IMG/VR virus record: IMGVR_UViG_3300049016_000030
Coordinates: 1 to 37,987 of that record
Length of the DNA stretch: 37,987 nt
Reading direction: 5' to 3' (one strand)
DNA from: a virus
Taxonomy: Duplodnaviria > Caudoviricetes
Shown: piece after piece, positions 1-37,987 of the stretch
Layout of the letters: the number at the start of each line of letters is the position of its first letter
Position numbering within the stretch: position 1 is the stretch's first letter
Translations under genes and position numbers: made by a program
The notes under the pieces: generated by a model
What the model was told of the DNA's origin: nothing
What the model saw: the letters and a program-made list of their open reading frames with translations, nothing else
Database searches by the model: none

Positions 1-384
1 CGCCAGTTCACGCGCCTTTCTGATTGCCTCCCGGTCTTTCAGCATTTCTTCTCGATCATTGTCCGCCTCTATCCTCGCGGCCTCGTATTCGATCTTCTTG
101 GCCATCGTTGCAGCCCCTCCCGGCTTTCGCGCGCCAACGGCGTTTAGGACTTCGATAATTTCATCAAGCGGATTGCGGCGTCCGTGCGGATCAGCGTCGC
201 TGTCTTCGTTTACGTCCGGATCGTTTCTCCAACTGCGAACCTGCGCGCCGGTGCACTTGACACCCCTGCGCCTGAGGATTTCGGCGACCCTGTCGGACTC
301 GCCCCTGGGAATTACCTGCTGGAAGATTTCCCACGTCTCCATCTCTTCGATTGTTTTCTGTGAGGTTGTCGGAATACTGGTCAT
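1..384 (-). CDS. Phage regulatory protein, possibly CII-like; 3' end runs off the window
   Basis: Not in the ORF track. I read it from ATG 384 open to base 1: MTSIPTTSQKTIEEMETWEIFQQVIPRGESDRVAEILRRKG...QVRSWR...RRNPLDEIIEVL. HTH-like segment plus NPLD motif; AGGA upstream. Confidence 0.55.
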   Translation of the reverse strand, partial: MTSIPTTSQKTIEEMETWEIFQQVIPRGESDRVAEILRRRGVKCTGAQVRSWRNDPDVNEDSDADPHGRRNPLDEIIEVLNAVGARKPGGAATMAKKIEYEAARIEADNDREEMLKDREAIRKARELA

Positions 385-747
385 ACTGCTTTGAATCCTG
401 TGATATTTGAGGTTGATTTATCGCTTCATCGTGGGGTCGAAGCGTGGTAGGTTTGGCGTATGTATCGCAGGGACTATCGTCAGGCTTTGAGATTCGCTCA
501 TTGGCGATTGAGTAATCGCCTCTGGCATAAGCGCCATATCCGGCGGGGTGTCCAGTTGTAAAAGTAGAGATCATGTGAGGTCTTTGAAAAATCGGTTAGT
601 AATCAATATCGGCAGGCAGTCGTGGTGGGCGGTCTGCCGATAGCTATATAAGGGCGACATAAATGAAAAGAACTTTTCTTCCCGCTTCAGGCGCGGCGCC
701 CGGTCAATCAACAACAACGACGCCGCGCCCTCGTGGGGAGTGGAAGA

Positions 748-972
748 TCAATAACTGTCCCGGTCCGGCCAGGTTTTGCGATGTCCGCCACTATCTCTAT
801 TGGGTGACGTTGCGACGGCGAACCGCTCCACTTCCCAACCCTGCCTGCACTCGTAGCACTCAGCGCGCTCCGGTATCTCGCAGTCGGCGGCGCGGCAATG
901 GATTGGCTTGTTACAGCGCCAATTCGAGCAGTAGTGGGTATGCGGTTTTGAAACGTCGAATTTCTTTTTCAT
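748..972 (-). CDS. Small Cys-rich hypothetical protein
   Basis: MKKKFDVSKPHTHYCSNWRC...CYEC; likely start is ATG 972 inside the listed ORF 748..1068. Confidence 0.5.
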   Translation of the reverse strand: MKKKFDVSKPHTHYCSNWRCNKPIHCRAADCEIPERAECYECRQGWEVERFAVATSPNRDSGGHRKTWPDRDSY

Positions 973-1198
973 TTCTTTATTCCGATACGCGACGGGAAGC
1001 GAGTCCCCCAACCCGACAATCCCGCCGCGCCCGGTAGAACGCAGAGTGGAAAACTCCATTTCCCCCACCCTGCGCAGTTAGGGGCAGTGCCCCTATCCTT
1101 GAAAGATCGAATAACGGGCAGGGCGCCAAGTTCACTCGCTCGGTCCCTGCCCGCGTTTCGGGATCACCGTTGCCGTGGTCCCGAAGGCGTTGAAAGAA

Positions 1199-1435
1199 CT
1201 AGCCGGCGTAACTCTGGGCTACCCAATCTTCGGCGCAGGCGTAGTGAACGTGAGCGTGCGGAGATTCAATGGAGTCCAGCCGATTGCAGAAGTTACGCTC
1301 GAACCCAATCGCGTCGCCGCAGATAGCGCACTTGCTGCTGGCGAGCGCGTGCAGTTCATTGCAGTCCTTGTGTTGACACTCGGTTCCGCACGGACCGAAG
1401 CTTGAGCCGGGTTTTTGAATCTGACTAAAAGCCAT
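1199..1435 (-). CDS. Small Zn-binding hypothetical protein
   Basis: GPCxxxCxHxDC, CAIC and HxxC motifs; purine-rich RBS (AAGGGAAGAG) upstream. Confidence 0.6.
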   Translation of the reverse strand: MAFSQIQKPGSSFGPCGTECQHKDCNELHALASSKCAICGDAIGFERNFCNRLDSIESPHAHVHYACAEDWVAQSYAG

Positions 1436-1559
1436 CGCTCTTCCCTTTCGCGTGGCTGGCAGCTTCCAACTGCCTTCCTCGCTGGTTTAAACCGGCAACG
1501 ATTGTGTTCCTACGGCAACCGCCCCGATCCTGTTGATTACTCGGCGCCGCGTGACGCCG

Positions 1560-1877
1560 CTATTTCAAACCGAAAGATTTCATCGTTCCGGTAGCGCCGA
1601 GGCGCTGAGCTGTTGCCCGCGCACTTTCGTAGCCCATACCGGAGAATTCGCGTTTAGGCAGAACGGGCGTGCGGGTAGACGCAATCCATGCCTCAACGTC
1701 TTCGCGCTTCACATACAGCCGCGTTCTTCGTCCGCCGGGCTGCCAGCGCTCGATTTGTGGGAAATGCTTGTAGGTGCCGTCAGCGTTGCGCATGCGGTAG
1801 TAATCTTCTGGCCGGTGCATGAGCTTTGCGGCGTCGCGGTAGTCGAGCCATTCGGGTTGGGTGTTGGTTTCAGGCAT
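1560..1877 (-). CDS. Excisionase/AlpA-like winged-helix DNA-binding protein
   Basis: WLDYRDAAKLM...GGRRTRLYVKREDVEAWI matches the Xis/HTH_17 pattern; ATG overlaps the upstream stop (TAATG). Confidence 0.65.
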   Translation of the reverse strand: MPETNTQPEWLDYRDAAKLMHRPEDYYRMRNADGTYKHFPQIERWQPGGRRTRLYVKREDVEAWIASTRTPVLPKREFSGMGYESARATAQRLGATGTMKSFGLK

Positions 1878-2188
1878 TACGCCACCTCCACGTTCAGCAG
1901 TTCGTGACGGGCGACTAAGACCGCTTTCCAATAGGCGCGGCCAAGTTGCTGTTGGATCTCCGCTGCCCTGCGCTCAATGGCCATGTGAACCAGAGCGCGT
2001 GCGTGAGCGGAGACGGAATCGGGGTAGATAGATTTGTTGTGGATTTCGGCGATGTGAAAATCGCAGGTCGCGTTCCATTGCTCATCCGTCAGAATCTTGA
2101 TTTGTCGCTGGCGGCGCGGACGTGGCGCCCTTGCTTCAGCGGCTTGCTGGCGGCGGCGGATTGTGGCGGGTGAGTCGTAAATGGGCAT
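1877..2188 (-). CDS. Hypothetical early protein
   Basis: First ORF after the promoter at 2229-2257; translationally coupled to the Xis-like gene. Confidence 0.6.
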   Translation of the reverse strand: MPIYDSPATIRRRQQAAEARAPRPRRQRQIKILTDEQWNATCDFHIAEIHNKSIYPDSVSAHARALVHMAIERRAAEIQQQLGRAYWKAVLVARHELLNVEVA

Positions 2189-2228
2189 AAGTGCTCTCGG
2201 TTTAGTTTCGTTTCAACTGACGAGGCAG

Positions 2229-2259
2229 ACTATAAAATATCTCTTGAGTAAATTCAAGA
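2229..2259 (-). promoter_or_regulatory. Sigma70-type promoter with overlapping palindromic operator
   Basis: TTGAAT-17 nt-TATAGT on the minus strand; palindrome TCTTGA-N6-TCAAGA (2242-2259) covers the -35. Confidence 0.65.
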
Positions 2260-2285
2260 ATTATTTTAGCTGGTAGAGAAAAATT

Positions 2286-2522
2286 TTAGCCAGAGAGCGA
2301 AACTTCTGCCGAGATTAAGGAAGAGACCTGACCATAGGTGACACCCAGCGCCCTGAGTAGAATGGGCAACTTCTCTAGCTTAGGACGATTTTTGCCCTTC
2401 TCATACCCTGATAGCTGCTGCGGACAAAAGATGCCATCCGTCGCGGCACAAATCTCATCGAGGGTGCGACTGCCACGGGCAGCGCGGAGCTTTTTCGGAT
2501 CAATAATAGGAACTTCGTACAT
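2286..2522 (-). CDS. Cro-like XRE HTH regulator
   Basis: KKLRAARGSRTLDEIC...QQLSGYEKGKNRP; short and divergent from the repressor; TTGACA (2552-2557) promoter implies a nearly leaderless mRNA. Confidence 0.8.
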   Translation of the reverse strand: MYEVPIIDPKKLRAARGSRTLDEICAATDGIFCPQQLSGYEKGKNRPKLEKLPILLRALGVTYGQVSSLISAEVSLSG

Positions 2523-2685
2523 GGGCGCAATTTTGCATAATTGTTGAATCGTGTCAACTATTTCTTTACTAGCTTTTTATCAAACTTTTCTTTACTTTTA
2601 CACCTGTAAAGATTTTCTTGAAAAATCGCGTTATCCCAGGAGGGTGTGGATGGATTCAAAAGACGAAACAGAAGATATAGGTACA
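2523..2685. promoter_or_regulatory. Lysis/lysogeny switch intergenic region
   Basis: AT-rich gap between divergent HTH genes; palindromes TTTACAcCTGTAAA (~2597-2610) and GATTTTcttgAAAAATC (2611-2627). Confidence 0.55.
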
Positions 2686-3174
2686 ATGGCAGATAAAATA
2701 AGAATCACAACGCCATTCGGAGAGTGGCTACGAAAAACAAGAGAAGCAAAGGGCTTTACTCAAGAGGATCTAGCAAAAGCGGCCAACAATGTGTGCACTA
2801 GTGCGTATATCAGCACCTTAGAGCGAGGTCAGGACGTAGGGAAGAAGGGGAAGCCTGGACGCCCGAGCGAAGAGATCGTCGAGTCCTTGGCTGTAGCCTT
2901 GGGCGCATCCGTTTTAACCGCTCGCAAGCTTGCCGGCTATGACACTACGGGCCTGCCCGATCCAGCATTAGACGTGCTGAACCAAATTGCCGAACAAGCC
3001 GCAGAGGTAGTGCGTAGCTTTCTCGAATTGCCCGCTGATCGGCGGCGTGAGGCTCTTAATATCATGCGCGTACTAAATAAGGAAAACGTGCAGATCGTTC
3101 GACCTGACGAACTGGACAAGGAAGACGAGCTTAGGAGAATCAGGGGCGCTCAGGGCGCATCCTCTGAGGACTGA
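2686..3174 (+). CDS. CI-like XRE-family repressor with no evident S24 peptidase domain
   Basis: FGEWLRKTREAKGFTQEDLA...SAYISTLERG...PSEEIVESLAVALG; start is ATG 2686 or 2650. Confidence 0.85.
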   Translation: MADKIRITTPFGEWLRKTREAKGFTQEDLAKAANNVCTSAYISTLERGQDVGKKGKPGRPSEEIVESLAVALGASVLTARKLAGYDTTGLPDPALDVLNQIAEQAAEVVRSFLELPADRRREALNIMRVLNKENVQIVRPDELDKEDELRRIRGAQGASSED

Positions 3175-3491
3175 GACTGCCGCGCAACAGCGCTTTCAAC
3201 CAGCGACAGGCGGGCCTCAATGCTGCCTACGCGATCTTGCAGCTCCATAAAGGACCGACTTTTCCCCAGTGCCGATTCGGGAACTATGCATTCCACGGAT
3301 CGGGCTCGAAGAAAGATCTTTTCATCTGGCGTACCATCGGGCTTAAGAAACAGAATCAAGTCCTCAGGGCTAGCTCTGTGCTGGAATGACGGCCTAGCCA
3401 CTGGGAACTTTGAGCCATCGTGCATAAACACATGGAGCACTTCTTTTGGCGCTTCTTCTTGATCCTCGGGAATCTCTATCAGGTCGTTCAT
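3150..3491 (-). CDS. Hypothetical protein with C-terminal coiled coil
   Basis: 113-aa ORF with protein-like composition, convergent with and overlapping the repressor end. Confidence 0.55.
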   Translation of the reverse strand: MNDLIEIPEDQEEAPKEVLHVFMHDGSKFPVARPSFQHRASPEDLILFLKPDGTPDEKIFLRARSVECIVPESALGKSRSFMELQDRVGSIEARLSLVESAVARQSQSSEDAP

Positions 3492-3792
3492 GGCAAAAAA
3501 TCATAACGCAATTCTCTAAATATGCAAAGAAAGGATGGCCCAACACAGGATGAGACAGTCTTCGCCAATTTAATCTTGGACCCTCATGACACAGGCCCAG
3601 AACTTAAACACCTCAATAAGCCGCCCCGAATACATAAACGTCATGTAGCGTAGCTTATGTGCCTTGTCGAAGTTCAGGAATATATCCCTGCTAACCGGAT
3701 ATTCCCCACGAAATCCGCGCGACACGATTCCTCACCGGCCCCGACGCGCACACCAATAACGCTACTCTTGCAATCAAGGAGTAAGCACATAT

Positions 3793-4044
3793 ATGCCTTA
3801 TTTCAAGGTCGTCAGTCCCTATTGTGGCCTGCCGCTTGGCCGCATTGTCAAAGTTGTTCCCAAATTCCCAATTGAGACCGGTGAGACGGTGGTCTGCTCC
3901 ATTGACGGACGGATCACCTCTGGTGCATGGCATGAGAACGTGGCCGGGCTTCCCTGGATACGACAGCGTGGTCGCTTGATCCCGCTGATAGGCAAGATCG
4001 TTGTTAGCATTCTCGGAGTAATTGAGCAGGACGACGAGGAATAG
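3793..4044 (+). CDS. Hypothetical beta-rich protein, possibly a degenerate S24-like fold
   Basis: AAGGAG RBS; GETVVCSIDG...SILGVI resembles the S24 strand pattern without catalytic residues. Confidence 0.5.
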   Translation: MPYFKVVSPYCGLPLGRIVKVVPKFPIETGETVVCSIDGRITSGAWHENVAGLPWIRQRGRLIPLIGKIVVSILGVIEQDDEE

Positions 4045-4259
4045 CACTCTTATAAACCCTTCCCTGCTACCCCTTTGGCGAGGGATCAACCTCGCGATCC
4101 GGACGCCTCCCGGACGCGGGCTTTAGCACCAGTTTTATGGAATTAGATCCTATACAAGAATCGATCAATCCTGCTCGATTCCCCACGGCGCCCCGCGCTC
4201 TGGTCGCAGACGGAGCGTGGGGTTAACCATCAACCGCAGCCATACAAAGGAATCACCCA

Positions 4260-4505
4260 ATGAAAAAATCGATCATCGCTCTCTGTCTCGCAATGTCGCT
4301 GATCTTCTCAGCGTTAATTGAATCATCCGCGTTCGCGCAGCGCGGTCGTACACGATCGAGATCTACCGCCGCGTCAAAATCAAGAAGCGCTAGTTCGCGT
4401 AGATCGTCTTCGACTCAATGCCTAGCCGCGACAAAGCGCGGATCTCAATGCAGGCGAATGACGCGCAGTTCGAACGGGTATTGTTGGCAACATGGCGGGA
4501 ATTAA
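4260..4505 (+). CDS. Secreted small basic protein with a C-terminal CCCH Zn motif (DUF5763-like)
   Basis: Signal peptide MKKSIIALCLAMSLIFSALIESSAFA; QCLAATKRGSQC...GYCWQH; AAGGA RBS. Confidence 0.7.
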   Translation: MKKSIIALCLAMSLIFSALIESSAFAQRGRTRSRSTAASKSRSASSRRSSSTQCLAATKRGSQCRRMTRSSNGYCWQHGGN

Positions 4506-4615
4506 CAACATCCTCAGCGAGCGGGCACGTCGTGGGGTTGCCTGCTTTTAGGGTAGCCGGGGCGCTTTGAGGGAGGAGCCCCGGTTGAAATATCGACCAG
4601 AAAGGAATCGGCCAT

Positions 4616-5215
4616 ATGCCAGAAGCCACTAAATTCTGCTTCCACTGCGGCCAGCAGAACAATCTCAGCGCTCAGTTTTGCCAGAAGTGCGGGGCGAAAT
4701 ACGAAGGCGCACCGCCGCCCCTAGCATCGGAAGTATCCGTCCGCAATCCCGGCCTTTGGGTCTTCATCGGCCTCTTGGGCCTTTTCTTTGGCGGGCTGCT
4801 TATTATCTGGAGTCCAAGGCCCACGGCTCCCGTCGCGACCGCCAAGCCGATGCTGACACTAAGCCCAACGCCCACTATCAGCGCTGAGCGAATGGTTTTG
4901 GATAATGCGCAGGTCACGGCCTATGTGGAGTGCGTTGACCGTGAGTATAAGAGATACAAGATTCGTTTTATCATAAAGCGCCCTGGCAGCTCGCTTATTG
5001 CGCCAATCTTGCGCCAGATCGGTAATCCAAAGACTTATTCCCTCTTCGTCAACGGCGTGGATACGGGTGACGATTTTGCATTCAGTCCGAACATGGCGGC
5101 CTTCGATCAAAACGGCGAATTGATTTCAACGGATTTTGTTTCTCGCCCGCTCAATGGCGATGTCAAGCTAGGACTGGCCTATCACGATCTGATAGTAAAA
5201 TACGAAAACAAATAA
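4616..5215 (+). CDS. Zinc-ribbon plus single-TM membrane protein
   Basis: FCFHCG...FCQKCG, hydrophobic LWVFIGLLGLFFGGLLIIW, Pro/Thr-rich linker. Confidence 0.75.
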   Translation: MPEATKFCFHCGQQNNLSAQFCQKCGAKYEGAPPPLASEVSVRNPGLWVFIGLLGLFFGGLLIIWSPRPTAPVATAKPMLTLSPTPTISAERMVLDNAQVTAYVECVDREYKRYKIRFIIKRPGSSLIAPILRQIGNPKTYSLFVNGVDTGDDFAFSPNMAAFDQNGELISTDFVSRPLNGDVKLGLAYHDLIVKYENK

Positions 5216-5369
5216 TCTCCACCTCGCGGGCGAGTGCGTCCCCAGCGCATTTTCCGCCCGCCGACACCGGGGCGTCCTCGAGGGAGGCCGCGCCCCGGTG
5301 TGACATTCCCCACACCCAAACATCCGGCGTGTGACGCAAGAGAGCCCGCACGCCGGATTGATAAATCTT

Positions 5370-6545
5370 ATGATCGACAAGAAATATTCACCAAAACACG
5401 GCCGCAAGATGTGGGGCTACGATGAAAGGTTTCTGGACGGCGCGGGCCGGACAAAACGCGTCCGCCGGTACGAATTCGAGACGCGCGACGAAGCCGAGGA
5501 GATGGTTGCCGCATTGAGAAGGGCAGAACGAGAGAGGGAGTACGGATTAAGCCCCTTGATCAACCGCCCGACGCTGCAAGAATTGATTGAAAAACGCATA
5601 CCGACATTGGCGGAAAGGGCCGAGCGGAGCAGGGCAAGAAGGGTTTTATATACCTGGCTGTCGCTGCTGGATGCGAGGGTGAAACTGGATAAAACCTATT
5701 CTCCCCTTCCCGGCTACCGATCGCCGGTGAAAATCGACGAGGTGGATACGCCGAAGATTCGGATCTATGTCATCCGGCGCCAGGGAGAAAAGCAGAGTGC
5801 CGCGTCTATCAACCGTGAATTAAACATAATTGGCGCCACACTTCACCAGGCGGAAGAGTTCTTTTCGGAGTTAAAGCAATGGAAGGCGCCGAAGATTCCC
5901 CGGCTGAAAGTTGTCAAAAGTCGCCGCGAGAGACTGATTACGGAGGACGAATACGACCGCCTGGTCGCTCATTTACGACGCGGGCCTGACGAGCTGGACG
6001 GTGATGGGCGTAGCCAGAATCGGCAGAATGCTTATCAGGCGAGGGTAAGAGTTGCACAGATTCTTGAATTTGCCATGCTTACCGCGGCGCGACATGGAGA
6101 AATTGTGGCCCTGAAATGGTCGGACATTTCCTGGGAGCGGTCGAAGGTGCTGATTTATCAGAAGAAGACCGGAGACTACAAAGAGGTTCCGCTGATTCCG
6201 TCCTTAAAGGCCCTGCTTGAAGAGCGCAAGCCGGCTACGGGCCGTTTCGTGTTCACCGAAGGCGGTAACATCTATCCGAAGTTCTATCGGGTCTTAAAAG
6301 AGGCATGCGGGCAGCTGGGCATTCCGTATGGTAAGAACATTGAAGATGGGCTGGTGCTTCATGCGGCGAGGCATACCGTCACGACGCGATTAGTCGAAGC
6401 CGGGCTGGATTACGACACCATTGGGTTGATTACAGGGCATCGCGCAAAAGAACTGATTGCTCACTACTCCCATAAGCACCCTGCCTCGGTCGCGCGCGCC
6501 GCCGAAGCTCTCGAAAAAATCCACACCCGCCGAGAAGAATCTTGA
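5370..6545 (+). CDS. int: Phage tyrosine integrase
   Basis: TAARHGE (R), KT (K), LHAARH (HxxR), TGH, HYSH (Y); N-terminal arm-binding-like domain (FETRDEAE). Confidence 0.93.
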   Translation: MIDKKYSPKHGRKMWGYDERFLDGAGRTKRVRRYEFETRDEAEEMVAALRRAEREREYGLSPLINRPTLQELIEKRIPTLAERAERSRARRVLYTWLSLLDARVKLDKTYSPLPGYRSPVKIDEVDTPKIRIYVIRRQGEKQSAASINRELNIIGATLHQAEEFFSELKQWKAPKIPRLKVVKSRRERLITEDEYDRLVAHLRRGPDELDGDGRSQNRQNAYQARVRVAQILEFAMLTAARHGEIVALKWSDISWERSKVLIYQKKTGDYKEVPLIPSLKALLEERKPATGRFVFTEGGNIYPKFYRVLKEACGQLGIPYGKNIEDGLVLHAARHTVTTRLVEAGLDYDTIGLITGHRAKELIAHYSHKHPASVARAAEALEKIHTRREES

Positions 6546-6550
6546 TAAGC

Positions 6551-6767
6551 TTGGACAGAATTTGGACAGAAATAAAAACCACCGCTGAAAATAAACAACT
6601 TAACCGCTATAAATAATGCCGAGGGCGGGACATGTGGTGTATTTTCAGCAACTTACAAACAGGCCGGATATTATTGCCATTTAAACCACTTATCGGACTG
6701 CCTGCTCTCACCGAATCTACCGAATAAACCGCATATTCCGATTATCTTGGGCAAATTATGGACAGCG
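6551..6767. other. attP site: arm-type repeats flanking a tRNA-Leu-like core
   Basis: TTGGACAGAA at 6551 and 6562; TTGGGCAAAT and ATGGACAGCG at 6747 and 6758; core 6617-6631 reads GTCCCGCCCTCGGCA on the minus strand. Confidence 0.75.
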
Positions 6768-6924
6768 ATTTTTGACCGTGATATTGTCCTTCCGTTCCAC
6801 GGCAACCTGCCGACGCCGTCAGACGCTTCCAACGTCTGACGAACCAATCCTGAACAATTCACCATTAACGCTGTCCGTGTACCCACACGGCGCGGCGTCC
6901 TTTCCACGAACTCAGGAGAAATTC

Positions 6925-7047
6925 ATGTCTGTCGAACTCGAACAAACTCAAGAACAAACACTCGAACAAACCGAACCCGAAGCGCCGGCTGAAACGACCG
7001 ACGAGGCCACGACGGCCGAACTGGAAAAGCCGGAAGCGGAGGGCTAA
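6925..7047 (+). CDS. 40-aa highly acidic peptide
   Basis: CAGGAG RBS; MSVELEQTQEQTLEQTEPEAPAETTDEATTAELEKPEAEG. Confidence 0.6.
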   Translation: MSVELEQTQEQTLEQTEPEAPAETTDEATTAELEKPEAEG

Positions 7048-7194
7048 ACGCGCGAACGCCTGGCAGGGCCGTCTCGACAACTACCCTACCAGGCGCTTTA
7101 CCGCATTCACCTTAACAGCACATGCGGCAGGCGTAGTTTATAGCAAACGCTGCAATTTGCCACGCCTGACCGCTCCCGATAGGGAAGGGAGCAT

Positions 7195-7917
7195 ATGGAA
7201 ACTCGGAGCGTACAGGACGCATTCAAATACAACCGCGCCAGGAAGAACGTGATTATCGGGGGAGCAGTGATATTGATATGCATCACCGCTCTTTCGTGCG
7301 TTTCTTCCTACACGATCTACAACGAAGGCTTTGCCGATATGCCTTTCATCTTCCAACAGGCGTTGAGCCTCTTCGCCGTCATCGTCGTTGAAGGCGCGTT
7401 CGTGTGGCTGGTATACGGCTTTACCCGCGCCTTCTCTTCCGCGTTCGAGCGATTGATTTCGCTTGTCGGACTCGGGTTCCTCGTCGTCGTCATGCTGATC
7501 AATCTGATCACCCATTTCATGATGGCCAAAGGCTATCAGTTGTCAGACTTCCAACAGTCCTGGGTGGCGTGGGGCGCGGTGACGGTATTCATCGCGGTCT
7601 TGATAATCGTCCTACTCATCACCCTGGGCGACCCGGTGATCAGGTTAATCCGCCTCGAACTGCGATTCCTTGGTAAGCAACAAGAGAAGATTCTTGAAGC
7701 TAAAACCGACGCATTGGACAGCGACAAGATTCAAGCCGCGATGGCTGAAAGGGCGGACTACGAAGCTGATGAACTCGCGAAAAAGATCATCAGCGGATCG
7801 ACCGGCCAACTGCCCCGCTACAACCCCGTCCACGCTGTGACACGGCGGCAGGCTGGATTCAACCCAGACGAGCGAGACGAGTATGACGGCCCAAAATCGC
7901 AGACGAATCGGGACTAA
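7195..7917 (+). CDS. Four-TM membrane protein with cytoplasmic helical tail
   Basis: Four hydrophobic segments; GGGAG RBS. Confidence 0.8.
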   Translation: METRSVQDAFKYNRARKNVIIGGAVILICITALSCVSSYTIYNEGFADMPFIFQQALSLFAVIVVEGAFVWLVYGFTRAFSSAFERLISLVGLGFLVVVMLINLITHFMMAKGYQLSDFQQSWVAWGAVTVFIAVLIIVLLITLGDPVIRLIRLELRFLGKQQEKILEAKTDALDSDKIQAAMAERADYEADELAKKIISGSTGQLPRYNPVHAVTRRQAGFNPDERDEYDGPKSQTNRD

Positions 7918-7949
7918 ACGCCGCGCCCGGTTCGTCGAATCGGGCGGCA

Positions 7950-8567
7950 ATGGAGGTGGTGAATGAAGAACAAGAGCCGAATTCTGAATTGGGGAGTGGC
8001 GATCGAGATCGGAATTATGGTGGTGACCATGTTGATTTACGCGTGGCTGAAGAGCGGCTGGAAGGGGTGACGGAAGCAAAAGCTGAACACTCAGCCAGCC
8101 AGCCGACTGAGTTACAAGCTGGACACTCAGCCTGGAACGCTGAGCACTCAGCGGCGCCGCTGAAACTGGTCCCGGCTGAGCACTCAGTCAGGCCCGCAAG
8201 CGTGGCCCCGATCAAGCGCCCCGTTGAGAAAGTCAGCCGTCCGGTGCCGAGACGCCAAACGGTTGAAAAGAAAGACAATGTTGTTCAACTGAACACTCAG
8301 CGGGGATTGGTTTTTGACAAGTCTCAATGGAAGCGCAGCCGGAAGAAAGAAGGCTATCTGATCCGCCGACTATCCGGCTACAACATAGCCGAGACTGAGT
8401 ATGGGATTTCGTACCTTTGGGTAGTCAGCCGGAAGCCGGATCGCACGACGGCTGATAACTCAGTCCACCCGGCGGCGGGCTATTTCAACTGGGAATCCCT
8501 GGAGAATACAGGATTACTTGTAAAGGAGAGAAAGAGTGACAGACGAGATAAAACAGCCGTTGGATGA
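7950..8567 (+). CDS. Hypothetical protein with low-complexity N-terminus (AEHS repeats)
   Basis: 205-aa ORF; start uncertain. Confidence 0.6.
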   Translation: MEVVNEEQEPNSELGSGDRDRNYGGDHVDLRVAEERLEGVTEAKAEHSASQPTELQAGHSAWNAEHSAAPLKLVPAEHSVRPASVAPIKRPVEKVSRPVPRRQTVEKKDNVVQLNTQRGLVFDKSQWKRSRKKEGYLIRRLSGYNIAETEYGISYLWVVSRKPDRTTADNSVHPAAGYFNWESLENTGLLVKERKSDRRDKTAVG

Positions 8568-8784
8568 CCAGATTATGCAGGCGCTGGCGCAGGCTCATTT
8601 GAGCATGCTGACTCAGGCGGCGAAGGGGAATTTCAGGATGACATCTGAAGACGCTGAGTCACGCCAGGCGTGGCTGATTGGATTCATCCGCACTGGCGCC
8701 GGGATAGTCAGCGAAGAGAATCGGCGCCTTGCGCAACAAGTAAACGACCTGCTGAGCACTCAGTCAGGAATGCTGAGCACTCAG
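8082..8784. repeat. Dispersed palindromic repeats, consensus GCTGAGCACTCAG (8 or more copies)
   Basis: Copies at 8082, 8118, 8139, 8175, 8288, 8451, 8751 and 8772. Confidence 0.85.
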
Positions 8785-8799
8785 CCAAACGCGGCATAA
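8536..8799 (+). CDS. Hypothetical protein
   Basis: AAGGAG RBS with GTG start. Confidence 0.65.
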   Translation: MTDEIKQPLDDQIMQALAQAHLSMLTQAAKGNFRMTSEDAESRQAWLIGFIRTGAGIVSEENRRLAQQVNDLLSTQSGMLSTQPNAA

Positions 8800-8808
8800 G
8801 GAGACCCC

Positions 8809-8949
8809 ATGAAAGAACTAGGAGAACTACGAAAGAACATCAACGAAGGACAGCAATTGGCGCAGAGCGTAGGACGCTGGCAGGTTGCGTTCATTGTGGC
8901 CGTCGTTGTGGCGGCGCTCGCGACCATTGTTTTCTTGTCACAAATATAA
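8809..8949 (+). CDS. 46-aa single-TM protein
   Basis: Not in the track; AAGGAG RBS; MKELGELRKNINEGQQLAQSVGRWQVAFIVAVVVAALATIVFLSQI. Confidence 0.6.
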   Translation: MKELGELRKNINEGQQLAQSVGRWQVAFIVAVVVAALATIVFLSQI

Positions 8950-8969
8950 ATCCAACAAGGAGACCCCAT

Positions 8970-9125
8970 ATGAACAACGGACCAGAGATACCACCAGCAG
9001 CAAAAGTCTTACTACTAATCCTACTCGCGTTCGGCCTGTGGCTCGTTTCTCTCGCGTACAAACACGCGGGAGAGCCGAGCGTTCCGACTGCTGAGACGCT
9101 GGGGCGGAAGAGGCAGGTGAAATGA
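8970..9125 (+). CDS. 51-aa single-TM protein
   Basis: AAGGAG RBS; VLLLILLAFGLWLVSLAY; ATGA overlap with the methyltransferase. Confidence 0.6.
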   Translation: MNNGPEIPPAAKVLLLILLAFGLWLVSLAYKHAGEPSVPTAETLGRKRQVK

Positions 9126-10237
9126 TCATAAACGCATCTGCAGACAATTTACCATTCGCCGATACCTGCTTTGATGCGGTCGTCACTGATCCGCCTTACG
9201 GCCTGGCGTTTATGGGCAAGCGATGGGATTACGACCTGCCCAGCGTCGAACTATGGCGGGAAGTTTACCGCGTGATGAAGCCAGGCGCGCACCTCTTAGC
9301 GTTTGGTGGCTCGCGCACCTATCACCGAGCAGTCTGCCGAATCGAAGACGCAGGCTTTGAGGTCAGGGATTGTGTGATGTGGCTGTACGCCAGCGGATTC
9401 CCAAAATCTCACAACCTGGAAGACGAATGGGAAGGCTGGGGGTCAGCCCTGAAGCCAGCGCATGAGCCAATTGTCCTGGCGCGTAAGCCTCTTGATGGGA
9501 CCATTGCTGAAAACGTGGCGAAGTGGGGATGCGGCGCCCTGAACATTGACCGATGCCGAATTGAGGGCAAGGTAATCAATCCACTTGTGAGGAATGCCCC
9601 TGGTTTTCAAAGCGATGGGCTGATTCAAGGCCCTACTGGGAAAGGCATGGTAAGCGAAGGCCGATGGCCTGCAAATGTCATCCACGATGGCAGTGATGAA
9701 GTTCTGGCCTTCTTCCCTGACGCCCCTGGTCAGATCGCGAAGGTTGACGGGACAGAGCCTAGCGCGAAAACTAAAGATATTTACGGCAAGTTCAGTGGCT
9801 GCCGCGCGCCAGCAATCCCGCGCGTCGAGACAGATCGCTCAGCGGCGCGCTTCTTCTACGCCGCGAAGGCCAGCAAGAGCGAGCGCGAAGCAGGGCTTGA
9901 CCGCCTGCCGGAGCGCACGAAGGTTTTCAACGGCCAGAGCGGCGAATCCAGCCAAGATATGAAGCCGGTCGAGGAGCGCTTTACGACGAAGGCGCGCAAC
10001 TTCCATCCAACAGTCAAGCCAATCGCCTTGATGCGCTACCTGTGCAGGCTGATCACGCCGCCCAATGGGCTGATCCTTGATCCCTTTTTTGGCTCAGGCT
10101 CAACAGGCGTGGCCGCCCAGCGTGAAAACTTCAGATACGTTGGCGTCGACCTAGTTGGCGAATATACCCAGATCGCCAGACTCAGAAACGAGCACGAGGC
10201 GAACAGGTTTCCGCTTTTTGCTCAGATCGGCTCTTAA
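9122..10237 (+). CDS. DNA methyltransferase, N6-adenine/N4-cytosine, beta class
   Basis: N-terminal TDPPYG; HPTVKP; C-terminal LDPFFGSGSTG SAM-binding motif. Confidence 0.93.
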   Translation: MIINASADNLPFADTCFDAVVTDPPYGLAFMGKRWDYDLPSVELWREVYRVMKPGAHLLAFGGSRTYHRAVCRIEDAGFEVRDCVMWLYASGFPKSHNLEDEWEGWGSALKPAHEPIVLARKPLDGTIAENVAKWGCGALNIDRCRIEGKVINPLVRNAPGFQSDGLIQGPTGKGMVSEGRWPANVIHDGSDEVLAFFPDAPGQIAKVDGTEPSAKTKDIYGKFSGCRAPAIPRVETDRSAARFFYAAKASKSEREAGLDRLPERTKVFNGQSGESSQDMKPVEERFTTKARNFHPTVKPIALMRYLCRLITPPNGLILDPFFGSGSTGVAAQRENFRYVGVDLVGEYTQIARLRNEHEANRFPLFAQIGS

Positions 10238-10266
10238 CGAATCGTCTCTTCCTTAAAGGATGCCCC

Positions 10267-10653
10267 ATGCGCCTACTAATCTTCTTACTCCTCTTCCTCA
10301 CTGTCCCCGCCTTCGCCCAGGACGATCAGGAACCGCCACCGCGGCGCGCAAGCGATTTAACGCCCGAAGAGCGACAACGACTACGCCAAGGGACGTACGA
10401 AATGCGCGCCGTGGGAAGAAGCAATAAACCGCGCTGCGGTCCTGATTGCGTCGAGAAGAGAAGAAGGGAAAGTGTCCAAGCCGGGCAGGTAAAGACAGCT
10501 TCTACTACTCCCACTTGGCGAGACGATTGGAGCTTGTGGTTTGTAATCGGCGGCGTGGCGTTCCTTGTGGCGATGGGCGTGTTTTTGGCGGGCAGCATTC
10601 TTGAACAGCGGCGCGACGAGAAGAGGCAGCGAGAGGAACTGGGTATTAAATGA
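10267..10653 (+). CDS. Signal peptide plus C-terminal TM protein
   Basis: MRLLIFLLLFLTVPAFA; LWFVIGGVAFLVAMGVFLAG. Confidence 0.7.
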   Translation: MRLLIFLLLFLTVPAFAQDDQEPPPRRASDLTPEERQRLRQGTYEMRAVGRSNKPRCGPDCVEKRRRESVQAGQVKTASTTPTWRDDWSLWFVIGGVAFLVAMGVFLAGSILEQRRDEKRQREELGIK

Positions 10654-10826
10654 ACGACTCCGCAACCTTCCACATCATCATCTCGCCCTCCAATCTCTAC
10701 CTCTGGTGGACGCTGGCGCCGACGGAGGATGAAGCTTGGGAAAGATTCAAAATAGGCTACGCCGACGTCCGCCGCGCGAGGCGGAGGGGGTGTAGATGTG
10801 TGAGGGTGAAATTAACGTTGGTATAG
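10650..10826 (+). CDS. 58-aa hypothetical protein
   Basis: Not in the track; ATGA overlap; fills the gap to the next gene. Confidence 0.5.
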   Translation: MNDSATFHIIISPSNLYLWWTLAPTEDEAWERFKIGYADVRRARRRGCRCVRVKLTLV

Positions 10827-10841
10827 AAAGGAAAAGGCGAA

Positions 10842-11216
10842 ATGACGACAGACGAAATCAACAAACTGGAAGCCGGTCCTAAACTCGACGCCTTTATCGC
10901 CGAGCGCCTAATGGGCTGGGTCGATTTGGAATGGCGCGAGGGCGGCAACGATGGCCGCACGCTCACGCCAACAGGCTATTACGGCAAAGGGCCAGGCCAT
11001 GCTTGTTTTCTGACCGATCACTATTCGACCGATATGCGCGCCGCGTGGATGGCGGCTGAGAAGGTCGGCATGTTCAAGTTCTGCGATATCACGCAAGGCG
11101 ATGCCGGATGGTGGATTGATAACGTAACGCAGGATTGGCGCGTCGAGGCCGAGACCGCGCCGCTCGCGATTTGTAAAGCCGCGCTGATTATGGCGGAAGA
11201 AAGCGAGGGAAAATGA
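10842..11216 (+). CDS. Phage ABA-sandwich / BC1872-like protein
   Basis: LDAFIAERLMGW...YSTDMRAAW...AETAPLAICKAAL. Confidence 0.75.
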   Translation: MTTDEINKLEAGPKLDAFIAERLMGWVDLEWREGGNDGRTLTPTGYYGKGPGHACFLTDHYSTDMRAAWMAAEKVGMFKFCDITQGDAGWWIDNVTQDWRVEAETAPLAICKAALIMAEESEGK

Positions 11217-12235
11217 GCAAAGAATTCAAACTTGAATTTAAACGAACGCTGAGCGGCCATCTCCGCGCCGATTTCACCGATGATTACGGGGAGCCTTGCA
11301 TTCTGAAGGGCTCCGAGGCGCAACAGAAGGTATGGCTGAAATCTCCGAGCAGCGATCGTCCATGTCTCAACCGCGAAATGGCCAAAGAAATCGGATTCGC
11401 GCTGATCCGCTTCGCAAAGAACGGCAGCCTCGCGGAACCGACGCCCGAACAACAACTGGCGCATTTTCAAGCCGTGATGGACGAGCACGACGAATATTAT
11501 CAACTGCAATGCGCGGTGGTAGAGGACGCGCGGGAATTTATAGGACTAACCAGCGCGCTCTTGCAGGCTTATCAGGATGACTATCGAGCCGATGGCGACT
11601 ATTGCCACGACCTGCAAGGCCAAATCGCTGCAGCGGAACAGTCACTGGGCGATACCGTCGAAGAATTGGAAACATGGATGAAAGAACACGGATGGGAGGT
11701 AATGGAAAAAGCCGAGCTTGCAGCCGGCCGCATTGGGGAACTGCTGAACTCCTACAAAGACGCCGCCAATACGATTGGCGGTCGCGCGAAGAGACTTCAG
11801 TCCGAGCGCGATGAGCTTCAGGCCCAACTAGCCGTCAAAGAATCCACAATCGCCGACTTGAAAGACCTCGCCTACGAGCGCGCGCCGAGGATTGCGGCGG
11901 AGGAGGCGGGGAAGGTGAGGGAGGAATTGGAGGCGCAGTTAAGAGAGGCGAATGCGAAACTTGAGCGCACGTGGTCACATAGAGAGATCGCCAGACTCAA
12001 GGGCGAACTTGAAATAGCGTGGGGCCAAGCAGAAGCGGGGGACAGGCTGCGCGAGAAAGCCGAAGCGCGCGAATCTCGTCTGCGCGCCGCTCTGGAAGCA
12101 ATACTACGAGAGCCCTATGGCTGTCCATTCTGCAACTCGGGCAAGCTTCGAAATCCGTTGAAAACCCATACCGACGACTGCGGATATGCACTCGCGCCAG
12201 CCGCCCTCGCAGAAAAGGAGGCGCCTACACAATGA
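11213..12235 (+). CDS. Coiled-coil phage protein with C-terminal CxxC...HxxxC motif
   Basis: ATGA overlaps at both ends; heptad-rich central region. Confidence 0.75.
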   Translation: MSKEFKLEFKRTLSGHLRADFTDDYGEPCILKGSEAQQKVWLKSPSSDRPCLNREMAKEIGFALIRFAKNGSLAEPTPEQQLAHFQAVMDEHDEYYQLQCAVVEDAREFIGLTSALLQAYQDDYRADGDYCHDLQGQIAAAEQSLGDTVEELETWMKEHGWEVMEKAELAAGRIGELLNSYKDAANTIGGRAKRLQSERDELQAQLAVKESTIADLKDLAYERAPRIAAEEAGKVREELEAQLREANAKLERTWSHREIARLKGELEIAWGQAEAGDRLREKAEARESRLRAALEAILREPYGCPFCNSGKLRNPLKTHTDDCGYALAPAALAEKEAPTQ

Positions 12236-12855
12236 GCATTGCCAAACTACGCGAGAACAACTACGAATACGCAACCGGGCTTACGCGCGCGGATTTGGAA
12301 GCGGCGATTCTGGAATACGACGGACTGCAAAAACTCGGCGTCCACTTGAGTCATTGCAACTTTGGCGAGAACGCCGGAGCCTGCAAGTATGGTGAGGACG
12401 ATTGCCCGGCGCTGACGGACAGTTGGGAATGGCTCGGATTGGCGCTTCAGCGAGTCAGGGACTGCGAGGACTGCGGCGCCACAATGAATCATAGAGGACT
12501 CGGCCAGTTCGAGTGCTGGAAATGCACGGAGGAAGAGACAAGAGCCGAGAATGTTCGGCTGAAAGCGGCGCTGGGGCGAATCAGGAACGAGCAGTATACC
12601 TGCCTGGATAAGGACTGTACCGCAAGCGTGATTGCGGGCCGCGCGCTTGATACGCCCGACGCGCCAGCCGAAGAGGAAGCCCTAGAACTCGACACGACAT
12701 CTAAACAACTACGCGGTGACGGCGTGGAGTTTTGCGACCGGGACCCAAAATGTTATCGGGCAATCAGCCACGGCGGCGAATGCTGGCGGCTGAATGTGGA
12801 GAACGCGCCAGCCGCACGCGCGGAGACGGGGCGGGAGAAAAGGGGCGCGGAGTAA
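12232..12855 (+). CDS. Cys-rich hypothetical protein
   Basis: AAGGAGG RBS, ATG 12232; several Cys/His clusters. Confidence 0.7.
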   Translation: MSIAKLRENNYEYATGLTRADLEAAILEYDGLQKLGVHLSHCNFGENAGACKYGEDDCPALTDSWEWLGLALQRVRDCEDCGATMNHRGLGQFECWKCTEEETRAENVRLKAALGRIRNEQYTCLDKDCTASVIAGRALDTPDAPAEEEALELDTTSKQLRGDGVEFCDRDPKCYRAISHGGECWRLNVENAPAARAETGREKRGAE

Positions 12856-13019
12856 TGAGATGGCCGCGAGGCAAATACAACGGACGCCGGATTATCGGGC
12901 TATCGGTTGAGTGTAAATGCTATCTGATGCACTGGTATTGGCTGCCACACAAAACAAAGCTTATGAGCGGGTTTCACTGGCTCTGCTTTAGCGTGTGGTT
13001 CATGTGGGTTTACGAATAA
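12855..13019 (+). CDS. 54-aa Trp-rich hypothetical protein
   Basis: TAATG coupling; MRWPRGKYNGRRIIG... Confidence 0.55.
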   Translation: MRWPRGKYNGRRIIGLSVECKCYLMHWYWLPHKTKLMSGFHWLCFSVWFMWVYE

Positions 13020-13060
13020 CCGCCTGCGCGTACCCACAGCGTGGCGGCGAGGAAGGGAAT

Positions 13061-13270
13061 ATGAATCTAAGGAACAATCCGAATATCGACTGGGATAAAC
13101 GCCGAGCGCTGGAGACGCAATATGACGCCGCGGACGACGCCGGTCATATCGGGCACTGCGATTCTTGCCAATCAAAGGATACCGTCCTGTGTTTGAACTG
13201 CGGGTTTTGTTTTAGGTATTGCCATCCGTTCGATGATTGCGAGACAGCGCCAGTGTTTTACGAGGACTGA
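13061..13270 (+). CDS. Small Zn-finger protein
   Basis: CDSC, CLNC, CFRYC; purine-rich RBS. Confidence 0.6.
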   Translation: MNLRNNPNIDWDKRRALETQYDAADDAGHIGHCDSCQSKDTVLCLNCGFCFRYCHPFDDCETAPVFYED

Positions 13271-13714
13271 ATGACGCTACACCTACAGCCAATTGAATGG
13301 GACGAGGCTTGCGAGTTTATTCGCAGGCATCACCGACACCATCCGCCGCCACAGGGCTGGAAGTTTGGCGTTGCGGTGAATGACGGCGAAAACGTCGTCG
13401 GCGTCGCCATTATTGGCCGTCCGGTAAGCCGTCACTTTGATAATGGTTGGACGTTGGAGGTTACAAGGCTGTGTGTACTGGAAGGCTATCCGAACGCGGC
13501 GAGCAAACTGTGGGCAGCGGCGTGGCGCGCAGCGAAGGCGCTGGGATACAGAAGAATGGTTAGTTACACATTGCCTGACGAAAGCGGGACATCTCTGCGA
13601 GCTGCGGGGTGGAAAGAAGTGGGATTGGCTGGCGGGGGAAGTTGGAATAAGCCTAGTCGGCCACGAGTGGATAAAGCACCGACTGTGCAAAAGAAACTAT
13701 GGGAGGCTGCGTAA
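13271..13714 (+). CDS. XF1762/Mom-like GNAT-fold putative DNA base-modification enzyme
   Basis: EACEFIRRHHRHH...GVAIIGRPVSR...LEVTRLC...YTLPDESGTSLRAAGW. Confidence 0.8.
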   Translation: MTLHLQPIEWDEACEFIRRHHRHHPPPQGWKFGVAVNDGENVVGVAIIGRPVSRHFDNGWTLEVTRLCVLEGYPNAASKLWAAAWRAAKALGYRRMVSYTLPDESGTSLRAAGWKEVGLAGGGSWNKPSRPRVDKAPTVQKKLWEAA

Positions 13715-13776
13715 TGACTTCACGCAAACGAGACTGGGCGGCGATGAAGCGCAACGCTGAAGATTGAAGATTTTTC

Positions 13777-13805
13777 TTGTACCCGGCTGTCTTATATCTT
13801 AGAAT
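13777..13805 (+). promoter_or_regulatory. Sigma70-type promoter
   Basis: TTGTAC-17 nt-TAGAAT, 10 nt before the HTH start codon. Confidence 0.6.
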
Positions 13806-13815
13806 AGTCTGCGTT

Positions 13816-13983
13816 ATGAGACTTGGAAATATACTGCGGGGCTGGCGACAGTCCCAAAAACTTGACATTCGATCCGTGGCCGCCGACATCGGAATCAGCC
13901 ACGGCACTCTGTCCCGAATTGAACGTGGCGAGAACGTTGACGGGGCAACTTTAATCAAACTTCTATTGTGGCTTTTATCTTGA
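13816..13983 (+). CDS. Small XRE HTH regulator
   Basis: LRGWRQSQKLDIRSVAADIGISHGTLSRIERG. Confidence 0.85.
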   Translation: MRLGNILRGWRQSQKLDIRSVAADIGISHGTLSRIERGENVDGATLIKLLLWLLS

Positions 13984-13994
13984 ATGGAGGCGCC

Positions 13995-14201
13995 ATGAAC
14001 GCTCAGGAAGCATACGAACACTACGACAAAACCGGCGAGGACGTTTTCCTCTTTACCAAGAACGATGTAACCCTGAAGGTTGTTTTCGTTACCGACGCGG
14101 GCGACGTGTACGTGCCGAGGCTTGGAAAAGGGTTTTTGGTGCAGAACTTCTATGACGGATGGAAAGCCAACCCGATAGGAAAATCAGACCCGCTCACATA
14201 A
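13995..14201 (+). CDS. Hypothetical protein
   Basis: GGAGG RBS before ATG 13995. Confidence 0.6.
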   Translation: MNAQEAYEHYDKTGEDVFLFTKNDVTLKVVFVTDAGDVYVPRLGKGFLVQNFYDGWKANPIGKSDPLT

Positions 14202-14218
14202 CCTATATTATGCACGAC
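14191..14218. other. dif/res-like recombination site
   Basis: CGCTCACATAA-CCTATA-TTATGCACGAC: CATAA-N6-TTATG core, as in E. coli dif. Confidence 0.6.
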
Positions 14219-15055
14219 ACAGAACTAAACAACTTAGACTCTCTTATGGCTGGTTGGCTCGATAGCGGACGCCGTAGCAGCGCTCACACACAAGAGGCGT
14301 ACAAGCGGGACGTGCGCGCTTTTGTGGCCTATTCCCGCAAGCCAATCAAAGAGACTGAACCGGGCGATGTGATCGGATATCAGGCGTACTTGCGCCAACA
14401 GGTCGGAACCCCGGCAACTGAATACCGCAAGCTCTCCGCACTGCGAAGCTTCTTCAAATACCTGAAGCTAACCAAGGAAATCAAAGAAGACCTGGCCGTG
14501 ATCATCAAGACGCCGAAGGTTCAGAGCAATTTCAAAGCGAAGGCGCTGAGCGTGGCCGAGATTCAGGCCATCATTGACGCCGCCGCGCCCAGCCCGCTCG
14601 ATTCCCTGCTGCTGCGAATGCTGTATGTGACAGGCGGGCGGATTTCTGAAGTCCTGGCTCTCACGTGGGCACACCTGAGAGCGGCGGACACTGGGGGCGG
14701 ATACGTCCACATTCTTGGCAAGGGCAAGAAAGAGCGAGAGGTCTATATCGGGCCGGAACTGTGGGCGGACCTGGACCGGCATATCACCGACGACGGCGCT
14801 GACGGGCACCTGTTTCAACTGGATCGCCACGAAGCAGCGGCAATGCTGAAGAAGGCCGCGAAGGCTGCAAAGATCACCAAAGCTGTCACGCCGCACGTCT
14901 TCCGGCATTCCCTGGCGACAAATCTTCTGGCGAGCGGAAAGGCCACGCTGATGCAGGTCCGCGACCAGCTTGGACATTCCGACATTTCAACCACGTCGCT
15001 TTATCTTCACGCTGAGGATCGCGCAGCAATGATTCGGGATATGCCGATTAAATGA
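14210..15055 (+). CDS. XerC/XerD-like tyrosine recombinase (resolvase type, no arm domain)
   Basis: SAHTQEAY, TGGRISE, GKGKKER, TPHVFRH, LGHSDISTTSLY. Confidence 0.93.
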   Translation: MHDTELNNLDSLMAGWLDSGRRSSAHTQEAYKRDVRAFVAYSRKPIKETEPGDVIGYQAYLRQQVGTPATEYRKLSALRSFFKYLKLTKEIKEDLAVIIKTPKVQSNFKAKALSVAEIQAIIDAAAPSPLDSLLLRMLYVTGGRISEVLALTWAHLRAADTGGGYVHILGKGKKEREVYIGPELWADLDRHITDDGADGHLFQLDRHEAAAMLKKAAKAAKITKAVTPHVFRHSLATNLLASGKATLMQVRDQLGHSDISTTSLYLHAEDRAAMIRDMPIK

Positions 15056-15068
15056 GGAGACAAAAACG

Positions 15069-15326
15069 ATGACGCAATGCGAACGATGCGATCGTGTAGT
15101 CCACCGCCGCCAGCTTTGCCATCACTGCGGATTTTATGTCTGCTGGGAGTGCTGGGATAGGCGCGAAGATTCTTGCGCGTGCGAGCCGGGCCATAAGCCG
15201 GAAAACTGTATTCAGTTGAATTACTTGAAAAAGGTTGGCCGCGCCCGGTTTATGCGGACCGTCGTGGCGCGGCTGAGAACACAGGCAGGAATGCCGCTGC
15301 TGCGTGGAATGCGGTATAGGCCATAG
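15069..15326 (+). CDS. Zn-finger hypothetical protein
   Basis: CERC, CHHC, CWEC; GAGGAG RBS. Confidence 0.65.
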   Translation: MTQCERCDRVVHRRQLCHHCGFYVCWECWDRREDSCACEPGHKPENCIQLNYLKKVGRARFMRTVVARLRTQAGMPLLRGMRYRP

Positions 15327-15341
15327 AGAAAGGAAAGCAAC

Positions 15342-15602
15342 ATGAAAACAGCAGCCAAGACAATTGCGGCAAGAGCAATCGACGACGTGCGCGGCGTGGT
15401 TATCGGTGGCGATTCCGTCCAAGCCGCTCTCTTCTACGACGGCAGGCAGCAAGGGTCGGACGTTTACGCCGACTCCGACCAAGAGGCCGTTGAGAAATGC
15501 AAGGCGATGCGCGACGAGCGGGTCAAAGAGCTTGGTGGTCATCCCTGCTACCTCTATCAAGAACCTGAGTTGTGGGAAGTGAGGATTTATGACCGACTTT
15601 GA
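15342..15602 (+). CDS. Hypothetical protein
   Basis: AAGGA RBS. Confidence 0.6.
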   Translation: MKTAAKTIAARAIDDVRGVVIGGDSVQAALFYDGRQQGSDVYADSDQEAVEKCKAMRDERVKELGGHPCYLYQEPELWEVRIYDRL

Positions 15603-15726
15603 ACTGAAGAAAAACCTATGGAAACGCCGCCTAACCCGCCCCCGCGCGGTGGAGAAAGAACGTGGGTACGGAATCGGGGTTTCTTACCCATATGCACAAT
15701 CTCATGGGTACATTGAAGGGAGCATT

Positions 15727-15933
15727 ATGACTGTAAAAGAAGTGAAAGAGGCACTAGATAAATATTACGCAAGAGATCTTGGCGCGCTGCCTGTTGGGTA
15801 TTTCAAAGACAACGGCGAATTCGTTGAAATAAGAACACTGATTCGTGTTGTGGATGATTATGCAGGTGAAGTTATTAAGGTCGACCTCGATTGGCAGAAC
15901 GAAGAGGCGCAAATCGCGGAAGAGAGAGAATGA
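15727..15933 (+). CDS. Small acidic hypothetical protein
   Basis: GGGAG RBS before MTVKEVKEALDKY; alternative start at 15589. Confidence 0.55.
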   Translation: MTVKEVKEALDKYYARDLGALPVGYFKDNGEFVEIRTLIRVVDDYAGEVIKVDLDWQNEEAQIAEERE

Positions 15934-15994
15934 AATAACTTCCCCGCGCGGTGGCCGCTGCCCGCGAAGGGAGGGGTAAACGAGGAGAACAACG

Positions 15995-16309
15995 ATGAAA
16001 ATCAAAGACTGTCCACGCTGCGGCAAACCCTGCCGCGCCGAAAAGTCCGGCAATCAGAACGCCAGACCGGTACGCAAATCCGACAATGGAATGTGCCTCG
16101 AATGCACGGCGACGAGCGTGATTATGAGCCTGCCGAGCGCGGGAATGTTCCCAAAAGAGGCCATGCTTGCGCCACATATCCAAGCTCAATTTGCGGCCGT
16201 CCTGCGCGCTGGAAACGCCGACAGCGACGCCCACGAAGTAGACTGGAATCGGCTGGTCGAGAATTGGGATCTGCCGTTCCCGCGCAAGTTCGCGCCTGAA
16301 CGTATTTAA
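15995..16309 (+). CDS. Zn-ribbon hypothetical protein
   Basis: CPRCG...MCLEC; GAGGAG RBS. Confidence 0.7.
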   Translation: MKIKDCPRCGKPCRAEKSGNQNARPVRKSDNGMCLECTATSVIMSLPSAGMFPKEAMLAPHIQAQFAAVLRAGNADSDAHEVDWNRLVENWDLPFPRKFAPERI

Positions 16310-16343
16310 CCGCGAAGGTAAACAGTGGCAGAAAGAGGGACAA

Positions 16344-16706
16344 ATGATTCAACCAATCACACTTGGAGAACTGATCGAGCAACTATCGAAGTGCAATAAG
16401 ACCGCCCATGTCTATTTTGACTTCTGCGGGCTGCGTCCGACCGGACTGGGCAGTTATCGTGGCTACTACGATCAATTGGCGCTTGGATGGAAAGAGGAAG
16501 GGCTGGTAACTGTTGGGGACCTGCTGGCAGAGTGTCAGAGCGCAATCGGCCAGACTTACGAGGGCTACAAAGGCGGCGAGTTCAAAATGAGCAAATCTAC
16601 GCCCGTCTGGGCGGCGAATTATGGGCGCTCCGACAGTACGGCAATCAAGAAGATAGAGAATTTAGGCGACTATCACGTCATTATCGTGACGCGGTATATG
16701 AAATAA
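16344..16706 (+). CDS. Conserved phage hypothetical protein
   Basis: SYRGYYDQLAL...YEGYKGGEFKM...TPVWAANYG, a motif set recalled from other phage proteins. Confidence 0.7.
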   Translation: MIQPITLGELIEQLSKCNKTAHVYFDFCGLRPTGLGSYRGYYDQLALGWKEEGLVTVGDLLAECQSAIGQTYEGYKGGEFKMSKSTPVWAANYGRSDSTAIKKIENLGDYHVIIVTRYMK

Positions 16707-16787
16707 CCCCGCGCGGCGAACGGCGCCGGCTGGAAGCGGGGATGCGGCGTAGAGCTTGCGCGAACGTGGGAACGATACGAGGTATTC

Positions 16788-17426
16788 ATGACTGCAACTC
16801 AAACAATTTACGCTGCCGCTGGCTCCGGCGACACAGCCGGAACCTGCCGCCTGTGCGGCGCTGAGGGGACCGGCCAACTCTTCGATAAATGGGTGAAAGA
16901 CGCCTTCACGAATTTCGACCTACTGCAAGGTGGCGAAATCGCCTGTCACGCCTGCCTGTTCTGCGCCGAGGAGAAAAGCGTCTTGATTCAAACCAAGCTC
17001 GGCAAGGATAAACCGCAAAAGACGCGCAACTATTCGCACTTCGTTTTGCGCGGCGAATGGTTTCCGCTCTCGAAAGGCGACAAGCGAAAGATGCGCGAAT
17101 TGCTCAGCCAATCGCCAGAGGTTGCGGTGATCGCAGAATCCGGACAGAAGCATCTTTGCTTTCGCGCTCGCCCTGGCTGGTGGCAATTCGAGGAACAGGC
17201 GATGCTTTCCTGCTGGGATAAAGTCAATTCCCTGCTGCCGGTTATCGAAGAACTCATGGCGGACTTCAGTAAATCTGAAATCGAATCGGATCACTACCTG
17301 CAATATCGAATTATCAAATTCGGCGTCGAGCGCTGGCGGAAACTATCAGAGTCCCTGCGACCAGTCCGCCTCGCGCCGCATTTTCAACTCGCGCTATTCC
17401 TGGCGCAGAAAGCCGAGGACGAATGA
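16788..17426 (+). CDS. csf1: Type IV CRISPR-Cas large subunit Csf1 (Cas8-like)
   Basis: N-terminal CRLC...FTNFD...CHAC Zn site, SGQKHL motif; first gene of the csf operon. Confidence 0.8.
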   Translation: MTATQTIYAAAGSGDTAGTCRLCGAEGTGQLFDKWVKDAFTNFDLLQGGEIACHACLFCAEEKSVLIQTKLGKDKPQKTRNYSHFVLRGEWFPLSKGDKRKMRELLSQSPEVAVIAESGQKHLCFRARPGWWQFEEQAMLSCWDKVNSLLPVIEELMADFSKSEIESDHYLQYRIIKFGVERWRKLSESLRPVRLAPHFQLALFLAQKAEDE

Positions 17427-17794
17427 CACACGAAGAAATAGCCGAAAACCTATTAACCCCGCTCTGGCAAGGGATTGACGCCGGATACAAGGCCAAATAT
17501 TCGCTCACGATCTGGCAGCAATTCGAAGACAATATCCGCTCGGCGGCCTATACGAGCAGCGCGGCGGACTTTCTCTCAAGGATCAAGACGCGGCTGGGAA
17601 TTGTGATTCGCGGTGACGACCTGGCCAAAATCACGAGCATTATTACCGCTGGCGAGGATCGCGCATTACTCAAAATGCTTCGCGAGCATTCTTCGCTTTT
17701 AGTCGTACTCGTTCGCGCGGCCAATGAAGAGCGGCGCGCGGAATGGCACAAACAAATGGACGCAACGAAGACCGCGAAGCAGAACGCGGCGTAA
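17423..17794 (+). CDS. cas11: Type IV-B small subunit Cas11 (Csf4)
   Basis: 123-aa alpha-helical ORF between csf1 and csf2 (IWQQFEDNIRSAAYT); ATGA overlap. Confidence 0.7.
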   Translation: MTHEEIAENLLTPLWQGIDAGYKAKYSLTIWQQFEDNIRSAAYTSSAADFLSRIKTRLGIVIRGDDLAKITSIITAGEDRALLKMLREHSSLLVVLVRAANEERRAEWHKQMDATKTAKQNAA

Positions 17795-17802
17795 GGAGAC
17801 TT

Positions 17803-18777
17803 GTGGAAACAATCGTATTTGAAGGCGAACTGCTCGCGCTGACCTCAATTGCGCACAATGGCGGTCAATCATTCGGGATCGAATCAAAACTTAGACGCGA
17901 ACGATTCGTCCAGCCGGACGGAACCGTCGAGGAAGTGCCCGTAATTTCAGGCAATGGCCTACGTGGAATGCTGCGCGACCGTGGGATGTGGCATATGTGC
18001 CGGCAGTTAGGCTATGGCGTGGACGAAGAGAACGGCAAGGTATTGGGCCTGAGTCTTTCCGCCTTTTACTTTCTCTTTTCTGGCGGCGCGCTCACTGAAG
18101 CCGGCAGTGGCGGGATTGACGTTGAGTATGCGCGGAAACTGCGCGAGACGATTCCGCTGATTTCACTCTTCGGCGGCGCCGTCGGGGCGCAGATACTGCC
18201 GGGAAAGTTGAAGGTTGGCAAGGCGATTCCGATTTGCGCCGAGACGATTCATTTGCTGCCGAAGACCTACCAGGAACGCGCCACGCCTTCAATTTGGGAC
18301 TTCCTGCAAACCGAAATGTATACGCGCAAGGACGATGAACGAAACGAGAAACTGCGCACGGTGATCGAAGGAAAGGCGCTGAAGCAGATTGCAGGCGCCC
18401 CGGCAGCGCTATTCGAGGCGGCGCCGGTCGAGGTCGCCGAGGCCGTCGAGAAGCGCAAGCCGCAGCAAATGATGTATCTCACCGAGACCTTCGCAGCCGG
18501 AACACTCTTCTACTGGAAATTGATTCTCGAAGACCTGACGGACGTGGAATACGACGCCTTTATGACCGTGCTCGTTGAGTTCTCGAAAATGCCCTACGTC
18601 GGCGGCAAATCGGCCGTAGGACTCGGCGAAGTGGCAATCAAGCTCGGTCAGGGTATCCAGATCGATTCGCGGCTGAAGGCTGAAGCAACGGAACTCGCGC
18701 GGCCGGCTGGGATGGCATATCACGAGCATTTAAAAAGCCGTGGCGGCGATATTCGGAAGATTCTGGAAACGGTATGA
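17803..18777 (+). CDS. csf2: Type IV Cas7-family RAMP Csf2
   Basis: LTSIAHNG, VPVISGNGLRGMLRD, LFSGG, PLISLFGG, YTRKDD, Gly-rich loop GGKSAVGLG; AAGGAG RBS with GTG 17803. Confidence 0.9.
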   Translation: METIVFEGELLALTSIAHNGGQSFGIESKLRRERFVQPDGTVEEVPVISGNGLRGMLRDRGMWHMCRQLGYGVDEENGKVLGLSLSAFYFLFSGGALTEAGSGGIDVEYARKLRETIPLISLFGGAVGAQILPGKLKVGKAIPICAETIHLLPKTYQERATPSIWDFLQTEMYTRKDDERNEKLRTVIEGKALKQIAGAPAALFEAAPVEVAEAVEKRKPQQMMYLTETFAAGTLFYWKLILEDLTDVEYDAFMTVLVEFSKMPYVGGKSAVGLGEVAIKLGQGIQIDSRLKAEATELARPAGMAYHEHLKSRGGDIRKILETV

Positions 18778-19586
18778 CCGATACGATACCGCGCGCAAAA
18801 CTGGCGCTATGGGCAGGTTGGCGATACTACCGCAGGCTCGCGCTGGAATATCCCGAAGATTTTCAGCAGGCGGCGGCGCTGCTCGCGCTGTCGTCGGTTG
18901 AAGTATCGGACGATAAAGAAGCGTTCCGGCTCATCACTCGCGGCTTTGCGCGAGTCTGCCGCTCTTACGGGTATCGCTATCATCCACAGGCCGGATGGAT
19001 CAGGGGCGAAAGCTACGCAAGCGTAAGGCCCGCATATCTATGCAAGTGCGGGCGAAAGTCGTTCAGCGCCAAACACTGCGGAGCTTGTCGAAGTCGTGAG
19101 TATCGCGAACGAGGGCCGAAAGCGCGGAAAGAACGCGCGCCGAAATCGCCGCCGCTGTGGAACTGCGCCAACTGTGGCAAGTCGTTTGAGAAAGCAAAAA
19201 GGCGAATGCGATCAGATCAGAATATTTATTTCTGCTCGACGGCTTGCTACCACGACGCGCGCTCCAGGGAGGTCTGGCGGTTGACCGCGCAGGCGAATAT
19301 CACGAGGCACGCGGTCGAGCGGTTTTGTGAGCGGGTAATTGCGTGGCGTCCTGAGCGGGCGCTTGCCGCGATTCGCAGAGGATTATCGAAACCGATCGCG
19401 ATGATTCGCAAACGAAAAGGCTGGGAAGCGACGTGCCGGATAGGCGCGCTTGAATTTCGCGTGCATCTCAAACGAAACGCTGAGAATTCGCTTGACGCCG
19501 TGACGGTGCTCGAAAGCCGCGCGGATAACGATCAAATGCGAGCGGAAAGGAGGTCGCGCCGAGATGAATCAAGCAGAAAGTCATAG
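18774..19586 (+). CDS. ORF X: helical N-domain, two Zn fingers and a RelE/BECR-like (DUF4258-like) putative RNase
   Basis: CKC...CGAC; CANC...FCSTAC; ITRHAVERFCER...DAVTVL; overlaps both csf2 and cysH. Confidence 0.6.
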   Translation: MTDTIPRAKLALWAGWRYYRRLALEYPEDFQQAAALLALSSVEVSDDKEAFRLITRGFARVCRSYGYRYHPQAGWIRGESYASVRPAYLCKCGRKSFSAKHCGACRSREYRERGPKARKERAPKSPPLWNCANCGKSFEKAKRRMRSDQNIYFCSTACYHDARSREVWRLTAQANITRHAVERFCERVIAWRPERALAAIRRGLSKPIAMIRKRKGWEATCRIGALEFRVHLKRNAENSLDAVTVLESRADNDQMRAERRSRRDESSRKS

Positions 19587-20322
19587 AGAATCCTGTTTAT
19601 TACGCGCCAGACTGGCGGGCTTTGCACGATTGCTAGGGCGAACTGAGGCGATAATTCGCGAGGCGTTTAGCCAATCCGCAAGACCCTATGTCGCGCTGAG
19701 TGGCGGCAAGGACTCGACCGTTCTACTCTCGCTCGTCCGCGAGGAAAGGCCGGATACCGCGGCGATCTTCAGCGACGATGAATGGAATTTCCCCGAGACG
19801 ATGGCGTACCTGGATACGGTTCCGAACCTTACCCGCGCCGCTTCGCGCGTTCGCCATGCGTCCTGGTTTACGAGTTGGGAGAGTGGGCCGGTAGGCCTAC
19901 CGGCCGATACAATCTGGCTCGACGCAAAACAGGGTGACGGGATTCCATCGTTCGCGCGAGGTCGCGGCTTCGATTTGGCGTTTATCGGGCTGCGAAAAGA
20001 AGAGGCCACATACAGGCGTCTGCACCTATGCGGGCGCGGGACGATATTCTATTGCCACACTCACCAGGCAATCGAGTGCAATCCGCTGGCAGATTGGAAG
20101 GTCGAGGACATATGGGCATATCTGCTAAGTAGAGAAATCCGATACAACGCCGCTTACGATCGGATGACTGGTCTAAACGTTCCTCTTCCTGAACAACGCG
20201 TCGGGCCGTTCGCCGTCGAAAAGGCCGTTGGCCAGGGCTCGCTCGCGATCATCAAGCGCGGCTGGCCTGAATTGTGGAATCAATTTACTGAACGATACCC
20301 AGAGGCTTCGAACTATGCGTAA
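19564..20322 (+). CDS. cysH: CysH-like PAPS-reductase-family protein of type IV-B systems
   Basis: PP-loop SGGKDS, GLRKEE...R, NPLADW...DIWAY...YNAAYD. Confidence 0.88.
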   Translation: MNQAESHRESCLLRARLAGFARLLGRTEAIIREAFSQSARPYVALSGGKDSTVLLSLVREERPDTAAIFSDDEWNFPETMAYLDTVPNLTRAASRVRHASWFTSWESGPVGLPADTIWLDAKQGDGIPSFARGRGFDLAFIGLRKEEATYRRLHLCGRGTIFYCHTHQAIECNPLADWKVEDIWAYLLSREIRYNAAYDRMTGLNVPLPEQRVGPFAVEKAVGQGSLAIIKRGWPELWNQFTERYPEASNYA

Positions 20323-20995
20323 AAACGATTTCCTGCGAATCACCGCGAATTTCCAAACGCCTGTAATCTGCGACGACCGGCTGCCGCTCGACGGGATTAT
20401 TTTCTATCAGGTTATGCGCGAACGGTATGGTTTCGAGTCTTCCACGCAGGCCGGCGTTGCGGCGCTGGCTGACGGCGTGGACAAGCGCGATTGGATGCCG
20501 TTTGACGTGCATTACAAAAACGTCAACGGCGAAAACTTCTGGTATTACGCCTGCTCTTTCGCGCGCTGGGTCGGGACGGTCGCCGAGGGCCGGGACCATT
20601 GGGTGAAGCGCTTCGACCAGCAATTCAGCGATGTGATCGACTTTCAAGGCAAGCGTGGAAAGATCGTCACCGCGAACGGTAAATACAAGGGCTATCGAAT
20701 GCCTGTCTTTACGCGTCACGCGCTCGCGGCTCGCTGGTACTGCGTCGGCGACCGGCGCGAGTTGGAGCGGCTATTGCCCCACGTCCAGAGCGTCGGGAAA
20801 AAGACTTCCCAGGGTTACGGGGTGGTTCGCGACTGGCAGATCGAGCGCTGGCATGCGGACTGGAGCACGCGCGGTCCGCAAGGACTGATGCGCGCACTGC
20901 CGGCTGATACCGGCGTCAAGGTTGGCTTTCGGCCCAGCTACTGGTTTGCGCCGAATCAGGCGATTTGCGAGATGCCGGCAGATTATTCCGACTGA
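20315..20995 (+). CDS. csf3: Type IV Cas5-family RAMP Csf3
   Basis: LRITA...LPLDGII, YKGYRMP, WYCVGD...LL...VGKKTSQGYGVV; start is ATG 20315. Confidence 0.87.
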   Translation: MRKNDFLRITANFQTPVICDDRLPLDGIIFYQVMRERYGFESSTQAGVAALADGVDKRDWMPFDVHYKNVNGENFWYYACSFARWVGTVAEGRDHWVKRFDQQFSDVIDFQGKRGKIVTANGKYKGYRMPVFTRHALAARWYCVGDRRELERLLPHVQSVGKKTSQGYGVVRDWQIERWHADWSTRGPQGLMRALPADTGVKVGFRPSYWFAPNQAICEMPADYSD

Positions 20996-21007
20996 CGAGC
21001 TTGCGCG

Positions 21008-21052
21008 AAAAAAAAACAGCCTGCCGAGGGGATCAATCCGGCAGGCTTTTGA
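21008..21052. terminator. Bidirectional intrinsic terminator
   Basis: A-run, stem AGCCTGCCG/CGGCAGGCT, T-run; lies between convergent operons. Confidence 0.8.
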
Positions 21053-21073
21053 TTTGTTGGTTGGGGTTGCGGA

Positions 21074-21316
21074 TTACGCCTTCCGCGCTTCCAGAACCCC
21101 GCGTAATTGACGAGCGCGCCAGATCGCCTCCCGGACTTCCGCACGCGCTGAACGATTGGAACGATTCGCCTGAATGCCCTTCAAGAGCATGCCCAGGACG
21201 CGATTGATTTGCTGGTCAGACGGTCGCCGCTGGGCCATGACGTTTTTCGCGGCCCCAAGGGGATCGATTACAGTGGCGCGCTCGCCAGCGAATGAATGCT
21301 TAATGATGATTGTCAT
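21074..21316 (-). CDS. Small basic hypothetical protein
   Basis: GGAGG RBS. Confidence 0.65.
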   Translation of the reverse strand: MTIIIKHSFAGERATVIDPLGAAKNVMAQRRPSDQQINRVLGMLLKGIQANRSNRSARAEVREAIWRARQLRGVLEARKA

Positions 21317-21347
21317 GGTGCTTTCCTCCAGTTAATTGTTTTGGTTA

Positions 21348-21515
21348 TCACGCCACCGCCGCTGCAAACCACAAGGCGCCCATTGAGGGCGTTTGCGTAA
21401 TGGCCGGCTTCGGCGCCTCGCGTATCGTTACGGGCGAGGGTACACTCTCAACCCTCGGGGCCACAGGGACATAGATAATAGCGGGTTCAGATTCTTTTAG
21501 GGTGATTTCAGTCAT
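21348..21515 (-). CDS. 55-aa hypothetical protein
   Basis: Not in the track; ATG directly after the SWIM gene stop. Confidence 0.45.
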   Translation of the reverse strand: MTEITLKESEPAIIYVPVAPRVESVPSPVTIREAPKPAITQTPSMGALWFAAAVA

Positions 21516-21854
21516 TTAGACCTTCTCTCCATTTACAATCATGGCGTTACCGCTGCGCTGGCCGTACCAGGCGCGGGTTCTGGTGGTCTTCCTTGTTACC
21601 TGCCTGCGCATCGATTGGACCGCGATATTGACGCTGGCGGCGGCTGCGACGTGGTAGCAAATTCCCTTCGCCGGGCAATCACACGATGCCAGCTTGTGAC
21701 CGTTGGCGACCGCGAAGCGCACGGTATAAACATCTCCCCTACTCCCCGTCACGGCGTAGGTCCGTTCATCGGCGTTGATGACCCGAACGCGCGGGCGAAC
21801 GGTTTTTGCTCTTTCAATCGCTTTGGTCATTTTGCTGATTTCGAGTCTGATCAT
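21516..21854 (-). CDS. SWIM zinc-finger protein
   Basis: YAVTGSRGDVYTV...SCDCPAKGICYHVAA (CxC-n-CxH). Confidence 0.8.
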   Translation of the reverse strand: MIRLEISKMTKAIERAKTVRPRVRVINADERTYAVTGSRGDVYTVRFAVANGHKLASCDCPAKGICYHVAAAASVNIAVQSMRRQVTRKTTRTRAWYGQRSGNAMIVNGEKV

Positions 21855-21880
21855 CGCGCTTCCCTGTCCTTTCGTGATTT

Positions 21881-22058
21881 GATCCTTGAAAACTCAATGA
21901 AGGGCTGGACTTTTGCGGCTTTCGGAGTCTGTTTCAAGGTTTGTGATTGTGCGCGGCATTTTCGATTCCCCGAAGGTTATCAGCCGGAAGCCTTTCACCT
22001 CTCTTCGCGCGTCCCTGCGGCTCTCACTCACCAGCCATTCATTGAATTTTCAAGGATC
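21881..22058 (-). ncRNA. Candidate structured leader/ncRNA closed by a 28-bp stem
   Basis: Arms 21881-21908 and 22031-22058 are 26/28 complementary; internal C(UUCG)G hairpin; begins about 20 nt after the predicted transcription start. Confidence 0.55.
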
Positions 22059-22084
22059 GTTTCGTTTCCCTCACCAGTAAGGAT

Positions 22085-22113
22085 ATTCTACGCGAACGCG
22101 GATAATATTGCAA
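22085..22113 (-). promoter_or_regulatory. Leftward sigma70-type promoter
   Basis: TTGCAA-17 nt-TAGAAT. Confidence 0.7.
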
Positions 22114-22137
22114 TAGGCAGACGCAAATAATCTGTGC

Positions 22138-22166
22138 TTGCGCGTAAAAATAATTCAGCGTATATT
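22138..22166 (+). promoter_or_regulatory. Promoter of the HTH gene
   Basis: TTGCGC-17 nt-TATATT. Confidence 0.6.
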
Positions 22167-22182
22167 AGGAGTGGAGGTAGTA

Positions 22183-22395
22183 ATGGAAAAACTTACAGTC
22201 GCGGAAGCGGCGAAACTTAAAGACTGTTCGAAAAGCACGATCTTGCAGTTAATACGAAAGAATCTCTTGCCAGCCGAACGCAAGGGGCCGATATTCTTGA
22301 TTCCCCGATACGCCGTCGAAGCATATCAACTGCCGGGGCCTGGGCGTCCGCGCGGTAGAAAAAACTTACCGAAAAAAGAAGATTTATCTTCGTAG
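22183..22395 (+). CDS. HTH_17 (Xis/MerR-like) regulator with AT-hook-like tail
   Basis: LTVAEAAKLKDCSKSTILQLIRKNLLPAERKG; PGRPRGRK; GGAGG RBS. Confidence 0.85.
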   Translation: MEKLTVAEAAKLKDCSKSTILQLIRKNLLPAERKGPIFLIPRYAVEAYQLPGPGRPRGRKNLPKKEDLSS

Positions 22396-22399
22396 CCTA

Positions 22400-22428
22400 T
22401 TGCAATAATGTACGCACTCGCGTATATT
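22400..22428 (+). promoter_or_regulatory. Rightward sigma70-type promoter
   Basis: TTGCAA-17 nt-TATATT; inverted copy of the promoter at 22085-22113. Confidence 0.7.
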
Positions 22429-22484
22429 TCCGTCATCGGAAGCGGCAATAACGCCGCGCGAAACTTGAAACGGGAGATAAGAAA

Positions 22485-22919
22485 ATGGCGACAGAGATCA
22501 CAATCAGCGGCCGGACGATCACACTGGAAGAGGACAAGAACTTCAACCTAATTCCTGATTTTACAGTAGGCGATGGCCGTGCGGTCGTCTTCACAACGCC
22601 AAGCAAGTACGCGTCAGGTCACTCGATCAAGGTAAAAGGCAATACCTTCTTGCACGACGTTCGGACGGTTAAAGGCGTCACTGATTTGGTTCGCCCCTCC
22701 TCGATCTCTGATCCGCGCGAGAAAGACAGCCTGCCGAGTGATGTTACGCCAGAAGAGTTGGCTTTTCTCGCGGAGATCAGAGACGCGCTCGACGCTGAAT
22801 ACCAAGCCGAGCAAGCCGCCCGAAAAGCAGCAAAGGCTGAACGCGCCGCCAGCGTTCTTGCCGCAGAAAAAGAGAAACTGGCAGGAATGGACAACGTTAA
22901 GATTTACGACGAAGACTAG
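22485..22919 (+). CDS. Hypothetical early protein
   Basis: GGGAG RBS; first gene after the promoter. Confidence 0.75.
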   Translation: MATEITISGRTITLEEDKNFNLIPDFTVGDGRAVVFTTPSKYASGHSIKVKGNTFLHDVRTVKGVTDLVRPSSISDPREKDSLPSDVTPEELAFLAEIRDALDAEYQAEQAARKAAKAERAASVLAAEKEKLAGMDNVKIYDED

Positions 22920-22982
22920 CAATATTCACACCGGGGCGCATGCCGCGCGAAACTTGAAATGGCAACAAGGGAGATAAAGAAA

Positions 22983-23330
22983 ATGGCCGACGTGGCCGCC
23001 GAACTTATCAGAAAGCGCGCAGCCGAACAGGGCTATGAGTTGGTCGAGGACTTCGACGCGCAGGTTGCAGAATGGCGAGACTATTTCAATCAACCCTTCC
23101 CGGCCCAGATCGACGAAGATAAGCGAAGACGCTGTGCGGGCGTTATAGACACATCGATCGCTCTAAATATAGTTCTAAGCGCGCAAGATCGATTACGGCG
23201 ATCGCCTATCCAAGATCCGGAATATAGCGACACTTTGAAGCTATTGATTGGCGCCGAAGACGCGGCTGAGAAGGCCATGGACGAAGCTGCGCGCCGGTAT
23301 CGCGCCCAGCCAATCGAGCCGCCGGAATAA
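22983..23330 (+). CDS. Hypothetical acidic helical protein
   Basis: GGGAG RBS before ATG 22983. Confidence 0.7.
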   Translation: MADVAAELIRKRAAEQGYELVEDFDAQVAEWRDYFNQPFPAQIDEDKRRRCAGVIDTSIALNIVLSAQDRLRRSPIQDPEYSDTLKLLIGAEDAAEKAMDEAARRYRAQPIEPPE

Positions 23331-23344
23331 CTGGAGGAGAAGTT

Positions 23345-23569
23345 ATGAAAGCTAACATTACACGAGCATCCGACAGGTACAGCGGGCCAACAGAAGAAAG
23401 AACGTTCGATACGCTTGAGCAGTTGCGGGACTTTATTCTTTCAACTGGCCATTCCGTCATTATTTCGGTGCCAGAGAAGGTTCAGTTCGCCGCGAGCGGT
23501 GGTGTTGACAGTGTAGAGGTTATACCCGATACGCTCAACATTGAGATTTATGACAGCCACATCGAATGA
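23345..23569 (+). CDS. Small acidic hypothetical protein
   Basis: GGAGGAG RBS; TLEQLRDFI...IEIYDSHIE. Confidence 0.7.
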   Translation: MKANITRASDRYSGPTEERTFDTLEQLRDFILSTGHSVIISVPEKVQFAASGGVDSVEVIPDTLNIEIYDSHIE

Positions 23570-23593
23570 ACGAAAGCTCGCCAGCAGGCTTCC

Positions 23594-23872
23594 CTACTTC
23601 CTTACCATCTCCGTCGGCCGCGAGTTATTACTTGCCACCGGCGGCTCACGTCTGACGACAATCTCTTTCCGGTTCAATTCGCCCGTTCGCGTCTGCGTCA
23701 TTACCTCGCCCGCGCAAGTAATAAACACCGCATCGCCGATCACCTGGACCGTCCAGCCGTCCACGTCGAGATAGCCTTTTGCCGGCGGCGTCACTGCCGG
23801 CGCGGCGATCTGCCGCGTCTCGGGAGTGAAAGATCGCGGCTTTAGCGGTAAGATATGGTGACTGTCCATCAC
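23594..23872 (-). CDS. Hypothetical protein at the end of the late operon
   Basis: GTGA overlap with the upstream tail gene. Confidence 0.55.
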   Translation of the reverse strand: MMDSHHILPLKPRSFTPETRQIAAPAVTPPAKGYLDVDGWTVQVIGDAVFITCAGEVMTQTRTGELNRKEIVVRREPPVASNNSRPTEMVRK

Positions 23873-26535
23873 AAACTCGCCTCCACAAACCGAAATGATA
23901 AATCGATCGCACAGGTGTCATACCCCTCGTGATTGATTGCCGAGTCGAACCATCCGACCTTGCGAATGTCGCGCACTTTATCCTCCAAAATAAACAGCTT
24001 GCCGTACCCTTGCGCGTCCCAGAAGGCGTCAACCGCGTCAGATTCAGCTAAGGTCCGCTGGGTGAATTTGATTTCGTAATCATCAAAAATGCCGCTTTTC
24101 TCGCGGACAATTCGAGATTTGCGGTCTTCCGACATGCTGATCAGAGACGTTCTGTTCCGCGTCCATGTCAGCGGTAGGGTTGGATCATTCAAGGGAAAGA
24201 TCGGCAACACCAATACGTCGCGCGTTACACTAAAAACCCCATTACTTGCCGTAATCTTCGCCGTCTGGCCAACACTTGCCGGCGCTGTCCAATTCCCCGT
24301 CGCGCTATTGATGCTCCCCGCGTTCGCGGTCCAGACTAGCGGATTCGGTTTCAGGGCCGTGCTAATTCTTCCCTGCACGCTCGCATTCGCCAGCGTCGCC
24401 GTCGTGGCCGCGTAGGCCCCCGCGACCGCCTTTTCGCCGGTCACCACGGCAAATCCCCCGCCGTTCCCTTGGGTTGTCGCAACGTCGGTTCGCTCGGTCA
24501 GGTTGGTCAAATCCGCGTTTACATACCCGCTCACCTGCGGAGTCGCCGTATCCGTCTGGTGCGCCACCGCCGCCTCAATCAAGCAATTAGGCGCGGTTGT
24601 CGTATCACCGGGGATACTGACAGCCGTACTACTCGCCCCCGTATTCCCCGCCGTCACGTCCCACGGGTTGCCGGTGCCGATACAGTCGCGATACGCAAAA
24701 ATCTGCGCAATAACATGTTCGCCAGGGTCCGCTACGGTCGGCGCGCTCACAGTCCCGCTCTCCGGGACGCGGAGCCAAAATATACTCAGCCGAGTTGATG
24801 TTGCGCCCGCTGCCGTGCCGGTGCCTTGTGGTGAATCGGCAGACACCGCCCAGCCGCCCGTTGGCGTGGCGACGGCTTCATTAGCCGACTCGACGAAGAG
24901 GCGCAGGATGTCCTTTGGCTGGATACCGGCTGGTAGCCCAGGGACGACAGCGCCGGTGCCCTCTGCGACCGCGCCAGCCGCGACAAAACTCGGCTTAAAT
25001 GGAATGCTCGTGCCCCAATCAATTGTCTCGCCCGGTCCGACAAAGGTGAAACTAGGGGTGATCACTGCGGAAATATTCAGCACCAGATCCGCAACCTGGT
25101 TCCCTGTCGCGGCCGTAGCGCGCACGATTGTGAGTCCGGCTATTGCTGGCGCCGTGAATTCGTTGCCGTTAAATGATCCGCCGCCGCTGAGGATTGACCA
25201 TGTTGGCGGCACGTCCGCCACGTCGTAGTTTGTTTGGAACCTGGTCACACTACCTGGTGACACATCTCTCACCAGATCCCCGGTAATCTGCAACGGCGGA
25301 ATCGTGATCACGGCCTCGGCAATTTGTAGATTCGGAATCTTGCCAACCTGATCGAAGCTACACACGCCGTCAAACAGCACGAAATCCATCCCGTTCAGTA
25401 CTAACCCCTGCAAATCAAGCAGGCTGACAGGAAACTCCAACCGCGTCCATTGTCCCAACGGCGGCAGGTCGCCAATTCGTCGTCGCTGCGGCGTTCCGTC
25501 GAGTCCGACATTTATCAAATTGGCGCCCCAGTAGGCGCGGAAGGGCAATGATGCCGGCGCGTCCCGCGTGGTCGCGAACTCAAGCATTATTTCCTGCGGC
25601 GGATTCGTTGTGTCGGGGAATACCCAGCAGTAGAGGCTATCCCCTGGATTGATTTGCAGCGTGGCGGTTGCGCCGTGGAAGCCGTGAAAGTGCGTGCCTG
25701 CGGCGTTACTGGACTTGTGGCGTAGCGTCCCGGTCTGCGGCGTCGGGCTCGTATTTCCAAACGTCCACGCGTCCCCGCCTCCGGTAATCTGCGTGCCGCC
25801 GGTCGGCACGGCGTCCTCCATCCATACGTCAACGCCGGGGTCGATTTGTCCAACGAGCGCATAAATCCCCGGCGTGTCGCCGTCGGAATAGACGGTCGCT
25901 AGCGCTGGGCCGTTCGTCGAAAGCGAGCCTTCGTCGGGAGTAGTGAACGTGACGACGGATCTCAACTGCCAATCGCCGGAGAGTAGGGGCGCTGGGATCG
26001 TGGCGGGATCGACCGATACAGGCAGCGTGAGACGTGCTTTATACGTTGCTGGATACGTGACGGCGGACGCGAAGGTTGTAATAGAGTGTTGCAAGACATC
26101 GTTGATAAACAATCTAAAAGCATTCCCAACCTCGATCTTAAACCTGTCCCCTACCGCCTGCGTGCGGTTGAGGGTGGTAAGCAAGGTGCCGGCTTGGTCG
26201 CGGATTTCGATCGTGGCGGCCTTGATTATCACGCGATACTCCCATGGCACTGTGGCGCTAAGAATCGCCGTCCATTGAAGAGATCCCGTACTTGTCGGCA
26301 AGCAGAGGCTGGTTAATGCGAATTCAATTGACCCAATCCCGCCAACGAGTTGATGCGCCCCACTCCCCTCGACGAATGGCTGCGCGCCCCAGCTCAGCCG
26401 CAAGCTATAATCAGATTGAACCAACCCGTCTGTAATATCAGCCCACATAGGCGGCGGCGGCGTGGCGCGGGCGGTGAAGGATTGCTCGTCGCCGGGAAAG
26501 AGGGTTACAGCTTTAGGGAAGAGTTCGAGGTTCAT
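23869..26535 (-). CDS. Multi-domain tail protein (Ig-like/beta-sandwich domains; distal-tail-like C-terminus)
   Basis: 888 aa, Thr/Gly/Ala-rich, located in the tail module. Confidence 0.75.
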   Translation of the reverse strand: MNLELFPKAVTLFPGDEQSFTARATPPPPMWADITDGLVQSDYSLRLSWGAQPFVEGSGAHQLVGGIGSIEFALTSLCLPTSTGSLQWTAILSATVPWEYRVIIKAATIEIRDQAGTLLTTLNRTQAVGDRFKIEVGNAFRLFINDVLQHSITTFASAVTYPATYKARLTLPVSVDPATIPAPLLSGDWQLRSVVTFTTPDEGSLSTNGPALATVYSDGDTPGIYALVGQIDPGVDVWMEDAVPTGGTQITGGGDAWTFGNTSPTPQTGTLRHKSSNAAGTHFHGFHGATATLQINPGDSLYCWVFPDTTNPPQEIMLEFATTRDAPASLPFRAYWGANLINVGLDGTPQRRRIGDLPPLGQWTRLEFPVSLLDLQGLVLNGMDFVLFDGVCSFDQVGKIPNLQIAEAVITIPPLQITGDLVRDVSPGSVTRFQTNYDVADVPPTWSILSGGGSFNGNEFTAPAIAGLTIVRATAATGNQVADLVLNISAVITPSFTFVGPGETIDWGTSIPFKPSFVAAGAVAEGTGAVVPGLPAGIQPKDILRLFVESANEAVATPTGGWAVSADSPQGTGTAAGATSTRLSIFWLRVPESGTVSAPTVADPGEHVIAQIFAYRDCIGTGNPWDVTAGNTGASSTAVSIPGDTTTAPNCLIEAAVAHQTDTATPQVSGYVNADLTNLTERTDVATTQGNGGGFAVVTGEKAVAGAYAATTATLANASVQGRISTALKPNPLVWTANAGSINSATGNWTAPASVGQTAKITASNGVFSVTRDVLVLPIFPLNDPTLPLTWTRNRTSLISMSEDRKSRIVREKSGIFDDYEIKFTQRTLAESDAVDAFWDAQGYGKLFILEDKVRDIRKVGWFDSAINHEGYDTCAIDLSFRFVEASL

Positions 26536-28527
26536 TTAGGGTAGTACCAACGCCTCCTGTACGGGCGTGTGCGCAGTGTCGGAATAAAGATCGCCGGAGA
26601 TTTGCTGCAATGTGAATTCCACTTCATCCGCGGATGTCTCGGCGCCTTGCACTGTGATATCGACAACAAGGCAGAGTTGGTGGTCCCATCGTGGTAGCGA
26701 ATGGCTCACCGTCACGAAATCGCCGGGAATTACATGGATGGATGTCGCATCGCCGACCAGCGTCGCAAAGACGGAACTGTCGTGCTCGATTCGCGCCTGG
26801 CGCTCTAATAGCCGCTGAGCCTGACTCTGCCGCATGTTGGCGAAACCGCGCTGGCTGCGAACTTCGCCTAATCGACGGATTGAGTCTTCGCGTTTCACAG
26901 AGGTTGACACCTCGCCTAAAAACTCATCATCGAATTCTCTATATCTGGCAACAAAGAAATTCGGTGTTTGTCTTAAATCCTGCGGACTTACCTGCGGCGC
27001 GCGCGTGATGTTGGATTCGTTGAAATGGTGGACGGGAAGCTGATCCCCTGGCGGAACGAATAGCAACTGCTCCCCGTCGTCCTGCCAAAAGGTTGCCGAG
27101 AGACCGCAGATTTGATCCAACGCGTCAGCTAGCAGCAAATCTCCTGTAAACGCAATGTGAGCCTCAAAGCGTGGGATGAAAATATTCTCGCTGCCGTCCT
27201 TGTTCCATGGGATCAGCGCGCCGCAAAAATCTCTCCACCTTACCCAGCTCGGCCAGTCAATTCGCGCACGGAACTTTTGCTGAGCGAGATCGAGATCGTT
27301 TCTGAAGGTACGCTGGAAGAAGTTTAGGATTCGGTCGGCGGCCACACGCGCGGGGTTGGTGGAATAACCATAGCCAATCTGCTCTCCGGTCGCGTCGTAA
27401 TCGAAGGTTCGGCGAGTTTTGAATCTGCCGCGAAACTTATCGGGGCGGTCTTCAGCCGATTGATCCGTGTCGAGGCGGACAAAGATAATCGGCGTTCCTG
27501 AACCCGCTACGCCTATCGGCAAACTATCGGTCTCCCCTTGCTGTACATCCGCGAACGCTGAGGCAATCTGGCCACGGTGGAAATGGTAGCCGGGACTCAA
27601 GCTCCCCCTTACCTGGCTAACCTGATCAAACGCGGCGCCGCCGTCGAAGCAGTGAAACGCCATCCCGTTGATGGTAGCGCCTTCTAGTCCTAAATCACTG
27701 GCCGCGAAGCCGAGCCGCTGCCACGATCCGGTAGCAGGCAGCGAGGCGCTAATCTGGCGGCGCGAATCGGTTCCGTTAGTGCCGAGGTTGATCAAATTCG
27801 CGCCCCAATAGGCCCGGTGCTCCCAGGATGCGCCGACGCGGAACTCAAGTAAAACCTCCTGTGGCGGGCTGGCCGGATCGAGAAATACCCAGCAGAAAAT
27901 CGAGTCGCCCGGCGCTACGATTAGCGTTGTAGTGGCGTCTTGAAAGAAGTGTTGATGGTCGCCGGTTTTTACGGCCGATTGGTGAGAGTATTTACCGAAA
28001 AACGGCTTGGGATGATCGGAAACCCAGTTCCATCCGTCCTGGCCGGGATCGGCAACCGCCCCGGCGGGTAGCGCGTCTTCCACCCAGACGAAGACCTCAA
28101 AGCGGCGGGTAAGTTCTTCGCCTGCATGGTACGCCTTGACCACATCGTCCCACTCGCCATGCCCGCCTAGTCCACCATGTCCTTCCCCCAACGCCACCGT
28201 GTAATTATTCTCCGGCGTTACTGAATCATATTTGTGGGAGACAAGATTCCCTGCCACCAGGTGCTCCCCATAGGCGACAACCAGCGCTCCGCCCTCTTCA
28301 GTCTCGAACTGCTCGGCTAATTGATCAACTTGTTGCGGGCTGAGTCCGCCGCTAACCTCCTGTACGTTGATGACCGGCGTAGGCACGGGCGCGGGGGCGG
28401 GGTCCGTGGTGGTCTGCCCTGCCCCGCTCCCAGGATCTCTGCCGCCGATGGGCCCGCGATCAATCGGACCATTCACGTCTTCCCTTCGCACGTAGCACGG
28501 GCCGAATTTTATATAGCGTTTGAGCAT
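26536..28527 (-). CDS. Tail tip / baseplate hub-like protein
   Basis: VAYGEHLVAG, YSTNPA, SQAQRL...PGDFVTVSH typical of phage tail-tip proteins. Confidence 0.75.
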   Translation of the reverse strand: MLKRYIKFGPCYVRREDVNGPIDRGPIGGRDPGSGAGQTTTDPAPAPVPTPVINVQEVSGGLSPQQVDQLAEQFETEEGGALVVAYGEHLVAGNLVSHKYDSVTPENNYTVALGEGHGGLGGHGEWDDVVKAYHAGEELTRRFEVFVWVEDALPAGAVADPGQDGWNWVSDHPKPFFGKYSHQSAVKTGDHQHFFQDATTTLIVAPGDSIFCWVFLDPASPPQEVLLEFRVGASWEHRAYWGANLINLGTNGTDSRRQISASLPATGSWQRLGFAASDLGLEGATINGMAFHCFDGGAAFDQVSQVRGSLSPGYHFHRGQIASAFADVQQGETDSLPIGVAGSGTPIIFVRLDTDQSAEDRPDKFRGRFKTRRTFDYDATGEQIGYGYSTNPARVAADRILNFFQRTFRNDLDLAQQKFRARIDWPSWVRWRDFCGALIPWNKDGSENIFIPRFEAHIAFTGDLLLADALDQICGLSATFWQDDGEQLLFVPPGDQLPVHHFNESNITRAPQVSPQDLRQTPNFFVARYREFDDEFLGEVSTSVKREDSIRRLGEVRSQRGFANMRQSQAQRLLERQARIEHDSSVFATLVGDATSIHVIPGDFVTVSHSLPRWDHQLCLVVDITVQGAETSADEVEFTLQQISGDLYSDTAHTPVQEALVLP

Positions 28528-29177
28528 CAGATAATCTTGAATTTCACGGCGTTATCGAGGTATGGGAAGCCTCCGAACTTGGCGAACTTCAACGGGTCGC
28601 CGTGTCTCCCTTCACAACCGCCCGCGTCGTTGAGGAGGCCATTGCAGACTGACTCTGGTCCGACATATCCGCACTCCGGCCCTTTAAAAGCCCCGTGTAT
28701 CGCCCACTGACAGATTCGCGTTACTGTGCGATTCGGACCGACTGAAACCCCCGAATAACAATCCGCTACAACCGTCAACCTGACGGCGGTTTCTCCAATC
28801 TCCAGGCCCGTTACAACGCCGGTTAATAAAACCTTGTGAAACTCGGCTCCGGAATCACCATCTCTCCAATACCTCCCCACCTTCGCCTCGGCGCCGAAGA
28901 TGAACTGTCGAATGGCGAGAAGCTCGACGCCAAGATTTGTATCGACATTCTGCAAGTCCAAACTAGCCTGATTCGCGGCGCGCTGAATTGATGATCGGAT
29001 TTCGCTGATTCGGCGTAGGGATGGTTGCCAGACGACGCCGTTGAATTGAAGCGCGGCCGTCGCGAAGTAGTAGCTGCGGCTCGTCGCGCCCGTCACCACA
29101 AACAACTGCAGCGTGCTATGCGACTCGATGTTTCTCTGCAGGGCCTCCATCAGCCCCGCTGGCATTTTGCGTGGCAT
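28527..29177 (-). CDS. Minor tail protein, gpL-like
   Basis: C-terminal CQW...FKGPECGY...C...C...FGGFP Cys motif. Confidence 0.75.
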   Translation of the reverse strand: MPRKMPAGLMEALQRNIESHSTLQLFVVTGATSRSYYFATAALQFNGVVWQPSLRRISEIRSSIQRAANQASLDLQNVDTNLGVELLAIRQFIFGAEAKVGRYWRDGDSGAEFHKVLLTGVVTGLEIGETAVRLTVVADCYSGVSVGPNRTVTRICQWAIHGAFKGPECGYVGPESVCNGLLNDAGGCEGRHGDPLKFAKFGGFPYLDNAVKFKII

Positions 29178-29245
29178 CTACAGTTCCCTCTCTTGATCTT
29201 TAAGCGCCCAGAGCACTACGCGCCGTATTAGTTTTCGTAGCATCT

Positions 29246-32200
29246 TTAGAACTCCCGATTCAATCTTGCCTGATTGATTTGGTTGATAATTACGCGTTGA
29301 CCGCTCTTCGTGCTCATTCCCTTAATGGCTATCCCTTCGGAATCCACAACCGCCTCAATGGTCAGTTGCTCGATCACGACCTGTTGGCCGGCGGCTCCAC
29401 CATTCGACGGCGCATAGCCGCCATCCGCATATCTGCCCGTGGTATTGATGGCCGGCACGCCCGCAGCCCTGAACACGTCCGCTCCGGCGCGCGCCATAAC
29501 GGATGCCTGCTGACTGCGGTTCAGCACTAATTCGCCAGGCCTTAACAACGCCTTTACGGAATCGAATCCCCGATCAATCCCGCCAACGTAGCCACCTGTC
29601 GCAAACTCTGGAATCAGCTTCGAGTACGTCAACGCGTTCGCGTCCTGTCTCCGCTGCTGCGCCAGGGCGTCGGTTGCCTTCTGTTGTTGCTCCGCGATAG
29701 CCGGCACGACGCGAGCCTCATACACCTTTCGCAAATCGGCCACTTGGTTGGTTAAGCGGGATTTCCTTACACTCTCAGTCTTCAATCCGTTGATCTGCTG
29801 GATGAAGGTTCCTAGAATCTGGTTTTCGAATATTGACCTCGCCTGATTGCCGTCTATCTGGCCGGACTGTACGCCTGCAATCAGCTGATCGAGAGCCTGC
29901 AGCGCCTGGGTTAAATATTGGCCTGCGGCCTCTTCGTCTTTCTTTCGCTGCGCGGACTTGCCAAGCAATACAGAACCGACCAATAACGCGGCGCCGATTC
30001 CAATTGTGAATGGATTTGTGAAGAACGCGGTCGCTGCTGGCCCGAGCCCCCCGGCAAAGCCCGCCACAGCCCCACCGGCAAGCAATCCGCCGCCACTACC
30101 GAGTATCTGCCCGGTTATACTTTGCCCGCCGAGAGATTGGCCCGCTGATAAGCCAATGAGTGGAGCGGCGCTGGCGATTGATTTACCAATACCCGATAAG
30201 AAGCTTGGCTTCGCTGCAGCGGTGGACAGCACCCCACCGCCCAGACCGGCGATTGCGTTGGGGTTAGTAATGTTCCCCCTGAAGATCGGAAGACTGCCGG
30301 CTGTAACCGACGCTGGAACGTCGATACCAAAGCCCGTGCCGAAGCCGACCCCGGCTAACCCCTGCCCACCGGCAAAGCTCGGCGTGCGGAAGAGGTTGTT
30401 GAGAACGCCGCCGGAACCTCCACCACCTCCGAACAACGCGGCTAATGGGGCGAGCGCCTGGCCGACGATGTTTTGTAATGAGCGCCCGAGTAAATCGTTG
30501 AAGAGTTGAAGAAGGCTCTGTTTAAGCCCGTCGAGGAGGTTCTTTGTATTCGTCAACGCGCCGGCGACGTTCTGACCGAATCGGTCAAAGGCGTCGCCGA
30601 CGGAGATGATTGAGCTATTGAAGCCGCGCATGAAGCGCTCGGATGCGCTGATGGTGGTTCCGAGACGATCGTAAAGATTGATTTCGTCTGCCAGGTCGTC
30701 AATACGAGATTGTGAAATCTCCCCTCTCTGTTGCTCCAGCGCCAGTATCTCGCGAAGTTGACTGGCGTATTGACGGTTGGCCTGTTGCCCAAGCGCGTCG
30801 GCTTGGTCGGATGTAAGTTGCCCACGGTTGACAGCGTCCCCAATAAACTGTCCAGAGCGGTTGAGGTCACGGCGGCTCGTGCGCTGAAGTTCGCTAATAA
30901 CAGCCTGCCGCGCCCTATCTTGCTCCTCGCGCGCCTTATCTTGCTGCTGGATCGCCTGGATGACTCCCTGCCTGATGTTGTTGGTGATCGTCGAGGATTG
31001 CTTTATAAGCGCGGCAGGGTCGGCGATGCCTTCATATTGAGATGTGACGAGATCGTCAGCGGAAGGCGCATAGCGCGCATAAAGATCATTGCGGCCCCGG
31101 CGCGCGGCCCTTGCGGCTGTGTCCCTATTGTCACGCCTATTATTATTGCCGCCAGCCACAGCTTCGGACGGGTTCACAGTTCGACCTGATATCGGATCGA
31201 AGTAAGGCCCTGTAGGCTTATTGGCCGTAGTCAGGCCCATGCGTTCAACTGCGCGCGAGGCTGCGGCCTCACGGTTAAGCTGTTCGAAGCGCTCCCTGAC
31301 CGCGCGCTCCCGTGGCCCCCTGAAAGCGGACTCGGCGTCCCCGCCACCGGCGCCCGCGACTACGCCCCTGGTTATCGAGTTCTGTAAATAATAGGGGTCG
31401 CTGATGATGTCCTGAACTACGGCTGCGCCTGTGGCAAGAAACTCGAATACTCCGCTTTTCGCCCCCACCTCAACAAGCTTACCTATTAGCTTGCCGATCT
31501 CGACCGTCATTGCTGTGATCTCTTTCGCCGTGGCGATGATGTCATTGCGATTCTCTTTGAAGACCCGCGCTGCCGAGTCGCCGTATTCCTCAATCTTCTT
31601 TACGGCGTCATCGAAGACAGGTAGCAAGATTTTCGTCAATTCAGCGCCGAGCGGTTCAAGCGCAACGACGACGCGGTCTTTTAGTTTTTCGAACTGAGCC
31701 CCAATGCTATCCGCCACCTGCGGGAAGCGCTGATTGATCGCATCGATAATTCCGGCATAGTAGGTTTCAGCGGTCAGCTTACCGGCGTCTTTTAGCTTCT
31801 TCAGCTTTGCCGGATCTTTCGTGCCGAAAGCCTGCTCAAGCAATTGCTCAAAAATCGGCACTTGCCCCAGCGCTTCTTTTATATCGCCACGTTCAAAGCC
31901 CTGATCGAATATCTGCTGAATATTACGCGCGAAGCCCGTCGGGTTCTCAAGTCCGAAGACGGCATTAAGCTTCCCGACCGATTGAATGACCTTGTTAATG
32001 GTCGAATCAGTGATCGTGCCGATAGCCGCAAGCTGCTGATAGAGCTGTGTGGCAAATGAAGTCGTCACGCCCGGCGACGAAGCCGCAAGTCGTCGCAGCT
32101 CGGCGATCTTCTTGTTCGCCGCGTCCACACTGCCAGTGAGAGCCGTAATCGCCTGCCGAGTCTTATCAATGCTGACCGCTGACTGAACAGCCGCTTCAGC

Positions 32201-32425
32201 GATTTGCTTGAATATATACGCGCCACCAAGCGCACCGCCAATCGCCAGGAATGCCGTCTTCAATCCGCCGAGCGCCGAGCGCATCGAGCCAAAACTACTG
32301 GTCGCGGAATCAATTGCCGATTTGAGTTCGCGCACCTGCGCGGAACCAGAATCCAGCGCGCTCTTTACGTCGCGCTTGAAACCTGTAGTATCGGCTTTGA
32401 TTTCGATCGTGATTCCGGTTGCCAT
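29246..32425 (-). CDS. Tail tape measure protein
   Basis: 1059 aa, helical Ala/Gly-rich; IEIKADT N-terminus; FATGGYV...LRPGELVL C-terminal motif. Confidence 0.9.
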   Translation of the reverse strand: MATGITIEIKADTTGFKRDVKSALDSGSAQVRELKSAIDSATSSFGSMRSALGGLKTAFLAIGGALGGAYIFKQIAEAAVQSAVSIDKTRQAITALTGSVDAANKKIAELRRLAASSPGVTTSFATQLYQQLAAIGTITDSTINKVIQSVGKLNAVFGLENPTGFARNIQQIFDQGFERGDIKEALGQVPIFEQLLEQAFGTKDPAKLKKLKDAGKLTAETYYAGIIDAINQRFPQVADSIGAQFEKLKDRVVVALEPLGAELTKILLPVFDDAVKKIEEYGDSAARVFKENRNDIIATAKEITAMTVEIGKLIGKLVEVGAKSGVFEFLATGAAVVQDIISDPYYLQNSITRGVVAGAGGGDAESAFRGPRERAVRERFEQLNREAAASRAVERMGLTTANKPTGPYFDPISGRTVNPSEAVAGGNNNRRDNRDTAARAARRGRNDLYARYAPSADDLVTSQYEGIADPAALIKQSSTITNNIRQGVIQAIQQQDKAREEQDRARQAVISELQRTSRRDLNRSGQFIGDAVNRGQLTSDQADALGQQANRQYASQLREILALEQQRGEISQSRIDDLADEINLYDRLGTTISASERFMRGFNSSIISVGDAFDRFGQNVAGALTNTKNLLDGLKQSLLQLFNDLLGRSLQNIVGQALAPLAALFGGGGGSGGVLNNLFRTPSFAGGQGLAGVGFGTGFGIDVPASVTAGSLPIFRGNITNPNAIAGLGGGVLSTAAAKPSFLSGIGKSIASAAPLIGLSAGQSLGGQSITGQILGSGGGLLAGGAVAGFAGGLGPAATAFFTNPFTIGIGAALLVGSVLLGKSAQRKKDEEAAGQYLTQALQALDQLIAGVQSGQIDGNQARSIFENQILGTFIQQINGLKTESVRKSRLTNQVADLRKVYEARVVPAIAEQQQKATDALAQQRRQDANALTYSKLIPEFATGGYVGGIDRGFDSVKALLRPGELVLNRSQQASVMARAGADVFRAAGVPAINTTGRYADGGYAPSNGGAAGQQVVIEQLTIEAVVDSEGIAIKGMSTKSGQRVIINQINQARLNREF

Positions 32426-32527
32426 GATGGGAGTATGCAGTGACGGTTAGGTTTATTTTTCCGAGCAGTTGGCGCAGAATCTCGCCCGAATGCCTCTTAA
32501 CCCGTAGACATCAAGGAGCGTAAAGCA

Positions 32528-32683
32528 ATGGGACTTATATTCAGACTGCTCATCCTGCTCGTCATTGTTGGCGTAATCGCTGCCGTCGTCGGATCTGTTC
32601 TGGGAGTCGTGTGGCTATCTAGAAAACTTCTGGAAAAGAAAAGGGCGAAACATCAATTACCGCCCATGACTGAGTTGCGCTAA
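32528..32683 (+). CDS. 51-aa membrane peptide, moron-like, opposite to the tail genes
   Basis: Not in the track; AAGGAG RBS; MGLIFRLLILLVIVGVIAAVVGSVLGVVWLSRKLLEKKR. Confidence 0.55.
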   Translation: MGLIFRLLILLVIVGVIAAVVGSVLGVVWLSRKLLEKKRAKHQLPPMTELR

Positions 32684-32959
32684 GTGAGCCGCCGTAGCTT
32701 GTCGCTGCGCCTGGGTCTGTTGCGAGGCTGGCTCGTTCTTTTGCGGATTAGGGTCCTTTGCTTGATACCGCCGTCGGGCATTCGTCAGCGCCTCAAGGCC
32801 GCTCCATTGAAGCGGCGTTAGAGAGTCAGGATAGGCGAATGTCGCGCCGGCCTCTTTCAACACGTCCAGGCGTAACACGTCAGAGACCAGCGCGGAGAGA
32901 TGACCGGGGATAGGGTCGGGATCGGCAGTCTTGCTATCCCCCAGCAGCTTGAAGAACAA
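32657..32959 (-). CDS. Tail assembly chaperone, gpT-like part
   Basis: Position just before the tape measure gene; lies in the -1 frame of the upstream ORF. Confidence 0.5.
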   Translation of the reverse strand: MFFKLLGDSKTADPDPIPGHLSALVSDVLRLDVLKEAGATFAYPDSLTPLQWSGLEALTNARRRYQAKDPNPQKNEPASQQTQAQRQATAAHLAQLSHGR

Positions 32960-32976
32960 CTCCCCAAGCTGCTCCG

Positions 32977-33762
32977 TCAGTCCGACGATTGGCCTTCAAG
33001 CGTATCCACGAAGGTCTCTACAATCTTGCGCTTCCATATCGGATCGATCTGAGCAAGAAACGCCTTGCGAGTTTCAGGGGTAAATATCCGCCCCCCTACT
33101 GTCGCCCCATCAATCGAAAGCAATGTCGCATCGTAGAGATCGCAATACGACTGCAGGCTGGTATTAAACTTTCTGCGTGGCCGCTTCGCCCCGCGAACGT
33201 AGCTCATGCGGGCAGCCGTTCCCTTGAACTTCACCCATTCATTTTCGTTCGGCTCGCGCAGTAAGTGGCGGATAACAAAATCCGGCTCGCGCATTGCTCC
33301 GATTTCCTGACGGATAGTCCAAACCTCAGCGCCGATGGAGACCTCATCATCCTCGCCCGCTTCGACGACACACGACCCCATGTACATTTGATTGATGGCG
33401 CGCGACTTGTGGCCCGGTTTCATCTCATCTTTTTCCAAGTCTGACAATTCCCGCCAGTCGGCGGCGTCCTTGTACCCCTTCACGGCCACAATCAACTTCC
33501 GCCACAAATTGGCGTTCGCAACCGTCTCGTCCGTGCGGTCCTCATCCTCGCGGGCGCTGATGGAGACAAGCTCGTTCTTGATCTGAAGCTCGCGGTCCTT
33601 GAGTTGCTGAAGCGTGGGTTTTCGAAGTTTGTGATAAACGATCTTCGGGGTTTCAGCGTTCGGCCTGGCGTTGAAGCTGACGGCGATAAATTCAAGGTCG
33701 AACGGGTAAAGGGCCGGTGTTTCGGGCTGAGCTTCTACTATTGTTTCTACTGCTTCTGTCAT
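32977..33762 (-). CDS. Tail assembly chaperone, gpG-like
   Basis: Position; AAGGAGG RBS; internal twofold repeat (HKLRKPT / HLLREPN). Confidence 0.6.
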   Translation of the reverse strand: MTEAVETIVEAQPETPALYPFDLEFIAVSFNARPNAETPKIVYHKLRKPTLQQLKDRELQIKNELVSISAREDEDRTDETVANANLWRKLIVAVKGYKDAADWRELSDLEKDEMKPGHKSRAINQMYMGSCVVEAGEDDEVSIGAEVWTIRQEIGAMREPDFVIRHLLREPNENEWVKFKGTAARMSYVRGAKRPRRKFNTSLQSYCDLYDATLLSIDGATVGGRIFTPETRKAFLAQIDPIWKRKIVETFVDTLEGQSSD

Positions 33763-33871
33763 CTATGCCTCCTTGTAGGCGCCTTGATTGGTTAAATCGG
33801 CCCGCGGAGCGTCAAGGTGTCGCCCCTTGTCCTGAGAGTGATATCGAGCCTCAGTGAGCGAGCCGATGGTT

Positions 33872-34303
33872 TCAATAACTGGAAATGATCTTCCCTGGCG
33901 CTTCGAAGAGCTTTTCAATGCTCTCGCGATTGTTGTGGGCCTCACAGAGATGCCAGAGTTGAAGATCTAACTCGGCGAAGAGTTGAGTAAATTCGCCGCA
34001 GATTTTGCATTTGTGCATTGAGTTGGAACTTTTGCGGTTCAGGCTTAGTCGCCGATCAAGCAAATATTGCTTGTAGCACTCCGCTGCTTCTTCGGCTGTC
34101 GCATGACCGTCTGAATGGTACCTATCCTTATGCGGCAGGATTTTGGTTTCCCATTCCTGTTTCCAATGCGCGTTATGGGCATCATCATAGATTTCCAGCG
34201 GCTTCCACTCGCGCCAGCCGGCGCAATAACCAGTTGGATAAACATTCTTTGTGAAGTCCCAGCGCTGATCAGTTTTGCGTTGCAGCGGTTCGTAATAATT
34301 CAC
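33872..34303 (-). CDS. Hypothetical protein with Cys/His motifs
   Basis: 143 aa; CKICG...LCEAH. Confidence 0.65.
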   Translation of the reverse strand: MNYYEPLQRKTDQRWDFTKNVYPTGYCAGWREWKPLEIYDDAHNAHWKQEWETKILPHKDRYHSDGHATAEEAAECYKQYLLDRRLSLNRKSSNSMHKCKICGEFTQLFAELDLQLWHLCEAHNNRESIEKLFEAPGKIISSY

Positions 34304-34307
34304 GGTT

Positions 34308-34538
34308 TCACCATTTCTCTTTCGGACACTTCAGCGCCGGCATCAGCCGCTTCAATCTCAAATCCGCGAGCGACCATTCGGGACACTTGCAGGCTTTGCA
34401 GAATTCGTTCTGAAGCGTCACTTTTAGCTCCATGCAGGTCATGCAGGCGCGTGTTCTTTGACTGTATGTCGCCAGCGATACGGGCCCGTGGCGGATAAAA
34501 GAAAAGATCGCAGTGACAAAGGCTTTTAAAAACAGCAT
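34308..34538 (-). CDS. Small Cys-rich protein (DUF6171-like)
   Basis: R..ACMTC...CKACKC...K...KCPKEKW. Confidence 0.65.
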   Translation of the reverse strand: MLFLKAFVTAIFSFIRHGPVSLATYSQRTRACMTCMELKVTLQNEFCKACKCPEWSLADLRLKRLMPALKCPKEKW

Positions 34539-34753
34539 CGTTGATTGACGGCCGCATCGGGGCTCTGCCTCGACGGATGAGGAAGTCCTGTGATTTGTTC
34601 GTACTCATCCATCGCCTGTAGGTTTCTCCGCTGATAATCCTCGCGTTTCAAGCGTTCGTCGCGTTGTTCGGCAGTTTCGGCAAGAGCCGCAACAAGCCTT
34701 GGCTCTTCTTCGATCAAAACCTCTTCGGGTATCGCTTTATCAACCTTCGCCAT
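34526..34753 (-). CDS. Hypothetical protein
   Basis: GAGGTG RBS directly after the tail tube gene. Confidence 0.6.
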   Translation of the reverse strand: MAKVDKAIPEEVLIEEEPRLVAALAETAEQRDERLKREDYQRRNLQAMDEYEQITGLPHPSRQSPDAAVNQRCCF

Positions 34754-34763
34754 TGATCACCTC

Positions 34764-36200
34764 TTAATTGAAAACCGGCGTCACGCCATCCAATCCGTTC
34801 ACAACCTCAATACGGCAACCAATCGCCGTCGTGTCGAACTCGGTCGCGAAGCTGAAGCGGAAGGCGGCATAGCCGTCCACGTTGTCACCGCGCACGCCGT
34901 TGAATTTAGCCTTGGGAATAATCGCGGAAAGCTCTTCGTAAGTTGGCCCGGCGCCGTCGAGTACGGCACCCCTCGCGCCGAATTTGACATTGGTGAGCTG
35001 TATCGAATCGCACATCTTTTCCCACTCGGAAACGCGGGAACCAACGAGATAGGTAATTTCGGCTGTGATTGTGCGCGGCCCACGTACGCTCTTATTTACA
35101 TAAGCCCCAACGCCGACGCCGGGTGTGGTGATCGAATAATCCCCGCGCTTCTGCTTCGGATCGCCCCCGCATCTCGCCAACTGAGTGTTGTGATTGTTGG
35201 AAATCGCGATATTCCAGGCGCGCCAGCGACAGTCCGCGGCAAGATCTCTCAAGCCAACGTCGTCTGTGAATTCCAAGAAGGGTTTAGGGTCGAGGCACGC
35301 GAAGGTTGGCGGATCAGGCAAAGTGTAAGCGCCGGGGGTCGTATTTGCCGACGTGGCTTGCGTAATCCCCGTCGAGGTGTCGTTGTCCAGCACGGCCGCC
35401 ATCGTCGTATCGTTGGGCGCTGTATGGCGAGCGGTGAGAATGACTGCCGTGGTAGCCCCGCTGATAACGAAGAAGTCGCCGACAACGGGGTCGTTCTGGA
35501 GAGCAGTTCTTGCCTTGCCTGCCACTTGCGCCGCGGTGTCGGCGTTGACTACCCCGAACGTAACCACCCTCGGACTCCCCGACATATTCGCAGCCGTGAC
35601 GGTCACTTTCGCGTTGCCTGTCAGTGTGACAGTTCCCGCCGCTGTAATCGTCTCGACCTGTTGGGTACCGATCAAATGAGGATTTCTATGCTTGCCGGAA
35701 CAGAGAAAGCTTGCCGCGACTTGCACGTCGTCATCGCCGGATTGGGACATTGAAAAGTCATTCACGACGCAGCCGGGCAATAGAAAACTCGCCCCGCCGC
35801 TGTAAACGACGGAATTGAACGAAGGTAATTGCAGGCCCGCTGATTTCGGCAGCATGTTCGCCGCGTGGCGCCAGGCAACAGCGGGAACCACGTTTACAGG
35901 TGCGAGCGGCGTACCGCCTACACACCTCATGGCGATCTTGCCCCAGGCGCGGAAATTGGCTCTATCCGCGGCGCCGATAGAGATAGGCAAAAACCTTCGC
36001 AGGCATTGGCCGGTTTGAAACTCAGACGCATTCCCCGCCCTCCCAGCATCATTGCTGAACTCCGGCTCAGGCAAATAAACCGCCGCGTTCTGCCAGCCAA
36101 CGAGGTCGTAGTTCGTGCCGCCTGTGACCGGCGTATTAAACGCACCTTCTCTCGTCGAGATGTGCAGTGTTGCGTCTTGTATTAAATTATCGTTCGGCAT
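34764..36200 (-). CDS. Major tail (tube) protein with an inserted decoration domain
   Basis: Position; PGCVVNDFSMS tube-like motif; Thr/Ala-rich insert (QQVETITAAG...SANTTPG). Confidence 0.75.
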   Translation of the reverse strand: MPNDNLIQDATLHISTREGAFNTPVTGGTNYDLVGWQNAAVYLPEPEFSNDAGRAGNASEFQTGQCLRRFLPISIGAADRANFRAWGKIAMRCVGGTPLAPVNVVPAVAWRHAANMLPKSAGLQLPSFNSVVYSGGASFLLPGCVVNDFSMSQSGDDDVQVAASFLCSGKHRNPHLIGTQQVETITAAGTVTLTGNAKVTVTAANMSGSPRVVTFGVVNADTAAQVAGKARTALQNDPVVGDFFVISGATTAVILTARHTAPNDTTMAAVLDNDTSTGITQATSANTTPGAYTLPDPPTFACLDPKPFLEFTDDVGLRDLAADCRWRAWNIAISNNHNTQLARCGGDPKQKRGDYSITTPGVGVGAYVNKSVRGPRTITAEITYLVGSRVSEWEKMCDSIQLTNVKFGARGAVLDGAGPTYEELSAIIPKAKFNGVRGDNVDGYAAFRFSFATEFDTTAIGCRIEVVNGLDGVTPVFN

Positions 36201-36309
36201 AGCGTCCCCTTGTGAGGTTGTTGAGGCCGCTATGCGCTGAGGATTCAGCGTTGGTGAGCGTCATCTGGAAACGCCGCTCACCGCTTCCCCGGTATGAGTT
36301 ATAAAAAGA

Positions 36310-36546
36310 TCAGAGTTTGCCCTGCACTTGGGCGCGCTGGATTTCGTTGATAATCACCTGCCGCCCCTTCTCGCTCTGCGCGCCGCGAAGAAATAGTTCT
36401 TCGGTTGATACCTTTACCGACATGCTCGGCTCGGTCCTCAACCGCTCCGCATACTTCACCAGCAACGCGCCGAAGTTCTTCGCCAGTTCGCCAAGTTTTT
36501 CAATCAGTTCAATTGTCGCCGGATGTTCAATCATTGTTTTCAACAC
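36310..36546 (-). CDS. Small protein with a C-terminus resembling the tape-measure C-terminus
   Basis: VSTEELFLRGAQSEKGRQVIINEIQRA. Confidence 0.55.
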   Translation of the reverse strand: MLKTMIEHPATIELIEKLGELAKNFGALLVKYAERLRTEPSMSVKVSTEELFLRGAQSEKGRQVIINEIQRAQVQGKL

Positions 36547-37010
36547 TGCTCGATTGTTATGCTGCCCACCGCTCGGTGCAGCAATTGGGCGCCGAATAGA
36601 TTTAAATCCACCGTAAAATCCAATTCGCTGTTCTCCGCGATGCGATTGATCGACCTCGGCAGGGCCGTTCTATTCGCAAACCGTTCACATATCGCATCAA
36701 GTTCCGCGTTGTAGATGAGATCGGAACTCGCGGCGTTCTTGCTGTCGTCGTCGTACCAGCGCAGGCCACGGATCTGATAAGTAAAAAACCGCCGCACGCA
36801 ATTAGGCTGCTCTCGCTCGGCATAGGTGCGGCGTCGTGTGATTACATAGCCGTGGACGCGATTGCTATCAGCGGAAGAAACCAACAACCCTGGCCATGTG
36901 CGATCGTCCCAGCCAAGACCCCACCAGCGGAAGACTTTTGCGAGCGGCGCCGCTGCTCTGATCTCGGTCTCAATCGCTTCGCGCATTTGCGCTTCGGTAA
37001 AGGTCGCCAT
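36540..37010 (-). CDS. Putative tail terminator/completion protein
   Basis: Size and synteny between the gp10-like gene and the tube gene. Confidence 0.6.
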   Translation of the reverse strand: MATFTEAQMREAIETEIRAAAPLAKVFRWWGLGWDDRTWPGLLVSSADSNRVHGYVITRRRTYAEREQPNCVRRFFTYQIRGLRWYDDDSKNAASSDLIYNAELDAICERFANRTALPRSINRIAENSELDFTVDLNLFGAQLLHRAVGSITIEQC

Positions 37011-37390
37011 TATTCACTTGCTCCCGCGCTTAAAAATCCGCCGTCGTCGAAGCGTTTCAAAACGCTGTCGATTGCCGGTCTGACGAAGGGCCGATCCATT
37101 TCGAATTCAAGAAGCTCCGCATACTCAGCCGCGATCGTAACCACAGTTTCGGTATCGCTTTTGACATCTGCCTGGATCGAATTAACCAAGAATCCTGTAT
37201 CCACCGCTGGCGCTTCACCTGGCGCGGACGCAATATGAATCCGGCCCTTGCGGTTGTATTCCCTGCCGCTCTTCGGCCCGGTCATCAAGATTTTCGCCTC
37301 AGCCTCTATCGCGAAGCCGATGCTGCTGAGAATGCGGCGGAAGTCCTTGTTGTTATCGCCCGTGATCTTGACGACGTAGGTCAGGTTCAT
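37010..37390 (-). CDS. HK97 gp10-like neck/tail completion protein
   Basis: SAPGEAPAVDTGFLVNSI...YAELLEF...RPFVRPA. Confidence 0.85.
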   Translation of the reverse strand: MNLTYVVKITGDNNKDFRRILSSIGFAIEAEAKILMTGPKSGREYNRKGRIHIASAPGEAPAVDTGFLVNSIQADVKSDTETVVTIAAEYAELLEFEMDRPFVRPAIDSVLKRFDDGGFLSAGASE

Positions 37391-37743
37391 GCCGTCGCCC
37401 CCGTCTTTGGAGCCAACCGCAGCACATACCCCGCGCCGATCTGCTGTTGTGGAATCAATTCGTCGATTGAGTATTTCGACGAGTGGCCATCAATAACTAG
37501 CGCCATCGCGGCGCCGACGTGAAGCAATGATCTATCAACCGCCGCTTCACTCAACCACATCTTTACCCTGCCGTTGCTGTCCCGCGTGGCGGATTCGCGG
37601 ACGAAATTGAAGCCGGAAGTTATTCTCCCTATCTCGTACTCCCCAACCTCCGGAGTCACCCCGTAAAACACGGCTTCGACGTTGCGCCCGTATAATGTGC
37701 GGCGCATGCGGTCGAGGGTGCGGTTGGAGAGGAGAGGTTTCAT
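37387..37743 (-). CDS. Putative head-closure protein
   Basis: Synteny; 118 aa, beta-rich. Confidence 0.55.
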   Translation of the reverse strand: MKPLLSNRTLDRMRRTLYGRNVEAVFYGVTPEVGEYEIGRITSGFNFVRESATRDSNGRVKMWLSEAAVDRSLLHVGAAMALVIDGHSSKYSIDELIPQQQIGAGYVLRLAPKTGATA

Positions 37744-37986
37744 TTACCCGCGCACCAGCCTGTTTCCAGCAATCAAGCCTGAAATAAGCTGTGTCACCTT
37801 TGGCGGCAACCCGCCATCCGGTCGTGATTGGCGATGTTTTACAGACACGCCGTCCGCGCTAAACGAATCAATCGCGTCATCGCCGCTCTCGTCGAAGCCT
37901 TCTAAGTACGCCAGTGCGAGTTCGCATTGAGCGTCTTTTACCGGCTGCGGAATCTCGGTTGTTAAATACTGCTCCCCATAACCCCA
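37744..37986 (-). CDS. Head-tail adaptor (DnaT-like family); 5' part outside the window
   Basis: EIPQPVKDAQCELALAYL...SFSADGVSV; stop adjacent to the next ATG. Confidence 0.7.
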   Translation of the reverse strand, partial: WGYGEQYLTTEIPQPVKDAQCELALAYLEGFDESGDDAIDSFSADGVSVKHRQSRPDGGLPPKVTQLISGLIAGNRLVRG

Positions 37987-37987
37987 G

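Follow-up and report, generated by a model that had tools for sequence, protein, structure and literature searches.

A soil-phage type IV-B CRISPR-Cas operon, with no array found in its record, carries a gene with a predicted RNase-fold domain that recurs in and beside CRISPR-Cas-type gene clusters

The question of what an additional gene contributes to a type IV-B CRISPR-Cas operon is raised by a locus in a virus record of 37,987 nt (G000; this whole stretch of DNA is referred to as the window). According to the available parts of PMC8175902, PMC7937560 and PMC11656645, subtype IV-B lacks both a demonstrated function and a nuclease, and its native RNA is not known. In the window, six open reading frames (ORFs) on the + strand follow each other in the order csf1-cas11-csf2-X-cysH-csf3, joined by overlaps or a short gap, so that the six tightly coupled genes described in the initial annotation are all present. 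The operon and its borders comprise the following features:

16752..16764, + strand: left copy of a 13-nt direct repeat, just 5' of csf1, with an exact copy at 20997-21009
16788..17426, + strand: csf1, Cas8-like large subunit, 212 aa (PADLOC Csf1_0_IV, typeIV_Cas8, E 5e-16)
17423..17794, + strand: cas11, small subunit, 123 aa (PADLOC Cas11_1_IV, typeIV_Cas11, E 2e-26)
17803..18777, + strand: csf2, Cas7-like backbone, 324 aa (PADLOC Csf2_0_IV, typeIV_Cas7, E 3e-79)
18774..19586, + strand: X, 270 aa, with a sigma-region-2-like part, zinc fingers and a BECR RNase-like domain (AlphaFold2 model, fold searches, orthologue in the IV-B operon L148)
19564..20322, + strand: cysH-like PP-loop enzyme, 252 aa (Pfam PAPS_reduct, E 5e-19)
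20315..20995, + strand: csf3, Cas5-like, 226 aa, ATG start at 20315 (PADLOC Csf3_0_IV, typeIV_Cas5, E 2e-42)
20997..21009, + strand: right copy of the 13-nt direct repeat, just past the csf3 stop, with an exact copy at 16752-16764
21018..21047, + strand: terminator-like hairpin 3' of csf3, flanked by an A run and a U run (-18.2 kcal/mol)

The csf2 gene starts with GTG at 17803, with AGGAG just 5' of it, and csf1 shares 60-62% identity with its counterparts in two related operons, L001 and L148. NCBIfam Csf models match as well, yet under their curated cut-offs, which also applies to TIGR03115 against csf2 (E 5e-20). The cysH-like protein features an SGGKDS motif, while its last cysteine is residue 172 of 252, and the C-terminal catalytic cysteine is thus absent. 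The hairpin agrees with the terminator that had been claimed for the end of the operon; it is missing from the list of a consensus terminator scan, faces a convergent gene and is likely bidirectional. As to the direct repeat, none of 1473 random pairs of 150-nt stretches from the window had 13 nt in common.

The surrounding genes encode tape measure, tail and neck proteins, two tyrosine integrases, a repressor, Mom and a DNA methyltransferase, and thereby place the operon on a mobile element. As the 50 ORFs of the window include no recognisable terminase or capsid gene, the record is probably an incomplete phage genome. Within this probably incomplete record of 37,987 nt, neither cas1, cas2, cas3, cas6 nor DinG was found among the 50 ORFs by a Pfam scan, nor were RecD and Cas10, and a six-frame search of the window with three cas6 queries was likewise negative. 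Moreover, the window yielded no CRISPR-spaced repeats, no Rfam matches and no tRNA. The profile matches of Csf1, Csf2, Csf3 and Cas11 in PADLOC and of PAPS_reduct, together with these absences, are in line with the initial annotation of a type IV-B CRISPR-Cas operon on a temperate phage, array-less within this record. Contigs from other soil sequencing runs span the csf2-X joint (run X2) and the X-cysH joint (X2, X3 and X4), one diverged variant included, while no joint bypassing X was found across the contigs of 8 sequencing runs; none of the runs listed was an RNA sequencing run holding the locus.

A guide RNA was sought by several routes. The window holds no array-like repeat pair, and only isolated pairs occur, in 8 of 90 loci; no non-coding sequence is common to the window, L001 and L148, and intergenic folds are no better than those of shuffled sequences. 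Hence, searches by Rfam, repeat pairs and shared non-coding sequence produced no conserved guide-RNA candidate.

The notion that a sixth gene is special in itself was rejected upon comparison with related operons, as 32 of 76 carry an internal extra gene. X itself is present in just one of the 76 other operons of its csf2 clade and absent from the remaining 75, and is therefore not needed for the complex. The nearest csf2 to that of the window, at 76% identity, belongs to a Pyrinomonadaceae prophage, and a Pyrinomonadaceae prophage operon, L148, is also the one that holds the X orthologue. A survey for homologues of X between csf2 and cysH had been proposed as a check; the orthologue does reside inside a type IV-B operon, but in the slot csf1|cas11. 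In the sister operon L001, whose record is 82% complete, X is lacking and cysH is replaced (27-30% identity, versus 46% between the two X-bearing operons). Furthermore, cas6 occurs in 3 of 77 operons, with Cas6 taking the csf2|cysH slot in L048 and L105.

No family match was obtained for X except a weak zinc finger (Pfam zf-FCS, E 0.03), and its architecture was approached by structure prediction. A single-sequence fold (pLDDT 40.9) was discarded, while an AlphaFold2 model with a 26-row alignment reached a mean pLDDT of 89.6 and comprises three parts:

18777..18977, + strand: X residues 2-68, sigma-region-2-like helical bundle (fold search against several sigma domain-2 structures, Z 5.2-5.9; near-invariant D29 and Q32)
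19041..19250, + strand: X residues 90-159, Cys-rich zinc-binding region of the treble-clef type, CxxC...FCxxxC (invariant Cys in alignments; weak zf-FCS match)
19287..19532, + strand: X residues 172-253, predicted BECR fold of colicin-like topology, with conserved H179, R187 and T244 (model secondary structure, fold searches, conservation)

The N-terminal domain aligns best with the SigE N-domain (8b3z; Z 5.9, rmsd 2.8, 64 aligned residues), a score that helical bundles reach by chance. Its D-x-x-Q (D29, Q32) presumably corresponds to the core-binding motif of sigma region 2.2. On the other hand, a Pfam scan of 18 members, up to an E of 1, gave no sigma family, the model contains no second helical domain of the region-4 helix-turn-helix (HTH) kind, and when the N-domain profile was compared with those of three sigma-like passengers, the probability was 2% and thus not significant. 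The N-domain of the L148 orthologue gave a complex score of 0.53 with the host beta-prime clamp (120-322), versus 0.00 for the best control, a value that may derive from the training of the predictor because similar complexes have been solved. This lends weak support to docking of the X N-domain on the beta-prime clamp of RNA polymerase.

In the C-terminal domain (pLDDT 92-98), helix 178-187, which carries H179, precedes helix 193-205 and four strands, so that the predicted model displays the pre-alpha plus alpha-beta1-beta2-beta3-beta4 topology. This topology, with a His in pre-alpha, is that of the colicin-like BECR RNases, most of which are tRNases (10.64898/2026.08.28.747851). Fold searches retrieved RelE, ParE, BrnT, colicin D and CdiA-CT at Z 5.5-7.7, with 6l7q as best match (Z 7.7, rmsd 3.3, 73 aligned), RelE/ParE at 6.2 and colicin D at 5.5 (rmsd 3.0, 72 aligned), and thus, like all scores of X, below the Z of 8 under which likeness can reflect shared arrangement alone. 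With an E cut-off of 0.001, Foldseek had no match in either PDB or BFVD, searching PDB sequences with the domain profile brought up no meaningful match, and no Pfam or PADLOC profile matched the C-terminal domain of X. Among 12 domain sequences, DUF4258, RelE and ParE were without a Pfam match at E up to 1, with one weak Gp49 match (E 0.03), and a DUF4258 row in the ESM Atlas structure search fell below the bar for naming. H179 is kept in 35 and T244 in 34 of 37 long-form rows, and the His is kept in all 120 standalone homologues among those listed. However, two full-length orthologues (P0010, P0011) have lost the His, and several relatives (P0012-P0014) lack the entire BECR domain. From model and conservation, the C-terminal domain is predicted to cut RNA.

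Full-length X is known from two contexts, the window and L148. Pattern scans of viral, metagenome and genome contigs disclosed no further one, a result that reflects low sensitivity since L148 does hold an orthologue, and annotated phages contained no match for X or for the related domain of L162. The BECR domain also occurs as a standalone gene; its profile gathers no fewer than 331 clusters at 90% identity, and the domain has no constant neighbour gene. Inside or beside IV-B cores it is found 3' of cas11 (L162), between cas11 and csf2 (L214), between csf1 and cas11 (L230), 3' of csf3 (L216, L224 and L227) and, as an 85-aa gene on a Rhodovastum atsumiense plasmid (L208), the one cultured source, between csf3 and cysH. 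A further cysH-like locus, L183, with cas6e and a domain::HTH fusion devoid of the His, was a marginal match (E 6e-6) and does not enter the counts. Scanning viral contigs for the motif gave 19 clusters, of which the 6 top-scoring ones, all of the long form, adjoin cysH- or IbrB-like genes, 4 of them with an IV-B core, whereas none of the 13 short-form clusters has IV-B or cysH neighbours (p 0.005 for IV-B). The two long-form clusters L213 and L215 have IbrB-like neighbours, and csf2 is absent from their partial records.

In the domain tree, the long form constitutes one side of a branch supported at 100/98; a first tree, built without the viral long forms, had placed two short-form rows on long branches inside the X group, and the larger tree splits them off. 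On the csf2 tree, presence of the domain requires 4 changes, 3 of which are forced. The domain is also found in host genomes: all 23 Blastocatellia copies lie directly before cas4 (cas4-cas1), directly flanked by cas7 (17 of 23) or by another cas gene, and the 20 loci with both sides visible show a cas gene on one side, cas4 on the other and no antitoxin gene. All host copies form one clade (100/99) and count as one event accordingly. The window's own domain scores 19.9 bits against a host-only profile, on par with short-form relatives, and its tie to the host copies runs via the orthologues (35-46 bits) and the tree. Taken together, close relatives of the BECR domain of X are nearly confined to CRISPR-Cas-type gene clusters or their immediate neighbourhood.

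The tentatively preferred explanation, held at somewhat less than an even chance, is that X is an optional RNA-cutting accessory, probably tethered to RNA polymerase, which provides the Csf/CysH machine with RNA or trims RNA for it. The sigma-2-like domain would dock X on the host RNA polymerase, and the colicin-D-type BECR domain would cut or trim short RNAs, its substrate possibly being tRNA or a nascent transcript. The product may be handed to the Csf complex, a role played elsewhere by Cas6, and the Csf filament would bind the trimmed RNAs, which the CysH-like enzyme might then modify through adenylylation chemistry, as proposed for this enzyme in PMC8175902. Recurrence of the domain at several IV-B slots and before host cas4, and the conserved His, Arg and Thr, support the accessory role; against it stand the occurrence of X in 1 of 76 operons, the His loss in P0010 and P0011, the Z below 8 and the openness of the slots to varied genes. 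Host type I-C, I-D and III systems have their own crRNA maturases, and a Cas6-like role therefore fits the host loci poorly. Because a predicted RNA-cutting domain coincides with close relatives almost confined to CRISPR-Cas-type clusters, X is a likely candidate for the RNA-processing enzyme that IV-B systems lack. A more far-reaching version appears improbable: the domain would be an uncatalogued CRISPR-associated RNase family and the missing processing enzyme of many IV-B systems, which would cleave tRNA or nascent transcripts to yield 55-60-nt RNAs for Csf loading and CysH-dependent modification; a Blastocatellia lineage would have captured it from phages into its cas4-cas1-cas2 module, and fusion to the sigma-2 mimic would put guide production on the transcribing RNA polymerase.

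The designation of X as an extra effector in the initial annotation is favoured by the predicted RNase fold and its recurrence with IV-B and host cas genes; the sigma-2-like domain points to transcription. The strongest competitor, though rather unlikely, regards X as a transcription regulator of the phage that merely resides in the operon, whose zinc fingers and sigma-2-like domain contact RNA polymerase and DNA, whose BECR domain merely binds RNA or is vestigial, and whose link to IV-B arises from a shared phage cargo region with insertion-prone slots. Among the named passengers, HTH or sigma-region-4 proteins are the most frequent (10 of the 41 that were scanned), the N-domain family of X also exists without the BECR domain, two orthologues have lost the His, the beta-prime score is mildly favourable, several domain genes and IV-B operons sit before terminase genes, and the 13-nt repeat brackets the operon as in a mobile cassette. 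Yet several short-form relatives also precede terminase genes while being devoid of IV-B or cysH neighbours in all 13 clusters, no Pfam sigma match was found, and the standalone domain, which has no regulator part, lies within IV-B core strings of distant lineages, with the His retained in all 7 rows from viruses and plasmids.

Less probable still is a conditional toxin, a tRNase or mRNase restrained by the Csf/CysH module and freed upon superinfection or anti-CRISPR attack for abortive infection or host shut-off, with host-locus copies stalling growth during spacer acquisition. The nearest solved folds are toxins, tRNA is the usual target of colicin-like BECR proteins in conflict systems (10.64898/2026.08.28.747851), and the CARF-RelE protein Cami1 is a CRISPR effector with the same fold; however, an antitoxin gene is absent beside the domain in every context read, host copies being enclosed by cas7 or another cas gene and cas4, X lacks a sensor domain such as CARF, and it is coupled to its neighbours without a promoter of its own. 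An anti-CRISPR role, in which the Csf filament would sequester host crRNA for degradation by X, draws on a published sponge idea (PMC8175902, PMC7038947) and on the presence of cas1 in 148 of 301, about half, of the likely host class, but is very improbable, as the IV-B complex displayed no preference for co-expressed crRNA in the available part of PMC7937560, PMC7038947 itself judged the reading unlikely, and members of this domain family form part of the hosts' own cas operons. The two functions suggested initially, capture of crRNA and an RNA-sensing toxin, found no support in any result of the analysis.

A small gene with a predicted His-dependent RNase fold, which recurs within IV-B operons from distant phages as well as from a plasmid and also lies before host cas4-cas1, represents a concrete component to add to Csf reconstitutions. 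The Rhodovastum atsumiense plasmid provides one cultured source, so that the role of the domain is directly testable. Even if a role in IV-B fails, the family constitutes an unannotated gene in CRISPR operons of a major soil lineage.

Among known systems, subtype IV-B, including the Csf complex of Mycobacterium sp. JS623 (PDB 7JHY), shares with the window the four Csf/Cas11 genes and a PP-loop CysH-like protein without the C-terminal cysteine, as far as described in the available part of PMC7937560, as well as residence on a mobile element and, within the probably incomplete record, absence of array, Cas6, helicase and adaptation genes. According to the same part of that source, Csf2/Cas11 ribonucleoprotein assembly was demonstrated for JS623 only, with a complex of four Csf proteins binding mixed RNA. 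The window differs in the order csf2-X-cysH-csf3, in having an internal gene for a three-domain protein, part of which has a predicted RNase fold, and in its soil-phage carrier, its csf2 being 29% identical to that of JS623. The 'Fuxiviridae' virus locus (PMC10848311) likewise combines IV-B effector genes and a cysH-like gene on a virus without an adaptation module, but has a mini-array on an archaeal virus, whereas the phage window carries X and no array was found in it.

As for X, its predicted pre-alpha plus alpha-beta1-4 topology, pre-alpha His and last-strand Thr are shared with colicin D, CdiA-CT tRNases, DUF4258/Ntox49 and RelE/ParE, but X has no DUF4258 or RelE/ParE Pfam match and, flanked by csf2 and cysH, no adjacent immunity or antitoxin gene. 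The type III effector Cami1 (PDB 8phb) also places a BECR/RelE-fold RNase domain in a CRISPR setting, yet X lacks the CARF sensor, IV-B makes no known second messenger and the likeness reaches a Z of only 4.7. The N-domain resembles sigma-70 region 2 (SigE N-domain, sigma-A domain 2) in its predicted helical bundle and near-invariant D-x-x-Q, whereas it has no Pfam sigma match and is followed by zinc fingers and the BECR domain in place of a region-4 HTH. Unlike colicin-like BECR RNases, the domain of X occurs in cas operons and is here fused to a sigma-2-like domain and zinc fingers. Phage-borne IV-B has already been published and a sixth gene is ordinary; the interest of this locus is X itself.

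The value of this operon lies in a CRISPR-linked RNase-like family, represented by a domain of X, the product of its sixth gene, and not in its six-gene make-up. The interpretation of the initial annotation is partly supported: type IV-B membership stands, whereas the six genes as a noteworthy trait do not. In the window sequence all six genes are present, coupled and on the plus strand in the proposed order csf1-cas11-csf2-X-cysH-csf3, with PADLOC naming the four Csf/Cas11 genes and Pfam the cysH-like gene:

16788-20995, plus strand: the six-gene operon
plus strand: csf1 (PADLOC E 5e-16)
plus strand: cas11 (PADLOC E 2e-26)
from 17803 (likeliest start, GTG), plus strand: csf2 (PADLOC E 3e-79)
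18774-19586, plus strand: X, 270 aa
plus strand: cysH-like gene (Pfam 5e-19), with an SGGKDS PP-loop and no Cys beyond residue 172
from 20315 (likeliest start, ATG), plus strand: csf3 (PADLOC E 2e-42)
21018-21047: hairpin, 3' close of the operon

With csf1, cas11, csf2 and csf3 named by PADLOC, the operon belongs to subtype IV-B, as initially called, and the PP-loop without late Cys corresponds to the IV-B CysH pattern described in PMC8175902. The proposed terminator end is borne out by the hairpin beyond csf3. An array, cas1/2, cas3, cas6 and DinG, likewise noted as missing, as well as Rfam RNAs and tRNAs, were not detected within the 37,987-nt window; since the genome behind it is represented by the window only and the whole phage is probably longer than the record, these absences apply to that stretch. 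The operon is carried by a temperate tailed phage; the scan of 50 ORFs in the window recognised neither a head nor a terminase gene. Near-identical DNA occurs in soil metagenome runs (10 rows sharing at least half of words, one possibly the source), and the X-cysH junction is bridged by contigs out of three studies. The closest csf2 with a named host among the matches listed (76% identity) resides on a Pyrinomonadaceae contig, which suggests Blastocatellia as the host. Relative to the window, csf1 has a 12-nt in-frame insertion at 16824 in contigs from three other runs.

An exact 13-nt direct repeat surrounds the whole operon (16752-16764 and 20997-21009), while such sharing occurred in 0 of 1473 random pairs. 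Flanking repeats of 16-20 nt are present in 3 of 67 other operons (L096, L035 and L028), and together these repeats suggest cassette-style gain. The small-gene run 5' of csf1 contains a 10-nt GC-rich motif at 15640, 15942 and 16707, twice immediately past a stop codon, and one contig of the soil run X2 has joints at motif sites, with short sides of 27-28 letters; these sites are possible cassette boundaries. Upstream, 9122-15055 is a nucleic-acid-modification neighbourhood in the same direction, encoding a DNA methyltransferase, a Mom-like acetyltransferase and a second tyrosine recombinase. Iteron-like direct repeats at 8069-8192 and 8748-8785, within and after an unnamed gene (7950-8567), mark a possible replication origin. 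Long inverted repeats, one of 28 and one of 30 nt (21881-22424), enclose an excisionase-like HTH gene (22138-22395), and joints in other runs skip 21865-22392 and 21876-22082.

Searches with csf2, taking the best 80 of 171 metagenome matches, yielded at least 116 loci bearing the complete set of four core genes, which collapse at 90% csf2 identity into at least 77 operons, the window included. Internal gaps of 170 nt or more, the criterion applied, occur in 34 operons among the matches listed. Without the window and the artefact L109, 32 of the 76 operons among these matches contain an extra internal gene, so that a sixth gene was rejected as an unusual feature. The 41 inserted ORFs scanned comprise HTH or sigma-region-4 proteins (10), Cas6 (3), SpoU methylases (3), ParB-like proteins (2) and single cases including a kinase, a Vsr nuclease, a phosphatase and a methyltransferase; the remainder had no match. 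The Cas6 genes lie within phage IV-B operons (L014, 7678-8355; L048, 6975-7622; L105, 2172-2663), the latter two in the same slot as X in the window; their rare occurrence in IV-B operons is already published (PMC7038947). Tandem csf3-like pairs were seen in L216 (3553-4979), L124 and L022. IbrA/IbrB-like pairs of a long PAPS reductase and a ParB-like protein (L213, L215, L226, L230, L042, L067 and L102) recur adjoining both IV-B operons and the BECR domain.

Homologue searches place X in a small family, and its confident model (26-row alignment, pLDDT 89.6) is tripartite. The N-terminal part, residues 2-68, is similar to sigma region 2 in a fold search (Z 5.2-5.9) and contains the near-invariant D29 and Q32, which we take to be akin to the core-binding motif of region 2.2. 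Residues 90-159 are Cys-rich, while the modelled residues 172-253 match RelE, ParE, BrnT, colicin D and CdiA-CT folds (Z 5.5-6.4), with the hypothetical protein 6l7q on top (Z 7.7); the Z values are middling, yet the list is filled by this single fold. Predicted topology and a first-helix His agree with the colicin-like BECR group, in which most of the characterised members cleave tRNA (10.64898/2026.08.28.747851, section 10). This residue, H179, is retained in 35 of 37 rows of the long form, one of two groups of domain relatives, and the first-helix His in 120/120 standalone homologues among the matches listed. Among X homologues, P0010 and P0011 carry Glu at this position and P0012-P0014 stop short of the domain. 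Pfam and PADLOC profiles gave no match for the domain, and its homologues among the matches listed are all unnamed or hypothetical.

A full-length X orthologue (E 9e-31) lies within the operon of a Pyrinomonadaceae prophage (L148), the only X-bearing one of the 76 other operons among the matches listed. The idea of X homologues between csf2 and cysH thus holds for the presence of a homologue in a IV-B operon but not for the slot, which is between csf1 and cas11 instead. The sister operon L001, whose four core genes are all nearer to those of L148, is devoid of X (record 82% complete), and at 8975-9730 its cysH is swapped for a distant homologue (27-30% identity versus 46% between the two X-bearing operons); both differences are one event. 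The sole plasmid match to a host copy, i.e. a standalone domain gene of Blastocatellia cas operons, is an 85-aa gene of Rhodovastum atsumiense between csf3 and cysH of a complete IV-B operon. In L162 the domain gene follows cas11, and the operon (8412-9565) ends past it at an insertion-sequence-like stretch on the opposite strand near the contig end; csf2 was not found within this 48%-complete record, nor within the partial records of L213 and L215.

Scanning IMG/VR with a motif derived from X and four relatives, two being short forms, gave 27 loci in 19 clusters, which were ordered by their score against a profile built solely from host copies, with neighbours read within the fetched 5 kb. 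The top six clusters have cysH- or IbrB-like neighbours in 6/6 and IV-B core genes in 4/6 cases, compared with 0/13 for either among the lower 13 (IV-B link versus rank, Mann-Whitney p 0.005; narrow score gap at the boundary, 22.6 versus 21.0 bits). The window's own domain is divergent from this profile (19.9 bits), its place in the family being given by orthologues and the tree. L163, L164 and 11 other viral clusters represent the short-form family, which shares the first-helix motif and has neither a name nor a CRISPR link; in both cases read, the gene lies directly 5' of terminase genes. L209 (G620:C411, 2-2036) contains a cysH-like gene, next a gene in which a BECR-like domain without the His is fused to HTH repeats, and then cas6e.

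The X profile also matches standalone 105-125-aa proteins in Blastocatellia genomes without csf2, where they are located in host cas operons. A domain profile partly made from 11 such proteins matches 25 of 301 Blastocatellia genomes, namely the X gene of L148 plus 24 standalone copies, of which 23 were counted after exclusion of one from an unpublished genome. All 23 lie immediately 5' of cas4, with cas1 next, and their 5' neighbour is I-C cas7 (17), csx1 (1), cas3 (1), I-D cas5 (1) or a contig end (3). Since cas1 is present in 148/301 genomes (three unpublished ones counted), the majority of host systems lack the domain gene; a phylum-wide sample contains it in 3/401. The 33-row tree separates long forms (X, viral/plasmid IV-B/Ibr copies and host copies) from short forms by a 100/98 branch. 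Because the host copies constitute one clade (100/99), evidence from the host setting must be discounted; rooted on short forms, the tree would derive the host gene from mobile copies. In the csf2 tree (FastTree), domain presence takes four changes, three forced by supported branches, which give no prevalence estimate since domain-bearing rows were selected for the domain.

Host type I-C, I-D and III systems possess their own crRNA maturases, so that a Cas6-like role suits them poorly. The published IV-B complex comprises four Csf proteins and bound mixed 55-60-nt RNA without processing subunits (PMC7937560). Tentatively, X may cut or trim RNA handled by the Csf filament and the PP-loop CysH-like enzyme, activity, substrate and hand-over all being inferred, while the sigma-2-like fusion would position it on RNA polymerase. 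An RNA-cutting role is the simplest, as an RNase-fold gene recurs within IV-B operons and here occupies the L048/L105 Cas6 slot. For the polymerase contact, the N-domain of the L148 orthologue and its host's beta-prime clamp scored 0.53, against 0.00 for the best of three controls, with a contact agreement of 92% or more between runs and a partner pLDDT of at least 75. The score mark is reached by 116/157 solved pairs and 2/215 mismatches, of which only 18 solved pairs and both mismatches score no higher than 0.60, and similar complexes are already solved; the model faintly suggests binding. Somewhat less likely is that X acts as a regulator carried along by an operon prone to insertions. Less probable still is a conditional toxin. 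A crRNA sponge equipped with a nuclease is improbable for this module.

Type IV-B systems, their CysH link and their carriage by prophages and viruses are published (PMC7038947, 10.1101/270033, PMC10848311, PMC11656645, PMC12669027), and DUF4258 toxins are called undescribed in PMC11980606. Within the mostly open-access literature searched, no report was found that describes either a BECR-like accessory within IV-B loci or the domain family 5' of cas4. The BECR classification preprint (10.64898/2026.08.28.747851) does not use the term 'CRISPR' in its main text; the CRISPRicity profile list or the 2025 classification tables may already contain the family. As modelled, X falls by profile in neither named family and resembles a fusion of a BECR RNase with a sigma-2 mimic.

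Follow-up and report, generated by a model that had tools for sequence, protein, structure and literature searches.

The window, by which we mean the whole stretch of DNA analysed here, is an entire IMG/VR virus record of 37,987 bases with an estimated completeness of 58%, and it encodes integrases, methylases and tail genes. Near-identical DNA is present in soil metagenomes from several studies. The window carries an operon with the gene order csf1-cas11-csf2-X-cysH-csf3, typed as IV-B by PADLOC and Pfam; NCBIfam Csf models also match the operon genes, with scores under their curated cut-offs. The features of the operon are as follows:

16788..17426, plus strand, csf1 (Cas8-like; PADLOC Csf1_0_IV, 5e-16)
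17423..17794, plus strand, cas11 small subunit (PADLOC Cas11_1_IV, 2e-26)
17803..18777, plus strand, csf2 (Cas7-like; PADLOC Csf2_0_IV, 3e-79), with a GTG start after an AAGGAG site
18774..19586, plus strand, ORF X, a three-module protein of 270 amino acids with an ATG start
19564..20322, plus strand, cysH-like gene of the PAPS reductase family (Pfam PF01507, PAPS_reduct, 5e-19)
20315..20995, plus strand, csf3 (Cas5-like; PADLOC Csf3_0_IV, 2e-42)
21010..21055, no strand assigned, hairpin with A/T-rich flanks 3′ of csf3 (inverted repeat I23; absent from the terminator-scan list)

The hairpin is likely to be the operon terminator; the promoter and terminator scan of the window performed at chance level. 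The window holds no CRISPR array, no 18-mer in three or more copies and no Rfam match, and neither cas6 nor a helicase gene was found in it, a statement that, given the completeness of the record, holds for the window only. Among the public runs, no RNA data set was listed for the operon. The closest named relative of the operon lies in a prophage of a Pyrinomonadaceae MAG (L027; Csf2 76% identical), and a host among the Acidobacteria is therefore likely. Around the operon we also observed 12 extra in-frame bases near the csf1 start (window position 16824) in contigs of three runs, a long inverted repeat at 21881–22058 (28 nt, 93%) and another at 22089–22424 (30 nt, 83%), whose arms enclose a small excisionase-like HTH gene and overlap promoter-like sites, and a 21-nt direct repeat ahead of the next two genes (22453, 22942). 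Upstream lie two tyrosine recombinases, an N6/N4 DNA methylase and a Mom-like modification gene (5331–6545, 14159–15055, 9122–10237 and 13271–13714).

ORF X is a genuine gene, since its GC3 (0.62) fits that of the operon (0.60–0.73) and full-length homologues exist at 27–84% identity. A preliminary description of this DNA had noted an ATGA overlap with the csf2 stop and a 23-nt overlap with cysH, and both are in the sequence (18774–18777 and 19564–19586); the ribosome-binding site of cysH lies inside X. The protein is, as was also stated there, very basic (pI 10.3; 59 lysines and arginines against 29 aspartates and glutamates), with finger cysteines at residues 90, 92, 102 and 105 and at 131, 134, 154 and 158, and the C-terminal motifs that had been quoted stand at residues 176–187 and 241–246. 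The placement of X is not an assembly artefact, because public soil DNA contigs from different studies bridge both the csf2–X junction (records 10 and 29) and the cysH-start junction (records 14, 23 and 30) without differences. The X sequence also runs into cysH in a second strain that is about 85% identical (records 12 and 13), and no joint skipping X was seen among the public-run contigs.

Relatives of the whole protein are few. The first search returned three proteins; among 1.84 billion representatives 23 were found at E ≤ 0.001, eight of them at ≤ 1e-10, and a wider profile gave six. Ten rows are full-length homologues (alignment A3), and genomic contexts were retrieved for only two of these. 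The N-terminal domain is kept without the C-terminal one in 7 of 17 family rows, although contig ends may account for some of these. X as query gave no matches in IMG/VR, JGI metagenomes or GenBank phages, and neither did P0007 as query or a short-protein search for X; none of the NCBIfam or PADLOC models names a family member, nor does any Pfam model, and PDB sequence searches returned no relevant domain match. The AlphaFold2 model of X reached a mean pLDDT of 89 with 17 alignment rows, against 62 with three; in both models X was folded as a whole protein, not as separate domains. The modules are:

18792..19007, plus strand, residues 7–78, predicted sigma-70 region-2-like helical domain (VIA Z 4.9–5.8; Atlas 0.93; alignment A4)
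19041..19088, plus strand, residues 90–105, first Cys finger (variable; absent in P0006 and P0007)
19164..19247, plus strand, residues 131–158, TRASH/FCS-type Zn-finger motif (Pfam zf-FCS 0.03; 2das E 0.017)
19287..19532, plus strand, residues 172–253, predicted BECR-fold domain (conserved H179, R187, R229 and T244)

The weak resemblance of the N-terminus to sigma-70 region 2, remarked on in the preliminary description, finds some support in structure comparison, at modest scores. Sigma-factor entries make up 13 of 50 VIA rows (Z 4.9–5.8) and superpose with an rmsd of 2.2–3.6 Å over about 60 residues; language-model features in Atlas reach 0.93 to Sigma70_r2 clusters (7 of 30 hits). There was no hmmscan match of X to Pfam Sigma70_r2, and the Atlas structure search returned no sigma row. 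G15, D29, Q32, Y65 and G66 are invariant in 17 rows (A4), and D29 and Q32 fit what we take to be the D-L-x-Q core-binding motif of sigma region 2.2. The region 4 HTH is absent, with Zn-finger motifs in its place, and the four cysteines of the second finger are invariant in ten rows. Kinship of this domain with the sigma-like genes that precede cysH in L101, L104 and L105 was considered and found unsupported (hhalign 18.5, with shuffles reaching up to 21).

For the C-terminus a RelE/BECR-like ribonuclease motif had been claimed, and structure prediction followed by fold searches indeed points to a BECR/RelE-like fold at residues 172–253. In the model a short strand leads into two helices, followed by four strands and a long C-terminal helix, and the BECR core (helix H193–205; strands E209–213, E216–223, E226–234 and E240–247) has pLDDT >90. 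RelE ranks first in Foldseek for both models, weakly (E 0.12–0.13); RelE, ParE, BrnT, MqsR, colicin D and CdiA entries account for 22 of 50 VIA rows over residues ~170–255 (Z 5–6.1), and Atlas gives a TM of 0.66 to DUF4258 and of 0.76 to an unnamed Acidobacteriota cluster. The best VIA match is PYCH_01220 (PDB 6l7q; Z 7.6, rmsd 3.3, 73 aligned residues, 19% identity), presumably a colicin-D-like, nucleic-acid-binding protein. All these Z-scores are below 8, a level at which, according to the tool, scores can reflect a common arrangement, and so the assignment rests on the many rows that agree. Homology among the BECR-domain subfamilies is solid by profile comparison (hhalign 96–99%, scores of 50–87 against ≤16 for shuffles). 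A complex predicted for the BECR domain of X with Csf1, Csf2 and Csf3 scored 0.15, the mark being 0.32, and counts neither for nor against an interaction.

Conservation in the domain centres on a few residues. An 18-row alignment spanning the subfamilies shows H179, A180, F184 and T244 without variation; in a set of 38 rows, 21 of which come from one host clade and from which L046 and both L054 frames were left out, H179 is kept in 35, R187 in 34, R229 of strand 3 in 32 and T244 in 36. His179 is replaced by Glu in P0006 and P0007 and by Ser in L049. No aromatic residue or histidine is conserved after the last strand. A recent BECR preprint assigns DUF4258 to a colicin-like group, whose sites combine a histidine of the pre-alpha helix with last-strand residues, and contrasts it with RelE-like toxins, which rely on strand 3 and a C-terminal tyrosine; the characterised colicin-like members are, in its account, mostly tRNA-cutting toxins (10.64898/2026.08.28.747851). 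A survey of RelE/ParE architectures lists DUF4258 with unknown activity, as far as its accessible text goes (PMC11980606). The conserved histidine in the first helix and threonine in the last strand, with no C-terminal tyrosine, fit a colicin-D/DUF4258 site better than RelE proper. X resembles colicin-like BECR proteins by its residues and RelE-like toxins by its outer topology. X has no Pfam match to DUF4258 (PF14076), the best being E 0.0026 in one of 18 relatives.

It is conceivable that the fold merely binds RNA or DNA and that X is a non-catalytic, sigma-like transcription factor for the operon. Such a regulator would suit the invariant D29 and Q32 of the sigma-2-like domain, which match the D-L-x-Q motif, and the ParE entries, which are not RNases, at VIA ranks 2–5; the replacement of the histidine in 3 of the 38 rows and the frequency of HTH and sigma-4 genes in phage IV-B operons would agree with it too. 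However, the histidine and threonine are kept across very distant subfamilies, and a profile of the N-domain gave no matches in 80 csf2-selected loci, so that this module is not a general IV-B feature. We consider the regulator reading quite doubtful. Sigma-like and sigma-4/HTH genes do recur between csf3 and cysH in other operons (L101:8587–9186, L104:5906–6499, L105:8648–9199, L005:2826–3473, L093, L100, L113 and L115).

The BECR domain is linked to cas operons of phages and bacteria. The Pyrinomonadaceae prophage has a IV-B operon in which P0028, a homologue with 33% identity to X, separates csf1 from cas11. A domain-profile search of IMG/VR gave eight loci: five have csf genes, two of these being near-identical, two (L050 and L054) adjoin cysH-like or ParB-like genes in partial records without csf2, and one is without such context. 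P0029 as query found two loci, one after cas11 and one unrelated; two phage homologues (L046 and L055) have no cas or cysH-like neighbour, and domain relatives as queries found nothing in the phages and plasmids searched. In the reverse test, over the 80 csf2-selected loci (947 kb), the domain was present in nine at E<1e-11, two of which are training rows of the profile, and in a further two at E of about 0.01. All 11 matches adjoin a csf gene, the new ones lying 84–300 nt before the csf1 match; the same profile gave no match in the reversed control or in 17 cysH-only loci. When the distant subfamily served as the IMG/VR query, 11 of the 12 loci recovered were in csf operons, a count that is partly circular. 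Four slots are occupied, one ahead of csf1 and the others in the csf1–cas11, cas11–csf2 and csf2–cysH intervals. The domain gene is often the first of its module—ahead of csf1 in six clusters and ahead of cas4 in hosts—and in X, L057 and L049 the domain is fused to DNA-binding modules. As separate observations, the domain gene of L054 (3198–3389) is in two frames and apparently broken, and in L045 (8335–9453) an opposite-strand ORF that reads as transposase/TnpB-like comes after the domain gene and breaks up the operon.

The preliminary description had entertained a chance insertion of X, which the recurrence of its homologues in cas operons argues against. A related proposal is that the gene is a passenger, a mobile or merely tolerated phage gene that settles in well-expressed operons without taking part in CRISPR function. 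The IV-B operons of phages are porous, with Vsr, HNH, HTH, AAA, cupin, SpoU and radical SAM genes in the same slots; a Zn finger joined to a nuclease is a layout typical of mobile phage endonucleases, X does not occupy the same slot in L027 as in the window, and related unnamed phage families exist (phrog_8252 and phrog_6182). A passenger would nevertheless have to account for 11 of 11 matches in 947 kb adjoining csf genes, for the 11 of 12 loci from the partly circular search, and for the purifying selection on the host version, which keeps its place beside cas4-cas1 while effector modules are exchanged; we think the proposal unlikely. The slots also hold sigma-4, other sigma-like and homing endonuclease genes. 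Vsr/HNH homing endonucleases, a phosphatase and SpoU methylase pair and a radical SAM gene are seen in or beside IV-B operons (L092:6208–7017, L158:4747–5694, L092:8613–9535 and L119:8585–10123). A ParB-like gene often follows the operon, in several cases with a second cysH-like gene (L051, L053, L057, L125, L138 and L141), a pair that we take to be IbrA/IbrB-like.

X is optional in IV-B operons. In L001 csf2 is joined directly to cysH, and its Csf2 is 74% identical to that of the window and 85% identical to that of the X-bearing L027. The cysH gene itself has been swapped between these close operons (L001:6975–7730 and window 19564–20322, 27% identity). We rejected a joint arrival of X and cysH as a single cassette: CysH of L027 is 46% identical to that of the window with X elsewhere in the operon, and CysH of L001 is a different one. 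With csf2 clustered at 85%, 61 clusters comprise 8 with the domain, 9 with Cas6, none with both and 44 with neither; the flag of the L027/L090 cluster was dropped before these counts, X being only in L027, as were two Cas6 matches (L145 and L129; E about 0.01, short and far from the operon), and the sequence of the domain locus L136/L172 stops short of cysH, so that a Cas6 may lie beyond its end. The exclusion is not significant overall (p=0.26) and reaches p=0.015 only within a distant clade of 21 related clusters that was chosen post hoc. In the csf2 tree the Cas6 loci and domain loci interleave within one supported clade, and Cas6 sits in slots of the domain, before csf1 in L154 and L131 and between csf2 and cysH in L134. 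The Cas6 proteins are of two kinds, one Cas6e-like (L108, L131, L134, L143/144, L149/150, L154, L158–L164 and L166). IV-B has been described, in the published texts available, as having no nuclease or array and Cas6 only as a rare exception (PMC8175902; 10.1101/780106; PMC12669027); nine of 61 phage csf2 clusters suggests that Cas6 is commoner than this implies, although some of the Cas6-bearing loci may be IV-D-like.

These counts weigh against the earlier suggestion that X could be the nuclease missing from IV-B, taken here as an effector that the Csf complex would bring to a bound target for its destruction. A predicted RNase domain translationally coupled in the effector operon, and recurring by csf1, cas11 and csf2, is what such an effector would look like. 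Yet only 8 of 61 csf2 clusters have the domain, it is missing from every IMG/VR locus of the 40 nearer clusters, the close operon of L001 is without it, and host carriers can already have Cas3, their gene following cas4-cas1 and not one effector type. Being optional, X is not the missing general IV-B nuclease, and a role in target destruction seems to us very improbable.

The second setting of the domain is in bacteria. Searching 401 genomes of the class of the L027 MAG, which we take to be Blastocatellia, with the X profile revealed stand-alone versions of the C-terminal domain (102–128 amino acids) in 15, and the domain profile raised this to 24 genomes; a phylum-wide sample had the domain in 3 of 401. 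In all 24 evaluable host loci of one Cas4 clade the gene lies directly before cas4, 9–384 nt upstream (23 of 23 without G247, which is flagged as unpublished); G322 (E 7e-4 over 23 residues, no cas neighbour) and G171 (cas4 cut by a contig end) were left out of the counts. Among the 25 genomes whose Cas4 reaches at least 65% identity to the query, 24 carry the gene and the last is cut by a contig end, whilst nine with a Cas4 at 42–60% have no domain match and in the three of them that were read cas7 adjoins cas4. In the tree this fixation is of one clade and one event. On its 5′ side the gene is next to cas7 in the loci read, the neighbour being cas7c in 17, cas5d, cas3 and CARF-HEPN in one each, and a contig end in four. 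It stays with cas4-cas1 across exchanged effector modules (I-C, I-D and type III contexts), and its median dN/dS of 0.19, from the 52 of 210 pairs that are unsaturated, points to purifying selection. In these loci (L030–L044, L065, L070 and L074–L080) the BECR-like gene before cas4 is unannotated.

The preliminary description had also raised a toxin held in check by the complex. The BECR domain would then cut tRNA or mRNA and be silenced by the Cas complex or a co-expressed product, making the cas operon addictive. CreTA is reportedly an addiction system of this general kind, to which the present case would be likened, here with a protein toxin. The tRNA-cutting toxins that predominate among the characterised colicin-like BECR proteins, in the preprint's account, and the fixation in 24 of 24 loci of one clade speak for addiction, as does the scarcity of space for a dedicated antitoxin gene: cas4 follows at 9–134 nt in 20 of the 24 host loci, too close for a downstream antitoxin gene, and at 236–384 nt in four, whilst X, which overlaps csf2 and cysH, has no adjoining antitoxin gene at all. 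But the partner complexes differ (Csf, I-C, I-D and a type III context), which makes a common protein antitoxin unlikely, and the absence of X from L001 despite a Csf2 so close to that of L027 implies easy gain or loss. Addiction is on balance rather unlikely, if still to be taken seriously.

Our tentative preference, which could well be wrong, is that X is an optional accessory and a predicted endoribonuclease acting on RNA of its own locus, in guide maturation or message control. The BECR domain would mature the RNA of the complex in place of Cas6, or cut the operon message, with His179 and Thr244 and a nearby arginine as the putative catalytic residues, and the sigma-2-like and Zn-finger modules could tie X to RNA polymerase and DNA. 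We favour a locus-RNA endoribonuclease because the common factor is the cas operon and not one partner protein, and because the gene tends to open its module, is frequently joined to DNA-binding parts and has no antitoxin neighbour in the loci read. T4 RegB, a phage BECR enzyme used in mRNA processing, offers a precedent. Type I-C systems process crRNA with Cas5, and a maturase would thus be unneeded in the host I-C loci. Further points against the locus-RNA reading are the replacement of His179 in P0006, P0007 and L049, the overall p for Cas6 exclusion, and the fact that IV-B operons also collect homing endonucleases and unrelated genes. More ambitiously, and as a long shot, the domain could be a non-orthologous replacement of Cas6 that excises the natural IV-B guide RNA, the sigma-2 fusion of X would let a guided Csf complex bring RNA polymerase to DNA sites, and one Acidobacteria lineage would have fixed the domain in its cas4-cas1 module; dCas12f-sigmaE is said to carry out RNA-guided transcription, of which X with Csf would be a class 1 counterpart.

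What type IV-B complexes do, and which RNA they naturally carry, are described as open questions in the portion of the literature available to us (PMC8175902). A predicted small RNase at four positions of IV-B operons, not found together with Cas6, offers a direct handle on the RNA loaded by Csf proteins. The presence of the same family before cas4 in complete host CRISPR loci, apparently unannotated as Cas-linked, makes it testable where immunity and adaptation can be measured. We found no description of this BECR family in the literature searched, although supplements and subscription lists of cas-linked genes may hold one, and the word ‘CRISPR’ is absent from the accessible text of the BECR preprint (10.64898/2026.08.28.747851). 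The family is likely to be an undescribed, optional CRISPR accessory, whose task would be to process or control the RNA of its own operon and not to destroy targets.

Considering known systems, the operon matches subtype IV-B in its csf1, cas11, csf2, csf3 and cysH-like genes, the lack of an array and the location on a mobile element (definition in PMC8175902 and 10.1101/780106, as far as accessible), but carries an extra predicted BECR gene where the published descriptions available list no nuclease. The predicted N-domain of X resembles region 2 of the sigma-70 family in its helical fold and D-x-x-Q motif, but X has no region 4, the N-domain being followed by Zn fingers and the BECR domain. 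Its best structural match, PYCH_01220 of Pyrococcus yayanosii, is itself a hypothetical protein. With colicin-like BECR RNases (DUF4258/Ntox49, colicin D and CdiA-CT) it has in common the core of two helices and four strands, the first-helix histidine and a polar residue on the last strand; it differs in lying outside the Pfam family, in its cas-operon context with no immunity gene seen, and in having, like the RelE-like topology, an additional short strand at the N-terminal side and a C-terminal helix. The best Foldseek rows came from RelE/ParE type II toxins, which share the pre-strand, pre-helix and C-terminal helix, whereas X has no C-terminal tyrosine, conservation centred on His and Thr, and no adjoining antitoxin gene in the loci read. 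Within CRISPR biology, the only CRISPR-linked RelE in the available text of the 2025 classification is the CARF fusion Cami1 (PMC12669027). Cami1/Crf7 (CARF-RelE) of type III is a BECR-fold RNase linked to CRISPR-Cas, as we propose for X, but the X family has no CARF sensor, and its links are with IV-B operons and cas4-cas1 modules instead of cyclic-oligoadenylate signalling.

Follow-up and report, generated by a model that had tools for sequence, protein, structure and literature searches.

The leader of an early phage gene carries a cassette (21881-22058, minus strand) in which a stem like those of rRNA operons in the likely host group encloses a worn look-alike of a CRISPR repeat and a 16-base match to another gene of the same phage. 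Taken together, the rRNA-like stem, the repeat look-alike and the self-match argue for a small RNA that would decoy host CRISPR machinery. We tentatively favor the reading, which falls short of an even chance, that the cassette yields an RNA acting on host type I-D/I-B Cas proteins.

The window we analyzed, 37,987 nt in all, is a whole IMG/VR entry, linear and about 58% complete, and it encodes tail proteins and two integrases, together with a type IV-B-like operon that has no array. DNA of this phage is present in soil metagenomes. Since the named homologs of its SWIM gene belong to Blastocatellia (Acidobacteria), where they lie in mobile elements, and since a csf2 gene 77% identical to that of the phage sits in a prophage-like contig of 1 of 401 genomes of this class, we infer that the host belongs to Blastocatellia. 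The SWIM zinc-finger early gene (21516-21854, minus strand) follows immediately downstream of the cassette. Between the cassette unit and the csf unit, a hairpin with A/T tracts on both flanks (21010-21055) is, by its sequence, a likely bidirectional terminator. Several other features of the record deserve mention. A 21-nt repeat at 22453-22473 and 22942-22962 lies before two rightward early genes, and contigs in two DNA runs, X14 and X16, pass from this repeat into different sequence, suggesting gene shuffling there. Two divergent promoter-like sites that are 83% alike (22089-22118 and 22395-22424) flank an excisionase-like HTH gene and may form a shared operator. A 16-nt direct repeat occurs within coding regions at 8175 and 8751, 576 nt apart, and the stretch 8425-8459 has 11- to 13-nt words in common with the cassette.

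A preliminary description of this DNA had proposed a structured RNA closed by a 28-bp stem. The inverted repeat is as claimed: its arms, at 21881-21908 and 22031-22058, are complementary at 26 of 28 positions and have 122 nt between them. When the minus strand is folded, a U-G pair replaces one of the arm mismatches, and 27 of the 28 stem positions pair with probabilities of 0.92 to 1.0, leaving one U.C mismatch. On this strand 22031-22058 forms the 5′ arm, and inverse match and folding agree in making 21881-21908 the 3′ arm. The element has a folding z score of −3.5 against shuffles on both strands, and it is the sole stem of at least 20 bp (85% paired) with a 60- to 450-nt loop in the 38-kb window. 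The idea of a structured interior failed. Folded alone, the U-poor interior (21909-22030; 13% U) has a z score of +2.0, i.e., it folds more weakly than its shuffles; the proposed 9-bp GGCUUCCGG/CCGAAAGCC helix reaches a probability of 0.07 and the UUCG hairpin 0.35. The folding signal comes entirely from the closing stem. A covariance-model search found no match to any Rfam family. Likenesses to hammerhead, twister, pistol, Y RNA, 5S and VIPR, assessed by eye from consensus features, were dropped, and a CsrA sponge was rejected, CsrA being found in 0 of 5 genomes.

The closing stem is probably an rRNA-style processing stem, a view that comes from setting it beside the rRNA operons of the presumed host order. 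The 5′ arm is headed by a boxA-like word, and such a word stands 113 to 217 nt upstream of 16S in 30 of 30 loci fetched (a 16S start was available in 35 of 81 genomes surveyed). In 4 of 4 host-order operons, boxA heads the leader-trailer helix, with its partner about 100 nt past 16S, and the 23S spacer arm of one operon is identical to the phage 5′ arm at 16 of 20 positions. When a boxA matrix made from six distinct host-order sites was run over 75,944 positions, the two arms ranked first and second, the 5′ arm leading, although a third site, within the tape-measure gene, came close (17.6 versus 17.8 bits). The resemblance to rRNA boxA in the preliminary description holds for the leaders of this order, the host class itself being our deduction, and the operon comparison lends good support to its RNase III-type processing stem, of which cleavage is predicted. 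In E. coli, boxA brings in an antitermination complex, and helices of this kind are RNase III substrates (PMC10250234). Genes for RNase III and NusB were present in 5 of 5 host-class genomes.

The likeness extends to architecture. As in the rrn leader (PMC10250234), a boxA-headed helix of about 28 bp closes an RNA, and the phage arms are close to the 16S and 23S arms of Blastocatellia. The phage cassette differs in that it encloses 122 nt of non-rRNA sequence, lies in a phage mRNA leader and has its boxA fully paired, whereas host 16S stems retain a G.G mismatch. An rRNA origin of the interior was rejected, since its similarity to four operons is about that of shuffles.

Upstream of the stem, at 22085-22113 on the minus strand, lies a sigma70-like promoter (TTGCAA-17-TAGAAT) that agrees with the consensus at 9 of 12 positions; its start probably falls near 22078. 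Four such promoter-like sites were found versus 1.8 in shuffles, and similar promoters lie upstream of SWIM homologs. The distance to the SWIM start at 21854 is about 224 nt, in keeping with the leader of about 220 nt described earlier. We compared this leader with those of 32 of 35 metagenome or virus SWIM loci (three had no upstream sequence, and one start was estimated), with 4 from genomes, and with another 24 that were located among 87 genomes of the order (four duplicates, three poorly placed). The leaders of SWIM homologs mostly consist of a promoter and a short leader without an insert. Many of them end in CACGAAAGGACA, as does that of the phage. By this comparison, the cassette is an insertion in an early-gene leader relative to most relatives. 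In two metatranscriptomes, contigs cover the SWIM gene at 21466-21633 and 21622-21805, a weak hint that the cassette/SWIM unit is transcribed. The region 12000-30000 is otherwise uncovered there, save for a 34-nt partial fit of a foreign contig, and the cassette has no RNA contig, though contigs cannot reveal the absence of a small RNA.

Within the interior, 21959-21986 (minus strand) resembles a degenerate type I-B/I-D CRISPR repeat with a UCG-loop hairpin and a predicted 8-nt handle, AUCGAAAA, at 21966-21959. The UUCG hairpin of the preliminary description sits inside this copy. Arrays at 30 loci, which lie in 29 of the 87 genomes of the presumed host order, gave us 27 repeats, and a family of six aligns at 21984-21960, the best of them in 22 of 27 columns, with a 2-nt gap and 6 of 8 handle bases. 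The inner A-U pair of the family's hairpin is U-G in the phage. Scores as good came from 6 of 3000 shuffles, from 3 of 150 random 220-nt windows and, its own piece included, from 7 of 1242 pieces of the phage. Among the hits of five repeat-family profiles in the phage, this one is the best (E 0.11 to 0.12); three other phage sites outscore it when individual repeats from other families are used. The family is flanked by type I-B genes in two genomes and by type I-D genes beside the best repeat, while a fourth flank gave no cas hit. No second repeat was found at crRNA spacing, the best candidate agreeing at 11 of 30 positions, and a further candidate unit of this kind, placed farther upstream within the cassette, was rejected as unsupported. 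Spacers of the host-order arrays match the phage at chance level only.

One base past the end of the repeat, on the transcribed strand, begins a 16-nt match to the phage itself. If a spacer of 36 nt is assumed (21923-21958, minus strand), its positions 2 to 17 (21957-21942) match 35079-35064 exactly, within a putative protospacer (35064-35083) in a 478-aa gene. This gene has no family hit, and its position suggests that it belongs to the tail module. Counting the extra base as a mismatched position 1, at 35080, makes the 5′ flank GTG (35083-35081). The type I-D PAM of Synechocystis is GTN, which this flank fits, and the Microcystis (M. aeruginosa) rule is GTH, which excludes it (both in PMC10212523). 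By chance, a 16-nt match arose in 14 of 5000 shuffles and 45 of 5148 host-order pieces, and GT stood at the flank position in 3 of 61 chance contexts. The 16-mer is common in host-order DNA, with 100 hits at up to 1 mismatch in 87 genomes versus 12 for a reversed control, and beyond the match only 6 of the 19 following bases agree. With position 1 mismatched at the sole phage site, the seed rule (positions 1 to 5 and 7 to 11 beside the PAM) does not hold there, and no seed match occurs at six cas-flanking host loci. No promoter-like site was found in 34500-35700, so the target is not at a promoter. No better target turned up in 61 contexts, obtained from 42 hits in viruses and from 30 of the 100 in host genomes, none of which extends the match, nor was a target found at a cas promoter. 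Each of these CRISPR signs is modest singly, and because the repeat, the self-match and the PAM were found after many tries, their joint odds are inflated. Taken jointly, they give a true CRISPR origin of the cargo a slightly better than even chance, and by that narrow margin the cargo would be a captured repeat-spacer unit.

We searched widely for relatives of the cassette. There was no homolog in GenBank phages or plasmids, and arm-pattern searches of IMG/VR gave none among the matches listed (of 99 and of 47). A DNA search of 301 Blastocatellia-class genomes returned two short matches (E 9e-4) and no cassette; a search of the same genomes by arm pattern returned MITE-like elements in one genome and no homolog. 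An nhmmer search over 2.2 Mb of fetched loci likewise found none. Without homologs, neither conservation nor covariation could be seen, and so the covariation check suggested in the preliminary description gave nothing. Four DNA runs, read as contigs, were identical where they cover the cassette, with no change, joint or inversion in the covered parts, and thus supplied no covariation either.

A second group of cassettes came to light in these comparisons. At the SWIM leaders of three loci, with the same leader start as in the phage, lies an unrelated insert, some 220 nt long, whose closing stem is boxA-like (L113:240-465, L125:480-710 and L126:1940-2160); genome G229 has a fourth member, located before a different gene (L293:1510-1700, on contig G229:C52). 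The inserts contain ACGG-rich repeated units in variable number, with conserved flanks and a variable center: identity is 88 to 97% in the flanks, 74 to 79% in the center and 78 to 93% in the neighboring gene. Their interiors are U-poor and poorly folded. The stem is 92% paired, with 0 two-sided changes among the 4 sequences; on the host-order matrix, the boxA-like word in it reaches only about 10 bits. No Rfam match was found, and two exact patterns found no member in IMG/VR. The two kinds of cassette show no interior similarity, and homology between them was rejected. We also rejected the idea that the second group mimics CRISPR handles, no arrays of that type having been found in 87 genomes. 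It is a candidate for a new small-RNA family. Long heptamer tandem arrays whose unit resembles the repeated units of this group occur in the Blastocatellia genomes G087, G235 and G012 (L455, L467 and L456).

The cassette ends 886 nt from the csf operon (16788-20995, plus strand; csf1, small subunit, csf2, a 270-aa gene, cysH-like gene and csf3), and a search of the 38-kb window for array-like repeats gave none, which bears out the earlier placement about 0.9 kb from an array-less Cas operon. The two form separate, convergent units. The csf hits all fall below curated cutoffs, and the gene order matches that of relatives; no Cas6 hit was obtained in the operon. We compared 51 csf2 loci of viruses, taking in as much as 10 kb to either side, the whole G302 record and contig G352:C34, the latter two being the closest csf2 relatives among those compared (74 to 77%). 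These loci contain no similar sequence and no boxA-bearing stem. Their 238 boxA-like words have no contiguous partner, the SWIM gene is absent from them (two short loci left out), and the repeat profile gives nothing better than E 0.8. Most of the compared loci have other hosts. Within the operon, the 270-aa gene (18774-19586) belongs to no family and has a homolog in G352:C34 only, among the loci searched. The CysH-like protein (19564-20322) shares only 24 to 48% identity with its counterparts in operons that have a csf2 49 to 74% identical to that of the phage, and the position of its gene relative to csf3 varies among operons.

The mechanism we prefer, the decoy of host Cas proteins, would run as follows. 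Transcription would proceed from the promoter at 22113-22085 through the cassette into the SWIM unit, and NusB/E would load on boxA before the 3′ arm is synthesized. Host RNase III would cut the stem, freeing the RNA and trimming the SWIM message, and a Cas6 cut would leave the 8-nt handle. The released RNA may then tie up CRISPR proteins of host type I-D/I-B systems, as a decoy that does not lead to cutting. Its repeat and spacer would descend from a host array whose spacer came from this phage lineage, with later blunting seen in the position-1 mismatch and the diverged distal half.

We rank this decoy ahead of a leader that acts only in cis, and that in turn ahead of a guide for the phage's own complex. 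In the cis-acting account, which we consider unlikely, the cassette mimics an rRNA leader, boxA and Nus factors providing antitermination and RNase III trimming the message, and the interior is either filler or the remnant of a defunct CRISPR unit. All of the packaging evidence (the boxA leaders, the helices, the matrix ranks, RNase III and NusB) fits this account, as do the unfolded interior and the RNA contigs that fall on the downstream gene only; a second word, CTTGAAA, which is handle- or boxA-like, occurs both within the interior and before two rightward early genes. The account sits poorly with the majority of SWIM relatives, which have no insert at all, and with a downstream unit of only about 0.85 kb, and it leaves the alignment of repeat, match and PAM unexplained; in the second cassette group, moreover, conservation is higher in the flanks of the interior than in the neighboring gene. 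That the processed RNA is instead a natural guide or ligand of the phage type IV-B complex, matured with host Cas6 and aimed at the tail-module gene or a rival phage, is improbable. Proximity speaks for it, 0.9 kb from an operon with neither array nor Cas6 hit, and so do published accounts in which IV-B complexes, whose source of RNA is still debated, are proposed to scavenge crRNAs (PMC8175902) and in which a viral IV-B locus carries a mini-array (PMC10848311). Against it, no such stem, similar sequence, SWIM gene or repeat of this family was found in the 51 viral csf2 loci, G302 or G352:C34, the cassette lies in a separate convergent unit, and both repeat and PAM indicate a host system of type I-D/I-B, the PAM fitting I-D. 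The guide-or-ligand role given in the preliminary description survives in part: the degenerate repeat and the PAM-flanked self-match are in favor of a Cas ligand, and co-occurrence with csf, at 0 of 51 loci and not in the prophage contig, is against the IV-B part. Because the RNA of IV-B is unknown and most compared loci come from other hosts, the link retains some likelihood. Its most specific form, in which a lone captured repeat-spacer unit, matured by the RNase III stem and host Cas6, guides the Csf/CysH complex, which has no nuclease, to the tail-module gene of the same phage, is more doubtful still.

Two further accounts need neither decoy nor guide. A MITE, an IS remnant or an invertible segment, with the arms as DNA ends, is very unlikely. 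The cassette is an insertion relative to most SWIM relatives, and MITE-like fold-backs of 200 to 270 nt with the similar word TCTTTGAAAA in their arms occur in Blastocatellia genomes (L156 and L157 in G229; L151 and L153 in G003). These fold-backs pair completely, unlike the phage loop. The cassette is single copy in the phage and absent from the 301 genomes searched, it has no clear target-site duplication, and neither joints nor strand switches appear in the contigs of the four DNA runs over the covered parts; within that coverage, the checks for mobile or invertible DNA named in the preliminary description came out negative. In two other fetched loci, L150 and L155, short membrane-peptide-like ORFs lie between complementary words, a layout that by eye recalls type I toxin-antitoxin loci. 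The least probable account is that the stem encloses a tiny gene of 45 codons from GTG 22031 or 21 from ATG 21959. An open minus-strand frame does run through the interior; U-poor sequence yields open frames by expectation, and the sole hit in 1.84 billion proteins is a repeat-protein artifact, with domains scoring at most 5 bits.

The decoy reading has several known neighbors. Like Racr, the solitary repeat units described in PMC10651486, the phage has one viral repeat-like unit with a promoter upstream and small early genes around it. Its repeat is degenerate, whereas Racr repeats are near-identical, and in the phage the unit is followed by a PAM-flanked self-match, enclosed in an rRNA-type stem and close to cas genes. 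The cassette motif was absent from nine supplementary files of that paper. With CreA/CreR and Cracr (PMC8501985; 10.1101/2023.03.10.532045; 10.1101/2024.10.29.618823), it shares a degenerate repeat, a possible one-handle form and a partial match near a PAM; the phage match lies mid-gene, outside any cas or toxin promoter. Membership in that group failed on the mismatched seed position 1 and on a target away from a promoter. The cassette is also comparable to viral mini-arrays (PMC11656645 and PMC10848311) as a virus-borne repeat and spacer for host Cas proteins. It has neither a second repeat nor a full-length target found in another virus, and with a best second repeat of 11/30 it does not qualify as two repeats around a spacer.

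The lambda N leader has a nut site and then an RNase III stem before an early gene. The order of promoter, boxA, RNase III stem and early gene is shared with the phage, but no boxB or N-like gene was identified in the phage, where boxA itself forms one stem arm.

Stems of the rRNA boxA type and virus-borne CRISPR repeat mimics are each known separately; their combination was not found in the literature searched. If our reading is right, the cassette would represent a new route to an anti-CRISPR or guide RNA, in which the host rRNA machinery gives the 3′ end and replaces the second repeat. Were the type IV-B guide correct instead, it would name both the RNA and the target for a system whose RNA source is open. 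For both host I-D/I-B Cascade and the phage IV-B complex, the cassette offers a defined candidate RNA with predicted cut sites and handle, a PAM and a target. The second cassette group suggests that mobile elements of Blastocatellia have put a small RNA in such a wrapper more than once.
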